IMG/VR virus record: IMGVR_UViG_3300022924_000016
Coordinates: 32,001-96,000 of that record
Source of the DNA: a virus
Length of the DNA stretch: 64,000 bases
Reading direction: 5' to 3' (one strand)
The translations under genes were made by a program, and so were the position numbers. Positions 1 through 64,000 of this stretch are shown piece by piece. The notes beneath the pieces were generated by a model. That model had not been told where the DNA came from, did not search any database, and was given only the letters and a program-made list of their open reading frames with translations. Position 1 is the stretch's first letter, and each line of letters opens with the position of its first letter.

Positions 1-222
1 GAATAATGGTATACTTGTATTGGCAACAGAATTTATAAAATCAAATGTTTCTTGTGATAATTCAAGAGTAGTAAACTGTTTTAAGTTGTTTGATTGCTTG
101 TCGAAATTTATAGGTATAAACTTTAGCTTACTTAATTCTTTTTTAAGTTCCTCTACGTTAAATTTTTCTGGTTCAATATAAACCTCTCTATCTAACACTT
201 CTGTTATTGCTATGTATTTCAT
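1..222 (-). CDS. Hypothetical protein, runs off the window start (MKYIAITEVLDREVYIEPENF...)
   Basis: ATG at 222-220 directly abuts the stop of the upstream gene; open frame to the window edge; translated by hand, not in the ORF track. Confidence 0.7.
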   Translation of the reverse strand, partial: MKYIAITEVLDREVYIEPEKFNVEELKKELSKLKFIPINFDKQSNNLKQFTTLELSQETFDFINSVANTSIPLF

Positions 223-891
223 TTATATCTCATTTTTTTGGCTATGTAAAACACTTAATTCTTTCTGTTTTATTTTTATTAATTTTTCTATATCTGAAAT
301 TTTCTTTTGGCGCGATTTTTCTTTTTGAATTTCTTCTTTTGTGGCGAATTTAAACTGAGTCAAATTTTCTTCTGATATAGAATTTTCAAACTCATTTACA
401 AATGGATCGGAAACAAAGCCATAAGATTTCTCTTCGCTTGATAATTTAAAAGTTTTCAAACCTCCTGAGGAGTTTATAAAATACTCACAAAATCTAGTAC
501 CTTTTACTGGATATTCATTTCTAAACAATGTTACCCAAACTTCTCCTTCTTTCACCTTTTCTCTTAGATACTCAAAACTATGTATATGATTGTCTAAAGT
601 CCAATACTCGTCATATATTTCTTTGGCTTGGGAATAATCTATGATTTTATAATCTCTTATCTGTTTTAAGATTGAAGCTATTAAATTTCTTGTACTACAT
701 CCTTTTCTTTTGGGTGTGAAGTGTCTATATCTATTTAAGAAATTAGATTTGTTCTTTATTTTACTTACGTCTTTATTCCACTTATATAGAGTCCAAAGAT
801 TTTTTATTTGTGTTAGCATATTAAAATTTTTATAAATACTTTCTAGCAAAAACCAAACTATAATGACTATAATACTAATTTTTAGATTCAT
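223..891 (-). CDS. Hypothetical protein with N-terminal transmembrane helix
   Basis: 222-aa ORF; hydrophobic ISIIVIIVWFLL at the N-terminus; tightly packed in the minus-strand operon. Confidence 0.7.
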   Translation of the reverse strand: MNLKISIIVIIVWFLLESIYKNFNMLTQIKNLWTLYKWNKDVSKIKNKSNFLNRYRHFTPKRKGCSTRNLIASILKQIRDYKIIDYSQAKEIYDEYWTLDNHIHSFEYLREKVKEGEVWVTLFRNEYPVKGTRFCEYFINSSGGLKTFKLSSEEKSYGFVSDPFVNEFENSISEENLTQFKFATKEEIQKEKSRQKKISDIEKLIKIKQKELSVLHSQKNEI

Positions 892-1030
892 CCTTTTTAT
901 TCATCTCATCTATTATGTAAGAAGTACAGAAAAATATGGAAGCGCAGATAATACAAGTACTCCAATTAGAAAATAAAGAGGTTATTAAAAATACCCAACC
1001 CGTTATTCTAGCACATAATTTATTTGTCAT
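875..1030 (-). CDS. Small membrane peptide, 51 aa (MTNKLCARITGWVFLITSLFSNWSTCIICASIFFCTSYII...)
   Basis: Hand translation; fills the gap between neighbours and overlaps both; two hydrophobic stretches. Confidence 0.6.
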   Translation of the reverse strand: MTNKLCARITGWVFLITSLFSNWSTCIICASIFFCTSYIIDEMNKKDESKN

Positions 1031-1248
1031 AATTCTTCTATTTTTAGATTATTCAACCACTCTTTAAAATCTCCTTCTGGATTATCTTCTTTAACTCTTT
1101 GTTCAATAACTGATACTAAACTTTTCTTGGCGAGTTCTAAAGAAGTTATTACTTCCATTAAATAAGTAGCCCCTGTTGAATTAAGAGCTACTTTATTATT
1201 TTCACCATCATTTGTTACTTCTATTATAATTGTGTTGTTTAGTAGCAT
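1027..1248 (-). CDS. Hypothetical protein
   Basis: 73-aa ORF, translationally coupled to neighbours. Confidence 0.65.
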   Translation of the reverse strand: MLLNNTIIIEVTNDGENNKVALNSTGATYLMEVITSLELAKKSLVSVIEQRVKEDNPEGDFKEWLNNLKIEEL

Positions 1249-1249
1249 A

Positions 1250-1699
1250 TTATTTCATTCTATCTTTTGTCTCATTGATGTACATATTAAGATCATCCCT
1301 TAAATCAGAAATATTAGTTAATGATTCCCTGAAAAAACCTCTTTGGTCAATAAACTCTTTATATTTTTTACTTCCTGATGCCAATTTTTCTGCCGCATTT
1401 AAAGAGCACTTTTCATAAATTGTTTCATCTTCTGGATCGGAGTATCTTCCTTCACTTATTGCCACACAAATTCTATACTTAATTGAAGTTGCTGACTTGT
1501 CATCACGTCTGATCCATTCTTTTGTAAAATAAGTATGGAATTCTCTTAGAGAAGCTTTAATGTCTATAAAACGCCCTTGGAACTCCAAAAGCGTATTTTT
1601 ATTAGCATCACCTGTGTTTATAAAGTCTCTATAAGATTGTCTATCGTTATCGAATTTCTCAATAAGAACCTGCAACCTATCTCCGAAATTATCTTGCAT
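1250..1699 (-). CDS. Helical protein, candidate UvsY-like recombination mediator
   Basis: 149-aa predicted all-helical protein overlapping the end of recA; size and position resemble T4 UvsY (inference). Confidence 0.45.
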   Translation of the reverse strand: MQDNFGDRLQVLIEKFDNDRQSYRDFINTGDANKNTLLEFQGRFIDIKASLREFHTYFTKEWIRRDDKSATSIKYRICVAISEGRYSDPEDETIYEKCSLNAAEKLASGSKKYKEFIDQRGFFRESLTNISDLRDDLNMYINETKDRMK

Positions 1700-2684
1700 C
1701 TTTTAGTTGTTTTTTTAGGAACTCAAAGTCTTCGAGATTGGCTCTCAGATAAACTGCGAATTTATCCGTGCCTTGCACTTTTTTCTCTTCTCCAAATCTG
1801 TCAGGGAATGTAATCCACCCTGTTGCACCTGCATTTACTAATTTAGTCTCACAAAAAATTTGAGCATATTCATCTATTTCTTGAAAACCTCCATCATAAT
1901 AAAAATTTAAAGTAATAACTTCTTTTTTGTCAAATGCTCCTGCCTTACTTTTCTTAATCCTTACGTCTAATTTATGCCCTATTACATTTTTTTCTTCATC
2001 TCTGATTAAATCTTTTTTTGTAAAATCTAAATGGGTAAAAGGCATGTATTTGTTAAACTGACCACCTGGAAGGGTTTTATTATCCCCGTGCATAACTCCT
2101 GGATTCTCCCTCCATTGATTTAAAACAATTAATCCTGTTCCTCTTCTTGCACAATTGGCGTTGATTATTGGTAATCTCGTGCCCAGTTTCTTGGCCTCGA
2201 CACCTATAGAAAAATCTTCGGCAGACTTAGCTTCAATGGCCACGGAATAGAAAGCTTTGATAGAGTCAATAATAATTCCACAAATATCTTCTGATTGCGA
2301 AAATACTTCTGCTGTATCTAGCATATTTTCCAATACCGAATCTTTATAGACAATAAGACGATTTTTATCTAAACCAAATCTTTCCACATGGCTGTCGGTA
2401 ATGGTCTGTTCTCCGTCTAATACCGCAACAGTTTTTGTAGGATACTTTATTTGAAGCTCTCTTGCAACTATTAATGCAATACTTGATTTACCACTCCCTT
2501 CCCAACCTGTTAGCATTGTCATAGCACCTAAAGGAATAACTTTACCTTCCATATGGTAATCTAAATATGCACTACCCGACGAAGAGAAATCTAAATTAAG
2601 CGTCTCGATGTCTGAGACTTTTTTAACTTGATCTTCTACTGCTTTTCCCTTATTTAATTTCTTTAATGTTTCCTCTAATGTCAT
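1689..2684 (-). CDS. recA: RecA/UvsX-like recombinase
   Basis: Walker A GWEGSGKS, Walker B IIIDS, catalytic LDGE, NQWREN and PGG motifs of the RecA family. Confidence 0.93.
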   Translation of the reverse strand: MTLEETLKKLNKGKAVEDQVKKVSDIETLNLDFSSSGSAYLDYHMEGKVIPLGAMTMLTGWEGSGKSSIALIVARELQIKYPTKTVAVLDGEQTITDSHVERFGLDKNRLIVYKDSVLENMLDTAEVFSQSEDICGIIIDSIKAFYSVAIEAKSAEDFSIGVEAKKLGTRLPIINANCARRGTGLIVLNQWRENPGVMHGDNKTLPGGQFNKYMPFTHLDFTKKDLIRDEEKNVIGHKLDVRIKKSKAGAFDKKEVITLNFYYDGGFQEIDEYAQIFCETKLVNAGATGWITFPDRFGEEKKVQGTDKFAVYLRANLEDFEFLKKQLKDAR

Positions 2685-3369
2685 TATTTTGTTTTTTATT
2701 ATCTCTTATTATTTTTCTATAATGGTATCTGCAATAACCTTTAGGGAAGTAAATGTGACCTAATCTATGCTTTTCTCCCTCTTTTTCGCACTTACTTATT
2801 TTGCAACATTTTGGCTTCTCTTCGTCGGATTTTCTTTCTGGCACACATCCGTATACTTCATATGTGTAGAGAGCTTTATCATAAAGTCTTGCTACTTCTT
2901 CCTCATATTCTGAATACCCTAAGTAATAGGAAACTTTATTTATATGTATAGTTCCTCCCCATACGTTATCTCTTAACTTATGTACCCCTACATATTTAGA
3001 TGTATTATTTTTATTTGGACTTTCAAAGCTTACATTTTCTCTGACAGTGCAATATCTTAGATTTTCTAATCTATTGTCTTTTATATTACTATTAATATGA
3101 TCTACTACTAATTCAGAACATCCTTTGAAAGCCATCATAACTAATCTGTGAACTCTGAATGTAAACTTTTTTCCATTTTTAGCTAAATTCAACTTTAAAT
3201 AGCCGTCTTTACCCTCAACATGCGATATTATAGTTCCTTTTATATCTTTACTTCTACCTAGAGAATTTATTATAACCCTATCTAATCCTCGGATTCTACC
3301 TAAATCCGAAGCTTGATAATAACCTTCAAAATTAGGAATATCTTTCCAAATTTCATTCGTATCTGTCAT
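2650..3369 (-). CDS. Free-standing NUMOD4-HNH homing endonuclease with AP2-like and Cys/His C-terminal domains
   Basis: EIWKDIPNFEGYYQASDLGRIR (NUMOD4); VHRLV..VVDHINSNIKDNRLENL (HNH); NTSKYVGV..YLG..EEEVARLYD (AP2-like); C-x4-C...C-x2-H tail. Confidence 0.9.
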   Translation of the reverse strand: MTDTNEIWKDIPNFEGYYQASDLGRIRGLDRVIINSLGRSKDIKGTIISHVEGKDGYLKLNLAKNGKKFTFRVHRLVMMAFKGCSELVVDHINSNIKDNRLENLRYCTVRENVSFESPNKNNTSKYVGVHKLRDNVWGGTIHINKVSYYLGYSEYEEEVARLYDKALYTYEVYGCVPERKSDEEKPKCCKISKCEKEGEKHRLGHIYFPKGYCRYHYRKIIRDNKKQNNDIRGNIKEIK

Positions 3370-3733
3370 ATACTTTATAATTAATTTTTTCTGTAATATT
3401 TTGTTCTAACTGTTTGAATACTTCTTGTACTTTTGGATAAATATTCATTTGTTTTACTTTTTCTGCGGGAAAATTGTCATAATTTGAGTGACAGTTATTT
3501 TTAGAAAAAATTCCACACAAATAAAGAATGTTACTATCTTCGGTTGCTACCGACTTAAAATATGACTTAGGTAAAACGTGTGCTATCTCAGATGCATTTC
3601 CTTTTAGTTTTTCCCCGCATTCTTCGCAATATTTTGTTTTTGCAATTCCTATGTGCTTTTGGAAAAATTCTGGAAAGTCTTTTCGTTCTTCTTTTCTTTT
3701 TTCTAATCCTTTTTTACTATATTTTCTAATCAC
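3353..3733 (-). CDS. Small HNH/NinG-like zinc-binding nuclease-fold protein
   Basis: CEECG, IAHVLPK, NILYLC...CHSNYD pattern typical of the His-Me finger fold. Confidence 0.6.
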   Translation of the reverse strand: MIRKYSKKGLEKRKEERKDFPEFFQKHIGIAKTKYCEECGEKLKGNASEIAHVLPKSYFKSVATEDSNILYLCGIFSKNNCHSNYDNFPAEKVKQMNIYPKVQEVFKQLEQNITEKINYKVYDRYE

Positions 3734-3933
3734 AATAATTCCTCTAAATCTTGAATTACTAAAGTAAAAATCTCATATTCTTTTTCTAAAACCGCCAAAG
3801 AAATATTAAAGTCGTTAATTTCTTTTTCAGACATTCCTTGTAATTGAACTTTGTTAAGCTCTTGAATCTCCATAAGAATTTCTAACTTCGTCAACTTTCT
3901 TATTTCAATTAATTCTTTTATTTTATCTATCAT
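3730..3933 (-). CDS. Hypothetical coiled-coil protein
   Basis: 67-aa ORF with ATGA-type overlaps. Confidence 0.65.
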   Translation of the reverse strand: MIDKIKELIEIRKLTKLEILMEIQELNKVQLQGMSEKEINDFNISLAVLEKEYEIFTLVIQDLEELL

Positions 3934-4094
3934 TTTAAACTGTCTTTAAATTCTTTTTTCGCAATTTTTTCTTTAAGTTCTTTCCTATCAATACCCAAGC
4001 AATGAAAACATCGGCACTCATAACCAGTTGTCTTATCTTTCAACCCTTCTTTATGTACTTTATCGTATTTATCTTTTCTTAACGTATTAGCCAT
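3930..4094 (-). CDS. Small basic protein, 54 aa, with CRCFHC motif
   Basis: Hand translation MANTLRKDKYDKVHKEGLKDKTTGYECRCFHCLG...; fills the gap and overlaps both neighbours. Confidence 0.6.
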   Translation of the reverse strand: MANTLRKDKYDKVHKEGLKDKTTGYECRCFHCLGIDRKELKEKIAKKEFKDSLK

Positions 4095-4404
4095 TGTCAA
4101 TCTTTATAAACTTAATACCTTTATGCAAATTAATCATCCAATTCTCCATTTTTGACTTCTCTTCATCTGATAAACCATCAATGATACTGTTCGCTTCTTC
4201 CTCAGTAAAGCTGTTTACACTTTTTACGGCGTTTTCCAAAACCAAAACATTATTGTAATCTTCTAAAGTCAACAGGTTTTCTCCGCATTCAGGACAGGCT
4301 CTGTTAATCATTGATTCATATTGGTATCTCTCAACTGTATCATCTCTATAATCGCAGTGGTCACACTTCAGTCCTTTGTGATTTAAAATTACTTTATCTT
4401 CCAT
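4087..4404 (-). CDS. Zinc-ribbon protein
   Basis: CDHC...CPECG pair. Confidence 0.7.
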   Translation of the reverse strand: MEDKVILNHKGLKCDHCDYRDDTVERYQYESMINRACPECGENLLTLEDYNNVLVLENAVKSVNSFTEEEANSIIDGLSDEEKSKMENWMINLHKGIKFIKIDNG

Positions 4405-4640
4405 TTAAAATCTCTCTTTATTAAATTATTACAGACTAGAGTTCCAACTAAATACATTAGATTCAAGCTTTCAGTTGACATCCAATTGTTTTTCCATTCG
4501 ATTATATAGTATTCTTCTTCTAAGTCTACTGTTACTGTGCAATGATTGTTTTTGAATTTATTTTTATGCGCGTAAAAATCATTTTCAAGAAAGAATGGAG
4601 CTATTAATTCCATAATTCTTTGGTCTTCTACTTCTTCCAT
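4389..4640 (-). CDS. Hypothetical protein
   Basis: 83-aa ORF, first gene after a short AT-rich intergenic gap. Confidence 0.65.
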   Translation of the reverse strand: MEEVEDQRIMELIAPFFLENDFYAHKNKFKNNHCTVTVDLEEEYYIIEWKNNWMSTESLNLMYLVGTLVCNNLIKRDFKWKIK

Positions 4641-4697
4641 TTTCTGTTTATTATTGTATGGTAAAAGTAATTAAATAAAGTTAGATTAGCTAAGATT

Positions 4698-6089
4698 TTA
4701 ACCAAACATTAACTTCAAAGTTTCTTCAATTTTTTTATTCGGCGAAGTATATCCACTTTCATAAAGATATTTCAAATACCATCTGTTTCTGAAATAAAGT
4801 TGCTTTAGACTTCTCCCTTGGAATTTCCCATTTAATAGTTTATCCGAACCATTATGTTCTTCTGTAAATTCAAATTGGGTACTCTTAGGCTTTCCGTGTT
4901 TAAGAAGATACTCTTTTGTTGTTATTTCTTTTGAGCCCGCGGGGACGTCTGTAAGTAGCTTATCACCGCTGAATAAACCCCAACCATAACCTTTAATATT
5001 TTCAAAATTAAATTTAGAAGCTGATCCGAATTTTCTATAATTCCCTGAAAAACAAATCACTCTTCCGAATTCTTTATCAGGATGTGTTCTTAAAATTCTA
5101 CCGTATCTTTGCATTATTACTCTTACTGAATTTGTAGGCGAACAATCGACCAGTGAAAAAAGTCTTGGAAAATCAAAACCCACATTCAATGCGGACACCG
5201 ATATCATGGTCTTATACTTTCCACTTAAAAAGCCTTTTGTGTTTTCATCTCTTAAAGTGTCATTCATTTTAGAGTGTACAGAAACAGCTTCGGGTAATAA
5301 TTTTTGTAATTCTTCCAAGCAAGCTATTGAGGGAACAAATACTAAAGCGTTTTCATTTTCAGGCATCCTAAGAAGAAAATCTCTTACCTGTTCAGATAGA
5401 CTCATTTCTTGGTAAAACAGTTCTTTACTCTCATCCGTAAAATCTGATTGATTTGTATTAAGTTCAAGAAACTTTGCCCCATCTTCTTTATAAACATCGT
5501 AGTATTTTATAGGACTCCAATGTCCATCTTTTATCATTTTTTCGGGAGGAACAACATAACAAATATCAGTGAAGAAGGCTCCTTTAATTCTTGTCATAAC
5601 TTTCGCCATAGAACCATCTTGGCCTGTTGCATCAATATGTATGGGACTAGCTGTTAAACCGAGACAAGATTTAATTCCCAACTGTTTAAGCATTTTAATG
5701 ATGTGGGAATCCTCCTTACTTCCGTGGTCACATTCGTCTACGATTACATACTTTATATTTTGGTCTTTTAGTATTTCATAAGAGACAGATTTTGGTGTGG
5801 CGTATATCAAGTTTTCAGAAAGTTCTCGTCTTTTCATACTTGCACTATAAACAGATGGGAAAATACCGAATGATTCTACCTTACTTAAATTTTGCTCTAA
5901 AATATTCTTATCTGGCTGCAAGCAAAGTATCTTACCTTCTACCAATTCTTTAGCTATTCCTGCTATTATCAAGCTCTTACCAGATGCTGTGACTGCGAGA
6001 ATAATCTCTCTTCTTCCTTTTGGGTCTCTTAAAACTTCTAATCCTTTCTTAACAGCCTCTTCTTGGTAATCTCTGAATTTAAACTCCAT
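4698..6089 (-). CDS. Superfamily 2 DNA helicase (UvsW/ResIII-like) with short C-terminal GK(F/Y)xG module
   Basis: Q motif FRDYQ, Walker A TASGKS, DECD box, GLTAS (III), VGFDFP (V), QRYGRILR (VI); tail NGKFQGRSLKQL..YLKYL. Confidence 0.92.
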   Translation of the reverse strand: MEFKFRDYQEEAVKKGLEVLRDPKGRREIILAVTASGKSLIIAGIAKELVEGKILCLQPDKNILEQNLSKVESFGIFPSVYSASMKRRELSENLIYATPKSVSYEILKDQNIKYVIVDECDHGSKEDSHIIKMLKQLGIKSCLGLTASPIHIDATGQDGSMAKVMTRIKGAFFTDICYVVPPEKMIKDGHWSPIKYYDVYKEDGAKFLELNTNQSDFTDESKELFYQEMSLSEQVRDFLLRMPENENALVFVPSIACLEELQKLLPEAVSVHSKMNDTLRDENTKGFLSGKYKTMISVSALNVGFDFPRLFSLVDCSPTNSVRVIMQRYGRILRTHPDKEFGRVICFSGNYRKFGSASKFNFENIKGYGWGLFSGDKLLTDVPAGSKEITTKEYLLKHGKPKSTQFEFTEEHNGSDKLLNGKFQGRSLKQLYFRNRWYLKYLYESGYTSPNKKIEETLKLMFG

Positions 6090-6856
6090 TAAAGTGTGAA
6101 TAGTTTTTCAGTTGAAAGTTTATTTCCACCAGATTTCCCATTAGCACTTAAAGAAGATTTCAATTCTTTTTGCCAAACACATTTAAAATTTTCAGGCATT
6201 TCATATTCTGAGACATAGACATAATGCCCTTCTTTTTTCATTTCTTCACACCATTTATAAAATGCATCATAATCGAAATTTTTAGATGTGGAATAATGTT
6301 TAGTATTTTTATAAGGGATATCGCAATAAATTATAGCTTCTTTTTTGGGACTTATGGTTAAGATATCTTTGCAAGAAAATATTACTGATTTTAATAAAGG
6401 CATTTGCTTTTCAATACCTCTAATGCTTTCTGAAATATAATTCCTATCTGTTCCTATTTTAGTTTTTGAAATTCCAGAATAACCTCCCTCAAAAAATCTA
6501 CCGTTTGCTGAAGCCATATAACCAATCCATCCTATTTCAAAATCAGACATATCCGTTAAAATGTTATTATTGTAGATATTTCTTGCTTTTGAATAAAGTT
6601 CTTTACTTATTTCTAACGGTCTTTCTAGATTATTTTGAAGTCCTTTATATAAAGCAATAAGGTATCTATTATTATCTAAAGCATACCTTGGAATATAACT
6701 AGGTACTTTATCAATCAGATTAGCTCCTCCAACACAGGCATCAATAAATATCATTCCACCTTGATAATGCTCTAAAATAATCGGCAGAATTTCTTTTGCT
6801 ATTCTTGCCTTGCTTCCCATGTATTTCATACTAAAATAATATTTCAAATCTCTCAA
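6089..6856 (-). CDS. dam: Dam/D12-class N6-adenine DNA methyltransferase; true start probably at MKYMGSK
   Basis: YMGSK N-terminal motif, DACVGG SAM-binding motif, catalytic-position CDIPY, VSEY, TEKLF C-terminus. Confidence 0.85.
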   Translation of the reverse strand: MRDLKYYFSMKYMGSKARIAKEILPIILEHYQGGMIFIDACVGGANLIDKVPSYIPRYALDNNRYLIALYKGLQNNLERPLEISKELYSKARNIYNNNILTDMSDFEIGWIGYMASANGRFFEGGYSGISKTKIGTDRNYISESIRGIEKQMPLLKSVIFSCKDILTISPKKEAIIYCDIPYKNTKHYSTSKNFDYDAFYKWCEEMKKEGHYVYVSEYEMPENFKCVWQKELKSSLSANGKSGGNKLSTEKLFTL

Positions 6857-7088
6857 CTATTATCTGTGGAGATTTTGTTAAGTTTTGATTTTCTTTTATT
6901 CCATCGTGAATCCTAAAGTAGTGATTTTTAATATCATCTTCAAAATAGTTTTCACTCACCCTCACTTCAACTTCGGTTTCATCTGAAAACTGAAAATATT
7001 GTGCTTTATGTGTTAGGGGTACTTGATTACAAAAGTAAACTAAATCACCTTTTATTTTTACCAAGTATAAAAATTCTTTCTTTTCCAT
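6831..7088 (-). CDS. Hypothetical protein
   Basis: 85-aa ORF in operon. Confidence 0.65.
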   Translation of the reverse strand: MEKKEFLYLVKIKGDLVYFCNQVPLTHKAQYFQFSDETEVEVRVSENYFEDDIKNHYFRIHDGIKENQNLTKSPQIIVERFEILF

Positions 7089-7089
7089 T

Positions 7090-7338
7090 TTAATATTTTT
7101 CTAAGTCTTCAATTACAGTGAACCAAAACTCTAAATCGTCTATTTCATAACCTTTTACTAAATATATTTGTTCATTTCTATTAATCATAGATATTTGAGA
7201 TTGCACCAACATTATTGCATTATTTACAGCCTCTTCCTTATGCTCATTAATATCTATTATAGGAGTATTGTGCAATTTAAAATAGTATATTGAATAGCTG
7301 TTTATCAATCTATTAACTATTTTTTTAATTTTGTCCAT
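7090..7338 (-). CDS. Hypothetical protein
   Basis: 82-aa ORF in operon. Confidence 0.65.
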   Translation of the reverse strand: MDKIKKIVNRLINSYSIYYFKLHNTPIIDINEHKEEAVNNAIMLVQSQISMINRNEQIYLVKGYEIDDLEFWFTVIEDLEKY

Positions 7339-7371
7339 AATTCTTATTTAGAAAGTAAAGGTAAGCTTTAA

Positions 7372-8583
7372 TTATTTATTATCCAAATTTTTATAATCTA
7401 AATTTAAAATTTTAACAGAATCTTTTATATACCTGTACCACCTTTTTACTGTTCCCATTGACATATCTGAATTATTTACAATGGATATTTGGTCTATTTT
7501 CCCAAAGTTTTCAAAGTCCCAATCGTTTATAATCTTAAACATTTTTGATATTGTATTCTCCCTTCTTATTTTTGCTATTTGATTTACACTTAATGAGCGT
7601 CTTTCCTTAACACTAAAGTTATAGTCAGGGTTAAAAAGAATTCGCTTGGTCTTGTTAAGTATTATTTTTGGAGCATCTTGATTAAATACATTCTTAACAA
7701 TATTTAAAAGTTCTGATTTTTCTAAAGGTGGCTTAAATCTATCTTCGTTAACCACTTGTGCCCAACTTGTAAGTTGTGAGATATTAATCCAATTATTCAG
7801 TCCATAAAATTGACTCAAAACTGAAAACATTACCGTATTTCTATTTCCCAAAGTTACTATTGGTATGTAAACTTCTGAATAACATATTTTGTTATCTCCT
7901 AAATCTATGAAAGGTTCTCCGTTAAAATCTATGTCAGAAATTTTGTCTTGTAAATTTGTATACCTATATTTTGTATCCTCAAAAAGATTCGTTCTCTCGC
8001 ATCCTATAATATTATTAGTTTTAATGTTACTGAACGAAACTTTATCCTTTATAACCTTTAAGCATTCCTTATATTCATAAGTAGAGTAGAACTCATTGTA
8101 GTAAATATCTTTATCATAAGATAATACGCATAACCTATCTATTGATATAGCCCTTGTATCAATCTCTATTCCTAATTCATCTCCTAATTTTTTAGTAACT
8201 TCCTTATAGTTTGTAACTGTTAAACCTTTAACTGATAATAAAATCCCAAAACCCTTGTTTGATAAACTTTTCCAAAAAGAAACCACGTAAGGTATTTCAG
8301 ATAGATTTATACTTTCTACATTATCTATATCCAAATAGAGAAATCCTGTAGGATTTACAACAGTACTTCCGCTTACATAACTGTCGTGTGAAAAATTAAA
8401 AACTATTGACGGCAAGCCACACTTTAAAACAGAATATTTTTCAGATTTTCTGTCAAGGGTTCTTGCAAAATCAACTTGTGACTTTCTAATATGGTCAGGA
8501 TTTCTAATAGATTCTACAAAATCTGGTAATGTAAGTAGACCTATAATATCTCTCTTCTTAATATTCGCGACTAAATCAAACAT
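7372..8583 (-). CDS. Primase-like replication protein: BT4734/VirE N-terminal (AEP-type) domain plus PriCT-like domain and C-terminal HTH
   Basis: K..LP...F, TGFLYLDID, WKSLSNKG, DRLCVLSYD motifs of the BT4734-like N-terminal family; GNRNTVMF...PPLEKSEL resembles PriCT-1; SMGTVKRW is HTH-like. Confidence 0.75.
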   Translation of the reverse strand: MFDLVANIKKRDIIGLLTLPDFVESIRNPDHIRKSQVDFARTLDRKSEKYSVLKCGLPSIVFNFSHDSYVSGSTVVNPTGFLYLDIDNVESINLSEIPYVVSFWKSLSNKGFGILLSVKGLTVTNYKEVTKKLGDELGIEIDTRAISIDRLCVLSYDKDIYYNEFYSTYEYKECLKVIKDKVSFSNIKTNNIIGCERTNLFEDTKYRYTNLQDKISDIDFNGEPFIDLGDNKICYSEVYIPIVTLGNRNTVMFSVLSQFYGLNNWINISQLTSWAQVVNEDRFKPPLEKSELLNIVKNVFNQDAPKIILNKTKRILFNPDYNFSVKERRSLSVNQIAKIRRENTISKMFKIINDWDFENFGKIDQISIVNNSDMSMGTVKRWYRYIKDSVKILNLDYKNLDNK

Positions 8584-8589
8584 ATATAA

Positions 8590-8725
8590 AATTAAAAATC
8601 CCCGAATAATAAAAACCTTAAAGTGGAAAGGAGGCTTCTATTAAACAGGGAAATCTTAAATTCTGTTATAATTGTATTTTTTGCTACCCTTTCCACAGAA
8701 TCACAAAAACCTATATTTTAATTTT
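8590..8725 (-). promoter_or_regulatory. Structured 5' leader: terminator-like hairpin whose loop is complementary to an upstream segment (pseudoknot/attenuator)
   Basis: Hairpin arms 8632-8651 / 8599-8618 (18 of 20 pairs, with G-U pairs only on the minus strand) followed by a U-tract; loop CCUUUCCAC (8623-8631) perfectly complements GUGGAAAGG (8688-8696). Confidence 0.7.
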
Positions 8726-8730
8726 GTATG

Positions 8731-8762
8731 CAAATGTAGCTATTATATTCTTAATAACCAAA
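8731..8762 (-). promoter_or_regulatory. Bacteroidota primary-sigma promoter
   Basis: TTTG-N20-TACATTTG on the minus strand, upstream of the primase-like gene. Confidence 0.8.
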
Positions 8763-8766
8763 CAGT

Positions 8767-8979
8767 TTAACCTTTCACTAAGAAAAATAAAGCCGTTTCT
8801 AAGACCTGAGCATCTCTTTTTATTGATATTTCCTGAACTTCGCTGGTATAATAACTGTTCCAAAGCGAATAAAGGATTTCTTCTCTTTTTTCCTCTTGAA
8901 AGGAATTTATTATAAGTTCATTCAAGAAACCGTAGATCACTTCTTTATATTCGAAGAATCCGAGTTTGTCTTTTTGCAT
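8767..8979 (-). CDS. Hypothetical protein
   Basis: 70-aa ORF just downstream of a consensus promoter. Confidence 0.65.
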   Translation of the reverse strand: MQKDKLGFFEYKEVIYGFLNELIINSFQEEKREEILYSLWNSYYTSEVQEISIKRDAQVLETALFFLVKG

Positions 8980-9001
8980 TTTAATTTCTTTTTTCTCCCG
9001 A

Positions 9002-9033
9002 CAAAGATAATAAATTTAATTCTTTTAAGCAAA
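9002..9033 (-). promoter_or_regulatory. Bacteroidota promoter, leftward
   Basis: TTTG-N20-TATCTTTG on the minus strand. Confidence 0.8.
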
Positions 9034-9077
9034 TCAGTAAATAGAATATTTATCGCTGTTAAACTTTAGTTAAAGTT

Positions 9078-9109
9078 CTTGTGTATTAAATTATATATTA
9101 ATATCTTTG
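9078..9109 (+). promoter_or_regulatory. Bacteroidota promoter, rightward
   Basis: CTTG-N20-TATCTTTG; divergent from the 9002-9033 promoter at the strand switch. Confidence 0.75.
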
Positions 9110-9113
9110 TATA

Positions 9114-9542
9114 GTGAAGCGTAAATACAATGTAAAGCAAAAATATTATACGAGGTTCATTCTTTTGATAGAAGCGGAATTATTAAGCCAAGACTTTATT
9201 TTAGACAAGAAGAATTTAGATATGAAATACTACCTCAAAGGAGATTATGGAGTTTTCATACCTAAAAAATTAGTTGAAGATTTAGGTCTTGTGATAATCA
9301 CTTACAAAGACTTATCAATCGGATACATAAAATTTGATGATTTCCCCTTTGGTCAAAAACCCGCATTCATTCAAAGAAGAAAAGATTTTTTGCAATCAAT
9401 AAATTCAATAATAGAAACACATAAATATGAACTTGACATTCCCTGGAAAAAAATTAATCGTATCAAACATAAGCTCAGAACCTTTGGGGGGGACATCTTC
9501 CACAGTGCAAGTTTTATTTGCAGGAGAGGATTCCTTCTATAA
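9114..9542 (+). CDS. Hypothetical protein; start uncertain (GTG 9114 or ATG 9222)
   Basis: First ORF after the rightward promoter; overlaps the next gene by 116 nt. Confidence 0.55.
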   Translation: MKRKYNVKQKYYTRFILLIEAELLSQDFILDKKNLDMKYYLKGDYGVFIPKKLVEDLGLVIITYKDLSIGYIKFDDFPFGQKPAFIQRRKDFLQSINSIIETHKYELDIPWKKINRIKHKLRTFGGDIFHSASFICRRGFLL

Positions 9543-9669
9543 GAAAGGGGATAATGTCTTGATTTTTTCTAAGAACGAGCATCCCAAAATAAAATTTAAA
9601 GATATCGACGGACTTTGGATAAGAAACTCTGATTTGGAAGTCGTAGGAAGGGTGGAAGAGAATGAGTAG
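9427..9669 (+). CDS. GroES-like co-chaperonin
   Basis: 80 aa; pattern FPGKKLIV...VQVLFAGEDS.YKKGDNVL...IKFKD..LWIRNSDLEVVG parallels the GroES strands. Confidence 0.55.
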   Translation: MNLTFPGKKLIVSNISSEPLGGTSSTVQVLFAGEDSFYKKGDNVLIFSKNEHPKIKFKDIDGLWIRNSDLEVVGRVEENE

Positions 9670-10039
9670 TCCCGTAGCTTTAAAATTAGACTTTGAGTAC
9701 TCTAATGATTTCAGGTTCATGGACTGCTTGATTTATATGTTTTCAAGGTGCCAAAAAAATTATATCTTATCCAAGACAGAGTGTGAGATTTTAAGGGAGT
9801 ACCTTTTAAGGGGATATTCATCGGAGACTAAAAAGCACATAGTTAAATCTTTGAAGACCACTATAACAAGCGTAAATACTTTGAATTGCAACTTGCAGAA
9901 GAAAGGTTTTCTGATGCCCGATCCAAATAAGCAGATAAACAAAACTTTGAATCCTGAGCTTTTAAAATTAAAGCAGTTTTACGAAACAGACTCGCAAAGA
10001 AAAGTACTGCTTATAAATTTCATAGACGAAAATGTTTAA
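9662..10039 (+). CDS. Winged-helix DNA-binding protein (putative)
   Basis: LSKTECEIL...IVKSLKTTITSVNTLNCNLQKKGFL is a MarR/wHTH-like pattern. Confidence 0.55.
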   Translation: MSSPVALKLDFEYSNDFRFMDCLIYMFSRCQKNYILSKTECEILREYLLRGYSSETKKHIVKSLKTTITSVNTLNCNLQKKGFLMPDPNKQINKTLNPELLKLKQFYETDSQRKVLLINFIDENV

Positions 10040-10424
10040 GGTAAAAGACCCTCTGATAACAGAAGAGATGATTATCCAAAATTACCTGCAAAGAGGAAAT
10101 AAAAAGGATGAAAGGGCGGTGAGAGAAGTGTGGCGGGTCTTAAAGGAGTTCATAAAACAGTCGGGAAAGACTCATACCAAAATAAAAATAGGGAACAGGC
10201 TAGAAATATTCTCCGATTTATATCTGAAAGCTGAAACAAAAGAGTATGAGGGAGAACAGCTTCAATACCTGATGAACAGTTTATACTGCGACAAGCCAAG
10301 AAAGTATGATGAGAACTACCTAATGAATTCAAAGTACCGAGAAAATAACATAGAAGAAATAGTAGAAGATGTGGAAAACTTTTTTAAGAATCCTCCTTTC
10401 AAGAATAAGAAAACAAAAGAGTAA
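10032..10424 (+). CDS. Hypothetical protein, possibly divergent IHF/HU-like
   Basis: Helix-helix followed by IKIGNRLEIF strand; located before the terminase, as IHF-like genes are in crAss-like phages. Confidence 0.4.
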   Translation: MFKVKDPLITEEMIIQNYLQRGNKKDERAVREVWRVLKEFIKQSGKTHTKIKIGNRLEIFSDLYLKAETKEYEGEQLQYLMNSLYCDKPRKYDENYLMNSKYRENNIEEIVEDVENFFKNPPFKNKKTKE

Positions 10425-10677
10425 CAGGAAAATCTCAGAGAGAATAGAAGAATGCCTCAACTGCCCCAAGAACAGCTTGAACATGAAAGAAAGTGAAATA
10501 CCAAAAAGCAAAAAACTTTTAATAAGACTTTCAAACTTCTATTCTCTGATTACAGGACAAAAACACAAAGACAAATTTGGCAATTGCACAGCTTGTCATT
10601 CTTGCTCGGTATATTATAAAGCAAGAGAAGGAGAATGGGAAAATTGCCCCGAAAACAAATGGAAACAATGGAAATAG
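10369..10677 (+). CDS. Cys-rich zinc-binding protein
   Basis: RIEECLNCP...CTACHSC...KAR...CPENKW. Confidence 0.7.
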   Translation: MWKTFLRILLSRIRKQKSNRKISERIEECLNCPKNSLNMKESEIPKSKKLLIRLSNFYSLITGQKHKDKFGNCTACHSCSVYYKAREGEWENCPENKWKQWK

Positions 10678-10976
10678 AACTAATAAACAAAGAAATAGCC
10701 GAATTTACAAAAGACGGTAAAAACCATATTTTAAATTATGGTTATAGGCAAAGGAACAGTGATTTAAAAACCGACCTCAAAATAGAAACTAAAGAAATAA
10801 TCAGCATAGTAGCTACCTGTCCTTGCACAAAGATAACAAAGAACAAGACAGATTACGGATATGATGTTACTTTGGAGTATGATTCAAAAAGGCTGAATGC
10901 TTTTTCAAAAGTTTTGAAGGTAGTCGCGGATAAAAAAGTAATAGCAGAAATAACACTAAGAGGAACAATTTTATAA
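10635..10976 (+). CDS. DUF1573-like Ig-fold protein
   Basis: LNYG, IVATCPCT (cf. V..SCGCT), V.LEYDS, FSKVLKV, ITLRGTI strands. Confidence 0.6.
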   Translation: MGKLPRKQMETMEIELINKEIAEFTKDGKNHILNYGYRQRNSDLKTDLKIETKEIISIVATCPCTKITKNKTDYGYDVTLEYDSKRLNAFSKVLKVVADKKVIAEITLRGTIL

Positions 10977-11299
10977 TGGATAAAATAGGAATTGTAGATA
11001 AAATATTAATGTTGTATCAGCAAAGAGACAATTTCAGGTTAAGACATGAGTATGAAAATGAAGATTCTAATTTTAGAGAAAGTTATGTCGGTATAACGAA
11101 TGATGAAGATTTCTATAGTTGGAGAAAATCTCAAAAAATAAAAACAGAAAGGTTTTATGAAGACAGTCTTATATACGCCCATAATGAATTAGATAACCTT
11201 GTAATAGAAGAAACCTTAATAGAAAATATAAGTTTGAAGCATTTGAAAGAGTTAAAAGACAATTTACTAAATACCTACAAGAAAATTAATAAATTATAA
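10976..11299 (+). CDS. Hypothetical protein
   Basis: 107-aa ORF with TAATG coupling. Confidence 0.7.
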   Translation: MDKIGIVDKILMLYQQRDNFRLRHEYENEDSNFRESYVGITNDEDFYSWRKSQKIKTERFYEDSLIYAHNELDNLVIEETLIENISLKHLKELKDNLLNTYKKINKL

Positions 11300-11763
11300 T
11301 GGGAGTAACAAAGGAAGATATTGAAGAATTATATCAAGATGCCAAGAAATTAGATATGATAATTGAGGACAAAACAAAGTTAGATGAATTTTTAAATATA
11401 TCTGAAAAAGAGAGAATTACAAGTAAAATATACAATTTAGAACAGGAAAAGAATTTGTTATTAGCAAAGTCATTTTTAATAATGGCTACAACTTGTGAAG
11501 CAATAGGTGTATACAAAGAAGAAGTTTGTCTTTATGGAGATAATATGGAGTTATTAGCTAGAGCCTCTATTAAAAACTATAAGGTTGAGGGCACAATTAA
11601 TAAAGTCCGTAGTTATAAAATAGGAGATGGTTATTTTTTTAAAATTTTAGATGAAAAATTAATTCAAGAGTTTGAGAATACTTTTATACACAAAGCAAAA
11701 TTAGACCAAGAACAAAAATTACTAGAAGAGGTAAAAGAACTGTATAACAAAATAAAAAAATAA
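11299..11763 (+). CDS. Hypothetical protein
   Basis: 154-aa ORF with TAATG coupling. Confidence 0.7.
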   Translation: MGVTKEDIEELYQDAKKLDMIIEDKTKLDEFLNISEKERITSKIYNLEQEKNLLLAKSFLIMATTCEAIGVYKEEVCLYGDNMELLARASIKNYKVEGTINKVRSYKIGDGYFFKILDEKLIQEFENTFIHKAKLDQEQKLLEEVKELYNKIKK

Positions 11764-12023
11764 TGGAAGAAACAAATTTCAAAGGAAACCTGCATACAGT
11801 TCTAGGAGATATATTTACAAAGTATCCCGAAGTACCCACAGCTCACGTATTATATTCAATCTTGCACAAAAGCAATTTCAAAGGCAGTCATTTTTTTGAT
11901 ATGAATGATGAAAGACTTTATGCTTCGGCGGAAAAATTTCTAAAATATGGAGATTTAGAAGATGAACAATATACGGACGAAGAATGGGAACAATGGAGAG
12001 CAAGTAAATTTCAAGGGGTATGA
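11763..12023 (+). CDS. Hypothetical protein
   Basis: 86-aa ORF with TAATG coupling. Confidence 0.7.
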   Translation: MEETNFKGNLHTVLGDIFTKYPEVPTAHVLYSILHKSNFKGSHFFDMNDERLYASAEKFLKYGDLEDEQYTDEEWEQWRASKFQGV

Positions 12024-12193
12024 TAAATAAACTTGACATTAATAGTAAAAATAGCCAAATAAAAGAAATCTACAATAACGAGGGGTTTGAAATGTTAAAT
12101 TATATTGAAGAAGGATTAAAAAACACGCATGATACGGAATTTGATGATGCAATAAAGTATATCTATGAATTAAGAAATAAGTATTCAAAATAA
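12020..12193 (+). CDS. Hypothetical protein, 57 aa (MINKLDINSKNSQIKEIYNNEGFEML...)
   Basis: Hand translation; ATGA overlap with the upstream gene; stop 1 nt before the next ATG. Confidence 0.6.
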   Translation: MINKLDINSKNSQIKEIYNNEGFEMLNYIEEGLKNTHDTEFDDAIKYIYELRNKYSK

Positions 12194-12194
12194 T

Positions 12195-12614
12195 ATGACG
12201 GAACAATTAAAAAATAAATTTGAAGAAAAATACAAGTCTTGGAAAGCCTATACAAACTACATTGAATCAAACCAAGAACAGTTAAAAGAAAAACAGAAAG
12301 ACTTCTCTAAAAGAGTTGTAAACATCACCACAAAGGAACAGATGGAAGAACTCTTCAAACTTCAAGGAGAGCCAGGAAAACATCTTTCAGACCATACAAA
12401 TCTCTCAAATGACTTAGTTTTGCTTTATAGTTTGTTCACAGATAAGTCAGAATTCCCGCAAGAAGTAAAAGACGACATGGAAAAGCTAGGAACAAGAAAA
12501 TTATACTATATCGTAACAGACGGAAAGCTTGTCAAGATAAATGAAGAAATCCATGAAATCGCAAAAGAGCATTTCTACCAAACAATGCAAAACGTTTTGA
12601 CACTTGGAAAATAG
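12195..12614 (+). CDS. Hypothetical helical protein immediately upstream of the terminase
   Basis: 139-aa ORF overlapping the TerL start. Confidence 0.7.
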   Translation: MTEQLKNKFEEKYKSWKAYTNYIESNQEQLKEKQKDFSKRVVNITTKEQMEELFKLQGEPGKHLSDHTNLSNDLVLLYSLFTDKSEFPQEVKDDMEKLGTRKLYYIVTDGKLVKINEEIHEIAKEHFYQTMQNVLTLGK

Positions 12615-15600
12615 TAGCAACGAGCAGATTGATGAGTTCATAAAAAGAAATAGTCCCCGATTCAAGAAGTGGAAACAGCATTTAGATGATTTCGATTGGA
12701 GCAAGGACGTTCACCTTTTATTTATAGAAGAAAAAGACATAGTTATGTTCGGAAAGACGGCGAACTATGAGCACGAATTTTATCAAAAAGATAATGAATT
12801 TAGAGTACAGGTCGGTTTAGTTAAGAAAATACTAGACCGACTTAAGTTTTTTATAGACAAGTCAAAAGGAGATTATAAAAATCCCAAGTTCAAGGCATTT
12901 TTCAAACTCGCCACAAACATAATAAGCATCCACCTAAAAAGATGTGACAAGTATTCCTTAGAAATTGACGAGACGGATATAAAAATCCACGATCTGAGAA
13001 GCAAGGAAGCAAAGTTCAATTCAGAAGTATTCGCAGAATATTCAAAAGTTGACAGCACTCTAAGTTCATACGGCTTCGTTGAAGAGGAAGATAAAGGCTC
13101 AGACTATATTGAGTTCTTTGATAACAAGAAAGCTTCTCTAGCAGTCTATAAAGAGGTTGTCAGAGATTTTCCCGCAGTAAAGGAGAAGATGAAAACAATG
13201 AAAATTGATTTTGACTCTTTAGCTCCCCAAAACTTACACATATTAAATGAAAACCCACCGATATGGAATCCAGAAAAACACTTCTGGGAGCAGGAAAAAG
13301 AAACAGTTCAATATTATGTGGATGAGTTAAAAAAGATAGAAGACGGAGTAGAGATTGACGGAGTTTACTTTGATGGATGGATATACTACCACATAAATCA
13401 TTTCAGAGTTAAGTATCCAACAACAGTAATGGTTAATGGGCATCCAAAATCTAAAGATGTTACAGGTAGACCCCCTTTAAGGGACAATGAGTGGATTATG
13501 TCTGAATATTTTATTAAGGCTAGTCGAGAACAGGGTTATGCACTTATCGCTGCCACAAGACGTGCCGCTAAGACAACTTTAAATGCGTCTCGTGTTGAGA
13601 GGGCTAAAGTTCTTGGTAGAATGGGTATATTATTAGCAGGCGGGTCTTCCTCAGATTTAGGTCAGATTATTGATAATTGTAAGGTCAATATGGATAATTG
13701 TGAACCAGCCTTTGCATTAGATTCTTTAGGGGAAACTAAAGAAGGTAAGGGAGAAGAATTTGGTATTAGAACGAAAGACAATAAACGTAAACGACATGCT
13801 GCTTTATATGTTAAAAATCTCGACGGAGGAACTAATAAGAAAAAAGGTGAATCCTTAGCAGGATTCACTATTGATGAATTTATTTTAGATGAGGCTTTCA
13901 AATTTCCTTTTATGAATCAACTACAAGGATTGGAACCAGCTTTGTTTGGAGAAGGTGTAATGAGAGCAACGCCATTACTAACAGCTTGTGTTTGTGCGGG
14001 AACTAAGGTTTGGAATAACGAAGGTAATTTAGTAAATATAGAAGATTTAAAACAAGATGATGGAATTGTAGGTTTTGATATAATTGAAGAAAAAATATCA
14101 AAAGAAAACATAACTTACTGGCAAAAACCTATTGAAAAAGAATGTTATAGATTGACAACAAATAAAGGAAGAATTCTTGAATGTAGTCATGATCATCCTA
14201 TATTAACTCGTACAAGAGATGCTTGGGATTTCAGAAAAGGTAGAGATAAACCTTTTAGAAAAATGTTTTTTGACAAGACTGAAAATTTAAAAGTAGGTCA
14301 AAATATAGGAACTGTTGAAAACATTCCAATCGAAGGTAATAATAGAATGTGGAATCCAAGACTGGTGGGACTTTTAATAGGAGATGGAAGTTATGGTAAA
14401 GATAAAACACCTATTTTATCCAACTGTGATGAAGAGGTAAATTCATATATCTCTAACAATTTTGATTGTATAGTAGAAAGGGAAAGGCTTACTTTAGATG
14501 GAAAACATTATAAAGAGACAAGAATAAAAGGAATAACTAAAGAATTAAGAAACTTAGGTATATATGGACAAACTAAAAATAATAAAAGATTGCCATTAAA
14601 CGTACATTCTTATAGAAACGAAGATATTTATGAATTGGTTGCAGGACTAATAGATTCCGATGGACACGTAAGCATATCAAAAAATAATGCTACTATTGGA
14701 GTAACTTTTTCAGGAATAGAATTAACAAGAGAATTACAGCTCTTGTTACAGAAAATAGGAATACATTCTAATATACAAAAAAAGATGCCGAGTAAAAGTA
14801 GCTATGGTACAAATCCATATTATACTCTACAAATATTAGACAGAGATAGTATATTAGTTTTTTGCGAAAAAATAAAATTATTAATTAAGTATAAGCAAAT
14901 TAATTTAGAGAGATTAATTGATATCTATAAACACAGGAAGAGTGGGGCAAAACAAAAAAATTTAAAGAATATAAGATTTGAAAATATAGTAAGTATAGAA
15001 AATATAGGTCTCAAACCTGTATATAATTTAACTGCTGAAAATACTAACACCTATATTGCAAATGGGATAATAACACATAATACAGGAGGCGATGACGAAT
15101 TAGCAGCAGACGGTATAAAAATGTTGAGCAATCCTGAAGCAAATAAGGTGATTTTAATGAATTGGGATGACTTGAATAGAGGTGTTCCTAGCGAGCACAA
15201 AACTTGGACTGAAAGACCTTTTGGACTATTTTTACCAGGTCAAATGTCGATTAGATTCGGCCAAAAGAATGCTATGACTATGAGTGACTATTTAGGCTTA
15301 AAAGCTGAAAATTGTCCTAGTCTCTCAAAACTTATAATAGGCGTTACTGATTGGAAAAAAACACTTGACAATATAAATATAGAGAGAGATAATAAAGTTA
15401 GCGATAAAAAAGCTTATGTTAAATTACTTGCTTATCATCCAATAGACCCCTCTGAAATATTTCTTTCGGGTAAAGTTAATCCCTTTCCTGTTGCAGAAGC
15501 AAAAGCTCACAGAAAATATTTATGGGAATCAGGATTGTGGGATAGACGTAGAGAACTCTACAAGGATTCAAATGGAAAGATACAAGTAGAACTTTCGCAG

Positions 15601-16404
15601 AGACCCTTGATTGAATACCCGTATAAAGGAGTGATGGATGCACCATTTATGATTTTTGAAAACCCTCCTGAAAACAAAGTACCGATAGGTACATACACTG
15701 CTGGATTTGATGATTATAAGCAAGAAGACTCAGACACTGATTCCGTTGCTACCTTTTATGTTTGGAAGAATGAAATATTAGGTGATCCATTCTCTAAAAA
15801 AATTGTAGCTTCTCTTTCCATAAGACCTCTAAAGCATAAAACAGTTTGGGAAAAATGGTTATTATTGATGGAAGCTTATCAGTTAGAGACAACTTGCTTC
15901 GGTGAGAATGAAGATTTTAAAATTAAAGACTTCTTAGACAATAGACAATTAACTGAAAAATATTTAGCCAATAGCTTAGACTTCACTTCAAGTTTCAATA
16001 GACCTAATAATGAAAAGCGTAAATTTGGGTGGACTCCTAGGGCAGTAAAGAGATTCATATTTGACTTTTTTGTTGAATACTGTAATGAAACTTTCGACAT
16101 AGAAGTTGAAGATAAACAGACAGGTGAGATTAAAATAGTCGAATTAAAAGGAGTACAAAGAATAGACGATATCTACCTTTTAGATGAAATCATTTCTTAT
16201 CAGGAAAATGCCAACGTCGATAGGATTATCGGGGCAATGGGTGGTTATGCTTATTTAGAATATTTGATAAAAGCTTTGCATTGGGTGCCCTCAAAATCCT
16301 TCGATAGGTTTAAGGGAAGAAAAGAAGAAGCCAGAAAAGAAATACAAAGAACAAAGTCTTTCTACCAAAAAAATCTAAAACCGACTTACCGATCAAGACG
16401 TTAA
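12604..16404 (+). CDS. terL: Terminase large subunit (about 901-aa extein) interrupted by an intein
   Basis: Walker A ATRRAAKTT, Walker B FILDE, coupling motif LLTA|TGG, RNase H-like AGFDDY and NVDRI; immediately precedes the portal. Confidence 0.92.
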   Translation: MENSSNEQIDEFIKRNSPRFKKWKQHLDDFDWSKDVHLLFIEEKDIVMFGKTANYEHEFYQKDNEFRVQVGLVKKILDRLKFFIDKSKGDYKNPKFKAFFKLATNIISIHLKRCDKYSLEIDETDIKIHDLRSKEAKFNSEVFAEYSKVDSTLSSYGFVEEEDKGSDYIEFFDNKKASLAVYKEVVRDFPAVKEKMKTMKIDFDSLAPQNLHILNENPPIWNPEKHFWEQEKETVQYYVDELKKIEDGVEIDGVYFDGWIYYHINHFRVKYPTTVMVNGHPKSKDVTGRPPLRDNEWIMSEYFIKASREQGYALIAATRRAAKTTLNASRVERAKVLGRMGILLAGGSSSDLGQIIDNCKVNMDNCEPAFALDSLGETKEGKGEEFGIRTKDNKRKRHAALYVKNLDGGTNKKKGESLAGFTIDEFILDEAFKFPFMNQLQGLEPALFGEGVMRATPLLTACVCAGTKVWNNEGNLVNIEDLKQDDGIVGFDIIEEKISKENITYWQKPIEKECYRLTTNKGRILECSHDHPILTRTRDAWDFRKGRDKPFRKMFFDKTENLKVGQNIGTVENIPIEGNNRMWNPRLVGLLIGDGSYGKDKTPILSNCDEEVNSYISNNFDCIVERERLTLDGKHYKETRIKGITKELRNLGIYGQTKNNKRLPLNVHSYRNEDIYELVAGLIDSDGHVSISKNNATIGVTFSGIELTRELQLLLQKIGIHSNIQKKMPSKSSYGTNPYYTLQILDRDSILVFCEKIKLLIKYKQINLERLIDIYKHRKSGAKQKNLKNIRFENIVSIENIGLKPVYNLTAENTNTYIANGIITHNTGGDDELAADGIKMLSNPEANKVILMNWDDLNRGVPSEHKTWTERPFGLFLPGQMSIRFGQKNAMTMSDYLGLKAENCPSLSKLIIGVTDWKKTLDNINIERDNKVSDKKAYVKLLAYHPIDPSEIFLSGKVNPFPVAEAKAHRKYLWESGLWDRRRELYKDSNGKIQVELSQRPLIEYPYKGVMDAPFMIFENPPENKVPIGTYTAGFDDYKQEDSDTDSVATFYVWKNEILGDPFSKKIVASLSIRPLKHKTVWEKWLLLMEAYQLETTCFGENEDFKIKDFLDNRQLTEKYLANSLDFTSSFNRPNNEKRKFGWTPRAVKRFIFDFFVEYCNETFDIEVEDKQTGEIKIVELKGVQRIDDIYLLDEIISYQENANVDRIIGAMGGYAYLEYLIKALHWVPSKSFDRFKGRKEEARKEIQRTKSFYQKNLKPTYRSRR
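13987..15081 (+). mobile_element. 365-aa intein with LAGLIDADG homing endonuclease
   Basis: N-terminal CVCAGTKV, block B CSHDHPIL, LAGLIDADG motifs LVGLLIGDG and LVAGLIDSDG, block F PVYNLT, C-terminal IITHN followed by Thr+1. Confidence 0.96.
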
Positions 16405-16424
16405 GTTAATAGAAAATTTACACT

Positions 16425-16456
16425 TTTGGTAGATTCCTATTAAAGAGTTAAATTTG
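16425..16456 (+). promoter_or_regulatory. Bacteroidota promoter upstream of the portal gene
   Basis: TTTG-N20-TAAATTTG. Confidence 0.8.
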
Positions 16457-16476
16457 CAGATATTTTATATAACCCA

Positions 16477-19308
16477 ATGGCAAAATACGAAGGCGAGTTA
16501 GCCAATTTTAATATAATTGATGGCGGAATAGGAAACTCAATTCCTATCCAATACCTCCCAAAAAACAAGAAAACTACAGATTGGAAAAAAGCAACTGTGG
16601 ATTCTATTTGTAATTATGGGAACAGAATGCTTGCAAGAAATAGAAAGTTTGCTGAGTATAGGAAAATGAAAGATGGTGAGTACACAGGAATGGCTACCGA
16701 TTTCATAAGAGAGTTTCAAGATGAATTTGAAATATTTGGAGATGACGATTTCAATAAGAGCGGAGCACCTGAATGGGTAAGGCATTATGATTTTACAGCT
16801 ATTATTTTAAATGCGTTTGTATCTGTTTTCCAGGAACTTGACGATAAATACAGAATCGAAAGTGAAGATGAGTATTCAACAAATGAGTTTCTTAGATTCA
16901 AAAACGAACAGATAAGAAAAAATGCTGAACTTTTATTTGCTGAAGAATTAGAAAGAATGCTTCTTTTAAAAGGAGTAGATGTAAACAAGTCAGATTTCCA
17001 ATCAGAGGAAGAGCAAGCACAGTACCAAGAATATGTAGACCAAGAAGTAAAATCCCTAACACCTGATGAAATTGAGAAATTTGTTGCAAAAGGATTCAAA
17101 GTCTTGGCAGTTGAGTGGGCGCAGAATAAATTAACAGCAGACAAAAAAGACTTCAATTTCACAGAACTTGACAAAGAACAGTTCATGGATATGCTGTTAT
17201 CAGGCAGATATTTCAGACACTATAAAGTTAAATTCGATACTTATGACATAGAAAGATGGTCTCCTGAAGAAACTTATTTCTCCGCGGAAGTTGATACAAA
17301 ATTACCGCAGAAAGAAGAATTTATAGGAAGAAGACGATTTATGTCCAATTCTAGCATCATAAATACTTACGGTCATATAATGTCGCCAAAGATGATTAAG
17401 GACATAAGTGAGTATTGGGGGTCTGAAAAAACTTATAAAAATTACGGTTTTGGAAGCTATTCAGGAGAATTCTTTACCTCTGATTATAAAAAAGCTTTGA
17501 TACCTCAGCCAGTAGTTACTCCTTTTCATAATTATTTTGAACACAAATTCTTAGAGAAGCTAGAGGATGCTACAGGATTCCCCACAGGAATTACGACAAC
17601 AGTAGATGAAGAAGGAGAAGAACATTCTTTCAGAAGCTTCGTACCGAGAGAAGAATACGGATATTCAGCTAACCGACCAAAAGGCTATCTAAGGCACGAC
17701 ATAGAAGTCAGAAGAGATTCTATTCAAGTGGATGAAGGATATTGGAGAAGCTACAAGCAGATGGGTATCTTGATTTTTGAGAATCAGTATGGGCAGGTAG
17801 AATTGAGCATAGTAGATGAAGAACTTTTAAAAGGATTCCTAGAAAAAAACGAAATAAAAAAATTAACTACAAAAAGCATATCTGAAATAAAAAAAGCTTT
17901 TGAAAGCCAGGACTTTTCAGATTATATAAATACAATAACTTATTTCCCCCAACCAGAGTCTTGGAAATTCGTAAGAATAAAAGGTAACGGGTTTACTATC
18001 AAAGATGATTTATATTTAGACGTAGCACCAACAGATTTTCAGATAAAAGGCACAGACGGAAACTTATTTGACGTTCTATTGCCAGTATCAGGACTTATAT
18101 CGACAGGAGTAATTCCACACATCATAAATGAGCAGATTGGGTATAATATCCAAATGAACGGCATTACCGAACTTACAATGGATGAGTTAGGAGTTATCTT
18201 TGCTTTGGACGTTACGGGTATTCCTGATGAATATAAAGGGGAGAGTACTATGGAAGCTCTAAATGGTATGTGGGATGCCGCAAGAGCAACAAAACTTATG
18301 CCTTTGGATTTAAGCCGTCAAAATACGCAAGGCAACTCTCCAAACGTATTTCAAAGACAAGACTTGTCATTTACGGATATGATAACCGCTAAATGGAACT
18401 TTGCTAGAAATTATAAACAGGAAGCTTTTAATAAATTAGGCATTTCAGCAGAGATTCTAGGAGCTCCACAAGCCTACGCAACAGCAGAAGGAGTAAAACA
18501 GGGAGTTAATGGATCAATGGCTTTAATGTCACCGTATTTTGACAAATTCAATTATGGAAAGACAGAAGGCATAAACTTTCACTTGGCATTTTCACAATTC
18601 TGCGAGTACAAAGGAATACGAAAATCATCCATTTATAGAAATTCTGATGGAGACACTTACTATCTTGATATTATGAAAGAGGATGGTGAGATATTCCCCC
18701 TAAGAAAATTAGGAATAGTTGCCGAAACAGATAATAAAGACAGAAAAATTGTAGAGACAATCAGAAACGTGGTAATGAATAATAACACCATAGTAAATGA
18801 TTTGGATGATATGATTACTTTGTTCACCAATCCTGTGCTTGCTGAGTTAAAATCGGCCGCACAAGAAATGAAGAAAAGAAAAGAAGCTCAAGGACAATTA
18901 GATTTTGAAAGACAACAACAGCTTAACCAACAGAATATAGACGCACAATCTCAGGCAATAGATAAAGACTACGCTCACGAGAAAGAGATAACGGCAATGA
19001 AGATCCAAGGAGATAATGAAGAGAAATATATCGATGCAATGGGCAGAGCGGCCGATAAAACTTCAAATACCGATGGTTATGACAGGATTGAAAAAGCCTA
19101 TAACCAATCAATACAAGACGATTTCCAAAAAGCAAACCTCTTGATAAAGAATGATGACGTAAATAGAAAATTAATAGCCGATGATAACAATAAGGCGGCT
19201 AAAATGCAAGAATTGGGTCTTAAGGCTAGAGAAATCGCCCTAAAAGAAAGAGCCTTAGCTGTTAAGGAAAGAATAGCACTCACACCAAAAACAGTTAATG
19301 TAATTTAA
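16477..19308 (+). CDS. Portal protein (crAss-like, 943 aa)
   Basis: Position after TerL; N-terminal Q.LP..KKT.DW.KA.VD; long Q/E/K-rich C-terminal coiled-coil barrel. Confidence 0.85.
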   Translation: MAKYEGELANFNIIDGGIGNSIPIQYLPKNKKTTDWKKATVDSICNYGNRMLARNRKFAEYRKMKDGEYTGMATDFIREFQDEFEIFGDDDFNKSGAPEWVRHYDFTAIILNAFVSVFQELDDKYRIESEDEYSTNEFLRFKNEQIRKNAELLFAEELERMLLLKGVDVNKSDFQSEEEQAQYQEYVDQEVKSLTPDEIEKFVAKGFKVLAVEWAQNKLTADKKDFNFTELDKEQFMDMLLSGRYFRHYKVKFDTYDIERWSPEETYFSAEVDTKLPQKEEFIGRRRFMSNSSIINTYGHIMSPKMIKDISEYWGSEKTYKNYGFGSYSGEFFTSDYKKALIPQPVVTPFHNYFEHKFLEKLEDATGFPTGITTTVDEEGEEHSFRSFVPREEYGYSANRPKGYLRHDIEVRRDSIQVDEGYWRSYKQMGILIFENQYGQVELSIVDEELLKGFLEKNEIKKLTTKSISEIKKAFESQDFSDYINTITYFPQPESWKFVRIKGNGFTIKDDLYLDVAPTDFQIKGTDGNLFDVLLPVSGLISTGVIPHIINEQIGYNIQMNGITELTMDELGVIFALDVTGIPDEYKGESTMEALNGMWDAARATKLMPLDLSRQNTQGNSPNVFQRQDLSFTDMITAKWNFARNYKQEAFNKLGISAEILGAPQAYATAEGVKQGVNGSMALMSPYFDKFNYGKTEGINFHLAFSQFCEYKGIRKSSIYRNSDGDTYYLDIMKEDGEIFPLRKLGIVAETDNKDRKIVETIRNVVMNNNTIVNDLDDMITLFTNPVLAELKSAAQEMKKRKEAQGQLDFERQQQLNQQNIDAQSQAIDKDYAHEKEITAMKIQGDNEEKYIDAMGRAADKTSNTDGYDRIEKAYNQSIQDDFQKANLLIKNDDVNRKLIADDNNKAAKMQELGLKAREIALKERALAVKERIALTPKTVNVI

Positions 19309-19352
19309 ACACATAAAAAATAAATTAACTTATTATTAATCAATTTATACAT

Positions 19353-19383
19353 TTTGCAAATTAAAACAACATACTTAACTTTG
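19353..19383 (+). promoter_or_regulatory. Bacteroidota promoter upstream of scaffold/MCP
   Basis: TTTG-N19-TAACTTTG. Confidence 0.8.
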
Positions 19384-19399
19384 CAGAGCATTCAAGAAA

Positions 19400-20518
19400 A
19401 TGGAACAAGGAACGCAATTATTTGACACAAAAGGTTTAGCTGAATTCTTAGAGGTTAAAGAACCTGTAATAGTAGAACAGCCGAAAGTTGAAAATGAAAT
19501 AAAAACAGTTGAAGACTTATTTGACAAGAAAGAAGAGGAAACTCCTAAAGCAGATGAGCCTAAAATAGAACCAAAACAAGAACAAAGACAGGAGGAGATT
19601 CAAGCACCCAAAGGAAGTGACTATTCTGAACTCGTTAAGTCTTTGGTCGAAAAAGGGGATTGGGGAGACTACAAGATAACAATTGCCAACGAAAATGGCG
19701 AGGATGAAGAAGTAGATATCCTAGATTTAAAACATATTGACAAAGAACTGTTTTTTGAATTGAAAGAGGCGCAAGAAGCTGAAAAGAAATCAGAATTTGA
19801 TAAAAACTATATAAGTAAGGAAGGTATAAACGAATACACTGAAAAACTTATTGAGATTTCAAAAGAAGGCGGGGATATATCACAGCTTATCCAAACCCAA
19901 TCACAGCTAATTAATCCTGTATTACAGATCAAAGAAAACAGAGATGAAAAGTCCTTAATTGATTTGGTGGCATTTAAAATGCAAAGCCAAGGATATGAAT
20001 CTGACTATATCAACTTAAAGATATCTAAGTTTTTAAAAGATGGAACTTTAGATGAAGAAGCTGATAAAGTCATTAACGAGATAGAAACAAACTACAATAC
20101 ACATCTCGAAAATACCAAATTACAATTAAAACAGCAGAGAGAGCAGGTTGAAAAAGACAGAAAGGAATACAGGAAAACCCTTTCAGATAAAATCAACGTA
20201 TTCAATCTAAAAGAGCACGACAAAAGAAAGACTCTAGAAACAGCTTCAAAATATGATGAGAATGGAGTATCAGAAGCAGAGAAACTTTTTTATAAAATCA
20301 GGCAGGAAGACCCTGAAAGATTCTTAGAAGTGGTAATGCTCTTATCAGATAAAGAAATGTTTGAAAGCGTAAAATATACAAAAGCAAAAAATGAGGCAAC
20401 GATAGGTACATTTAAAAAAGTACTCCAAATCAAAGCTAAAACAAATACGGCAGAGAAAACTCCCGAAAAGAAAGAAGACGGTTTTGAAGCCCTCTTCAAG
20501 ACCAAGCAATCCTTATAA
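19400..20518 (+). CDS. Putative capsid scaffolding protein
   Basis: Highly charged helical 372-aa protein between portal and MCP. Confidence 0.65.
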   Translation: MEQGTQLFDTKGLAEFLEVKEPVIVEQPKVENEIKTVEDLFDKKEEETPKADEPKIEPKQEQRQEEIQAPKGSDYSELVKSLVEKGDWGDYKITIANENGEDEEVDILDLKHIDKELFFELKEAQEAEKKSEFDKNYISKEGINEYTEKLIEISKEGGDISQLIQTQSQLINPVLQIKENRDEKSLIDLVAFKMQSQGYESDYINLKISKFLKDGTLDEEADKVINEIETNYNTHLENTKLQLKQQREQVEKDRKEYRKTLSDKINVFNLKEHDKRKTLETASKYDENGVSEAEKLFYKIRQEDPERFLEVVMLLSDKEMFESVKYTKAKNEATIGTFKKVLQIKAKTNTAEKTPEKKEDGFEALFKTKQSL

Positions 20519-20540
20519 ACATTAAAATTAAAAAAGACAA

Positions 20541-22238
20541 ATGAGTTTTTACACAAACCATGTAGCGAATAGAAATTCTGATATGGCTGTTGCATTTACA
20601 ACGGCAGACGCAGCGAGGTCATTAGTATCTCAACAAGGATATCAAGACTATTCAACATTACAAGACATTTATGAGGAAGATCCTCTAAAAAATCACTTAG
20701 GACTTATCAATCAATTTGGTGAGCAAGGAGACGTATCAGTAGTACCATTCTACCAAGACGCACTATCTTCAGGAGCAATTCTGGAAGTAAACGGATGGGA
20801 AGGAAAGTTCCACTATGACTTACCTATCGAAACAGATAACAGAACAAAGACTACAGGAGATACTTCTGACCAACCTTTGGCAGGTATCGATGGAACAACT
20901 TTCCAGATTATCTTGAACAAAGAGTTCGCTCCAAATACAACTTTGACAGCAAATGCCATCGATGATGAAGGTATGACTATTGTTGTTTCAGATGCAGAAC
21001 CAGTTCAGGCAGTATCAGGAGGATTCTTGCATACAGTTGTTTTAGGAACTAATGATTCTGAAAAAACTTATGACACATCTCTTTTAAAATCTGATGTTAC
21101 TTATATTGATTCAGGTCATGGAGTTGCAGAGTATGGAGAAAAACTAGCCTTGGCTCATTTAGAAGCAGGTTCAAACTATCAAACTTTTGAATTCCAAATT
21201 GGTTCTCCAATGGGAGCTGAAACTTTCTATACAGGAAAGGCCAACGAAGTAGATTTAGCTTGGGGTAAAACGAGTTCTAGAGATTTGATTTCAGATGTTG
21301 AGAATTATGCAGCACAAGGAATGGAAATTGCTTTCCTAAAACAAAACGTACCAGGAAGAGGAACAGTTAAATCTGTAGCTTCTATGATGCAAATCTTGAC
21401 TATCAGAAAATTTAATACTTTAATGTCTCGCTCATTAATGTGGCAGAGAGGTTTCACAATCAAAACTGAAAAAGGTATCGTAAGATATAATGAAGGATTG
21501 TGGCATCAGATGAGAAGAGGATTTATTTTGACATACGCAAAACGTATGGGAATGAAACCAAGCCATTTAGCAGTTTTAGCTGATTATGTATTCAAGCAAA
21601 ACCCTATGATGGATGTTATTGATAGAGTATTGAGATTCAAGACAGGTACAGAACTTGGAAAGAACTTCGAGATGATTTATCAAAATGAATTTAACGAACA
21701 GATTAACCGTATTGCACCTCTTTTAGGAGCAGACAGAGTAATGACTACAAGCCCTGTTTCGGGGCCTTGGGATGCCTTGATTCTTAAGCCTGTAAAAGTA
21801 AAATCAGTTTACTTGCCAGGAATTGGACAAGTTGAGCATACAGTCGACAAAGGGTTGGATTACGCAGCACAAGGGCTTCAAGACAGAAGATTCCAAGGAG
21901 CTAATGCTAATGGATTCTCAAGCACTACTTACTCAGGAATTATGTGGGATGTAACAGACCAAGCATACTCAAATAACGGTAGAATGCCAGCAGGAGTTAC
22001 AAACATCGGAGGAAATGACAAAGCTAATATCCACTTGGTTGTACCAAAAGGAGATAAAGTTTTCTGGGGTACTGAAAATGGACGTTACAGCTCTAAATCT
22101 GCAAAAGATATTGTAGCTTCAAGAAAAACAATGACAGAATCATTCTTCATTTACGGTTCTGCTTCAACTTGGATGAGAGACCCTTCTAAATTTGCAATGA
22201 TTGAATTGGCAAAAGAAGCACGTAGAGGTTACAACTAA
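20541..22238 (+). CDS. Major capsid protein
   Basis: 565 aa; position portal-scaffold-MCP; high-expression codon bias; EGLWHQMRRG and WMRDPSK motifs; strong terminator downstream. Confidence 0.82.
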   Translation: MSFYTNHVANRNSDMAVAFTTADAARSLVSQQGYQDYSTLQDIYEEDPLKNHLGLINQFGEQGDVSVVPFYQDALSSGAILEVNGWEGKFHYDLPIETDNRTKTTGDTSDQPLAGIDGTTFQIILNKEFAPNTTLTANAIDDEGMTIVVSDAEPVQAVSGGFLHTVVLGTNDSEKTYDTSLLKSDVTYIDSGHGVAEYGEKLALAHLEAGSNYQTFEFQIGSPMGAETFYTGKANEVDLAWGKTSSRDLISDVENYAAQGMEIAFLKQNVPGRGTVKSVASMMQILTIRKFNTLMSRSLMWQRGFTIKTEKGIVRYNEGLWHQMRRGFILTYAKRMGMKPSHLAVLADYVFKQNPMMDVIDRVLRFKTGTELGKNFEMIYQNEFNEQINRIAPLLGADRVMTTSPVSGPWDALILKPVKVKSVYLPGIGQVEHTVDKGLDYAAQGLQDRRFQGANANGFSSTTYSGIMWDVTDQAYSNNGRMPAGVTNIGGNDKANIHLVVPKGDKVFWGTENGRYSSKSAKDIVASRKTMTESFFIYGSASTWMRDPSKFAMIELAKEARRGYN

Positions 22239-22254
22239 AATAGAATAAGCATAT

Positions 22255-22289
22255 CCTCCCTTGACCTAAGAAAATCAGGGGAGGTTTTT
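22255..22289 (+). terminator. Intrinsic terminator after MCP
   Basis: CCTCCCTTGA-10 nt loop-TCAGGGGAGG followed by TTTTT. Confidence 0.85.
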
Positions 22290-22317
22290 AAAAGAAAAAA
22301 GAGAAAAACAAAACAAA

Positions 22318-23280
22318 ATGAGTGAAGTAACACTAAAAGTGGGGAATACCGAAATTACAGTAGGTGGGAACCATAAATATACAATTATTGGAAAGCCTGA
22401 TTTGGATGCCCCAAAAGGTTTTGCTGAATATGATACTTCAAAATACCTGATGTCAGGAATTGGAGAAAAACATTCAGTGCCTTACGATTCACAATTAGAC
22501 TGCTATGATACATCTTTTGATAAAGATTCAGCTTCTAACGAAGGGGTTGAAGAAAGTATAATCAAAAACTATGTAACTCATATCCAAAAACCTTATGAAA
22601 CAAGATTCAAAAAGAAATTAGATTCTACTAATGATGAGTTTTGGGGAGAAGGCGGAGATAAAGGCTTTATGATGGATTTGTACATAGGTAAAGTTTTTGA
22701 TATGAATAACTTTAAGCACCGTTTGGAGTTGTTCCAAGCTTTGAAAAAAGGACACATCTGTGAAAAAGGCGAAAAAGACCACTTCTATCAAAAAGCTAAA
22801 TATTGCATCGTAGACAATAATAAAAAACAAAATGTAAAAGAGAAAAAAGCAAAAGACAAAGCAAAAGCATTCTTTACTTTTATGAATCTCTTGAACGAAA
22901 TTGAAGAGAACGATGACCTTTATTCAATCTTGGAATGGATTAATTTCCCAAATCCAAGAGGAACAGACAAGGATACTTTAATGACACAAGTTTCTATCTT
23001 CTTTGATAACCTTACCACAGGACAAAAGAACTGTGAGAAATTTATGGAAGCCTATGGTATGCTTGATGACAAGGACAAAAAAGTTGAAATGGAGTATTTC
23101 TCAGCCTTGAACAAGCTAAACCATAACAAGAAACTTACATACAGAAGAAGTCAATACTATCTTGGAGATCTTCTTTTAGGAAACAGCTTAAAAGCAGCCG
23201 CTAAAGTCGCAGTACAAAAAGACGAAAAAGCTTCCCAGCTTAAAAAAGCAATTCAAGACGAATTAGACAATATAGAATAA
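22318..23280 (+). CDS. Conserved morphogenesis protein downstream of MCP
   Basis: 320 aa; synteny with the crAss-like capsid module; function not assignable. Confidence 0.6.
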   Translation: MSEVTLKVGNTEITVGGNHKYTIIGKPDLDAPKGFAEYDTSKYLMSGIGEKHSVPYDSQLDCYDTSFDKDSASNEGVEESIIKNYVTHIQKPYETRFKKKLDSTNDEFWGEGGDKGFMMDLYIGKVFDMNNFKHRLELFQALKKGHICEKGEKDHFYQKAKYCIVDNNKKQNVKEKKAKDKAKAFFTFMNLLNEIEENDDLYSILEWINFPNPRGTDKDTLMTQVSIFFDNLTTGQKNCEKFMEAYGMLDDKDKKVEMEYFSALNKLNHNKKLTYRRSQYYLGDLLLGNSLKAAAKVAVQKDEKASQLKKAIQDELDNIE

Positions 23281-23281
23281 T

Positions 23282-23941
23282 ATGACACCCGAAGATATCT
23301 ATCTAATATATTTGACCAAGGCGGAAAAAAACCTTACAAATGATGCAAAATCAACAGATAGAGGAAGGTTTCAAATACTATGGAACAACCAGCAGATAGT
23401 CTATTACCGCAGGCTACTTGAAATGAAAGGGAGTGATAACATAAGAGAAGCTCAAATTTTTCTAGAAATATCAAAACCTTTGGAACTAGATTCCAGAACA
23501 ACCCAATCTTCAAGATTCAAACTACCCCAAAACTTTTTCGACTTAGGAGACATAGAGGCTTACGCCACAAAAGAAGAATGCAAAAACCAAAAGATTTTTC
23601 TCTATGAAACATCTCCTGAGAATTACACGGAATATTTAAGAAACTCAGACACAAAACCAGACTTCCTATGGAGAGAAAGCTTATACTCTCTCTCCTCGGA
23701 TACGGTTGAAATATTCCAAGACGACTTCACGATAGAAAAAGTTAAAATGTCCTACTACCAAAACCCAACGGAAATCAAATTGATGCAAGAAAATAATCCA
23801 GAGTCAGACTTTGACGATGACTTCATCATAGAGTGGGATGACAAATCAATTTACAAAATTATCGACCTATGTGTCCTAGAATTTGACACATCGGCTAACT
23901 CAAACAGGATAAATCCTGATTTAAACAGATTACAAAACTAA
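23282..23941 (+). CDS. Head-tail ring/adaptor protein (putative)
   Basis: 219 aa; FKLPQNFF and YYQNP pattern of P22 gp4/T7 gp11-like ring proteins; synteny. Confidence 0.55.
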   Translation: MTPEDIYLIYLTKAEKNLTNDAKSTDRGRFQILWNNQQIVYYRRLLEMKGSDNIREAQIFLEISKPLELDSRTTQSSRFKLPQNFFDLGDIEAYATKEECKNQKIFLYETSPENYTEYLRNSDTKPDFLWRESLYSLSSDTVEIFQDDFTIEKVKMSYYQNPTEIKLMQENNPESDFDDDFIIEWDDKSIYKIIDLCVLEFDTSANSNRINPDLNRLQN

Positions 23942-23961
23942 CAAAAATTAAATAAGAAACG

Positions 23962-26184
23962 ATGCCAGGTATTCATTCAGCATTATCTCGCCACCTTTTT
24001 ACAATTGATGGCGCAGTAAAGACAGCAGGGGTAGGATCAAAATTAGCCCAGGGACAGTTTGCATTAGTGCAAAAAGACAAACCAGTTACAATTGGAACGC
24101 AATCAGGAGCGGCAGTATTGAGCGCAGGCTTGATTTCAGCACTTTCTCCTAATGCGCAATTGGAAATGAGAATGGGAAAATTCCAACTTCCTAATCCAAC
24201 AAACGTATATAATAACAAACCTAACTCTTCTGAGGTATTCAGATTAGGAGATATCAAGGCTATTAAAACAGTTGCACCTAAATATTCAGAACAGGAATTT
24301 GATTCTTGGATTATCGGCTATGACGGTATCAACCCTTCAACAGCTTTAACAATTCCAGAAGGAGGTTACTCGGTAGTAGATATTTCTTTCTGCGGAGATG
24401 CTTTGGAGTTTGTTACGGGTACTAAAAAACATTTGGCAAAATTCCACATTCAAAGAGAAGTGGGACAGTCAATGAAAGAAGTAATTGAAGAACTTTATAG
24501 AAATATTCAAAACTATACTATTCAAGGAAACATTCCTTTGACTTCACTAGCTTCTGTAAAACTAGTAGATTCTACGGGAGAAGCATTGACAGGAGACGAA
24601 TATGTATTCGCAACTTTGACAGTACAAGACCAAGGAGAGCCAGCAGATTTGGCAAGAATCCAAGCGCAGTATGATTACACAGTAGTTTTAAAAGAGCGTC
24701 AAGGAATTAATTCTGTTTATTCAGTAGTAAGACCAGAAGGAGTTGCTTTAGCAGATTACGTGAGAACCTTCGGAGGTTACGTTAAAGGTTGTGAGGACTG
24801 TCCAGCAGGATATACAGAACTTGCAGGCGGTGTAATTTATTCAGTGTCTCTAGAAGATGACGGAGGAAGTTCAGCAGCATTAGTACAAGCACTTCCAGGA
24901 GCAGTAGCAGCATCAGCAGTAAAAGTAGGAAACAGTGATGGTATGGGAACATACACAGTTGTTTTAGATAACGAACTTACTGTAGCTGAAATCAATACTT
25001 TCGTAGCGGCAGGGACAATACAAAAAACCGCAGAAATTCAATTAGTAGGACTTGTATCTGATTTGTGTAACAATACAACAGAAACAGAATTTGCATGGGT
25101 TGATGGAGAAAGCTGTTTCGCCTCTACTGAAACTTACCAAATCCAACTTCAAGATGACGATTGCGACGGTTCAAGACTAGCTGAATTGCAACTAGCTTAC
25201 CCACAATTGACAATTGCAGTAGTTAATACGGATTTTGCTACAAGAACAGTGACATTGACAGGAACATCAGGAACAGCTAACGTTTCAGTTAAAGGTACAA
25301 ACTACTTGGCAACTTTTGCAACGAGCCTTGCAGTTACGGCTACAAACTTCGTTACAACGCATTCTGCCGCTTTAGCAACAGCAGGAGTACAAGTTACAGC
25401 AAATGGAGCAGTTTTGACTTTCAGAGCCTTAAATGCAGATGTAACAGGTATTACAATCACAAATGCAACTACAAACTTAGCAGGAACTTTAGGAGCAGTT
25501 ACTCCAATCGCTTCACAAGGAGGATGCCAGACAGTTTATCAAACAACAGTAGCAACAGACCTAGTTTGTGAAGACTGCGACCCTATCTTCACAGAACTTT
25601 TCACTTCGGAAGCTCCTAACGCTTATGAAGGAATTGAATGGAGAAGATTAGATGTTGTAGAAGACGCAGAAGGATTAATGGGAATCAAGATTACAGGTAA
25701 GCCAATCATCCAAAGACCAGATGATATCGCAAAAGACCAAATCCCTTACTATGAAACTTCTGTAAGAATTATGGTTGCTGGCGGATACGCTGAAGAAATC
25801 AACTTATCAACTTATGTGAACATCGAACCTTTTGCTATAAAGCAATTGAGCTGGGCACAAGACAGAGATAATTTAGGATGGCATTTGTTAGGATGGGAAG
25901 AAGCATCAAGAGTGTATTTTGAAGGAACTTTCCGCCATAAAGACAATATGTATGCAAGACAAGTATTGGGAGAAGCTTCTAATTTGAATTTCTCAGCACA
26001 ATATGTAGGTTTTGAAATCACTATAATGGATAGAAAATTCTCTCAAGGAGTAGGGCACACTTCCAATATCGGAACAAGCTATACAATTTGGGCAGAAGTC
26101 GGATAACACCAAGACCTCCAAGTCTTAGTAAACCAACTGGCCGCTAAAGTTGGGATTCCAGTGGAGAAAGCTTTTGTAGCATAA
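23962..26184 (+). CDS. Abundant structural protein (auxiliary capsid/decoration-like); ORF stops at TAA 26104-26106 but the frame continues 25 codons to TAATAG at 26182-26187
   Basis: MCP-like codon bias; CxxC motifs; after the internal TAA the frame reads HQDLQVLVNQLAAKVGIPVEKAFVA, then a tandem stop and a terminator. Confidence 0.7.
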
Positions 26185-26196
26185 TAGATTAAAAAT

Positions 26197-26230
26197 AGAG
26201 GGAGGTGTAAAAAGCTTCCCTCTTATATTA
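26197..26230 (+). terminator. Intrinsic terminator
   Basis: AGAGGGAGG-loop-CTTCCCTCT followed by TATATTA, 10 nt after the TAATAG. Confidence 0.7.
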
Positions 26231-26252
26231 ATAACAATAAAATTATAATACT

Positions 26253-26747
26253 TTGAAGATTGATATAGATTTTTACGTCCTGCCTACTTCACCAAGAACG
26301 ATAGCAGTATATGATGACAGTGATTGGTCTTATGCTTCAAAGAAGACTGCTTATATACAGATAGTGCCACCAGGATCAAAGAAATGCACAACCCTGACTT
26401 TTCGCAAGAATAATATTAATATTATTAATGCGAAAGATTTAGGACTCGGATGCGGAGACTTGCCTGATGGGATTTACGAGATTAAAGTTCTGAGCAAGTT
26501 TGAAGATATCAGTGAAAGCAAATACTATCTCAAAACAGACTCTTTAGAATTCCAACTATCAAAAAAGATAATAAAAATAAATGAGCTTTCATATTTCGGC
26601 GAAAAAGAAATAAAAAGTGTGTTTCAACTAAAATGGCTATTAGAGGTTGCTAAATCTTACATAAAGGAAGGTAATTATCAAAAAGCTGTACAATCATATA
26701 ATTCTGCCAAAACTTTAGCAGAGTCAATAAACTGTGAATCATGTTAG
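26253..26747 (+). CDS. Tail hub/fibre-attachment protein (putative)
   Basis: DLPDGIYEI motif and terminal C-x2-C; first gene of the tail-fibre block. Confidence 0.5.
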   Translation: MKIDIDFYVLPTSPRTIAVYDDSDWSYASKKTAYIQIVPPGSKKCTTLTFRKNNINIINAKDLGLGCGDLPDGIYEIKVLSKFEDISESKYYLKTDSLEFQLSKKIIKINELSYFGEKEIKSVFQLKWLLEVAKSYIKEGNYQKAVQSYNSAKTLAESINCESC

Positions 26748-27070
26748 CAGGACAGATAAGTTTTAAAAAGTACTCTTATGATGACATTGAAAAAACAGCA
26801 CAAGAGAATTACCAAAAACATTATAAATATAAACATTTCAGGATAGGTTCGGACATAGACTTCTTAAAGGACTATTTTAAAATGGAAGCCTATAGAAATT
26901 TCTATGAGTGTCTGGAAGATGAAATAAAAGAAGAGATAAACAATCAAACTCAAAAGAAGTGTAAAAAACACGGATTAAAAGCACATTGCAATCACTATAA
27001 GGAACATAAATGTGATTGGTGTGAAGAATTCAAGATATTAAGAGAATGTGCGCCAAAAATAGAATGGTAA
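26741..27070 (+). CDS. Small Cys/His-rich tail-associated protein
   Basis: 109 aa with C/H cluster CKKH..HCNH..HKCDWC. Confidence 0.55.
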   Translation: MLAGQISFKKYSYDDIEKTAQENYQKHYKYKHFRIGSDIDFLKDYFKMEAYRNFYECLEDEIKEEINNQTQKKCKKHGLKAHCNHYKEHKCDWCEEFKILRECAPKIEW

Positions 27071-29775
27071 CTATGGAATGTGAAAAAGAAAAGTGCAAAG
27101 AAAACAGCATAAATTGGGTAAAGAATTTGCCTTCAAAACCATGTCCTAATTCCATATACTTTCTAAAGACTTCTGATGGAGTTTTGATGTATGTATCTTC
27201 TCTTACAGGAGTACTTACTCAAATAGGCGGTTCTAGTCAAGGAGGTGATATAACAATAACTTCACCTGATTCAAGCATCACAGTAACTGAGAACGGGCAA
27301 GATTTTCAAATTAAAGTTTCAGATATTCTTCAAAGTCTCATACAATCTGCATTACAACCAGGAAATAATGTATCAGAACTTGTAAATGACGCAGGGTACT
27401 TAACGGAATTAGGAGAACAGTTTCAAACAGTAGCTACAGATTCTTATGTAGGAGATAGGTTAGTTCCAGTAGATGCAAATATAAACGGCCTCCTGATAAA
27501 TAAAAACTCAAATACAAGAAACGGATTTGAAGCAGTAAACATAAATGCAGGAAATGGAGCAACTTCTTCAATAGTGGCTAGAGGTTCCGCAAATCTATAT
27601 GAAAAAAGCATTTCAATGCAATGGTTTGGATCAGGTTATTTTGTACCCTACTTAAGAGATAAGGGAGCTATAACTTCAACTAATGATATTGTAATTGCAC
27701 CAACAAATAATACAGGAGTAGATTTCAAGACAGGAAGTACAATTTCGACACTTACAACTAAGATGAAGTTGGACGGGGATGGAACTCTGAATATAATCAC
27801 ACAGCCCATAACAGATAACACAGTCACAAAAGGACTCGCAAGAAAATCAGATGGAAAGGTTGTTGAATTTGACATACAAGGAGAAACATTGCAAGACTTA
27901 CAATCTGTAACAGATGAAGGTCAAATTACTACAAATAGTATGGCTATTATTGGAGAATCTAAATCCTTTAATGTTAACAGTGATTCCTCTGGAGATAATT
28001 CTGCTGGAATGTATCTAGAGGGCACTACTCCTAAATTTCAAATTAGAAAAGGATTAGTTGACTATAATATATACGCTCAAAATATAAATTCTATTGTCAA
28101 CAGACAAGCTTCTAATCAATCAGGTTATGAAGTAGTTTCAGTGAATGGAAATCTAGCGGACTCTAATGGTAACGTATTAGTATCGGCAGGTGGTAATTTC
28201 ATCCCTCTTACAGGAACAACAGAAGGTAATCCTGTTACTGGGGATATTGAAATGTATAATCCTGCAAACGACGATTCTTATAAAATTAGTGCTTCAGATG
28301 ATTTTTCAGTATATAGAACTTCAGACGGAAAAGGATTCGGAATGAATTCTACAGGTATTAATTTTAATTTTGACGAAGACTCTAAAGGAATTCAAGGTTC
28401 TTTTTTATACGACAAGCAAGATGACCCAAATGCTTTTGCACAGATGGGAGATTTAAATATAAAAGTTTCAAAAGGATTAATCTCAGGAGATTCTACGATT
28501 GCAGCTTACCTAGGACAAAACGCAGTAGCCAGTTACATACTAACTTTTGCAGATATTTCCGCAGGAACAACTCTAACAGATATAGCAGTTCCAGGTCATA
28601 CAATTACACAACAAAAAGCTAATTGGTTAGCTCTCACTGACCAAAATACTTACGATTGGATTATTGTTGAGATTGGATTAAACGATACGGATGACGGAGA
28701 AACTGTTTCAGGAGCAATTTCTAAATATCAAGATTATATAGACACCATTAATCTTACTAGAAAAGCAAGTTCTAAATTAATAATTGGAACAATGACTCCT
28801 TGTAGAGCAGTTGCAGGTATTGATTATTCTGTATGGCTAGGACTTAATGAAGCCATTATGGGCGGTGGAGCTACACCTATTACAGGAGTAGATATTAGAG
28901 TAAACAATCACACTCTTTTGCTTTCAGACGTAAATGATAATTTATTACCAGCTTACGATATGGGAGACCATATCCACGAAAATAATTTAGCTAGAAATGT
29001 AATAGGCTGGTCTTACAGAAGAGTATTGAGAGATATAAATTATATTCCTCAATCAAGTATTAATACTACAGAAAAACTTACAAGTACTGCTGGAGGATAT
29101 GTTGATCTTATCAATAATCAAACTATTGCTGGAGAAAAGTCTTTTACAGATACTTTACTTTATAAAGTTGGTAGTCAATCTGTAGGATTTGGAAAAGATG
29201 GCACAGACCCTGTTTTACTATTTAACGGTGCATATAGAATGCTACACAGTGCAGGTTATGGAACAATATTTAATGTTTCACCAGGAGAAAATTATGCATG
29301 GAGAATAGGTAATAATTTAAATATTGAAATGCATTTACATCCTGATGGTAATTTAGCTAATGGTTTTGCTTATAATGTAAATACAGGAGAAAAGCTTCAG
29401 ATTAATGGAGATGGTAAATTTGTAGGTAAAGTTTCTGGATTAGATGCAGTATTACCTGAACATTTTGTACCACTTGGTCAATTGTCTAGTAATACGTTAT
29501 CATCGGCTAGCTCATTAGCATTATTACCTACAAGCAAAGTAATGTACTACAGCTATACAGGAGCAACAGCCACAACTTGGACATTACCGACAATAGCAAG
29601 TAATTCTAGAACAAGGTTTGTATTAATAAATACAGGGACAGGCACTATAACACTGAACAGTAGTTCTGGAGGAAACGATATATGGGATTCAGGAACTGTC
29701 ACAAACACTTACCCTATATCTCCAGGCTCTAGTATGGAGCTATTCAATAATGGAAATTCTTATATAATACTTTAA
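27046..29775 (+). CDS. Tail fibre/spike with internal SGNH (GDSL) esterase domain; start may be ATG 27073
   Basis: Fibre motifs (SALQPG, VSELVNDAGY, LQSVTDEG, FIPLTGT); SGNH blocks GDS, PG, GLND and DHIH at about 28470-29035. Confidence 0.8.
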   Translation: MCAKNRMVTMECEKEKCKENSINWVKNLPSKPCPNSIYFLKTSDGVLMYVSSLTGVLTQIGGSSQGGDITITSPDSSITVTENGQDFQIKVSDILQSLIQSALQPGNNVSELVNDAGYLTELGEQFQTVATDSYVGDRLVPVDANINGLLINKNSNTRNGFEAVNINAGNGATSSIVARGSANLYEKSISMQWFGSGYFVPYLRDKGAITSTNDIVIAPTNNTGVDFKTGSTISTLTTKMKLDGDGTLNIITQPITDNTVTKGLARKSDGKVVEFDIQGETLQDLQSVTDEGQITTNSMAIIGESKSFNVNSDSSGDNSAGMYLEGTTPKFQIRKGLVDYNIYAQNINSIVNRQASNQSGYEVVSVNGNLADSNGNVLVSAGGNFIPLTGTTEGNPVTGDIEMYNPANDDSYKISASDDFSVYRTSDGKGFGMNSTGINFNFDEDSKGIQGSFLYDKQDDPNAFAQMGDLNIKVSKGLISGDSTIAAYLGQNAVASYILTFADISAGTTLTDIAVPGHTITQQKANWLALTDQNTYDWIIVEIGLNDTDDGETVSGAISKYQDYIDTINLTRKASSKLIIGTMTPCRAVAGIDYSVWLGLNEAIMGGGATPITGVDIRVNNHTLLLSDVNDNLLPAYDMGDHIHENNLARNVIGWSYRRVLRDINYIPQSSINTTEKLTSTAGGYVDLINNQTIAGEKSFTDTLLYKVGSQSVGFGKDGTDPVLLFNGAYRMLHSAGYGTIFNVSPGENYAWRIGNNLNIEMHLHPDGNLANGFAYNVNTGEKLQINGDGKFVGKVSGLDAVLPEHFVPLGQLSSNTLSSASSLALLPTSKVMYYSYTGATATTWTLPTIASNSRTRFVLINTGTGTITLNSSSGGNDIWDSGTVTNTYPISPGSSMELFNNGNSYIIL

Positions 29776-29788
29776 ATTACAACGATTA

Positions 29789-30916
29789 ATGAAAAATCTT
29801 TTAGCACTAATTACAATTTTACTTTCTTCAACAATTTACTGCCAAACTCCCAGAGCGGGAGGAATTAATAACTTACAAGCAACAGTTTTAAATACAGTGC
29901 ATGATAATTTTGTAGGTGTTCAGACAACAAATTTAAACTCTTTCGCAGTTTACAGCTTTGGAAGTAATTTTGATTATAATCTAGGACTAAAATCTACAGA
30001 CAATATCTCTGAAGGAGTTACAAATAAATATTTCAGTAATACATTAGCTAGAAATGCTTTTAGTGCAGGGACAGGTTTAAATTATTCAGCAGGCATATAT
30101 AGCTTAGATAGTGCAACGCAAGGGACTCTAGCATCTATTAACAATAAATTCAATACCCCAACAGGTACTGTTGTGCAGTATTTAAGGGGAGATGGCTCCA
30201 TATCCAATTTTCCAACAATACCTTTAGCCCAAGTTAACAGTGATTGGAATTCAAATAGTGGTGTAAGTCAAATACTAAACAAACCAATATTATTTAGTGG
30301 TTCTTATACTGATTTATCTAATAAACCAACAATACCAGTTAATACAAATCAATTAATCAATGGTTCTGGATTTATTACTGGATATACTGAAATAGATCCT
30401 ACAGTTCCTTCTTATTCAAAAACACTAAGTTCTTTTAATATAATTAAAACTTCTACAGATGGGTTATATCAACCTTTAGGAAGCTATCTTACTAAAACTT
30501 TAGCTGATACATATTATTATCCATCGACAGGCAACCCTAGTGGATTCTTAACAAGTCTACCGACAAAAAGTTTTAATAATTCGGCGGTAAAAACGATAAA
30601 CGGAACAGGAGTTCAAATATCTACAACAAGAGATGCCTTTGTAACCTATACAGTAACTCACACTATAGCTTTGACATTGTTGTTAGCTTCAGGAAGTTCG
30701 CAAGTATTTTTAGAAGTAAGTCCAAATAATTCAACTTGGACTACAATAAGTCAAGCAGGGTATTCAGACGGAGTAGCAGTAGCCGTGGCACTCACAAAAA
30801 CAACTACGAACAACGTACAAGGAATGATTCCAGCAGGAAATTATGTCAGACTAAGAAGCGTGGTATCAGGTGGAGGGTCAACAACCTTCACAAACGGTCA
30901 AGAAGTACTTAATTAA
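29789..30916 (+). CDS. Fibre-like protein with predicted Sec signal peptide
   Basis: MKNLLALITILLSSTIYC-Q; fibre repeats TDNISEG, QYLRGDG, QVNSDWN..ILNKP, FSGSYTDLSNKP, EIDPTVP. Confidence 0.7.
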   Translation: MKNLLALITILLSSTIYCQTPRAGGINNLQATVLNTVHDNFVGVQTTNLNSFAVYSFGSNFDYNLGLKSTDNISEGVTNKYFSNTLARNAFSAGTGLNYSAGIYSLDSATQGTLASINNKFNTPTGTVVQYLRGDGSISNFPTIPLAQVNSDWNSNSGVSQILNKPILFSGSYTDLSNKPTIPVNTNQLINGSGFITGYTEIDPTVPSYSKTLSSFNIIKTSTDGLYQPLGSYLTKTLADTYYYPSTGNPSGFLTSLPTKSFNNSAVKTINGTGVQISTTRDAFVTYTVTHTIALTLLLASGSSQVFLEVSPNNSTWTTISQAGYSDGVAVAVALTKTTTNNVQGMIPAGNYVRLRSVVSGGGSTTFTNGQEVLN

Positions 30917-30935
30917 AAACCAAATAAAAACAAAA

Positions 30936-31142
30936 ATGAAATTATTCCACGACAGTGCTTATTTTGTAAGCGGTTCAAATCCAAATGCAATTCCTGACGC
31001 TATTAATGCCCTTAGAGATTTAGGTATAACAGTGGATGAATACGATCCCTATGATTTTGAAGCTTTGGGCATATACCTTTCAGCTACTGAACAGCAAAGG
31101 TCGGGTTTGCCACTTCCCCAGAAACCTAAGAAAAGAATTTAA
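30936..31142 (+). CDS. Small protein, 68 aa, with Pro/Lys-rich C-terminus
   Basis: ATG 30936 follows an A-rich leader (preferred over the GTG at 30870); ends LPLPQKPKKRI. Confidence 0.6.
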   Translation: MKLFHDSAYFVSGSNPNAIPDAINALRDLGITVDEYDPYDFEALGIYLSATEQQRSGLPLPQKPKKRI

Positions 31143-31153
31143 CTACTAAAAAT

Positions 31154-31182
31154 CCTCCCAGAGTAAAATTTGGGAGGTAATT
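31154..31182 (+). terminator. Hairpin, probable terminator or processing site
   Basis: CCTCCCAGA-GTAAAA-TTTGGGAGG in an intergenic gap; weak U-tract. Confidence 0.55.
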
Positions 31183-31195
31183 AAAAATTAAAAAC

Positions 31196-31561
31196 ATGTG
31201 TAAAGATATAAATTCCTGTGGTGACGTTACTTTTGCGCAGTGCGTGAGATACGAAGAAGATTTACCAGAATTTTCAAAAATAACAAAAGATTGTGTTAAT
31301 ATAGAAGATACCAACAAGGATATTTATGAGCTTATTGGAGAAATAAAAGAAGGGATTCCTGCAAATTTAACAACAAGATTAGAAGAATTAGAATCGCAGG
31401 TTTCAGAACTTCAAGAACAAGTAACAGCTTTACAGAATCAAAATGTTTGTTTAAAAGATATAACAGAATGTATTAATGTATCAACAATAGAAGATCCATG
31501 CGGGGAAGAAGTAACAAATTTAGGACAAGTTTTGAATTACATATTAAGCAGACTTCCCTAA
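31196..31561 (+). CDS. Cys-rich coiled-coil fibre-associated protein
   Basis: N-terminal C..C...AQCVRYE, central heptad coil, C-terminal LGQVLNYIL. Confidence 0.65.
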   Translation: MCKDINSCGDVTFAQCVRYEEDLPEFSKITKDCVNIEDTNKDIYELIGEIKEGIPANLTTRLEELESQVSELQEQVTALQNQNVCLKDITECINVSTIEDPCGEEVTNLGQVLNYILSRLP

Positions 31562-31893
31562 TAAGTAAAATAGCATATTTACCCGTAATACTAGCATTCA
31601 CATATTTGACTATATACAATTTCATTGATTTTAATTATTATATAAATCTGTATTCCAAGCTTGTGATAATAGACAATATAATGGTATTTTTTGCTATAAT
31701 AGGCTTTATTTTAGGAGGTTATAAAAAATGGAAATTGGAAGTCATAAGGTGTTTTTCTTTTGTTATAATACTTAACATTTTAACTGAATATGCAAGATAC
31801 TATGATGATATAGATTACTTCAAGTGTTACTTTGCGATACTTATTCTTTTCATAGTCTCTTTCACCATAACAAGCACACAAACTAATGATTGA
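31498..31893 (+). CDS. Four-TM membrane protein (lysis-associated?); start uncertain
   Basis: Four hydrophobic segments; the only ATG that keeps TM1 lies 64 nt inside the previous gene. Confidence 0.6.
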   Translation: MRGRSNKFRTSFELHIKQTSLISKIAYLPVILAFTYLTIYNFIDFNYYINLYSKLVIIDNIMVFFAIIGFILGGYKKWKLEVIRCFSFVIILNILTEYARYYDDIDYFKCYFAILILFIVSFTITSTQTND

Positions 31894-32221
31894 TAAAGCA
31901 CTAGAATTTCTAAAGACGCTTGTTACCCTCACCAATAGACAAATAATAATTTTACTTTTTTCAATAGTGGTGGCAGGTTTAGGAGTAGTTATATGGAAAC
32001 AGAATGAAATAATAAAGAGTAAAGATGAAGCTATTACTAATAATGATGTTAGATATAATAATAACATTGACGCTCTTCAAAATAAAATCAATGAACAAGA
32101 AAAGGAAAAATTTAAAATCAGCGACGATGCTCAAAAGTATTTCAGAGAAAGATTTGAAAAACTTGAAGAAGAGTCCCGTAGAAATTACAGAGAAGTAAGA
32201 CAAATAAAACCGAGTAAATAA
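31886..32221 (+). CDS. Holin-like single-TM plus coiled-coil protein
   Basis: IIILLFSIVVAGLGVVIW followed by a long coil; within the lysis cluster. Confidence 0.55.
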   Translation: MIDKALEFLKTLVTLTNRQIIILLFSIVVAGLGVVIWKQNEIIKSKDEAITNNDVRYNNNIDALQNKINEQEKEKFKISDDAQKYFRERFEKLEEESRRNYREVRQIKPSK

Positions 32222-32472
32222 TGAAGACATTAGGAGCATTAATTATAGGATTTTTTCTCGTACTATCAGTGAAGAACAATGAGAAAATTTACCCCGAAGT
32301 AGCGAAAATAAGTTTAGAAGAATCAAAAAGTTTTGAAGAAACAATGCAAGAAACCGATTTATATAAAAAGACAGTTATTGTAGAGGACACCATAATTCAG
32401 ACACAAAAAATATTAAGAGAAATAAAAGATGAAAAAACTCATAGACGATCTGCTGAAATCACCAAGTGGTAA
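32221..32472 (+). CDS. Small exported/membrane protein of the lysis cluster
   Basis: N-terminal MKTLGALIIGFFLVLSV. Confidence 0.55.
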   Translation: MKTLGALIIGFFLVLSVKNNEKIYPEVAKISLEESKSFEETMQETDLYKKTVIVEDTIIQTQKILREIKDEKTHRRSAEITKW

Positions 32473-32689
32473 GTATTCAAGAAAAAGTGTTATTATTATT
32501 ATAACATTTGCATTCACAATAATTTTAGGAAGTTATATAGTAGTAGCTGAAGTGTTGAATAGTTATGCCTCTGGAATATTTGATTCGTTATTAATATTTT
32601 TAAGTACCTTGCTTTCGATTTCGATTGCCGATAAGAAGATTTTAAATAAATCAGTACCGAATATAACTCAAGAAGAAACAGAAATATAA
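32429..32689 (+). CDS. Holin (two TM)
   Basis: GKYSRKSV followed by two TM helices; immediately upstream of the endolysin. Confidence 0.7.
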   Translation: MKKLIDDLLKSPSGKYSRKSVIIIITFAFTIILGSYIVVAEVLNSYASGIFDSLLIFLSTLLSISIADKKILNKSVPNITQEETEI

Positions 32690-32701
32690 AACCAAGAAAT
32701 A

Positions 32702-33457
32702 ATGCCTAAAGCAAAAGAAACAAAAAATTTAGTATTTCATACCTCAGCAGGATTTTCATTAGTTCCAGGAATAGAAGATTTTTGGAGAAATAATTTAAAA
32801 TGGAAATCAAAAGGGTATGCCGTAATTATAGAACCTAAAGGTAAAATTTGGTACTTGAACGACAACACTGCCAAATATGGATATGTTGAGAAATACAACC
32901 AAGGTAAATGTTTTGAATTTATTACTAATGGAGTAGCAGGAAACAACTCAAATAATGTACATATTTGCTACATAGGAGGGATAGAAGTTGCAGGAAAAGA
33001 TTCAAAAGGACAAAATATCTACAAAGGAAAAGACACAAGAACACTTGAACAGAAAGCCTCATTTGAAGTAGTTATAAAACAGTTTTTAGATTGGTGCAAC
33101 GCTAATGGAAAAGATACCAACTTTGCGACTGGCTTTGTGGGGCATAGGGACTTTTCTAAGGATTCTAATAAAGACGGCATAATTGCAAGTTGGGAAAGAA
33201 TTAAAGAGTGCCCTTGCTTTGATGCGATAAAAGAGTACGAAAAATACGCTTCTCCCGATAGAAAAGGATTACTACCTACAGTTCAATCTACTAAACCACA
33301 AACAATAAAAGATAATAGCTTCAAGTTTTATTCTGTAGTTGCGGGAGATACACTTTCAAAAATCGCCATAAAGAATAAAACGACAGTTATAAAAATTAAA
33401 AAAGATAACTCTTTGAATACCGACTTAATACAAATAGGACAAAAACTTAAAGTATAA
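32702..33457 (+). CDS. Endolysin: N-acetylmuramoyl-L-alanine amidase (Amidase_2, T7-lysozyme-like) with C-terminal LysM
   Basis: LVFHTSA, HICYIGG, DTRT..QK, GHRDFS, KECPCFD; LysM YSVVAGDTLSKIA...LIQIGQKLKV. Confidence 0.93.
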   Translation: MPKAKETKNLVFHTSAGFSLVPGIEDFWRNNLKWKSKGYAVIIEPKGKIWYLNDNTAKYGYVEKYNQGKCFEFITNGVAGNNSNNVHICYIGGIEVAGKDSKGQNIYKGKDTRTLEQKASFEVVIKQFLDWCNANGKDTNFATGFVGHRDFSKDSNKDGIIASWERIKECPCFDAIKEYEKYASPDRKGLLPTVQSTKPQTIKDNSFKFYSVVAGDTLSKIAIKNKTTVIKIKKDNSLNTDLIQIGQKLKV

Positions 33458-34101
33458 TGATAGCCTTAAAAACATATTGGAGAGAAATACTCATAGGATT
33501 GCTAGTAATTACAGTTATAGCTTTATTGAAAGATTGCAACCCTGAAACATCTACAGTCACTACTTATAAAGACGTAAAAGTAAAAGTCCCAGAAGTTGTC
33601 GGAACATTAATTCCTGAAACAAATACAGAATTACCAAGCAAAGGGACAGACTCAATAATCTACAAAGATAAGATTATATACTCGACTCATCCATTTGACA
33701 AGAATCTGGCAGAAAAATATTTAAAATCAACGGACAGCTTAAAGAACTTATTATTTATAAAATCAATTCAAGAAAAAGAAAATATAACTGATTTCTCAGA
33801 CAAAAATATAGAGTTAAAAGTAAGGACAACAGTACAAGGACAGCTTAAAGATATTAAGGCAGACTACAAGATAAAAGAAAGAGAAGTGATAGTTCAAGAA
33901 AAAACTATTACAAATACAGTATTAGTCGATAAGACTCCTAAAATTGGATTTCTGCTTGGAGGAGGTTATAACCATTCTTTAGATTTGAAAAATAATTCAA
34001 GTTTTGAAGTAAATGCAGGAATAAGAATAAAAAAAGTAACAGTATTAGGATCAGCCACAACAGAAAAAACAATAGGAGGAAAAATCCTCATAGAATTATG
34101 A
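33457..34101 (+). CDS. Putative spanin-like envelope protein
   Basis: N-terminal TM ending in LLKDC, periplasmic linker, C-terminal amphipathic beta-strands; coupled to the endolysin. Confidence 0.55.
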   Translation: MIALKTYWREILIGLLVITVIALLKDCNPETSTVTTYKDVKVKVPEVVGTLIPETNTELPSKGTDSIIYKDKIIYSTHPFDKNLAEKYLKSTDSLKNLLFIKSIQEKENITDFSDKNIELKVRTTVQGQLKDIKADYKIKEREVIVQEKTITNTVLVDKTPKIGFLLGGGYNHSLDLKNNSSFEVNAGIRIKKVTVLGSATTEKTIGGKILIEL

Positions 34102-34679
34102 AAACAGTAAAACAACTAATACAAGAATTAAACTGGTTTGATTTTTTAAGAAAGATTAAAGAGATTTTATTCAGGACTTCAGATAATCCGCTAAATTCCA
34201 AAATACAGGCAGGGGATAATATAACCTTATCAGGAGAGGGGACTGAGGAATCTCCTCTAACAATAAATTCAACAGGTGGAGGCTCAAGTGAAGTGCCTAC
34301 TCTTCAAGATGTAGTACATTCAGGTAACGTTATAACTTCGGGAATAGTTTCACAAGGAGCCCCTATTGAAGTCAGAGGTGGTGGAATGGATGTTTATGAC
34401 GGGATTAGTTTTATAAATCAGGCAGGAGATACAGTATCTTCTAGATTGAGTGCTTCTAATTCTAGTGGAATAACTACTCTTTCGCTCCAAAATGGACTTC
34501 CCTTAGATATAATAGGGGGGGTTAGGTTAAGTTCAGTAACTAATCAACAGTACAACAGAGGACTGGCGTTGAATTCTGATAATGAAATAGTAAGCTATGC
34601 TAATTCTGAAATTTCAGGAACTTTCACAACACCTGTTTCAATTACAGTAGTAAACGGAATAATAACAGCAATAACTTAA
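34098..34679 (+). CDS. Short tail-fibre-like protein
   Basis: IQAGDNITLSGEGTEESPLTINS, PTLQDVV and SGTFT..ITVVNGIITAI motifs. Confidence 0.7.
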   Translation: MKTVKQLIQELNWFDFLRKIKEILFRTSDNPLNSKIQAGDNITLSGEGTEESPLTINSTGGGSSEVPTLQDVVHSGNVITSGIVSQGAPIEVRGGGMDVYDGISFINQAGDTVSSRLSASNSSGITTLSLQNGLPLDIIGGVRLSSVTNQQYNRGLALNSDNEIVSYANSEISGTFTTPVSITVVNGIITAIT

Positions 34680-34686
34680 CTTAATT

Positions 34687-34887
34687 ATGACAGAGTGTAA
34701 TGATTGCATTGAATTAGAACAGGATTCGTGCCAAGGAGAAAAAAAATTTACAGAGTGCATAGTTTCAAAAAATGCTGTACCAATTTTAGGAATTGGTGTA
34801 AATGAGCCACTAGATATAACTATCATAAAATTATCAATAATAATACAAGGACTTGAAGCAAGAATTCAGGCTCTTGAAAACGCTTAA
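34687..34887 (+). CDS. Small Cys-rich fibre-associated protein
   Basis: CNDC...C...FTECI followed by LEARIQALE coil. Confidence 0.65.
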   Translation: MTECNDCIELEQDSCQGEKKFTECIVSKNAVPILGIGVNEPLDITIIKLSIIIQGLEARIQALENA

Positions 34888-34890
34888 AAA

Positions 34891-36678
34891 ATGTGTAAAA
34901 GTAATTGTGATTGCAAAAAATGCTTCTCGGACAATATATGCAACGAATGCCAAGTCAGAACAATGACTGACTGCATAACGGTGAATCCTGAATTACCTAA
35001 TATAGGAACAGAGGCAGGAGAAGTTTTGTCAACAGTTTTGGAGTTAATAGACGCACAGCTAAGTATAACACCGCCAGTACCTACGATATCCATAACAAAT
35101 GTAGGAGCAGGAGAAGAATTATATAAAGGCTTGAGTAATTTAGGCAATTATGAATTTAGAACCTTAGTTCCAGGGTCGGATACTGTAAGCATAGTTCAAA
35201 CCGCCGATACTATAATAATAGACTTCGAAGCACCTGTGGTAACACAGAGAACCTATAGTGCAGTAAATACAGGGACAACTGGCATAGGCGTATTTAGAGA
35301 CGCAACAGTAGGGTCTATAAACACACAGTTTAATTTTAAAAATATAAATTCTGTAAATACGGGCACAGGAACAGATCTCCTAAATGCAGTCGCACAAGTA
35401 GGGGATACTATAACAATCTCTGCAAAAAGAATTGCATCTGACAGTTTGATAATAACAGAGACTGACGGAACTATAAATATAGAGACTCCTACAATTGTAG
35501 ATATACCTAGATTTATAGTGAATTCAGCCTCACAGGCACCTACAGAAGACGGTACTATATCTAAGCCATTTAAAACGATACAGGGAGCACTAACTGCATT
35601 CGTAGGCACAGGCACAGCAATAGCTCCCCAATTTGCAGGAGCAGAAGTAGTAATTCAAAAAGGACTTGGATACTCATTTACAGGGAATTTTAATTACAAT
35701 TCACTTACCATAATATTAGAGGAGTCAACATCTATAGATTCAAATCCTGCTGTGGGAGATTTTATATGCGATTATGATGCACTTTCTGACACTTCATCTT
35801 CAATTAAGATTATAATAAAAGAAGATGCTTCCATCATACTTCAAAAATCAGGATTCAGGAATTCAGGAACAACCACAGCAACCAATAATTTTGCAAATAG
35901 TAAGAGTATTTCTATATCAGGAATGGGTAGCATTAGACAAGTAGTGAACAGCAACACCAATAGCTACAGAATTTTTGATTCTAATTATAATGCAACCAAT
36001 AGCTATAATAATGATGGAGCGTATCAGTTTACTGTATCAGGAATAATAATAGGTACAAATACACAGTCTATTTACAGAATAGGCGGTAATAGCAGGATAA
36101 TACTTGAAGAAGTCTTAATAAGCATTCAAGGTAGCAACACTCTACCAACTACAACTGAATTTTTTAACCAGGTGGGTGGTTCTGCGATATTTTCAAGGGC
36201 AAATCTCGAAATCATACCTGTATTTTCAATAACTTTAAACAGGTTGTTTCCTATATCTCAATCTGCTTCTGTAGCTACTACTTTAGTGTTTAATAATTGC
36301 AAACTTCGCGGAAAAGTACTAACACTTTTTGAAAATATAAGCGTACTTCAGCCTAGCCTGCAAGCATCTTCAAACACGACAGAATTTTTTAATTGTACCA
36401 ACATCATAAAATCTGGCTCTGTCTTCTGGACAAACTGTAGTATGTTTAATAATGTTTTTCAATCTGGTAGACCCGATTTTACACAAGTAGATCTGACAGG
36501 AGCTAATAACTATAGTACATATAATATATTTAACTCAAATGTGGTTGAAAATTTGAGATCTTTTTCAAGCAGGGCAGTGGCTGTAGCGTCAGGACTCAGA
36601 AAAGGGGAAAAATTTATAAATACCGCAGGAGTGGCATCTCCTACAACAGGTTGGATAATAGATACCGTAATGGAATAA
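34891..36678 (+). CDS. Tail spike with beta-helix (pectin-lyase-like) receptor-binding region
   Basis: Cys-rich N-terminus; two NVG.G..[LV][YF].....[YF].F[RK] repeats; DGTISKPFKTIQGAL beta-helix cap; N/S/T/I-rich repeats. Confidence 0.75.
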   Translation: MCKSNCDCKKCFSDNICNECQVRTMTDCITVNPELPNIGTEAGEVLSTVLELIDAQLSITPPVPTISITNVGAGEELYKGLSNLGNYEFRTLVPGSDTVSIVQTADTIIIDFEAPVVTQRTYSAVNTGTTGIGVFRDATVGSINTQFNFKNINSVNTGTGTDLLNAVAQVGDTITISAKRIASDSLIITETDGTINIETPTIVDIPRFIVNSASQAPTEDGTISKPFKTIQGALTAFVGTGTAIAPQFAGAEVVIQKGLGYSFTGNFNYNSLTIILEESTSIDSNPAVGDFICDYDALSDTSSSIKIIIKEDASIILQKSGFRNSGTTTATNNFANSKSISISGMGSIRQVVNSNTNSYRIFDSNYNATNSYNNDGAYQFTVSGIIIGTNTQSIYRIGGNSRIILEEVLISIQGSNTLPTTTEFFNQVGGSAIFSRANLEIIPVFSITLNRLFPISQSASVATTLVFNNCKLRGKVLTLFENISVLQPSLQASSNTTEFFNCTNIIKSGSVFWTNCSMFNNVFQSGRPDFTQVDLTGANNYSTYNIFNSNVVENLRSFSSRAVAVASGLRKGEKFINTAGVASPTTGWIIDTVME

Positions 36679-36702
36679 AAATTTTGTTTTCTTTTTTCTT
36701 GG

Positions 36703-36740
36703 AAGGAGGGTGAGGGATAATACCTTTGCTCTCCTTTTTT
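36703..36740 (+). terminator. Intrinsic terminator
   Basis: AAGGAGGGTGAGGG / CCTTTGCTCTCCTT 14-bp stem with G-U pairs, followed by a T-run. Confidence 0.8.
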
Positions 36741-36785
36741 AATAAATAATAAATTAATCAATTTTTTTAATCCAAAATTCTTTAG

Positions 36786-36793
36786 TAAATTTG
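36786..36793 (+). promoter_or_regulatory. Bacteroidota -7 promoter element
   Basis: TAAATTTG after the terminator and 20 nt before the start codon; no clear -33 TTTG. Confidence 0.55.
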
Positions 36794-36813
36794 CAAATAA
36801 TAAAAACACAATT

Positions 36814-37470
36814 TTGAAAAATTCTGAATTTGTAGACTTGGTTATAAATCAGGCGAAAGATAACAATATAGACTCCGTGCCTCCAAGAAGATATATCTTA
36901 AGAATGGGCAGAGCCTCCTCTATAAACTTAATAGCCCAAAAGCTTTTAGAAAGAACACTTTTCAGAGAAGCTTCCTTATTCACTACTCTAGAATGTATTG
37001 AATTAGAGAGAAGTGACAGAGTAAACTGTCCTTTGGTAGATTTAAGACGATGTGAGACTTTAATGAAATCTAAAAAACCTCTTCCTAAACCTGTTTTTAG
37101 CCGATTAGGGAGCTCTATTAAGAATATAAGGAGCGTTGATGGAGGATTTGAATTTTCAATTGGTTATGACACTCAAATAAGGCGGGATAAGAAAAGAAAA
37201 TACAATTATAAATCAGACGTTACAGTTTATATTGGAAGTGATTTGCATATCTATATTCCAGATGAAGAGATATATCACTTATCTGTAGATTTGATAACTT
37301 TAGAGACTGAAAAATGCGGTTGTGGGGATGAGTGCAAAAGTGGATGGGATTACGAGTTTATAGTTCCTGACAGATTTGTAAAAATAGTAATAGACGAAAC
37401 AGTTCAAAAAATACTTCTAAGAAAGCAGACACCCGAAGATCAAAACCCAAACGGCATAAACGGAAATTAG
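36814..37470 (+). CDS. Tail ring protein (putative)
   Basis: 218 aa; KSKKPLPK, YIYIP and WDYEFIVP pattern; synteny before the muzzle gene. Confidence 0.55.
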   Translation: MKNSEFVDLVINQAKDNNIDSVPPRRYILRMGRASSINLIAQKLLERTLFREASLFTTLECIELERSDRVNCPLVDLRRCETLMKSKKPLPKPVFSRLGSSIKNIRSVDGGFEFSIGYDTQIRRDKKRKYNYKSDVTVYIGSDLHIYIPDEEIYHLSVDLITLETEKCGCGDECKSGWDYEFIVPDRFVKIVIDETVQKILLRKQTPEDQNPNGINGN

Positions 37471-37938
37471 ATGGATCACAAATTTTTATTCTTCAAGGAA
37501 ATAGACTCGCTAGGAAGAGAATCTTATGAGTATTTCAAAAAAAATAAAAGATTTACGCATAAAAGTTATGACGAGTTTAAAAAATGGCTTATAATTGCAA
37601 GGGCTTTAGTGACTGAAATGAACATAATGTATGGGGAATCGGATGGTGGTTTGTATCTTAAAGATTTAGGTTATTTTTTATACCTTCCAAAATATTTAGC
37701 AAGAGGTAGAAAAATATCGGTAGTGAGAAGAAAAAAAGACAAGTTTAAATATGAGCAAAGTTTTATACCTCTGTGTAACGAGCTTTTAAGTTTCAGAATT
37801 GAAGGTACGTACCTCACTGACAAAGTATTGATACCCAACCTTAAAAAACTAGATCAAGCAGATGAATTTCAAAAACAAATCATCTATTTAAGAGGCAGAA
37901 TAAAATTCTTGCAACCCACCAAATATATGGAAATTTAA
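37471..37938 (+). CDS. IHF/HU-like DNA-binding protein (divergent)
   Basis: Basic 155-aa protein with GLYLKDLGYF strand motif typical of HU/IHF. Confidence 0.5.
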   Translation: MDHKFLFFKEIDSLGRESYEYFKKNKRFTHKSYDEFKKWLIIARALVTEMNIMYGESDGGLYLKDLGYFLYLPKYLARGRKISVVRRKKDKFKYEQSFIPLCNELLSFRIEGTYLTDKVLIPNLKKLDQADEFQKQIIYLRGRIKFLQPTKYMEI

Positions 37939-38804
37939 TGGATACGATATCAATAAACGAATTTATAGCCGAGATAGAGGCAAAATATCCTATACTTGCA
38001 GAGAGCGGAGATATAGATAAGTCCTCTATTGTATTTACTGTGATAAATGCTTTGAGAAAATTCGGAGTAAATGTACAGAATCTAAAAAGTGAATTTTTAG
38101 ATATAGATAATTCCAGAGCAATGCTTCCACAAGACTTTAAATCTTTAAGATTAGCTTATATCTTAGAACCTCTCGGATTTACAATATACGGAGACAGGCA
38201 AAATCTTACAGATAACTATGTTTATAGAGAAAGGATAGAAAATCCCGCTAGATGGAATGAACTTACGAATGAATATATGAAAAGCTGTGACACCAAAATA
38301 GTCACGGAAAAAATAACAATTAAGAGTTCCCAAATTCACACCCATTACAAACACCGTTTTTTAGAAATAGAAGGGACAGTTGAAGCAAATTCCTTAGCGG
38401 CTGACTGCCTTAATAAAAAACTTAGAGTGGACAGTCCTTACAAAGCAAGCATCTCAAACTCTATATTAAATACTAATTTCGACAAAGGTAAAGTTTATAT
38501 TCAGTATTACTCCTTACAGACAGATGAGAACGGAGACATGGTAATCCCTATATTTTCTACAGGAGCTATTTACGACTATATAGAGAATCTTGTAAAAATT
38601 GACATAACAGAGTACCTGATAAATAATAATCTGAATCCGCAAGGCATTTCACAGCTATACCAGAAGCTAGTACAAGAAACAGTTGGATTGAAATCTTTGG
38701 CAATGAAAGAGTCAAAATTTAAGGGATTGGGTAAAAATTGGAGTAAAAGTTTTTCAGAGAACAACAAGAAACACTTCTCAGGATATTTTAGATTTCCAAA
38801 ATAA
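37938..38804 (+). CDS. Tail ring protein (putative)
   Basis: AMLPQDF, TNFDKGKVYIQYYS and DENGDMVIP motifs of crAss-like tail tubular/ring proteins. Confidence 0.65.
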   Translation: MDTISINEFIAEIEAKYPILAESGDIDKSSIVFTVINALRKFGVNVQNLKSEFLDIDNSRAMLPQDFKSLRLAYILEPLGFTIYGDRQNLTDNYVYRERIENPARWNELTNEYMKSCDTKIVTEKITIKSSQIHTHYKHRFLEIEGTVEANSLAADCLNKKLRVDSPYKASISNSILNTNFDKGKVYIQYYSLQTDENGDMVIPIFSTGAIYDYIENLVKIDITEYLINNNLNPQGISQLYQKLVQETVGLKSLAMKESKFKGLGKNWSKSFSENNKKHFSGYFRFPK

Positions 38805-38815
38805 AATTAAAAACT

Positions 38816-41800
38816 GTGCAACAGAAAAAAGAAATAAGCTTACCGCTTCGCGGAATGAACAGGGAAAATAACATAGACAGACTCCAAGATGGAGAATTTG
38901 TTTTTGCTCTTAATTCTGACACTAACGGACAGGTAACTCACAATGAACCTTCAAATTACTTAAATGTAAACTTTCCAGAGGGTTATAAAGTCATAGGTTT
39001 TAAAAAGAACGCCTTAAAAAACGTAACTTACTATTTTCTAACCAATAGAGAAACAAGCAAGTCTTCGATAGGATATGTCGAAGACTTTTTGACTTTTCAC
39101 GAAAATGAAGACCCTCAAGAAAATTGTGTAGGCTGTGGAAATGCAAACGTATTATCTGAACCTTTGGAACAGACCACACAAACAGCAGAGAACATTTACG
39201 TAGAGCTTATAAATGATAATTGTCTAGATATAGGAAAAGGTCTGAATTTCAAAGATATCTATCCTATAAAACATATTGTAATAAAAAATGAACAGTCAGG
39301 TACTACTATCTATTGGGAAGATAACTTAAATCCTCCAAGATGGTTAAACGTATCAGATACAAGCTATCTTTTTGAAGTGGAGATTCCTTGCGAGGATAAT
39401 GATATTACAAATTGTATAGACATAAAAAAACTTCTGCAATTTCCTGAACATTCTCCTCTTTCAATCCAAGCAGTATCTAGAAATGTAGGAGGTAACTTAA
39501 GAATGGGAAGTTACGAATACTTTGCATGCTATTGTGACAAAAATGGTGCTGAAATGTCAGAGTACTCTTCAAGTTCAGGAGTGATAAAAATATTCAACGA
39601 AAATGATAGAATCTTAGATTCAACTGAATTAGATGACCTGACTTCATTTTCTATAAAGTTAAATATTTTAAACTTAGACCCTAAATACAGATATTACAAG
39701 GTAGTATGTGTAGAAAGAGGCGTATTAAATTCAGATATTTTTGCCTATGAAGAGGGGATTTTCTCTACTTCAAACGATACTGTTTTGTCAACTTCTTCGG
39801 GAAGAATTTACACAAATACCCAAAGAGACAGTCTTATATCTCCTAAAAAGGAAGTACAATTAAACGATATATTTTTTAGAAAGCCTAAAATAGAAAAGGC
39901 AGAAGGTGAAGCCGTTATAGGATCGAGAAAGTATATACACGGAGTAAAAAGAAGGGAAGAAGTGAATATACAGCCTGTGGTAAATCTGCTCTCATCTCTT
40001 ATGAAGTGGCAGACAGTAATCACTAACGAGGAGTTATATAAAGATGGAGTTATTTCAGCCGATTATATGGGATATATGAGAGATGAAGTACAGCCATTTT
40101 CTTTAAGGCTTCTTTTCAAGGATGGAGGCAAGAGCTATAATTTTCCTATCATATCCAGACCAGCAAATAGTGAAGATCTCGAAACAGGATTTTCAGACCT
40201 AATGGGGGATATCTCAGGATGTGATTCAACCGACAGAGATTATAAGTGGCAGTACATAAATACAGCAAAAGTAGAAAAAACTTGCAGTATAGCCACCAGC
40301 GGTACAGAGGTAATACAAGCTGAATCTAGAGTGTGTGTAGTTCGAGGAGTTGATGAAATTAGTGCAAACACAATAGAGATAGAGTTAAATACAGAGTTTG
40401 ACAACCTAAAGGATTACATAGCGGATAATCCTAGCGTAATCATTCCTGAAATAACACCTTATCTTTTAAACCCTTACCCTGAATCTCATTGCATCCCTGT
40501 TTTTGGAACAGTTTCCACTTCAGGAAATTTGACAGAAGGGAAAAATTACATTATCTACGATTTGCAACCAGGAGATGATTTCTCAAATGTAGGTTTTACC
40601 ACAGAAGGCACGGTCTTTACAGCTACTGGAAATACGCCAGTATCATGGTCTAATCAAACAGAGGTGGAAGAGACTGTATGCGATACACCTACTCTAGATG
40701 AATTTAAAGTTTCTATCAATACTGTTGAAGGAGAATTTGTCAATAGAGAAGAATCAGCATTTCCAGAAAGCTACGAAGATTTTCCTAGCAGTTCTTGTAA
40801 CTTTTATGAAGCCAGTTCGGCAGGAGGTTATGTAAGGGATACCACTTTTGAATATCTCTATATGATGCGTTTGGGAATACCTGACAACACAAGAAAGACT
40901 GTATTGAAAAGAAGCTATAATTCTACCAATGAAGGATGCTCTTCTGCCAGCGATATCATCAACATTTCCGCAATAAATAATAATGCTCAAAGATATTTTA
41001 TAAACTACAGAGGCGGAGAAACAAGAGCAGAATTAGAAACTGCTAAAGAGGCATACTTAACAGAACTTACAGGCGTAAATGGGTTTGGAGAAAAAATTCA
41101 GTCAGGGGCTTTGTGGTTTAAAGCAAATACCCTTAATAGAAATAAATTTATATTAGAAGTATCTAAGACTCAAGAGGCTCCCGCAAATGACGACATAATA
41201 GAAACAACAGTAAATCCTACTCAAAAAGTGAGGGTTTCCCTGTTTCACAAGTGTTCTGATACACAAGCCTTCTATGGTGAGATTATTCCCATAAGAACAC
41301 AAGGGTTAAAATATAGAATAGAAAGTTATAGAAATACGGATTCTAGATTGGTCATTACAGGAACTTCGGGTTCTGCAAGCGTCATAATAAACCTAGAGTC
41401 TTACCCTATGGTTTTTGACACAGATATAGACACTACCATTAACAATTTTATGCTCGAAAACGGGACAGAGCTGGAAGAAAATGGAATAAGAATATCGATA
41501 GAAGATGGGATTATAAGTTTAAGATCGGCTATAACCCTCACAGTTAATGTAGACAACCTGGCAGGAGACCTAGACGGTACTTCTCAGAACGATATAGTAA
41601 TAATTAATAATACTGTAATTCCTCTAGTAAATCCCTTTGCTTCGGGAGATATGTTTGTAGCTATAGATCCATGGGTAAATCAAACTTTGGGACTTCCAAA
41701 AGATGACACTCAAGAAAACGGATACGATCCAGAAGCAACGCCCGTAGTAAAGTTTAGAACAGCCCCACCAGACGGATGTTTTGCTGTAGTGACAAGAGAC

Positions 41801-44800
41801 GTAACCTATGATAGAGCAACAGTTTCATGGACTTCAATAATTCTTGACAAATCTGAGAAATACTCTACCTCATGTACTTATTTTCTACCCGATAATTTAG
41901 AATGCGAACCTATACCTTACCAACAAGGGGAATTTGCCTTTTGGGAAAGTACTAGGACATATCCTGACAATAAGGACTTATACGACAGTAGCGGATTAAA
42001 AATTGAGCCTTCCGACATACCTTCTGATTTAAGAAATAAGTTTGAACAGTATTATGCCGAAGGGTTAGACGACGACAACTACTATACGCTTAAAGAAGGT
42101 GCGGATTTCCGATGTGCAAAAATACGACACCCAAAAATGCCAGATAATAGAGTAGCGCCTTTTATTGCAAATCAAGAGATGCCGTCTTTTACGGACAGTT
42201 TTATATACCCTCTAGGAGTGCATTTGGATGCTAGAGTGGTTGAGGGCATGTTAAAAATCGCAGTCAGAAATAATCTTATGACTCAGAGGGAAGCCGACAA
42301 TGTTTTCGGATTTGAAATTTTGAGAGGGGATAACACTTACAGTAAGAGTGTTATTTCAAATGGACTAATGTTTGATATGTATCAATATGACAGGGATGAC
42401 AAACAGTATCTTTATTCTAATTTTCCTTATAATGATTTAGGAGGAGATTTGTATCATAAGCCTAATAGAAGTGCAAGTAATGTAATACAGCACCCTTATC
42501 AAGGAGAAAAAAATAATAAATTTACTTATATTTCTCCTGACCTGCTACATACAAAAACTCAGCTTGGTACAGAAATTTCTATACAGGGGTACTTAAAAGG
42601 AACGGCAAAAAGTAATTTTACTGAATTAGAAGACCATCCTAAATGGACAATATTAGGAAGAAAAGCCAGAAATACAGCAACCACTCTAGCAGTTACAGAG
42701 GTTGTATTAGAAACGGCTATCAGTGTAGCAGAACTTACGTCAAGCCAGTTCTTTATGGCAGGGTTTGTTGTAGGTACAAGTTTGGGACTTGTGGGTGCCA
42801 TACTAGCAGGAGTTGCCTACGCCACGAGCGGGTTTGTAAAGTCAGGACAATACAGATATGACTGGATTAAGTCTTTTAGAGATATCGGAGCTTCTTACAA
42901 CTTTGCTTATTATGGGTACAGTTTAGGAAAGTATAACAATATTATAGTAAACAGGGATGATGCAAATTATTTCAAACCTTTAAGTATATCAAGGTATCTG
43001 CCAGACGGGGATTTCTCTCTAGTCGATACAAAAGCGGGAGAGACTTACAACATAAACAATTTCCAAAGAGAGGGATCGGTATTTCTGGCTTTAGGTGATA
43101 ATTTTTTGGAGTACTCTCAACAATACCAAAGCATAGATAACTCCAATATAAAAAACACTTCTTCAAAAGCTACTTCTAGTACTATAGGCTGTGATAAGAG
43201 AGAATTTTCTCCTGATATTGCAAGTCCCTATGTAACTATGAAAAACTATGTTCCTGACCAATATGGAGATATCGATACGGTGAGATGGCTTACGACAGGG
43301 AAGATTTTTGAATTAGGAGTATCCAACAGCTGTGAACCCGTATTTGGCGGAAACATAAATATAACAAGATTCACCTACAAAAGAAAAATACCGTTTTTTA
43401 GAAGAACTGCTTTTGGAACTCCCGATAAGACAACTTACGAGTATTCGACAGCAAGTAACATAGGATTCCCAAGATTCTACTGTGATTATGAAACAGATAC
43501 CGAATTTGACGGATTTCTAATACCTATGCCAGACATTGATTCTGACTACGAGTTTGACTGTAAGCCAGGAGGGAATAAGTTTTATATCAGGCCTTCAAAA
43601 TTCTACACAGCCTATTATAGTGTGGTAGATTTTCTAGTAGAGTCGGAGATGAACTTGAATATGAGATATGCCAATAAAGATATAAATACGCACTTCTATC
43701 CAGTAGTGCCTAATTTGGAATTCCTCACTCAAGAAAAGAACATATCTATAAAAGAGCCTAATTCTATTCTATATAGCAATGTATTTTCTTTACCTAGAAT
43801 TTACACAAATACTGTAAATCTTCCCACAAGTTATGACAGAAAAAAATGGAATCAAATATCGCAAAACGTTAATGAAATTATATGGTCAGAACTGGATAAT
43901 AGCGAATATGACAACTTTTATGATCCATACTTAGTTTATAAGCCTTTGAACTCTTATGATTTCGATACCGATTCGGGTAAATTGAAAAGCCTAAAAGAGT
44001 CTACAAGAAATCAGGCAGTTGCAAGGTTCACAGATGGGATGCAAGTTTTCAATACTGTGGACAATCTCGCAGAAAGAATAACAGCTCAGACAAAAGAACT
44101 TGGAACAGGAGGAATATTCACAACAAAACCTGTGGAGTTTGTAAAGAGTTCTCTTGGATTTACAGGTACTCAGCACCATAATGTAATTGAGACTGAATTT
44201 GGAGACATCCATATAGATTCTGAAAGAGGACAGGTTATATTCCTAAGCAATGGGGCGGATAAGATAGAAGACATGGCTTACAGCTTTTCAGGAGAGATAT
44301 CCAATATGCAGAGGTGGTTTAAGAAACAGCTTCCATTTAAAATAAAAAGATTTTTCAAAGACGCTGACATAGACAATCCGTTTCTAAAATTAGGAATTTC
44401 AGGAGGGTATGATGCAGTAAACAAAAGATTCTTTTTGACAAAATTAGATGCTGTTCCGATATCAGACTGTATTGAGTATGATCCTGAGACAGGGTTTGTA
44501 TTAAACCTGACAAATTGTGAAGGAGAAGAACCACAGCCGACCTGTTCGCTAGGTTTTACTTACAATCCAGAAACTGAGTTATGTGAAAGAGTCAGTGAAG
44601 TTTCTGCTTGCCCTGCGGGATTCATTTATAATGAAACAACCCAAATGTGTGAAAAAACAGAAGCTTGTGGTGAAGGTCTTGACTTAGTTTTTATATTAGA
44701 TGCAACTTCATCTCAGCAAGGTGCAATAGACTCCATAAAAAATGCTATATCTACAGAAATAGTTCCTGCAATCATATCTCAATTTGGAACAAATTACAGA

Positions 44801-46192
44801 TTAGGGCTTGTGGCAATAAAGGATAGGAGATTTGTAGGTGCTGCATTATTTGACAACCTTGTACCTATGACTCTTTCCAATGAATCTGCAATAAGTTCTG
44901 GGCTAGCAGGAATAGTAAGCGAAGGAGGCGGGGCAAGTCAAGAGCCTAGTGATATGGCTTTAGAAGCTGTTCTTAACAACACAGGAGAAATTGATCCTTT
45001 GGGTACACCAATAGCAGGCTCTATAACAATAGGCACATTCCGACCTACTTCTTCAAAAGCTATCATACTTGTAACAGACAGCTTGCCATCAGGTTTAAAT
45101 GATAATTACAGATTAGAAGATTGGTTGCATGCTGATCAGTTGGCGGACGAAGCTTCAAATAAGCAAATACAGATATTTCCTTATCTCACTTCTCCAACTC
45201 AGGCAAATCCTATACCCCCAGGAGTTAATCCACCGAATGTAACTTATCTTATGCAAAACTATGCTAACAAAACGGGAGGAACTTACTATTTTGCACCAAA
45301 CGGCTTGAATATAAGTGACGGTGTAGTAGATGCAATTCAAAGTGTTGGATGCGAGGTAGAGGAGGTTCCACCTGAATGTTCTTCAAATTGCGAAATATTA
45401 GAAGGAATGTGCACTTGTATTTTCACGGAAACTCCTACTTATGAAGACATAAGAATACCTATTGAAGTTTCAAATCCTGAATACTTTGAAGATAGATCTT
45501 GGACTATAAGCTATAAATTTGAAAGAAAAGGATGGAACAGCTATTTTAGCTCAACTCCAAATTACTACAATTCCCATCAAGATTTTTTCCAAGCGGGATT
45601 TAATTCAAATCAGTCAAAACTGTGGTCACACACTTTGGAGAATACTTCCTTTCAAGTCTTTCAAGGAGAATTAAAACCTTTCTTAGTAGAGACAGTTTAT
45701 GCAAATAAAAATGCAAGCAAGCTTTTAGATAACTTAAGTATAAATTCAGAAGCTTTGAGATATCAAGACAACTGGTCATATTCAGAGTGGGCGAATAAAG
45801 GGTTTAATAAAGCCATTATTTATAATAATACAAATAACTCGGGAAAACTAAACTTGAAAGAGCAAAAAACAGTCTCTGATATAAGAAAATATCCGATAAC
45901 AAACCCTGATAACACTCAAGACATCTTATTTGTTCAACAAGATGAGAAACAGCACATAAACTATTTCTATAACCGCGTAAAAAAAGAGAACAGAAATATT
46001 CCGCAATGGACTTGGGATGATAACAATATCTACAGAGAGATTGACAGAAGAGCGGTAAATTTCGCAAATAAAAAACTTCTAGAAAGAATGAGAGGAGATT
46101 CATTCATAATAAGACTTGAAAATGATTTAGAGTCTAGATTTAAGATTAATTACAAAAACACAGAAAACGATGCCACCTATTACGACAATTAA
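38816..46192 (+). CDS. Tail muzzle/stabilisation protein (P22 gp10-like), 2458 aa, with inserted domains including vWA
   Basis: N-terminal GMNRE..FALNS, IYWEDNLNPPRW, GYMRDEV, SWTISY...W.SY; vWA LDLVFILDATSS...AIILVTD at about 44675-45345. Confidence 0.75.
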   Translation: MQQKKEISLPLRGMNRENNIDRLQDGEFVFALNSDTNGQVTHNEPSNYLNVNFPEGYKVIGFKKNALKNVTYYFLTNRETSKSSIGYVEDFLTFHENEDPQENCVGCGNANVLSEPLEQTTQTAENIYVELINDNCLDIGKGLNFKDIYPIKHIVIKNEQSGTTIYWEDNLNPPRWLNVSDTSYLFEVEIPCEDNDITNCIDIKKLLQFPEHSPLSIQAVSRNVGGNLRMGSYEYFACYCDKNGAEMSEYSSSSGVIKIFNENDRILDSTELDDLTSFSIKLNILNLDPKYRYYKVVCVERGVLNSDIFAYEEGIFSTSNDTVLSTSSGRIYTNTQRDSLISPKKEVQLNDIFFRKPKIEKAEGEAVIGSRKYIHGVKRREEVNIQPVVNLLSSLMKWQTVITNEELYKDGVISADYMGYMRDEVQPFSLRLLFKDGGKSYNFPIISRPANSEDLETGFSDLMGDISGCDSTDRDYKWQYINTAKVEKTCSIATSGTEVIQAESRVCVVRGVDEISANTIEIELNTEFDNLKDYIADNPSVIIPEITPYLLNPYPESHCIPVFGTVSTSGNLTEGKNYIIYDLQPGDDFSNVGFTTEGTVFTATGNTPVSWSNQTEVEETVCDTPTLDEFKVSINTVEGEFVNREESAFPESYEDFPSSSCNFYEASSAGGYVRDTTFEYLYMMRLGIPDNTRKTVLKRSYNSTNEGCSSASDIINISAINNNAQRYFINYRGGETRAELETAKEAYLTELTGVNGFGEKIQSGALWFKANTLNRNKFILEVSKTQEAPANDDIIETTVNPTQKVRVSLFHKCSDTQAFYGEIIPIRTQGLKYRIESYRNTDSRLVITGTSGSASVIINLESYPMVFDTDIDTTINNFMLENGTELEENGIRISIEDGIISLRSAITLTVNVDNLAGDLDGTSQNDIVIINNTVIPLVNPFASGDMFVAIDPWVNQTLGLPKDDTQENGYDPEATPVVKFRTAPPDGCFAVVTRDVTYDRATVSWTSIILDKSEKYSTSCTYFLPDNLECEPIPYQQGEFAFWESTRTYPDNKDLYDSSGLKIEPSDIPSDLRNKFEQYYAEGLDDDNYYTLKEGADFRCAKIRHPKMPDNRVAPFIANQEMPSFTDSFIYPLGVHLDARVVEGMLKIAVRNNLMTQREADNVFGFEILRGDNTYSKSVISNGLMFDMYQYDRDDKQYLYSNFPYNDLGGDLYHKPNRSASNVIQHPYQGEKNNKFTYISPDLLHTKTQLGTEISIQGYLKGTAKSNFTELEDHPKWTILGRKARNTATTLAVTEVVLETAISVAELTSSQFFMAGFVVGTSLGLVGAILAGVAYATSGFVKSGQYRYDWIKSFRDIGASYNFAYYGYSLGKYNNIIVNRDDANYFKPLSISRYLPDGDFSLVDTKAGETYNINNFQREGSVFLALGDNFLEYSQQYQSIDNSNIKNTSSKATSSTIGCDKREFSPDIASPYVTMKNYVPDQYGDIDTVRWLTTGKIFELGVSNSCEPVFGGNINITRFTYKRKIPFFRRTAFGTPDKTTYEYSTASNIGFPRFYCDYETDTEFDGFLIPMPDIDSDYEFDCKPGGNKFYIRPSKFYTAYYSVVDFLVESEMNLNMRYANKDINTHFYPVVPNLEFLTQEKNISIKEPNSILYSNVFSLPRIYTNTVNLPTSYDRKKWNQISQNVNEIIWSELDNSEYDNFYDPYLVYKPLNSYDFDTDSGKLKSLKESTRNQAVARFTDGMQVFNTVDNLAERITAQTKELGTGGIFTTKPVEFVKSSLGFTGTQHHNVIETEFGDIHIDSERGQVIFLSNGADKIEDMAYSFSGEISNMQRWFKKQLPFKIKRFFKDADIDNPFLKLGISGGYDAVNKRFFLTKLDAVPISDCIEYDPETGFVLNLTNCEGEEPQPTCSLGFTYNPETELCERVSEVSACPAGFIYNETTQMCEKTEACGEGLDLVFILDATSSQQGAIDSIKNAISTEIVPAIISQFGTNYRLGLVAIKDRRFVGAALFDNLVPMTLSNESAISSGLAGIVSEGGGASQEPSDMALEAVLNNTGEIDPLGTPIAGSITIGTFRPTSSKAIILVTDSLPSGLNDNYRLEDWLHADQLADEASNKQIQIFPYLTSPTQANPIPPGVNPPNVTYLMQNYANKTGGTYYFAPNGLNISDGVVDAIQSVGCEVEEVPPECSSNCEILEGMCTCIFTETPTYEDIRIPIEVSNPEYFEDRSWTISYKFERKGWNSYFSSTPNYYNSHQDFFQAGFNSNQSKLWSHTLENTSFQVFQGELKPFLVETVYANKNASKLLDNLSINSEALRYQDNWSYSEWANKGFNKAIIYNNTNNSGKLNLKEQKTVSDIRKYPITNPDNTQDILFVQQDEKQHINYFYNRVKKENRNIPQWTWDDNNIYREIDRRAVNFANKKLLERMRGDSFIIRLENDLESRFKINYKNTENDATYYDN

Positions 46193-47942
46193 GTCTTTTC
46201 AGAATGACCCTTATGAGCAGTATACCCGAAAAGTGGCATCGGCAGAAAGTGGAGAAAAAACAACCGCCAAAAATCCTTTCGGTGCGGCGGGACTTTTCCA
46301 ATTTGTACCTTCTACTTGGAGAAATCTTACTCAAAAATATAATCTGAATTACTCTCAAGATGACAGGCTAGACCCCGAAAAATCTAAGCAGGTAATGAAA
46401 CTGTTCACGGAAGAGAATAAAAAACAGCTTTCTAAAAGATTAGGTAGGCAACCTGATGACTACGAACTTTATCTGGCACATGGGTTTGGAGCGGCAGGAG
46501 CGGGAAGATTAATCGAAGGTGTAAATAAGAACCCAAACATAAGAACAGATCAATTTTTCTCTCCCATAATTTTAAAGCAGAACAGAACCCTTTTATATAA
46601 CAAAGACGGTTCTGCAAAAACTTTAGGAGATATAAGCAACCACTTCAAGGCAAAGATGAGTGCGCCTGTAACAAGGTATACAAATAGTGAAAAACAAATA
46701 ACACCACAAGAAACAGTCCAAAACCTTCAAGAAGTTAATAACAGATTAACAGATTTGGTATTTACCAAAGAACTCCCTAATTTTGCAGGAACTTCCTATA
46801 TTCCCGACGAGGATGAAAATATACAAAAACTTGAACAAAAACAGGCGGAAAAAGAAATAATAAGAGAAAAGGAAGTCGTAGTACAACAAGCACCTCAAGA
46901 AGAGTCTCAACCTATTCAAGAAGATACTACAGAATACTATATAGATCCCAATCAAACTTACGCTGAAATAGACAGTTTCTTACAAATGCAAAAAGGGGGA
47001 ACTCTATACGTAGATAATACTAATGACCCAAGATATCAAGCGTACCAAGATAGTTTATATCTATATGAAGAGAACAGACAGACTAAAGAAGATATGCAGA
47101 AAAGACCTTTAGTGTATATGGGAAGCTTGAGAGACGTTGATAATAGTAATAACGGAAGAGTTTTTGATATGAGCGTTACTGAGGATGATAACGGAAGACA
47201 AATCACAGGCATAAACCCAATTTCCCGTACAACTTTTAAGAACACCATAAAAAATCCGATACAAGGTAGACCTGATATAAACACTCAAATTTCAATAGGT
47301 AATTACAAAAAGCCAGAACAAACAGTTACTATAAAAAATAAAGCAGGTTATCAACCAAAAGCCGAAATTTACAAACAACAAAGAGAAATACAAAGTACAG
47401 TCTCAAAAGTAGAGGAGCAAGGAGTAGCCCAAGTTTATAATAACATTGTACCTCAAGCAAGTTTAGAAGTATTACCAAATGCTCAAATACCAAACAGTTT
47501 CAGCCTATCAGAATACAATGAGAGAATGAATAATGCTCAAGGCTATGGTTCGGGTAGGTATGATGAAAACGCAGACATTCTGAAAGCTGAGAGAGCTTTG
47601 GATTATCAAGAGAAATACAACCAAGATATAGAAAGGCGTTACAACAATCCCGAAGCTCAAAATAACCCAAAGGCTCAAGAAAGGTATAATACTTTGAGAA
47701 ATTACCTGAATATAACTCCAAACTATCAAATAGGAGGAGAAATACCGACCTCACCTTTGGGTATGTGGCAATATCCAAATCAAACAGTAAGAGTACCGAG
47801 CGGGAACATAACAATGAATTTTATGAAACACCCTATAGAGGCAATTTCAGAACAAACAGGTGAAAGAGTAGTGTTAAGACCCAATGAAAACTACTCTTTC
47901 AAAAATACAACATCCGTAATAGAAAAACCCATAAGACTATGA
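46170..47942 (+). CDS. Virion cargo protein with N-terminal lytic transglycosylase (SLT) domain
   Basis: AESG catalytic Glu, AAGLFQF, YLAHGFG; Q-rich low-complexity remainder with QxGG motifs. Confidence 0.8.
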   Translation: MPPITTIKSFQNDPYEQYTRKVASAESGEKTTAKNPFGAAGLFQFVPSTWRNLTQKYNLNYSQDDRLDPEKSKQVMKLFTEENKKQLSKRLGRQPDDYELYLAHGFGAAGAGRLIEGVNKNPNIRTDQFFSPIILKQNRTLLYNKDGSAKTLGDISNHFKAKMSAPVTRYTNSEKQITPQETVQNLQEVNNRLTDLVFTKELPNFAGTSYIPDEDENIQKLEQKQAEKEIIREKEVVVQQAPQEESQPIQEDTTEYYIDPNQTYAEIDSFLQMQKGGTLYVDNTNDPRYQAYQDSLYLYEENRQTKEDMQKRPLVYMGSLRDVDNSNNGRVFDMSVTEDDNGRQITGINPISRTTFKNTIKNPIQGRPDINTQISIGNYKKPEQTVTIKNKAGYQPKAEIYKQQREIQSTVSKVEEQGVAQVYNNIVPQASLEVLPNAQIPNSFSLSEYNERMNNAQGYGSGRYDENADILKAERALDYQEKYNQDIERRYNNPEAQNNPKAQERYNTLRNYLNITPNYQIGGEIPTSPLGMWQYPNQTVRVPSGNITMNFMKHPIEAISEQTGERVVLRPNENYSFKNTTSVIEKPIRL

Positions 47943-50900
47943 GCTTCGATAATTTAAAAAAATTCCTTACATTACCAAAAATGCAATTTGGCGGAGGATT
48001 TGATCCAAATAATCCTATGTCAAGATATGATTATACTTCACCATTTCAATTTCCGCAAAGCCAGCAAAATCCGAATTCGGGAATGTCAGTCTATAGTGGG
48101 TATAATCCCGATTTGCAATATCAGCAGGCAAATCCTTATTATGGGATGAGTGTGAATAGCGGATATGCACCAGCCCAAGCTCCCGCACCTGACATAAACT
48201 GGCTTTCGGATTTGACTAAAACCATGAGTCAAAATATCCAATCCGCACAAAACCCAGTAACTCCAATAGCACAAAATACATCAACAGTCCAGACACCCCC
48301 ACTGACGGCATATGATGATGGGTCAGCTCCTCAGCTAGGGGCAATCAGTTCAAATTATAAATCACCCCAAACAAACATATCGAATTTGAATACCCAAGGA
48401 GGTTACCAATTTAATACTTCGGGTAATAACGTAACAGCAGGGCAAGCTTTAGACGCACAAACAAATTATAATAAACAACAGGCAGAACAACCTCTCAAGT
48501 TATTCAATCCGTTTGGAGGAGTAGATGTATCAGCAGCATTACAATACGGTTTCTATAACGCTGGACAAGGGAACGGAGGTCAAGCCACACTAGGTTTTGG
48601 AAAAGGACTATTAGGCTTAGCTAGGCAGGGATTTAGTGCATACGGAGCAGGGAAGGAACAGAGAAACCTTATGAATCAGCAGAATAATCAACCTATTTAC
48701 AACTCAACACCTCTAGAAAAAGGGGGATTTGTAGATTATATGCAAAAAGGAGGGTCGGTAAGTGTAGGGAAGTTTCTAAGTGGTAAATATATTACTGACT
48801 CATCGGATCAAAATGTTGAAATAGAAAAAAATGAATTTGTGTTGAATGCAAAAGATGGCCAAGTACAAAAAGCTATCGGAGAAACTCACGAAAAAGGAGG
48901 AATTAAAACTAATCTGCCCGAAGGTTCGCAAGTTTTATCAGACCATACAAAAATCGGTGCAAAAAATGCTAAAGAGTTATCTAAAGAATTAGATATTAAA
49001 GTGAAGGCTAAAAATACTTTTGCAGATGTTTTAGACAAATATTCAAAGAAAATTGGCGTAGAAAAAAATATAGAAGAGGGAGAAAAATTAGTAAACCAAA
49101 CAGAAGAAACTCTAAAACTTGAAGAAACAGACACTAAACAAATAAATTTAGATTTCATTCAACAAGAAACAGCTAGAATAGAACAAGAAAAAGAAGAATT
49201 GAACACGCAACAACAAGAAGCTTTTAAGACAATTTTCGATAAGCAGGAATCTCAGAAAGGGAACTTTTTACAGGAGGGAGGAGAAACTGTAGCGACAGCT
49301 ACTCAGGAAGAAGAAATAAATCCAAATGATATAGTAGTCCAAGTTCAGCAAGCAGTTGCTCAGGGAGCACCTATTGAAGAAATAGTGAACAATCTTTTGT
49401 CGATGGGATACTCAGAAGACGAAGCATCTCAAATCATACAAGCTTCACAATCAGAACAGCAACCTCAGATGCAAGAGGGAGGCGTAGCAGGAGAGCCAGG
49501 AGCAAGAATAGGTGACTTTTTAAAATCTGCTAATTTAATAGCACAATCAAAAGGGGTAGAGCCTCCAAAACTTGATTTAGAGAAAGGAGATATCACAAAA
49601 AATTGGACAGAGCTTCAAAATTGGTTTGTAAAAAACGCGCCAGAAGAAGTAATAAGCTACTTTGACGAGCAACCTATTACTAACAAAGGTATGGAAATAC
49701 TTTTAAAGAATAATAAGACAGCTCTTAAAAACTTAGGTATTGACACCAATAGAAAACCTAACAGTTTTAGCCTAGAAGAAAAAAGAGCAATCCAAGAAGC
49801 TATTCCTTTAGATGATAAATTTATTTTAGATCAATTTGCAGACGGTAAAGTAGACTACAGATTTCCACAAGTAAGTGCGAATTCACTTTCTTCAATCACT
49901 CCTCAAAATCAAGCAATAAACGCTTCTATGGTTTCGCCAAGTGGTAATGGATTTCAAGAGCAAGAAATGACTGCTCAAGCTACTGATAATAATACTCAAC
50001 AGAATTCCGCGCAGAGAGGAAGAAATGTAATCCCGATGTTACCTGTCCTTGAAGGACTTACCCCTAGTGCCGCGCTTATTCCAAGAGCAGACCAAGTAAG
50101 ATTCAATAGGCTAGAACCTACTTTAAGAACACCAGAGGCTTCAATAGCCGCAATAAATAATCAGACTAATTTTGTAAACCAGCAGGCATTTCAGTCAAAT
50201 CCAAATCTTGCACCTTTCTTAACGGCAACAAATTTAGGAACAACACAACAGTCTGTAAATAAAGCAATAGCAGAAACAGACGCTTATAATGCCGAGGCAG
50301 TTAATAGAGCCAATACTTACAATGCAAATGTAGGCGATAAAGAACAGTTGATGAATATAAATCTCGGTCAAAACTATGAGCAAAGGTTATTCAAGACTAT
50401 TGATAATCAAGAGCAGGCTTGGAGCAGATATCTGGTAAACAAGCAATTGCAAAACAAGCAGAATTGGATGGACGTAAATAATTTGAATTTGACAAATGCA
50501 ATGACGCCTAATTATCAAACTGACGGATCAAATGTGTATTTTTCAAATCCAAGAGATTATTCAACTAGAAGTGAACAGGACATACAGTTTGATAATTGGT
50601 ATAGAAATGCAACACCACAAGAACAGATAGCGTACAGAAATAGCGTAATTTCTAAAAAACAAGATGGTGGGTATATTTATGAGTTTGAAGATGGTGCTCA
50701 GCCTATGACTGACCAGCAAGCTAGAGAAGTGGCACAAGCAACAGGTTTCACAGAAGATTTTGCAAGAGAGTATTTCAGACAGCAAGGGGCAAATCAAACA
50801 CCTCAATATCAGCAAGCTCCTCAAAGACCAAGAGTCAATCTTGAGACGGATATGATTGCAGATATAACTTCGGGAACTAATAGATATACACCTAATGGTG

Positions 50901-51091
50901 GAGTTATCGTAGGAGACTATAAAAAAGTATGGCTCAATAACAGACCTGAGACTTTCACAGCAAGAACCCAGCCACAGGAGGGAAGGGATTTTACATACCT
51001 TTCACCGCAAGATTTTGTTAAATTTCAGCAAAGTCAGAATTACAAGCAGTATAAGTCTGGATACAAGACTTCAAACATAGCTTCTCGATAA
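47939..51091 (+). CDS. Ejection/cargo protein (1050 aa, Q/N-rich)
   Basis: NVEIEKNE..GETHEKGG motif; Gly-rich amphipathic helix; several QxGG motifs; no Cys. Confidence 0.65.
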   Translation: MSFDNLKKFLTLPKMQFGGGFDPNNPMSRYDYTSPFQFPQSQQNPNSGMSVYSGYNPDLQYQQANPYYGMSVNSGYAPAQAPAPDINWLSDLTKTMSQNIQSAQNPVTPIAQNTSTVQTPPLTAYDDGSAPQLGAISSNYKSPQTNISNLNTQGGYQFNTSGNNVTAGQALDAQTNYNKQQAEQPLKLFNPFGGVDVSAALQYGFYNAGQGNGGQATLGFGKGLLGLARQGFSAYGAGKEQRNLMNQQNNQPIYNSTPLEKGGFVDYMQKGGSVSVGKFLSGKYITDSSDQNVEIEKNEFVLNAKDGQVQKAIGETHEKGGIKTNLPEGSQVLSDHTKIGAKNAKELSKELDIKVKAKNTFADVLDKYSKKIGVEKNIEEGEKLVNQTEETLKLEETDTKQINLDFIQQETARIEQEKEELNTQQQEAFKTIFDKQESQKGNFLQEGGETVATATQEEEINPNDIVVQVQQAVAQGAPIEEIVNNLLSMGYSEDEASQIIQASQSEQQPQMQEGGVAGEPGARIGDFLKSANLIAQSKGVEPPKLDLEKGDITKNWTELQNWFVKNAPEEVISYFDEQPITNKGMEILLKNNKTALKNLGIDTNRKPNSFSLEEKRAIQEAIPLDDKFILDQFADGKVDYRFPQVSANSLSSITPQNQAINASMVSPSGNGFQEQEMTAQATDNNTQQNSAQRGRNVIPMLPVLEGLTPSAALIPRADQVRFNRLEPTLRTPEASIAAINNQTNFVNQQAFQSNPNLAPFLTATNLGTTQQSVNKAIAETDAYNAEAVNRANTYNANVGDKEQLMNINLGQNYEQRLFKTIDNQEQAWSRYLVNKQLQNKQNWMDVNNLNLTNAMTPNYQTDGSNVYFSNPRDYSTRSEQDIQFDNWYRNATPQEQIAYRNSVISKKQDGGYIYEFEDGAQPMTDQQAREVAQATGFTEDFAREYFRQQGANQTPQYQQAPQRPRVNLETDMIADITSGTNRYTPNGGVIVGDYKKVWLNNRPETFTARTQPQEGRDFTYLSPQDFVKFQQSQNYKQYKSGYKTSNIASR

Positions 51092-51107
51092 ATTTTCAAT
51101 TAACGAA

Positions 51108-51139
51108 TTTGTATAACTCAAATTAAATCATTAAATTTG
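51108..51139 (+). promoter_or_regulatory. Bacteroidota promoter for the large ejection-protein operon
   Basis: TTTG-N20-TAAATTTG. Confidence 0.8.
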
Positions 51140-51173
51140 CCTGCTTTACATCAAGAAGTGGGCATTTTTATTT
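51138..51173 (+). terminator. Intrinsic terminator overlapping the promoter
   Basis: TGCCTGCTT-9 nt loop-AAGTGGGCA followed by TTTTTATTT. Confidence 0.7.
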
Positions 51174-51178
51174 AAAAT

Positions 51179-53827
51179 ATGGCAAACTATACTTCCAAGG
51201 ACATAACCCTAGCTCCCGTAACAACGAGCATTAATCTGCCTCTGATACAGCAAGTATTGCAGGTAAAACAGGGTACGTACAATCAGGCGGATGCACAAGT
51301 CCAAGCAGGATTATCTTCTCTTGAAAACTTAAAACTTTTAAGACCGCAAGACACAGAATACCTAAACTCTAAGATTAGAGGTATGACGGCTTCTTTGGAT
51401 AATATGCAGGATAAGGATTTATCTAATCCAAATGTAGCTTCAAATTTCTATTCCACTATAAAATCAGTAGCGAGAGACCCATTTGTAGTAGAGGCCGCAT
51501 CAAATACAGTGAAGTATCAACAGTTTCAAGCACAGATGCAAGACATACAGAAGAAAAATCCTGATAAGTTCCATCAGATAAACTATCAGTTTGCTTTAGA
51601 TAAGGCAGGATTAAACCAGTATATGGAAGGAGCTACAAACTCTTTGGGCAGTTTCTCTTATCATAATTATTCCGATTATAATAAAAATCTTTTGGATAGG
51701 ATGAAGACTTTGAAAGATGTCAGAGGCGACAGGGAAGTCCAAATACAAGGAAATGGAGTAAATGGCTATCCTGAAGGAACACTGATAACTAAAAAATTAA
51801 GTGGTTTAACACCTCAAGAAATTGTAGATTATGTTCCAGGCATGATGACTTCAGAAGATGATATGCAGATGAGGATAGAGGGTTGGTGGACAGGTAAGCA
51901 AAATCCGCAACAACTAGACTCAGAATTTTCGCAATACACGGAAAATAAAAAAGAACAGCTTGATTCAAGTATAAATCTATTAGAGACTAAGGTAAATAAT
52001 AAGCAGAATACGGAAGAAGAAAGAGAAACAGCCAGACAGCAATTAAGGGCTTTCAGAGCGGAAAAAGAGAATTTCTTGAAAAATAGCGCAACGGCAACTT
52101 TAGAAGAGAAGGGATATTTTGTCAAAAAGAATGATTATGTAAAAGCATTGGCAACAAGTGCAGGAGCATCTGAGAGTGTAAGTATATCCGAAGACAAAGC
52201 TTACTTTGCACGTCAAAATCTACAGTTAAAAACAGAAGAGCTAGATATAAAAAGAGCAGAGTTAGCACTAAAACAACAAAAAGCTGGAACTACAGGAGGT
52301 CTCTATGGCATGGAAGGTATTAGTGAATCGCCACTCACAGCAGAAACAGCCCCTAATATTGACCCGATAGAACAAGTTACAGAAAACTATAAATTAACAC
52401 AAGGACAGCTTACAGAAAATATCTTAGATATATACAAATCTAACGCTACAGCAAGTGAAATAAAAGACCAATACTCGGCATCTATGAATGCTATGGGATA
52501 CACGCCAGAGGGGAACTTGTTAAATGCAAATAAACAGCCAACTATAGATAAGGCAACGGCTATGTCTAAAGCTTTTGAAGACTCAAAAATGTATTTATCT
52601 AATCCTGATAAAGCAGCGGAGATTGTAAGATTGAAAACATTAGCTGATAATTCAGCCTTAGATTATAATAACACTATAGGCTCCGCTTCCAAAGAACTTT
52701 TTAACAGTGCTCCCCAAAAATACATTAGTGAATTTGTTGAAAAAATAAAAGCTTTGGAGATGGAAGATGACGGATTTATAACAGGATTATTCGGTATTGG
52801 AGGAGGTTCGGAAAGAGTACAGAATTTAACAGCTGAAGCAAGAAAGTTCATAAATGAAGTAGGGGGAGAGAGAAATTTAAAGAGTATAGGAAGCAATAAT
52901 GCGAGACTAGAAAAATTTAGAGACCTTTATGGTAAACTTTCGCAAGAAAAAGAATATAATCTGAATTTTAGATTAGGGAATATGACGTTCGCTAGAGATG
53001 TGGAGGCAAAAGCAGGAGAACTTCTTAAATCTACAGGAGTGATGACTTCTTATGGAAGTGCCAATCAAGCAACTCTTAGTAATGAAAGTCAAAATCAAAG
53101 ACTTATATCAATGATTCCTACAACGGAAGAGAGTAGACCATTTGACCCAAAGAAAAAAATAACAGTATATCAAAGAATTGTAGATGGAAGCCCTTCATTT
53201 GTAGTAGAGCAAAATGTCGGTTTTAATGAGAAAATGGGACAGATTAAAAAAGCAACAGCTGTACTGACTCCTAAAATGGCAGGATATGAATTCCTAAGAC
53301 AAAGCTTAGATATGAATGAATCTTCAAGAGGACTCAGTGCAGAAGTAGCAAAAGAAAAAATAAGTATTGCGAAAAATCCAGCATATATAAAAGATGACGG
53401 AAAGTACGCACCTAAAATTGCAGATTACCTGTTAAAAAACACTCCTCCTAACTATATAGGAAAAGCATTTTTCGCAAACCCAGCAAATTATTTGACTAAA
53501 ACTAATACGGAAGAGGCTTATTCAAATGTTTTAAGGAATAACTTTACTCCCGAACAAATACAGCAAGTTACAGAGCATATTTCAAGCCGTCTATCCCAAT
53601 ATAAAATTGATCTAGAACCCTTGGATGGAGAATGGTATATGTCTCTGGAAGATAAAGAAACAGGTGCAGATTATAGAGGTGGAAAATTAGGACAGAAAAA
53701 TTTAGAAACTCAATTTTTAAACATTGCTCAAAATTATCCTCATACAATAGTCTTAGACTTCTTTTTAAGAGACCTAGCTACAAACAATAAAAATGCATTT
53801 AATAGAATTATGAATAATGGCAGATAA
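51179..53827 (+). CDS. Ejection/cargo protein (882 aa)
   Basis: Helical, Cys-free; lies between cargo genes. Confidence 0.6.
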   Translation: MANYTSKDITLAPVTTSINLPLIQQVLQVKQGTYNQADAQVQAGLSSLENLKLLRPQDTEYLNSKIRGMTASLDNMQDKDLSNPNVASNFYSTIKSVARDPFVVEAASNTVKYQQFQAQMQDIQKKNPDKFHQINYQFALDKAGLNQYMEGATNSLGSFSYHNYSDYNKNLLDRMKTLKDVRGDREVQIQGNGVNGYPEGTLITKKLSGLTPQEIVDYVPGMMTSEDDMQMRIEGWWTGKQNPQQLDSEFSQYTENKKEQLDSSINLLETKVNNKQNTEEERETARQQLRAFRAEKENFLKNSATATLEEKGYFVKKNDYVKALATSAGASESVSISEDKAYFARQNLQLKTEELDIKRAELALKQQKAGTTGGLYGMEGISESPLTAETAPNIDPIEQVTENYKLTQGQLTENILDIYKSNATASEIKDQYSASMNAMGYTPEGNLLNANKQPTIDKATAMSKAFEDSKMYLSNPDKAAEIVRLKTLADNSALDYNNTIGSASKELFNSAPQKYISEFVEKIKALEMEDDGFITGLFGIGGGSERVQNLTAEARKFINEVGGERNLKSIGSNNARLEKFRDLYGKLSQEKEYNLNFRLGNMTFARDVEAKAGELLKSTGVMTSYGSANQATLSNESQNQRLISMIPTTEESRPFDPKKKITVYQRIVDGSPSFVVEQNVGFNEKMGQIKKATAVLTPKMAGYEFLRQSLDMNESSRGLSAEVAKEKISIAKNPAYIKDDGKYAPKIADYLLKNTPPNYIGKAFFANPANYLTKTNTEEAYSNVLRNNFTPEQIQQVTEHISSRLSQYKIDLEPLDGEWYMSLEDKETGADYRGGKLGQKNLETQFLNIAQNYPHTIVLDFFLRDLATNNKNAFNRIMNNGR

Positions 53828-56800
53828 CAACTTAAATGCGCTTATAGATAATAAAACTATTTCGCCAGAACTTCAGGCAGTTGAACAGGATATTAGAACT
53901 AGAGCAAGTACTCCTCAAATAGACCCTTCTAAAACTAACGGAATTATAAGCAATATTAAAACCGATAATGACTATTTTTACAAGGCTCCTATTAACAGTC
54001 CTCAAAAGATAGCATTAGAGTCGAAAAATTACAATATAAATGATGCTTATGCTCAACTTAATGATGGTACCTACATAGCAAAATATGATACTTATAAAGA
54101 AGGAGCAAACAATAATGAGATTCATGCACAAAATCAAGGAACAGGAGAAAAGTGGCTTAATGGCTTAGCTAAATTTGGAGGCAAAACTCTAAACGCAGTT
54201 ATAGGCGGAACAGCAGGAGTTGTTTATGGAGCAGGGGCGGGAATAGCAGATTGGAAATTTGACTCTGTTTACGATAATAATTTTTCAAACTGGCTAGGAG
54301 ATTTAGATACCAAAATGAACTACAATCTTCCTAACTACTACACGCAACAGGAAACACAAAAAGGATTGGGAGGACAATTATTCACTTCTAATTTTTGGGC
54401 GGATAAAGTTCTAGGAGGATTGTCTTTTACAGCAGGAGCAATTGTATCAGAGGGTATATGGGCTTATGCAACAGGAGGAACTTCTCTAGCAACCACTACC
54501 GCAAGATGGTCTACAAGAACAGCGGGTATGGCAAGAATAGCTAGCGGGACTTCAAAGTTTTCAAGACTTTTAAAAAATTCACTCACAGTAGGAGAGGATG
54601 TAGCAAGAGTAGGTACGGGATTGGTAGATGATTCTATAAACGTGGGAAGAGCCGTAGCTTTTGGTAAGGCGGGAGATGCTTTAAACACTTTAAGATTTAC
54701 AATGACTTCGGCAGGATATGAAGCCTCCGTTGAAGCCTTGCAGTATAAAAAAGAACAAGAGGAAAACTTTTATAGAAATTTTCAAGAAAAAAACGGAAGA
54801 CAGCCCGATCAAGAAGAGATAACAGCTTTTCAAGAAAATCTAAGTTCCTCTGCAAATGCAGTTTTTGGAGTGAATATGGCTTTGGTGGGAAGTTCTAATT
54901 TGGTAACTCTAGGAAGAGTATTCAATCTAAAATCACCTGTAAAAACAGGTTTTGGAGAGATGTACAACAGAGCCTTGTATGGAATAGGAAAAGCAACGCC
55001 TTCAAGACTCCAATCCATTAATAGAAGAATATTACCCTTTGTTCAAAATGCAGTAACTGAGGGACTTTATGAAGAAGGTGGTCAATCGATTACTTCAGCT
55101 ACGGCAGGAAAATGGCTAGAACATGCTTACGATACAAACAACACAAAAGACTCTTTTGATTTAGCAGGGGCTTTATATGAAAACATTTCTCACCAATATG
55201 GTTCAAAAGAAGGATGGGTTGAGAATGGAGTAGGTATAATCATTGGTCTTTTAGGAGAGGCTGGGACAGGAAATACAAGAGGAGGAATAAGCAGGCAAGT
55301 TCAAGAATTTGAGAACCGTTCAAAATTAAATGAAACTTATACTTCAAAAGCATTATCGGAGCATTTCTTGATGATGAACCGTATTAACGGGTTTAATAAA
55401 CAATCAGAAGATGCGCAAAAAAGAGGCAATCTTACAGAAGCTAGAATAGCACAAGACGGAGTAATATTTTCACTTTTAAACAATCGTTACCAATTAGGAG
55501 ATTCTGTTTCAGATGTAGGCTTAGATATTGAAAAAGCTTTGGGAACAGTTACGCAAGACCAGCTAACAGAAATGGGAGTAGAAACTGATTTAGACACTTG
55601 GAAACAAGAACAGTCAACAGCGTTCTCAGAAGTTGCAAAATCTTTCAAAAAGAACAGACAGTTTGCAGAATATATAATAGGAAGAAATCCTGTTGCGGGA
55701 ATACAGGAATTAGAGTCAGTTAACCAACTCAATGGAATTACGGACGAAAATGGAAACTCTCGAATAAATAATCAAGAAGCTCTTATACAAAGTCTAGCTT
55801 TTACAATGATGGGTGGTCAAAGATCGCATACCACCATGAAGGAAGCTGTTCAAGAGATGTCTGAGATTTTAGATTATGAAAAAGTAAAGGCTTTAGATAC
55901 AATATCTAGCTTAGAAACAGTAACTCAAGAAAAAAGAAATCAAGTAAATATTGCTATAAACAGAAGCAATTCTTTAGAGGAGCAAAGAGGAAGACTTGTA
56001 GAACAGTTAAGAAATATTCAGGAAACCACGCAAGGGGATACTGACACAGGAACTAAAGTTTTGAGGTTATCTGACAGGCTTGCAAAACTTACAAACCTGA
56101 TTGATTCTAATAATACAGAATTACAGCAACTTGCAGATGAAGTAAATCTAAATAACAAAACTTTAGAACAGACCACAGGCGTAAACCTAAATCAAGGTTT
56201 AGATATTCAGAGTATCAGTGTAGAGGACTTAAAAAACCTTGATTCAAATATCAAAAATTTAGGGTCTGTAATGGATGCTATAAAAGCTTCTAATCCTGAA
56301 AATTCTGCCAGACTTGAAGCAATTTTAGAAGAGTACAAGAACTCTAGAAAAACATTTGGAGCTTATCAGTCAACTGTATTAGCTTTCAGGGATGGAAAAG
56401 TAAACATTGATAACATCAATACTTTAGTTGGGCGCAAAGTCTTAAAAAAGAACAAAAACTTAGATTCGGCAACAAAAGAGTGGCTGTCAGAAATTTTAGG
56501 AAATTACTCAAAACAAGCTGTAGACGCTTTAGATGAGTTAACTAAAATTAACAACAGAACCACTGTTATTTCAAACGAGTCTATAGTAGATAAGAGAAGA
56601 AGAGGTGATACTTTATCAGAAGAGGAACAAACGTACTACAACGAAAATAAGACGGAGATAGATACTTTTATGAAAAGAGAGCCTATACTTCCAGTTGTAC
56701 CCTTACCAACAGCTAAAACTAAACTTCAATACCTGAGAGAAAGACTTGCTAATTTAGTTTCTAGGTCTAATAACTCCTTGACTTTTATTGGGACTTCAAC

Positions 56801-59069
56801 AGACGAATTTCTTTTAGAAAAACCAACACAAGCGGAAGTAGCAGAATACCAAAATCTATTAAGAGGAGAAACGGGGGAAAAAGCACAACTTTATCAAAAA
56901 CTTGACAATTTATATGAAACACTTTTATCCAATGGGAACAGTGAATCAGAAGCAGAAAGACTAGCTTTAGAATCGCTAACAGAGCAAGAAAGAAATCTTT
57001 TAAGACAGAGAAGTCCGAAAAGAAGAGAAGTGGAAAACTCTTCTGAATTAATAGTAGGCCAAAGGGTAAGCACTCTGACCGACCAAGGAACGGTTACTTC
57101 AATTGATGGAGAATTGGTAACTATTGACTTAGACCAAAAAGGAACATTGACCGCAAACCCAAGACTTGTAGAAATTTTTACCGAGCCTTCAGTAGTAAAC
57201 GTAGATAGATTAGAGCTGTTAAGGGAAAAATTATCAAATTGGAAAGTTTTAGACAGTTTCATAAATGAGGAAGGACTAACAATGGCTGACCTTGCAGAAT
57301 TGATTCAACAGCAACAGCAGAACATTTCAGAGCAAGAAACCATAACTGAAATCACAGAAGATGATTCTTATGCTATGACTCAAGAATCTCAAGCAGGAGA
57401 AAAACTTGATGATTATACTCTGGCACAAAATGTCACAGGAAATGCCACAATAAAGAGAAATAAAGACGGCTCTGTGACTTTGCATCACATATCAGCACAA
57501 TCTCTGGTAAATATCATAGGGGAGCCTTTCCAAGCTACAAGAAAAGGCAAGCCTATTGATATATCGGAAATCGCAATAGGCGATATAGTTACGACAGAAA
57601 GTGGATTAATGTTTTCAGTAGAGTCAGGAAACATCTTGAAAACGAGGAGTGAAGCATTTGATAACATCCCTCTTTTAGTAGTAAGAAGTGCCTCTACAAG
57701 CTGGACTTATGCAGATTTATACTATTTTAACGGTTCGGAGTATGTAAAGAAACCTTCAGACTTTTTTGAAGATATCCAAGCAGATGAGATTTATAATCTT
57801 GAACAAGGCGCGCCTATAAGATTTGAAATTGACAGGCAGGACAGTTACACAAAACAGCTTTTAGATAAATACAAAAAATCACCCACGGAAGAAAATCGAA
57901 AAGCTTTAACAGACGGTATTAAAATTTATTTAGTTTCAAAGGGTAGAAGAATTTCAACTTTAAAAGGAGAAAGAGGCGCATCACCTGATAATTTCAAGCT
58001 TTTAAGAGAAAAGGCTTTTGAATTAGCTATACAGGACAGCTATGAAGCAGACCTCCAAGCAACTTCAACAGTTTCGGCAGTATTTTTAGGGAGCCCTCAA
58101 TTTTTCATTTCAGAAGACGGGCAGTTAGAATCAAGACCATTCACAGAAACTTCATTAGATAAAGTTTTGACTAAAGGGTATATTTTAAATGGTGAAGTCG
58201 TAACATCAGAAGACCTACCACAAGTAAATACTTCCTACGTATCTAAGATTTCAAGAAAATACCCTCAAAGAAAAATGCCCTTGGTGGTTGTAAAAAGAGG
58301 TGAAAATTACGTAGCTTTGCCAATATTTTTGAATAAATCACCTTTAGGGCAAAGAGGATTAGACATGGTGGAGAATGCCATAGAAACAGCCACGAGTCCA
58401 ATAGAAGTTGCAAAGAACTTGAATGCACTGATTAACCAAGAAGGTATCAGAACTGAAAAGGTACTACCGCAAGAAGTTACAGATGAAAATCTTGAAAGAA
58501 TCAGAACAGCTTTTCAAGAACATTTAATTTTCACAACAGCAGATGAAATAGCTTCACAAGATTATAACAAATCTAATCTTTTAGTGGATGCTCAGATGTA
58601 TATTGACGCAGATAATCTAGAACAGGTAATCAATGCTCCAAAAGTAAGAATAGATATTCAAAATATGCTTTTCAATCAAGAAGCAACCTTTGATACATCT
58701 GATGTCAAAACTTCGGTGGAAAATGAATTAGATACTTTAGCAAAAGACCTTTATAACGATTTCATAAGAAATGCTTCCGCAACTTACGTAAATTCCAAAG
58801 GAGATATCATAGAAAATTCCTATACGGATGCCTTTGACGAAGAAAGTATGATGGAAGGGAGTTCACACCTTGATAAACTTCACAACATACGAATTTTAAG
58901 AGAAGCTTTCAAAGTGGATTTCTCTAAAAATAAGATTTTGAGGGATGCTGTAGGAAACGACAAGATTGAAAGAATAAAAATTCTTTTCGGTATTTTAGAT
59001 AACATCAACAAACAAGTAAAGCCTAAAGAAGATATTCTGAAATCGGGCAATAACAACACTAAATGTTAA
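53817..59069 (+). CDS. Large ejection protein (1750 aa) with Gly-rich membrane-type helices
   Basis: QGTGEKWLNG..GGTAGVVYGAG, NFWADKVLGG, EASVEA and EGLYEEGGQ motifs; the only Cys is the last residue. Confidence 0.7.
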   Translation: MADNNLNALIDNKTISPELQAVEQDIRTRASTPQIDPSKTNGIISNIKTDNDYFYKAPINSPQKIALESKNYNINDAYAQLNDGTYIAKYDTYKEGANNNEIHAQNQGTGEKWLNGLAKFGGKTLNAVIGGTAGVVYGAGAGIADWKFDSVYDNNFSNWLGDLDTKMNYNLPNYYTQQETQKGLGGQLFTSNFWADKVLGGLSFTAGAIVSEGIWAYATGGTSLATTTARWSTRTAGMARIASGTSKFSRLLKNSLTVGEDVARVGTGLVDDSINVGRAVAFGKAGDALNTLRFTMTSAGYEASVEALQYKKEQEENFYRNFQEKNGRQPDQEEITAFQENLSSSANAVFGVNMALVGSSNLVTLGRVFNLKSPVKTGFGEMYNRALYGIGKATPSRLQSINRRILPFVQNAVTEGLYEEGGQSITSATAGKWLEHAYDTNNTKDSFDLAGALYENISHQYGSKEGWVENGVGIIIGLLGEAGTGNTRGGISRQVQEFENRSKLNETYTSKALSEHFLMMNRINGFNKQSEDAQKRGNLTEARIAQDGVIFSLLNNRYQLGDSVSDVGLDIEKALGTVTQDQLTEMGVETDLDTWKQEQSTAFSEVAKSFKKNRQFAEYIIGRNPVAGIQELESVNQLNGITDENGNSRINNQEALIQSLAFTMMGGQRSHTTMKEAVQEMSEILDYEKVKALDTISSLETVTQEKRNQVNIAINRSNSLEEQRGRLVEQLRNIQETTQGDTDTGTKVLRLSDRLAKLTNLIDSNNTELQQLADEVNLNNKTLEQTTGVNLNQGLDIQSISVEDLKNLDSNIKNLGSVMDAIKASNPENSARLEAILEEYKNSRKTFGAYQSTVLAFRDGKVNIDNINTLVGRKVLKKNKNLDSATKEWLSEILGNYSKQAVDALDELTKINNRTTVISNESIVDKRRRGDTLSEEEQTYYNENKTEIDTFMKREPILPVVPLPTAKTKLQYLRERLANLVSRSNNSLTFIGTSTDEFLLEKPTQAEVAEYQNLLRGETGEKAQLYQKLDNLYETLLSNGNSESEAERLALESLTEQERNLLRQRSPKRREVENSSELIVGQRVSTLTDQGTVTSIDGELVTIDLDQKGTLTANPRLVEIFTEPSVVNVDRLELLREKLSNWKVLDSFINEEGLTMADLAELIQQQQQNISEQETITEITEDDSYAMTQESQAGEKLDDYTLAQNVTGNATIKRNKDGSVTLHHISAQSLVNIIGEPFQATRKGKPIDISEIAIGDIVTTESGLMFSVESGNILKTRSEAFDNIPLLVVRSASTSWTYADLYYFNGSEYVKKPSDFFEDIQADEIYNLEQGAPIRFEIDRQDSYTKQLLDKYKKSPTEENRKALTDGIKIYLVSKGRRISTLKGERGASPDNFKLLREKAFELAIQDSYEADLQATSTVSAVFLGSPQFFISEDGQLESRPFTETSLDKVLTKGYILNGEVVTSEDLPQVNTSYVSKISRKYPQRKMPLVVVKRGENYVALPIFLNKSPLGQRGLDMVENAIETATSPIEVAKNLNALINQEGIRTEKVLPQEVTDENLERIRTAFQEHLIFTTADEIASQDYNKSNLLVDAQMYIDADNLEQVINAPKVRIDIQNMLFNQEATFDTSDVKTSVENELDTLAKDLYNDFIRNASATYVNSKGDIIENSYTDAFDEESMMEGSSHLDKLHNIRILREAFKVDFSKNKILRDAVGNDKIERIKILFGILDNINKQVKPKEDILKSGNNNTKC

Positions 59070-59073
59070 TAAA

Positions 59074-61371
59074 TTGAGCTGTAATATAATAAGAGAAAAT
59101 GGAGAAATAAGAGTAGTGACGGATCAAGATACTCCGTCATTGCTTTTCCAGGAGCTAAAAGAAAAATTCACCCAAGAAGAAGCTTTAGAAATCTATAAGG
59201 CTTCTAAATCAGAGGCTTTTGAAACTGTCAACAGAGCTAAGAATGCTTTATTATACTCAGTGAACCAAACTGATGTAAGACTTTCTAGGCAAATCAATGG
59301 AAACTCAATCTCCTATATTCCGACAATCAGAGGAAAAAGAATAGGAACTTTGAGGATAAAAGGGGACAGGGTAGATATGATAACTATTTATGACGCTTTC
59401 AAAGGCAAAGGATACGGAAAGAGTCTTTACAAGCAAGTGGCTAAAGATTTATTTCAGAGAGGAGTACAGCTAAAAAGCGATAATGCTTCAAGTCAAGATG
59501 ATTTGAATGTGTGGGAGTCCCTTGTGAGAGATAATCTTGCCGAGCAGACACCGGACGGCAGATATCAGTTCCTACTCCAAAACAGCTACCCAAACGGCGA
59601 ACCCTCAATGCAAAGCGTCTTAGAATTCCTAAGAAATCAAAACCGCACACAAAGGGAACTTGACACAGAGGAAAGAATAGAACTTAAAAATTTATCTTTA
59701 GGATTTCAAGGAGATTTAAAAGCGGAGATGAACAGGGTATTTTATGACCAAGAAAATTTTTTTACAATAGTCCCGCAAAAAATGCAATCTTTATATTCGC
59801 AATATGAAATTGACAGGATTTTGAAATCACCAAGCCTGCAAAATCAAATAAAAGAAAGTTTAGAAGCATTTCAAAATACGGAATTTGATTTAGTTACAGA
59901 ACAAGAGGTGCCACAAGAACAGTTAGTAAAATCAAGCACAATAGGAAAGTTTGGAAAAGCCCTTTATGAGAATCCAAACCGTCTAAAACAAGATTTGATG
60001 GAGGAAATTGCTGGCGTAGAGGAAGACATGTTTGAAGAAAATCCTTTTATAACTTTAGAAGAATCACAAGAATTTGTAAAAGCAAGAGTTTTAGCAGATG
60101 TAGACGGAACGATAGTAGAGCCTAATCTAGGAGACCGTTTAGCGATTTCGGCTACAATCTTAAAGAATCCTTATAAGGCTGTTTCTGCAATTGTCAAAAT
60201 TACAAATATCTCAGATGAAACTCTTCTAGAAAATCCACAAGAAACTTATAAAGCTCTGAGCAACATTGAAAACGAAGCCTTGAAAATGGGGATAGATGTC
60301 ATAGGAATAAAAGACCAAGCAGATAATCCAACTCTGAAACCTTTCTTAAATGCTTTAGGGGGTGTTATGGAAAATCCCATAGAAGAAAACTTGGCAACAT
60401 TTTCTAAACTCTACTCAGAATTCTTTCCAAGGCAAATCCAAGAAACAAAAGCAATAAGACAGCCTAATGACAGAGATTATATCTACCTAAGAACAGCTTT
60501 GAGTGAGGGTGAAGTTTTCAATCAAATAGGGGCGATAAAAAAAGCGGAAAACGTTTATGTTCAAGTTAATGATAAAACTTTAGAAGAACTCTATGAAATA
60601 GCTTCATATTACAACCCAAGCCTCACACAACAGGAGAACCAAAGACAGGCTCTGAGAATAGAATCGCCCGAAAGAGAAACAGCAGAAAAAATAAATTTAT
60701 TTAAAACTATTTTAGGTTTCGAGGGTGTAAATGAGGGAATTAGTGAGGGTATGAACGAAACTGCTTTCACAGGAAACTACGAATACCTTACAAATGATTT
60801 CGTGGCAGAATTCAATATAAAATCCCTAAGAGAAAAGAAAAAGAATTCTCCAATGTGGCTCAATTTCTATTCAAATTTTGAAATTAATGAGCAAGGTATA
60901 AATTTAAAATATACAGACGACTCAACACTGTCAACAGTAGAAGAGTTAGCTGATGAAAATTTAAGGCAGTACTCTTTGATTTCAAAACAAATGCCGAATC
61001 TGAACCAAACTACTTTAGATGAGAATCCAGATATATCTCAAAAAGAAAGAGATTTTTACGTGAACAATCCACAGATGGCACCTCTGATGCAAAGTCCCAC
61101 AATAGTAGATTCAGAAACCCTAATATCGGATAGTCAAGAAAGGTTCACTAAAAGACAAGATGGAAGTTTATGGGAAAATGTGTTCACTCAAAATGGCAAA
61201 AGCTTATTTAAAAGACAAATGGTAAACAGATCGCAATACAATACCTTTGGAAACCCAAAACCACAATTTAATGAATATGACTTTGACTTGAAAGCAAGCA
61301 TGTCAGATAATTCAAATGTTAAAGATTCCCTAAAAGCAAAAAATATATTAAAAGAAAGTTTTGATTGTTAA
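59074..61371 (+). CDS. Ejection protein (765 aa) with N-terminal GNAT acetyltransferase domain
   Basis: FKGKGYGKSLY acetyl-CoA motif, then LKSD...VWESL; Cys only at position 3 and the C-terminus. Confidence 0.65.
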   Translation: MSCNIIRENGEIRVVTDQDTPSLLFQELKEKFTQEEALEIYKASKSEAFETVNRAKNALLYSVNQTDVRLSRQINGNSISYIPTIRGKRIGTLRIKGDRVDMITIYDAFKGKGYGKSLYKQVAKDLFQRGVQLKSDNASSQDDLNVWESLVRDNLAEQTPDGRYQFLLQNSYPNGEPSMQSVLEFLRNQNRTQRELDTEERIELKNLSLGFQGDLKAEMNRVFYDQENFFTIVPQKMQSLYSQYEIDRILKSPSLQNQIKESLEAFQNTEFDLVTEQEVPQEQLVKSSTIGKFGKALYENPNRLKQDLMEEIAGVEEDMFEENPFITLEESQEFVKARVLADVDGTIVEPNLGDRLAISATILKNPYKAVSAIVKITNISDETLLENPQETYKALSNIENEALKMGIDVIGIKDQADNPTLKPFLNALGGVMENPIEENLATFSKLYSEFFPRQIQETKAIRQPNDRDYIYLRTALSEGEVFNQIGAIKKAENVYVQVNDKTLEELYEIASYYNPSLTQQENQRQALRIESPERETAEKINLFKTILGFEGVNEGISEGMNETAFTGNYEYLTNDFVAEFNIKSLREKKKNSPMWLNFYSNFEINEQGINLKYTDDSTLSTVEELADENLRQYSLISKQMPNLNQTTLDENPDISQKERDFYVNNPQMAPLMQSPTIVDSETLISDSQERFTKRQDGSLWENVFTQNGKSLFKRQMVNRSQYNTFGNPKPQFNEYDFDLKASMSDNSNVKDSLKAKNILKESFDC

Positions 61372-61389
61372 TAAAGTTTACTATATTTG
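61360..61389 (+). promoter_or_regulatory. Bacteroidota promoter for the methyltransferase
   Basis: TTTG-N18-TATATTTG, 16 nt before the ATG. Confidence 0.6.
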
Positions 61390-61405
61390 CTGAAAATATA
61401 AAAAT

Positions 61406-62326
61406 ATGGATAGAGGAATAAATGTTTTTGGAGCTTTTGATGGAATGAGTAATGGTCAAATAGCTTTAGAAAAACAAGGAATTAAAGTAAATAAATATTA
61501 TGCTTCTGAAATTGAAAAAGAGCCTATAGTTATAACGCAAAAAAATTATCCAAACACAATTCAATTAGGAAGTATTACCGAAATAGAGAATATTGATTGG
61601 CCAGCAAGGAAGATTGATCTATTTATAGGAGGAAGCCCTTGTCAAAATTTCAGTTTTGCAGGCTCTGCACAAGGATTGAGACAAGATAATATAGAAATTA
61701 CAAATCTAGAAAAGTATAATAAATTAAAACAAGAGAATTTTGTCTTTGAGGGACAATCTTATTTGTTTTGGGAATATGTTAGACTTTTAAAAGAGGTTCA
61801 AAAAGTGAATCCTCAAGTAAAGTTCCTCTTAGAAAATGTCAAGATGGCAAAAAAATGGGAGAATGTAATTACAGAAGCTTTGGGTGTAAAACCAAAAGAA
61901 ATAAATTCAAAACACTTTTGTGCCCAAAATCGACCTAGACTATATTGGACTAACATACAAATAGACAGTTTACCAAATAATGGCGATGTTATAAAAGACA
62001 TACTAGAAAAAGATGCAGATTTTAATTTCAACTATGCAGGATGGATGCTAAATAAATGGGGTGAAAAAAGAAGATTGGATCAATTCTTTAATGTAGATAA
62101 TAAAGCTAGTTGTTTAACTGCAAACATGGCAAAAGGTCAAAAACCAAGCTACTGTGTAAATGACGAAAAAGCAATACATAAATTTACAGTTAATGAATGC
62201 GAAAGGCTCCAAACAGTACCCTTTGATTACACGAAAGGTGTTTCTAATGGAGCAAGATATAAAATGCTCGGTAACGGTTGGACAGTAGATGTCATAGCCC
62301 ATATATTTAAAAACTTAAAACAATAA
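61406..62326 (+). CDS. dcm: C5-cytosine DNA methyltransferase
   Basis: FDGMSNG (I), GGSPCQ (IV), LLENV (VI), QNRPRLYW (VIII), ECERLQ (IX), YKMLGNGW (X). Confidence 0.93.
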   Translation: MDRGINVFGAFDGMSNGQIALEKQGIKVNKYYASEIEKEPIVITQKNYPNTIQLGSITEIENIDWPARKIDLFIGGSPCQNFSFAGSAQGLRQDNIEITNLEKYNKLKQENFVFEGQSYLFWEYVRLLKEVQKVNPQVKFLLENVKMAKKWENVITEALGVKPKEINSKHFCAQNRPRLYWTNIQIDSLPNNGDVIKDILEKDADFNFNYAGWMLNKWGEKRRLDQFFNVDNKASCLTANMAKGQKPSYCVNDEKAIHKFTVNECERLQTVPFDYTKGVSNGARYKMLGNGWTVDVIAHIFKNLKQ

Positions 62327-62327
62327 A

Positions 62328-64000
62328 ATGGCTTGTGAAATAATTTATAAGAATGGTAGACAAGTTGGAGTAAACGCTCCTGATGGCAGACCTTCTTTAG
62401 TTTTCAATCAAATACTCAATATCCCACATATCCAAGACTTTCAAGAAGCTCTAAAAGGGTATACAAATCTTTTAGCGGATAATAACAATGAAGAATCTCC
62501 AATCAGCTTTCAAAACCAAGGTCAAGAATTTCAAACTTTAAAAGAGGCTCTTAAAAACAGCCAACCAAATTCTGAAATCCAAGTAGTTACAAACGGAAAG
62601 TCTTTTATGACAATTGACACTACAATAAATCCTCAGACTCGTTCAGGACTTTTAAATTCCCTAATCAAAGAAGACATTCTGACGGGAAATTCTTTTTTAG
62701 ACGTTGACGGCGCAAAAGTCTTAGAAGTAACAGGAAACAACGAACAGGAAAAAGCGGTCTACGCCGATGTAGCCAGAACAGTTTCAAAACGATATAAAGG
62801 TGCATTTTCAGCCTTAGTTGGACAGGATAATAATATTACTTTCAGAGAAAGACAGGAAGTTCCCAAATCAGAAACTTTTACCCAGCTTACTCAAAGATTT
62901 GATGAACCAACAGCAGTTTTTATCAAGACTTTAGAAGAAATAAGTTTGGAGACTAATGCAAATAATTCTGCTTTAGAAGAGATTCAAATCATTCCTGAGA
63001 ATCAGCTACAAGAAAAACTATTACAGCTACTAAACAAGTTAGGCGTAAAGACTACATCCATTGAAAAGTGGGCGGAAAAATACGCTCAAAAGAATGGTTA
63101 TGAACCATCGGCAAAAGCTCTAGCAGATTTGGCAAATAACATCGTAGCCTTTAAAGATGGTATTATCACGCAAGCAGATTTAACAGAGGAAGTGAGTCAC
63201 TTTATTATTGCAACTTTAGATGAGGAGCAGATAGCAAACCAAAAAAGAAATGTACATAGAACTAAAGAGTGGGCGGAATTTGCAGAACAATACTTCGAAA
63301 TCTACTCAGAGACTTTAGAGGGAGAAGGCTTAGAAGATGCTGTCAGAGAAGAAATTTTAGGAAAGGTTTTAGCTAATTCACTTTTAGATAATTTTGCAAG
63401 AGAAGGTGAAACTACTTTGGAAGGCGGTATTGTTGCAACTTTAAGAAACTTCTTCCAAGACTTCTTTAATAGAGTTTATGACTTCTTTCAGCCAAACTAT
63501 CAAACCCAACTAGAAACATTCACAGAACAAGTTTATAGAGACCTTATGAATGACTCCTTGGACGTAGATGTAAGAAACAAGGAGAACAAGTCTTATACGC
63601 TCTATAATTCAGCAGGACGTACAGCTTTAGCCCAAACTATTCAGAAGTCTTATGAAACACTTTTGAATCAGCAATATGCTCTAAGAAATTCTTCGGCGAA
63701 TAAAAATACCTTAAACAAATTAAAGCAGACAATTGCACTTACAGATGAAGCTTCCTTGAAAAATTCAACTCTACAATTAGTAGCAGTTGCAAATTCTCAA
63801 GCAAATTCACTTTTGAAATCTTTAGAAACCGCCGATAAAAATTCAAGACACTTCACGTCAGAAGAAAATGGAGTATTTCAATCAACAGTTTCAAGACTTG
63901 CTCCGATGCTAAGACAAATCAGAGAAAGCATAAATGACAAGGCTATTGCAAAACAGATCGATGATGTCCTGCAAAAGATTTCTACAATTGAAGGAAGAGT
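62328..64000 (+). CDS. Large ejection protein, runs off the window end; degenerate zincin-like motif
   Basis: Hand translation MACEIIYKNGRQVGVNAPDGRPSLVFNQI... open for 557 codons; LTEEVSHF followed about 50 aa later by REEILGK; not in the ORF track. Confidence 0.85.
   Translation, partial: MACEIIYKNGRQVGVNAPDGRPSLVFNQILNIPHIQDFQEALKGYTNLLADNNNEESPISFQNQGQEFQTLKEALKNSQPNSEIQVVTNGKSFMTIDTTINPQTRSGLLNSLIKEDILTGNSFLDVDGAKVLEVTGNNEQEKAVYADVARTVSKRYKGAFSALVGQDNNITFRERQEVPKSETFTQLTQRFDEPTAVFIKTLEEISLETNANNSALEEIQIIPENQLQEKLLQLLNKLGVKTTSIEKWAEKYAQKNGYEPSAKALADLANNIVAFKDGIITQADLTEEVSHFIIATLDEEQIANQKRNVHRTKEWAEFAEQYFEIYSETLEGEGLEDAVREEILGKVLANSLLDNFAREGETTLEGGIVATLRNFFQDFFNRVYDFFQPNYQTQLETFTEQVYRDLMNDSLDVDVRNKENKSYTLYNSAGRTALAQTIQKSYETLLNQQYALRNSSANKNTLNKLKQTIALTDEASLKNSTLQLVAVANSQANSLLKSLETADKNSRHFTSEENGVFQSTVSRLAPMLRQIRESINDKAIAKQIDDVLQKISTIEGR

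Follow-up and report, generated by a model that had tools for sequence, protein, structure and literature searches.

What does a long, structured leader do in front of a phage primase-like gene? The question is raised by a locus in the IMG/VR record IMGVR_UViG_3300022924_000016 (141,323 bp, estimated to be 96% complete), of which we analysed bases 32001-96000, a stretch of 64 kb that is hereafter called the window. The product of the gene contains the Pfam domains BT4734-like_N (2.2e-07) and PriCT_1 (3.4e-05) and is weakly matched by PHROG 18375, DNA primase/helicase. Its leader lies between the gene and a 70-aa ORF on the same strand (Table 1); on the other side, the primase-like gene is followed by small ORFs, a D12-class adenine methyltransferase and a superfamily-2 helicase. 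The 70-aa ORF aligns with ORFs of 84-106 aa that are found upstream of the leader at the related loci L069, L070, L073, L075, L077 and L078 (16-32% identity). It is predicted to form four helices (pLDDT 80.5), belongs to no Pfam or PHROG family and gave no fold match at E <= 0.001. The cellular relatives of the primase-like protein come from Chryseobacterium, Elizabethkingia, Flavobacterium and other Bacteroidota, which points to a Flavobacteriia-like host clade and thus to the promoter type of the Flavobacteriia. A blastn query with positions 7372-9120 against public phage records did not result in a match, and single-protein scans of viral contigs returned no relatives of the primase or of the LAGLIDADG and Zn-ribbon endonucleases described below.

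The first-pass annotation of the window had described a consensus promoter, a hairpin just before the AUG and a complement to the hairpin loop, all on the minus strand, and the sequence bears out each of these elements. Promoters of the Bacteroidota have the consensus TTTG at -33 and TAnnTTTG at -7, and the stretch from 8762 to 8731 reads TTTG-N20-TAcaTTTG, i.e. a sigma-A promoter of this -33/-7 type. In Flavobacterium, the -7 box occupies positions -12 to -5 and the median 5' UTR has a length of 24 nt (PMC9723704). With the same spacing, transcription should start near 8726 and the leader should measure ~143 nt, in line with the earlier estimate of about 140 nt. A generic sigma-70/terminator scan calls neither the promoter nor the hairpin, as it is blind to the Bacteroidota promoter type and to loops of more than 8 nt.

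Table 1. Positions of the leader elements, the neighbouring genes and the further copies. Positions up to 64,000 refer to the window and higher ones to the whole record; those of the last line refer to the record named there.
Feature	Position	Strand	Sequence	Basis or remark
Primase-like gene	7372-8583	-		403 aa, AUG at 8583
U-run, terminator-like tail	8588-8598	-	UUUUUAAUUUU	sequence
HP2 3' arm	8599-8618	-	G+C-rich base CGGGGA	sequence, fold
HP2 loop, 13 nt	8619-8631	-	K2 CCUUUCCAC (8631-8623), then UUUA	sequence
HP2 5' arm	8632-8651	-		sequence, fold
A-rich single-stranded linker	8652-8677	-		sequence
HP1, 5' hairpin region presenting K1	8678-8709	-		weakly defined in this phage
K1, partner of the HP2 loop	8688-8696	-	GUGGAAAGG	sequence; homologous position in 26 leaders
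-7 box (TAnnTTTG)	8731-8738	-	TACATTTG	sequence
-33 element	8759-8762	-	TTTG	sequence; 20 nt upstream of the -7 box
70-aa ORF upstream of the leader	8767-8979	-		kept in synteny
Further copy	~111983-112140	+	K1/K2 AGGGCAAGU / ACUUGCCCU	just after family-A DNA polymerase gene; then LAGLIDADG endonuclease gene
Further copy	~123967-124083	+	K1/K2 CUGGCAU / GUGCCAG	then PHROG-681/HNH-type endonuclease gene
Further copy	~131866-132004	+	K1/K2 UAUCUCAC / GUGAGAUA	then Zn-ribbon HNH/EndoVII-like protein gene
Second copy in G001 (IMGVR_UViG_3300020045_010129, phage of locus L002)	13100-13740	-	K1 AACCAUCAC, K2 GUGAUGGUU	between Thg1-like tRNA-His guanylyltransferase and DNA methyltransferase genes

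The hairpin, HP2, had been annotated as a 20-bp stem. A stem of 20 positions is indeed present (8651-8599), but it consists of 18 pairs and two U.U oppositions (8645/8644 with 8605/8606), and three of the pairs are G.U (8647.8603, 8638.8612 and 8635.8615). The AUG follows 15 nt after the stem, and the spacer before it is U-rich with no A at -3. The whole leader folds at -37.1 kcal/mol (z = -3.98), a stability that was reached by none of 200 shuffled sequences. In the minimum-energy fold, the entire leader is closed by a 14-nt complement (93%) between 8716-8729, at the predicted transcript start, and 8584-8597, which covers the U-run and the pre-AUG spacer. Many relatives likewise display an A-tract just 5' of HP2 that faces the U-run.

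Near the 5' end of the leader, K1 is an exact complement of the nine nucleotides of K2 in the HP2 loop, as the first annotation had claimed. The two sites are the only exact copies of this 9-mer in the 64-kb window, and when the upstream 130 nt were shuffled, a 9-nt loop complement arose in 1 of 500 cases. The computed stability of the K1:K2 duplex is about -13 kcal/mol, that of the HP2 arms about -23 kcal/mol.

Covariation in the leaders of homologous genes had been named as the check for this pairing. A large protein collection held 26 relatives of the primase-like protein with no more than 47% identity, and their DNA was drawn from viral, metagenome and genome collections plus exact look-up. 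The resulting 26 distinct leaders, which belong to primase homologues of 34-47% identity, share a common architecture: a 5' hairpin is followed by an A-rich linker, a terminator-like hairpin, a U-run and the AUG. The position of K1 is constant, its sequence is not. We found 25 different K1 sequences among the 26 leaders, with a mean of 8.7 bp in the loop-loop helix (for example GUAGGAGG/CCUCCUAC, AAUAGCCGA/UCGGCUAUU, AGCUACUAC/GUAGUAGCU and GUCGCAGC/GCUGCGAC). K1 is separated from the base of HP2 by 16-47 nt (median 30), and the end of HP2 from the AUG by 2-28 nt (median ~15). The HP2 stem of the relatives comprises 18-25 positions and its loop has 11-16 nt in most of them; the base is recurrently G+C-rich, internal loops of tandem U.U recur in the stem, and so does a UUUA-type spacer that follows K2.

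On a plain MAFFT alignment that had not been fitted to any structure, 84.9% of the cells in the eight column pairs of the kissing helix are paired, and all eight column pairs have changed on both sides. The covariation score of 0.731 compares with 0.272 for shuffled sequences (none of 500 reached the observed value) and with at most 0.246 for partners slid against each other. HP1, counted on the same alignment over six column pairs in 24 leaders, is paired in 79.2% of the cells, again with changes on both sides of every pair. One metagenome contig from a close relative, which differs from this phage by 27 substitutions and 5 gaps over 166 nt, shows a double compensatory change: GG to UU in K1 is accompanied by CC to AA in K2, and a flanking G.U has become U-A. 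A strict scan of ~350 kb of related loci detected 85 long-loop T-run hairpins, of which 24 have a loop complement of at least 7 nt upstream, 18 of them in primase leaders; a control region yielded only 4 such hairpins. Taken together, the comparison of the leaders shows that K1 and K2 do pair at the RNA level and that this pairing, on the terminator-like hairpin in the leader of the primase-like gene, is under selection.

HP2 itself required a different treatment. MAFFT misaligns the long hairpin, so that RNAalifold, when run on its raw alignment, found no structure, and structures voted by column from MAFFT alignments were unusable for HP2. We therefore aligned it with two covariance models, R1 and R2, and the resulting counts lean towards the model: 83.7% of the stem positions are paired, and 13 of 18 pairs have changed on both sides. 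Across the family, the stems contain 53 G.U pairs and only 2 A.C oppositions. It is thus the sense strand that folds, as the first-pass annotation had concluded from the G-U pairs of a single sequence.

A few variations were noticed among the relatives. A sub-family (L003:2790-2950, L013:20-150 and L045:1500-1640) has an extra upstream hairpin (AGAGGUGU...CCGAG.CUCU), whose 5' arm AGAGGUG can pair with CACCUCU of the HP2 loop, the nucleotides CAC being shared with K2. The arm is a possible alternative partner of the HP2 loop; it is invariant among the three loci and so permits no covariation test. At other loci (L012:2780-2860, L076:160-240 and L015:1-60, also L005, L007, L004 and L080) the leader is immediately preceded by a conserved stretch of ~60 nt. 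This stretch includes CAAUCCGUC...GGACGUUAAAAAAG and, inside it, the hairpin CACUAC/GUGGUG; neither ARAGORN nor Rfam calls it. In L017, L079, L080 and L012, genes for tRNA-Gln or tRNA-Asp are found just before the stretch. Distant primase-like homologues at chromosomal loci (L054-L067, from Chryseobacterium, Elizabethkingia and others) are preceded by a short plain hairpin, often GGCAUAG...CUAUGCC, with a T-run; in most of these loci its start is 15-26 nt away from the AUG, and its loop has no partner beyond what chance would give.

How are the two hairpins arranged with respect to each other? In most of the homologous leaders, K1 lies in the ~10-nt loop of a small HP1 of 4-9 bp. Since K1 is thus part of a hairpin loop of its own, the contact is a kissing loop, i.e. 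a loop-loop interaction. HP1 is poorly formed in the phage studied here. Of the 6 pairs given by the columns of the alignment, it has only 4 (8703-8698 with 8687-8682). A 6-bp helix between 8709-8704 and 8683-8678 is an alternative, and RNAfold favours a different local helix that covers part of K1. The first-pass annotation had left it open whether the 5' segment forms a pseudoknot on the terminator or competes with it. Pairing with the loop of a terminator-like hairpin is what we find; the idea of competition is not supported, as K1 contacts the loop of HP2 and not its stem, so that the pairing is compatible with a closed HP2.

This phage does carry a segment that resembles an antiterminator. 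Positions 8712-8698 can pair with the 5' arm of HP2 (duplex of -9.7 kcal/mol); they form one copy of a direct repeat, AGGUUUUUGUGAUUC / AGGUUUUUAUUAUUC, at 8698-8712 and 8604-8618 on the minus strand, and when only the first 95-115 nt are folded, the upstream copy pairs transiently with the 5' arm. A classic antiterminator helix is not conserved, however: over the 26 leaders, z against shuffles averages -0.07 and never falls below -2. By this measure the segment is a chance feature, specific to this phage.

From these data, we consider it somewhat probable (roughly 58%) that the leader is a cis-acting, structured, promoter-proximal attenuator of ~135-143 nt, in which the kissing loop holds the terminator hairpin. 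Transcription from the TAnnTTTG promoter would first produce the small 5' hairpin region, displaying the 8-9 nt of K1, then the A-rich linker, and finally the long imperfect HP2 with its G+C-rich base and U-run, whose loop would display K2. K1 and K2 would then join in a loop-loop helix of about -13 kcal/mol that leaves HP2 closed, and the kissing would most plausibly keep the terminator hairpin of the RNA closed. Transcription would then mostly end 5-15 nt short of the AUG. In the rare mRNAs that arise by read-through, a very stable structure would border on the ribosome landing site, which should matter since initiation in Bacteroidota needs unstructured, A-rich leaders (PMC6847099). Both effects would result in low or delayed expression of the primase-like gene and, likewise, of the endonuclease genes that follow other copies of the leader. 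This expectation fits the known behaviour of phage homing endonucleases, the expression of which is typically kept low in T-even phages (PMC2988022).

Several features of HP2 point to a terminator. The base CGGGGA leads directly into the U-run, and plain gene-end terminators of the same phages have an identical base and tail; the HP2 model matches these terminators as well, the common tail being GGGG(A)-U5-6-A-U4-A. This likeness argues that HP2 is an intrinsic terminator. As HP2 ends 2-28 nt before the AUG, there is no room for a separate promoter, and the downstream gene would be expressed only by read-through. On the other hand, HP2 is not a compact hairpin: a loop of 13 nt, where 3-8 nt are typical, and a stem of 20 positions with U.U oppositions are atypical of intrinsic terminators, and a loop-loop contact does not obviously alter the efficiency of a terminator. 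A look-up of sequencing runs recorded as RNA found none that contains this DNA. The poorly formed HP1 of this phage, the lack of a universal promoter and the distance of the second G001 copy from the next long ORF (both described below) likewise speak against the attenuator reading.

If HP2 does not terminate, the leader might act post-transcriptionally, as a translational damper or as a stabiliser of the mRNA 5' end, with the kissing loop compacting the 5' UTR beside an initiation site without a Shine-Dalgarno sequence. The structure of the mRNA and the A residues that precede the AUG modulate initiation in Bacteroidota (PMC6847099), and here HP2 stands close to the AUG with a U-rich spacer in between. 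There is also a precedent in seg43(25) of Aeromonas phage 25, where a very stable hairpin is located upstream of the ribosome site without covering it (PMC2988022). Translational control alone, however, does not need a G+C-rich base followed by U5-6-A-U4, the signature of plain gene-end terminators, and we regard this explanation as rather unlikely.

A promoter and a terminator-like end that bracket a unit without any ORF could equally mark an independent small RNA gene, the ~135-nt product of which acts in trans. Such an RNA might kiss the leader of its own locus while this is being transcribed, assemble into dimers or rings by means of its two complementary loops, or bind the adjacent protein. 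Rings that arise from two complementary loops on one RNA are known from the pRNA of phi29, and the orthogonal K1/K2 'address' of each copy in the genome (see below) would avoid cross-talk between such RNAs. But HP2 abuts a start codon in the same orientation, and since the gene behind it has no promoter of its own, read-through must occur. The linker between K1 and the HP2 base is flexible and permits pairing within one molecule; linker length does not correlate with the length of the HP2 arms (rho 0.06), so geometry offers no argument for pairing in cis. Many homologues, moreover, have no recognisable promoter of their own. A perfect box upstream of K1 is found in only 6 of the 26 homologous leaders, and some leaders are preceded by tRNA genes, so that an own promoter is not universal. 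Perfect TAnnTTTG boxes at a similar distance were seen in L004, L010, L011, L069 and L070, in copies 2 and 3 of this phage and in the second copy of G001. Altogether, a separate small RNA gene seems unlikely to us.

We searched the whole phage genome for further copies of the leader by a structural scan combined with the HP2 covariance model. Three more units of the same architecture were found, all outside the window and with K1/K2 sequences unrelated to those of the primase leader (Table 1). Each precedes a gene for an endonuclease or endonuclease-like protein. The R2 model is insensitive to diverged copies (E = 0.49 for copy 3 of this phage, copy 2 missed), and a relaxed genome scan for the architecture returned noise, with 18 matches compared to 14 in the control region. 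A related phage, G001, also carries a second copy, which is located 385 nt before the ATG of the DNA methyltransferase gene with no same-strand ORF of at least 40 aa in between. In the region 110552-112866 of the record, the family-A DNA polymerase ORF near one of the copies in this phage encodes 461 aa and matches only the C-terminal part of polymerase profiles; it is directly followed by the kissing-loop leader and then by the LAGLIDADG endonuclease gene. It is possible that this polymerase has been split by mobile insertions.

The leader is therefore a generic type and not a primase- or origin-specific device. This weakens two proposals of the first-pass annotation, autoregulation of a replication initiator and a primer or origin RNA, because the same architecture, with unrelated loops, stands before three endonuclease genes in the same genome. 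The leader does adjoin a replication gene, and from sequence alone the folding of the sense DNA strand, as in a single-stranded initiation signal for the primase, is indistinguishable from that of an RNA. Yet the endonuclease copies are scattered over the genome. A promoter stands at the beginning of several copies, every copy finishes with a U-run, and nearly every one adjoins a start codon. There are also no iterons around the leader, and we take an origin or primer RNA for replication, or an initiation signal in single-stranded DNA, to be very improbable.

The copies bear on a ligand-dependent mechanism as well. In the guanidine-IV and cobalamin riboswitches, the loop of the first hairpin kisses the loop of the expression-platform hairpin, and this topology matches the leader, in which a small molecule would then stabilise or break K1:K2. 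The kissing nucleotides vary almost from leader to leader, though, and are unrelated in the other copies; there is no conserved pocket and no Rfam match, and primase-like and endonuclease genes share no metabolite logic. We hold a riboswitch of this kind to be highly unlikely.

It is also conceivable, although we consider it quite improbable, that the units form an individually addressed control layer made of RNA only. Each unit would release a short terminated RNA with its private 8-9-nt loop code, which could feed back in trans on transcripts of that unit while they are being made, either by pairing with their K2 or K1 ahead of the cis contact or through dimers and rings. If this were true, read-through into the primase or nuclease gene would be set by the accumulated leader RNA, i.e. 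by a transcript-counting timer that works without a protein regulator.

The leader is of interest beyond this locus. Gene regulation is almost unexplored in phages of Bacteroidota, the hosts of which initiate translation without a leading Shine-Dalgarno sequence, and the leader is a candidate for a general means by which these phages throttle or time replication genes and selfish nuclease genes. With Rfam 15, a search of positions 7000-10500 at E up to 10 gave four chance-level matches, none of them on 8585-8762, which agrees with the first-pass statement that the RNA could not be assigned to a named family; at the gathering threshold, 18 homologous loci contained only tRNAs. A literature search for a kissing-loop primase leader found nothing relevant. 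A widespread leader without an Rfam match, in which a terminator hairpin is contacted loop to loop, would constitute a new family of RNAs. Its most useful member for study is the primase leader. At least 26 diverged phages carry it at orthologous positions and so provide a natural set of compensatory mutants, and it makes clear that the element also occurs outside mobile endonuclease cassettes. More speculatively, private loop codes of 8-9 nt might suit orthogonal RNA parts for the engineering of Bacteroidota.

Among known systems, the PR'-6S RNA-tR' unit of phage lambda, which is opened by Q, is similar in layout: a promoter runs into an intrinsic terminator 130-200 nt downstream, a short RNA is the default product, and the genes behind it need read-through. 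In the leader described here, a -7 box (8738-8731) and a U-run (8598-8588) also lie within ~200 nt of each other, as they do in copies 2 and 3. Searches of this phage for Q, N and NusG-like families gave nothing (the NusG, Q and Antiterm families PF02357, PF03589 and PF06530 have no member in the 141-kb record), although an antiterminator of an unrelated kind may exist. Whereas lambda has one unit for its whole late operon, here several units each precede a single accessory or replication gene. The 6S RNA of lambda, unlike this leader, has no covarying loop-loop contact with the terminator.

The leaders of homing endonuclease genes in T-even phages (I-TevI/II/III, segB, mobE and seg43(25); PMC2988022) are comparable in that 5' structures or terminators keep the expression of free-standing nuclease genes low or late. 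Their hairpins sequester the Shine-Dalgarno site and enclose a late promoter (PMC2988022), whereas in our leaders the AUG and the preceding 2-28 nt lie outside HP2, and no TAnnTTTG box was seen inside the hairpin or tail of this phage. Further differences are a host clade that does not use Shine-Dalgarno sequences, the kissing loop, and the fact that one member serves a conserved primase-like gene.

In the guanidine-IV (mepA) and cobalamin (L5-L13) riboswitches, an upstream loop likewise pairs with the expression-platform loop beside a terminator or initiation site. Their loop nucleotides are conserved and form or flank the ligand site, whereas those of the leader vary freely and build a longer helix of 8-9 bp.

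The leaders of plasmid rep genes offer another parallel, as long-range loop pairing (the repZ pseudoknot of ColIb-P9) or a terminator (attenuation in pT181 and pIP501) sets the expression of the initiator. These systems use antisense RNA, and repZ in addition a leader peptide and pairing beside the ribosome site, while the present leader contains no ORF and its type also serves genes that are not involved in replication.

Type III toxin-antitoxin systems (ToxIN) share the order of promoter, RNA, terminator and gene, as well as a potentially harmful product (nucleases in three of the four copies). They differ in that no tandem RNA repeats are present here (8400-9300) and that the downstream proteins are mutually unrelated DNA enzymes, not endoribonucleases. 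What sets the leader apart from all these analogues is that it neither sequesters the ribosome site nor contains a ligand pocket, and that its loop code varies freely.

Follow-up and report, generated by a model that had tools for sequence, protein, structure and literature searches.

Paired terminal cysteines may tether consecutive giant cargo proteins of a crAss-related marine phage

Three giant proteins of a marine, phi4:1-like, crAss-related podophage with a Bacteroidota host, here called A, B and C, have been purged of cysteine except at the ends that face one another in gene order. We propose, from sequence comparison and at odds of roughly two in three, that these internal cargo proteins are joined by two links, most likely disulfides, one between the last residue of A and Cys3 of B and the other between the last residue of B and Cys3 of C. 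The result would be an end-to-end tether, probably a disulfide one, for which a single structure, from an unrelated phage, has so far provided a parallel.

The DNA analysed, which we call the window, is a stretch of 64,000 nucleotides, and the cargo genes lie on its plus strand. The block opens with a 590-aa protein (46170..47942) carrying an N-terminal SLT lytic transglycosylase domain (PF01464, E 1.2e-9), followed by proteins of 1050 aa (47939..51091; phrog_36695, a virion structural protein family) and 882 aa (51179..53827; phrog_32131). None of the three contains a cysteine, nor do the homologues of the 882-aa protein in the relatives L001, L006 and L008. Protein A (1750 aa, 53817..59069) has its sole cysteine as the final residue (codon 59064-59066) of a polar tail ending in SGNNNTKC. 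Protein B (765 aa, 59074..61371) begins with TTG, a start backed by homologues that begin MSC, MAC or VSC, and carries Cys3 (59080-59082) and a final Cys765 (61366-61368). Protein C runs from 62328 to the window end at 64000 and beyond it to window-equivalent position 67892 (G000:C1:94328-99892 in full-genome coordinates), its only cysteine being Cys3 (62334-62336). An earlier note on this DNA had described cysteines at the facing termini of A, B and C and none in the three upstream proteins, and ORF counts confirm this; its statement that C lacks any cysteine beyond Cys3, made for some 550 visible residues, holds over all 1854 aa. The note erred in taking C for the ORF next after B, since it overlooked a C5 DNA methyltransferase gene between them (306 aa, 61406..62326, PF00145, 5 Cys). 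This gene is outside the chain and is missing from the B-C position in relative L008.

Taken together, the six consecutive cargo proteins hold 4 cysteines in 6,891 aa (0.06%), far under the proteome background of ~1.1% (138/12,592 residues in the other window ORFs of at least 150 aa), at which ~75 would be expected. The chance that four randomly placed cysteines would all fall no more than 3 residues from one of 12 termini is ~(36/6891)^4, or ~7e-10, and the earlier note's view that the placement is hard to ascribe to chance is thus borne out.

A, B and C are most likely internal virion proteins that are injected. [quoted passage not shown] Another MS-detected virion protein of phi4:1, gp040, which has no cysteine, is taken by gene order as the counterpart of the 1050-aa protein. 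By tblastn, A matched phi4:1 gp038 (E 5e-63) and, over residues 340-533, crAss001 gp47 (E 5e-6). This gp47-type homology, with the place of the gene downstream of those for the muzzle and small cargo proteins, assigns the block to the RNA polymerase (RNAP) cargo module of Crassvirales, proteins of which are detected in virions by MS. In that module gp65/gp66/gp67 of phi14:2 (GenBank gp078/gp077/gp076; gp66 is PDB 6VR4) and gp47/gp50/gp49 of crAss001 occupy the same position and obey the same terminal-cysteine rule, whereas B differs in being short and in having a GNAT-like domain. No DFDxD catalytic motif was found in A, B or C, and phmmer, run with A and with C on PDB sequences including 6VR4, gave no match; a divergent RNA polymerase may nonetheless be among these proteins.

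The terminal cysteines were compared among homologues against background, a check that the original observation had invited, and they proved invariant in about 300 diverse proteins (25-40% identity) from which all other cysteines have been purged. In an alignment of 91 B homologues (~25% identity), C3 and C765 are the sole invariant columns. Nearly all of 156 diverse B-family proteins have exactly two cysteines, one at position 3-6 (hereafter N-type) and one in the last 0-3 residues (C-type), with 21 internal cysteines in 151,901 residues. For the C family the N-type cysteine is present in 47 of 49 homologues and is the sole cysteine in 45; two more have it plus one internal cysteine, two are without it, and internal cysteines number 4 in 107,403 residues. 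All ten A homologues have a single cysteine, at the last 0-2 positions. This depth for B came from an exhaustive HMMER search; a word-indexed search was shallow (7 matches for B, 10 for A), and megablast of the region against a phage collection found no match. Searching for related loci with the single B protein returned one close relative, and with a 24-sequence alignment four loci. Across all relatives checked, 22 phages from Lightbulbvirus, Fipvunavirus, csAssE-Sib (a gut phage with no named family) and Steig-, Intesti- and Suoliviridae, the rule is kept at 36 junctions. It is found in A, B and C of phi4:1, csAssE-Sib, crAss001, phi14:2, DAC15, cr111_1 and IAS virus, and even in cr7_1, where cysteine depletion is relaxed (13 per protein), the terminal cysteines are kept. 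Some cases weigh on the other side: the C-type cysteine of crAss001 gp50 lies 8 residues short of the end, crAss002 fits the rule only when its annotated start is shifted by 32 codons, and the C gene of csAssE-Sib was read as split by a frameshift.

The distribution of these cysteines has a polarity that fits a chain A~B~C. Every genome examined has as many N-type as C-type cysteines, 2, 4 or 6 terminal cysteines in all, and the outer ends (the first 10 residues of A and the last 10 of C) are free of cysteine in every genome in which they are visible. Where genes have fused, the junction pair is gone: B-C fusions without it occur in P0027/L005, P0201, p-crAssphage (gp44) and crAss002 (gp33), and A-B fusions in Suoliviridae (cr1_1, cr118_1, cr52_1, cr50_1 and cr7_1) and in Fpv3, whose gp32 has a single cysteine in 4287 aa. 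Conversely, three independent fissions of B (L006, L007 and L010) have placed a cysteine on both new ends, so that the order A/B1/B2/C of L010 carries three C-type and three N-type residues. The proposal in the earlier note that the C-terminal cysteine of each protein pairs with the N-terminal cysteine of the next is therefore partly supported: the pairing is backed by invariance, equal counts, loss on fusion, gain on fission, cysteine-free outer ends and the precedent described below, while we infer the bond itself, its disulfide chemistry, ordered N-to-C ejection and reduction in the cytoplasm.

That precedent is the cyanopodophage A4 (Anabaena phage A-4L), a 42 kb phage of another family, Saffermanviridae, in whose virion cryo-EM shows Cys1715 of gp27 joined to Cys5 of gp26 by a disulfide (PMC12002296). 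These are the only cysteines of gp27 (1717 aa) and gp26 (1114 aa). The arrangement is like that found here, with consecutive giants, a lone cysteine near the C-terminus of the upstream protein (2 residues off in A4, at the extreme end here) and a lone cysteine near the N-terminus of the downstream one (at position 3-6 here and in relatives). The gene layout is also alike, a small ejection protein and next a lytic transglycosylase/peptidase protein preceding the two giants. A, B and C showed no sequence or profile similarity to A4 gp27 and gp26 (BLASTP E >0.7; hhalign probability 0.1 for both), and the likeness is thus one of working alike and not of descent. A4 has one link between two proteins, whereas two links among three proteins are deduced here from the genes, and the A4 authors describe their bond as a local stabiliser, with no general rule (PNAS 2025, PMC12002296).

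Structure prediction gives some idea of how such ends might meet. The AF2 model of B (mean pLDDT 83) has an N-terminal module (residues 1-58) that holds Cys3, a GNAT-like domain (about residues 66-170), a core, and a disordered tail (residues 739-765, pLDDT <50) that ends in Cys765. Foldseek recovered only the GNAT domain of this model, and weakly. The N-terminal module of C resembles that of B, and its model has a hairpin at residues 4-16 followed by helices. Each C-type cysteine ends a tail that is polar and flexible, and each N-type cysteine immediately precedes a beta-hairpin, which belongs to an N-terminal module that is conserved and ~55 residues long. As the tail of B is disordered in the model, a complex docked before bonding is not evident, which is a point against the proposed tether.

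In the reading that we prefer, the disulfides would form within the assembled or released particle, like that of A4, and would make A, B and C one covalent unit of ~4,370 residues. Some crAss-like phages encode three cargo proteins fused as one polyprotein (bioRxiv 10.1101/2020.03.07.982082), of which the linked unit would be the post-translational counterpart. The links would secure 1:1:1 co-packaging in a fixed order, and might be followed by ordered N-to-C ejection and then by reduction in the host cytoplasm. That the host cytoplasm is reducing counts against this reading. Thioredoxin and glutaredoxin genes were sought in the phage genome and not found, and together these two points would confine oxidation to the time after assembly or after lysis. 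A search for an Erv/ALR thiol oxidase says little either way, since it gave no match in its control genomes as well. The habitat of the gut relatives is anoxic, and disulfides are less favoured there. In favour of this reading, inter-protein disulfides have been observed in the tail of purified crAss001 virions (PMC10172136).

The same cysteine pairs could instead hold together a folded and symmetric body in the capsid, a pre-ejectosome or core, and serve assembly stability or DNA spooling, a use that we think possible but rather unlikely. Here the bond is common to both readings and the function alone differs; the links would have to break before or during ejection. The only structure showing such a bond is of this type, the C-terminal helix of A4 gp27 lying in a cleft of gp26 (PMC12002296), and because that bond staples a folded pre-ejectosome ring, the links here may serve assembly or stoichiometry and not threading. 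Prediction has the cargo proteins of crAss001 folded and alpha-helical (PMC10172136), and the models of B and of the N-terminal region of C likewise show folded domains. Yet in crAss001 gp47, gp49 and gp50 gave Bayfield et al. no density for an ordered core (PMC10172136), and cysteines at the extreme ends, with a tail disordered in the model, suit a near-linear joint and exceed what a staple needs. A metal bridge, in which the paired thiols and nearby acidic residues hold Zn, Fe or Cu, is improbable by comparison with a disulfide, attractive as it may be that the reducing cytoplasm where the proteins are assembled would allow such a bridge to form and that it could persist in anoxic habitats, many relatives being gut phages of strict anaerobes. 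The lack of a detected phage thioredoxin or glutaredoxin would suit it, as would the acidic residues that often precede the C-type cysteine of B (E-x-F-D-C). But a site built of only two thiols is weak, neither end conserves a further ligand-type residue (His or Cys), and the sole solved case, A4, is a disulfide (PMC12002296). A single Zn(Cys)4 clasp over A, B and C is ruled out, because genomes carry 2, 4 or 6 terminal cysteines and not a fixed four.

It is more improbable still that the terminal cysteines are unpaired within the chain and bond instead to the same cysteine in a second copy of the protein or to some other structure, for instance the portal, capsid or tail ring. The tail ring and hub proteins of crAss001 are indeed rich in disulfides (PMC10172136), and some upstream cargo proteins have a lone near-terminal cysteine (p-crAssphage gp47, Cys856/857; crAss002 gp30, Cys550/557), but this arrangement leaves unexplained the equal N-type and C-type counts, the cysteine-free N-end of A and C-end of C, and the gain and loss of both cysteines on fission and fusion. 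Circularisation of B combined with an A-C pair was considered as well and is unparsimonious against the fusion and fission pattern. Chance, composition, a gene-calling artefact or an unrelated role can hardly be credited. ORF callers do pick the starts, and that of crAss002 needed re-reading; conservation in so many diverse proteins, with the other cysteines purged, effectively refutes such explanations. Lipidation would call for a signal peptide or lipobox ahead of Cys3, and none was found, and an N-terminal processing nucleophile would have to be residue 1, which the cysteine is not.

Cysteine depletion of this degree is shared with the Schitoviridae, where cysteine is strongly purged from the proteins that leave via the tail and cross the periplasm (N4 gp50-52, DEV gp71-73; PMC11445570). 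Their ejection proteins are essentially cysteine-free and one polypeptide makes up the long thread of their giant cargo (N4 vRNAP, ~3,500 aa), whereas the split cargo here keeps cysteine at each junction. A wider and more tentative idea, to which we give somewhat less than even odds, is that crAss-like and related podophages can use a terminal disulfide in place of a peptide bond, or the reverse, to join the same cargo modules. Proteins encoded separately would be re-joined after translation, giving one redox-cleavable thread of 4,000-9,000 residues that would be ejected N-to-C through the tail in near-linear form and cut into its functional pieces by host thiol reductases in the cytoplasm. 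The ~55-residue module would then be a general "hitch" by which new effector domains, among them GNAT, ADP-ribosyltransferase and others, could join the injected chain.

In the literature on cysteine or disulfides in crAss-like cargo proteins we found no account of a terminal-cysteine rule, and no mention of cysteines in that on crAss001 and phi14:2 cargo (PMC10172136; bioRxiv 10.1101/2020.03.07.982082). The rule could serve annotation, as chain members, their order and their true starts can be recognised by a lone cysteine at position 3-6 or in the last 0-3 residues. In the human gut no phages are more abundant than the crassviruses, and it is still debated how they pack more than 600 kDa of protein and pass it out by so narrow a tail (PMC10172136, PMC13434306). 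With a conserved covalent tether one could understand how three or four giants from separate genes keep a fixed ratio and order, why their genes can freely fuse and split, and why other cysteines have been purged. The cultured phages phi4:1, phi14:2, crAss001 and DAC15 make the tether directly testable, and foreign proteins might be brought into phage particles by way of the N-terminal module.

Comparison of related phages suggests, with a probability that we put at about 0.7, that terminal cysteines join consecutive cargo proteins end to end. The proteins concerned, A (1750 aa, 53817-59069), B (765 aa, 59074-61371) and C (from 62328, extending past the window end), are encoded by the fourth to sixth of six large ORFs on the + strand, as are all large ORFs from 12.6 kb onward. 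The first three specify proteins of 590 aa, with an SLT lytic transglycosylase domain (PF01464), 1050 aa and 882 aa, and upstream of the six lies a 2458-aa Cys-rich protein (36 Cys; phrog_37948, virion structural). The source IMG/VR virus record is 141 kb long and 96% complete, and G+C is 30-37% across the window, a phage genome segment. The closest cultured relatives are the Cellulophaga phages phi4:1 and phi17:2 (Lightbulbvirus, 145 kb; protein identity 27-33%), which have the same cargo gene order and whose homologues were found in virions by MS/MS. A also matches crAss001 gp47, annotated as a "putative RNA-polymerase subunit"; a search of A, B and C of the window phage for RNA polymerase motifs gave none, so we call them cargo proteins and not polymerase subunits.

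The earlier note had proposed that the C-terminal Cys of each protein bonds to Cys3 of the next, and its Cys counts proved exact when the window ORFs were recounted. C is 1854 aa long in the whole genome, with Cys3 as its sole Cys, and A, B, C and the three upstream cargo proteins together have four Cys in 6,891 residues, each of which occupies position 3 or the final position; the Cys frequency in the remaining window ORFs is about 1.1%. Two details had been overlooked: B starts with TTG, where close homologues begin MSC, MAC or VSC, and B is parted from C by a gene for a 306-aa C5 cytosine DNA methyltransferase (61406-62326, +; PF00145, five Cys). The latter is also found in a 92%-identical relative (L001) and is missing in L008, where B and C adjoin, as if it had been inserted into the cargo operon.

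The terminal positions are conserved in all three families, a check for which the earlier note had called. With B as query, an exhaustive HMMER search of 50%-identity cluster representatives returned 306 relatives. Nearly all of the 156 B-family proteins analysed have exactly two Cys, one at position 3-6 and one in the last 0-3 residues; the exceptions are mostly fragment-like and include a B-C fusion, P0027. Of the 321 Cys in this family, just 21 are internal, over 151,901 residues, 17 of them in two proteins, and C3 and C765 are the sole invariant columns of a 91-sequence alignment (about 25% identity to the query). A single Cys in the last 0-2 residues was found in 10/10 A homologues (39-97% identity). 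The C homologues numbered 49 (30-94% identity, 1832-3119 aa); position 3-6 holds a Cys in 47 of them, the only one in 45, none has a C-terminal Cys, and internal Cys amount to 4 in 107,403 residues. The remaining two are P0204 and P0205; the former has a Cys at position 33, and its start may have been miscalled.

The same rule emerged when the cargo blocks of 22 phages were read. Both sides carry Cys at 36/36 junctions, the total examined; A, or its positional equivalent, has only a C-terminal Cys, the middle protein or proteins have one at each end, and the last has only an N-terminal Cys. Wherever the ends are visible, the first 10 residues of A and the last 10 of C are free of Cys. In phi4:1, gp038 (1957 aa) has Cys as its last residue, gp037 has C4 and C516 of 517, and gp035 (1914 aa) has C3 only; in phi14:2, gp078 (1797 aa) ends in Cys, gp077, which is the 2180-aa virion RNA polymerase "gp66" (PDB 6VR4), has C3 and C2179, and gp076 has C3 only. 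DAC15, cr111_1, IAS virus and the IMG/VR loci L001, L008 and L009 likewise obey the pattern, as does crAss001 (gp47, C2339 of 2341; gp50, C5 and C2404 of 2412; gp49, C5 only). Gene adjacency is not required: A lies on the other strand in crAss001, DAC15 and IAS, and C is 9 kb distant in the human gut phage csAssE-Sib, where A (2208 aa) ends in Cys and B (752 aa) has C5 and C751. There C (OR575929.1, L003 37407-43809) is read as ORFs of 281 aa, starting MTSTC, and 1885 aa with a 100-nt overlap suggestive of a frameshift, a probable annotation error revealed by the Cys rule.

Several observations adjoin these. In the Intestiviridae, some upstream cargo proteins have a lone near-terminal Cys: p-crAssphage (L011) gp47 (857 aa) has only C856, its gp48 ends ..YRCGGHRR, and crAss002 gp30 ends ..FRCGGKKKIA. 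These may be a further link that is absent from the window phage. Translation with table 11 leaves 6-148 in-frame stops in the cargo genes of the Suoliviridae cr7_1 (L023) and cr52_1 (L020), pointing to stop-codon recoding; the cr7_1 proteins are less strictly depleted of Cys (13 per protein) but keep the terminal ones. In the window, a 164-aa ORF of the structural block (26253-26747, +) ends ..ESINCESC, where the final and the -3 position are both Cys. Before the cargo block, the large ORFs 27046-29775 and 34891-36678 (+) have N-terminal Cys clusters (C2, 12, 17, 33 and C2, 6, 8, 11, 17, 20, 28, respectively), a feature shared by phi4:1 gp047 and gp046 (annotated tail fibre protein). Such clusters may anchor these proteins, through a metal or a disulfide, to the tail hub, a site of disulfides in crAss001.

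The strongest evidence for pairing is the behaviour of fused and split genes. In B-C fusions the N-terminal Cys of B is retained and both junction Cys are absent. Besides P0201, these include P0027 (2380 aa, only C3), next to an A (1985 aa) whose last residue is its sole Cys, and p-crAssphage gp44 (4070 aa, C3, no C-terminal Cys), where gp45 has C1956 of 1957. In crAss002 gp33 (L016, NC_055828.1, 11088-23825) the pattern is obeyed with a start at MSC, residues 33-35 as annotated, so the annotated start probably lies 32 codons too far upstream. A-B fusions, seen in five Suoliviridae and in Fpv3 gp32 (4287 aa, one Cys at 4286), retain the C-terminal Cys alone and are followed by a protein with an N-terminal Cys (C3 in Fpv3 gp33). 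Conversely, where B is split, in three relatives (L006, L007 and L010), Cys is present at both new ends; in the phi4:1-like lineage of the window phage the middle link is short and bears a GNAT-like domain. In L006, B1 (300 aa, C3 and C300) is followed by a TnsA-like gene and then by B2, starting MAC; in L010, A has C1581 of 1582, B1 (607 aa) C3 and C606, B2 (425 aa) C3 and C425, and C (2520 aa) C3. The L006 gene, with a TnsA-like endonuclease N-domain (10897-11913), sits exactly at the split, and a 371-aa Cys-rich ORF lies between A and B1 in L010 (8134-9249), upstream of the split; insertions of such mobile-looking genes could have caused the fissions.

As a result, terminal Cys number 2, 4 or 6 per genome, with N-terminal and C-terminal ones always equal, which agrees with a chain A~B~C held by pairwise heterotypic links. 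A single four-Cys metal site, homodimers formed through the terminal Cys and attachment of these Cys to a third partner are all made less likely by the same numbers. Pairing of C-terminal with N-terminal Cys, as the earlier note had it, is well supported by comparative evidence and has one experimental precedent: in the apparently unrelated cyanopodophage A4, a bond of this type, gp27 Cys1715-gp26 Cys5, was seen by cryo-EM (PMC12002296). In the A-4L sequences, gp27 (1717 aa) has only Cys1715, gp26 (1114 aa) only Cys5 and gp29 none; no sequence or profile similarity of gp27/gp26 to A or C was found. This precedent, together with the disulfides seen in crAss001 particles, makes a disulfide the most likely chemistry, with a metal bridge between the termini as a minor alternative. 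No thioredoxin or glutaredoxin gene was found in the phage genome, so oxidation would occur spontaneously once particles have assembled or the cell has lysed, which is a real difficulty for gut phages under anoxic conditions. An Erv/ALR thiol-oxidase search gave no match in the genome, but control genomes were blank too.

Cys depletion of ejected proteins is known in N4 and DEV, where it was ascribed to passage through the periplasm (PMC11445570). The crAss001 atlas identified gp45, gp46, gp47, gp49 and gp50 as cargo, described many tail disulfides and proposed partial unfolding during N-to-C ejection, leaving the cysteines of the cargo unmentioned (PMC10172136). In the limited literature searched, we found no paper that states a general terminal-Cys rule, follows it across crAss-like phages or describes what becomes of it at fusions and fissions.

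The two kinds of end differ in predicted structure. In the AF2 model of B (mean pLDDT 83), Cys3 directly precedes a beta-hairpin (5-15) and three helices reaching residue 58; then come a GNAT-like domain (about 66-170), a core and, with Cys765 as its final residue, a disordered tail (739-765, pLDDT below 50). The model of C residues 1-557 has a similar hairpin (4-16) and helices, and the N-termini of B and C align (M-[SA]-C-x-I-I-x-x-N-G ... P-S-L), whereas between the tails of A and B the Cys itself is the sole conserved feature. The GNAT-like domain (59269-59583, +; motif F-K-G-K-G-Y-G) gave GNAT matches alone in Foldseek, weak but consistent (E about 1e-2, TM to target 0.4-0.56). It may be an optional insert, as the match to B begins only past this region in many homologues. 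In many C homologues (P0172-P0215) the ~55-aa N-terminal module is immediately followed by 250-1,300 extra residues; precomputed Pfam matches in C homologues include PF18760 and PF18838, which we take to be polyvalent-protein domains, PF18819, PF01743+PF01966 and PF03059. Since the inserted domains are unrelated, the module behaves as a portable N-terminal "hitch", and the inserts look like swappable effector domains on an injected chain. The link between cargo proteins may serve to package them together, to hold a folded pre-ejectosome as in A4, or to thread them as a single near-linear chain; the location of the Cys at the extreme termini and the predicted flexibility of the tail would favour a joint able to pass a narrow channel.
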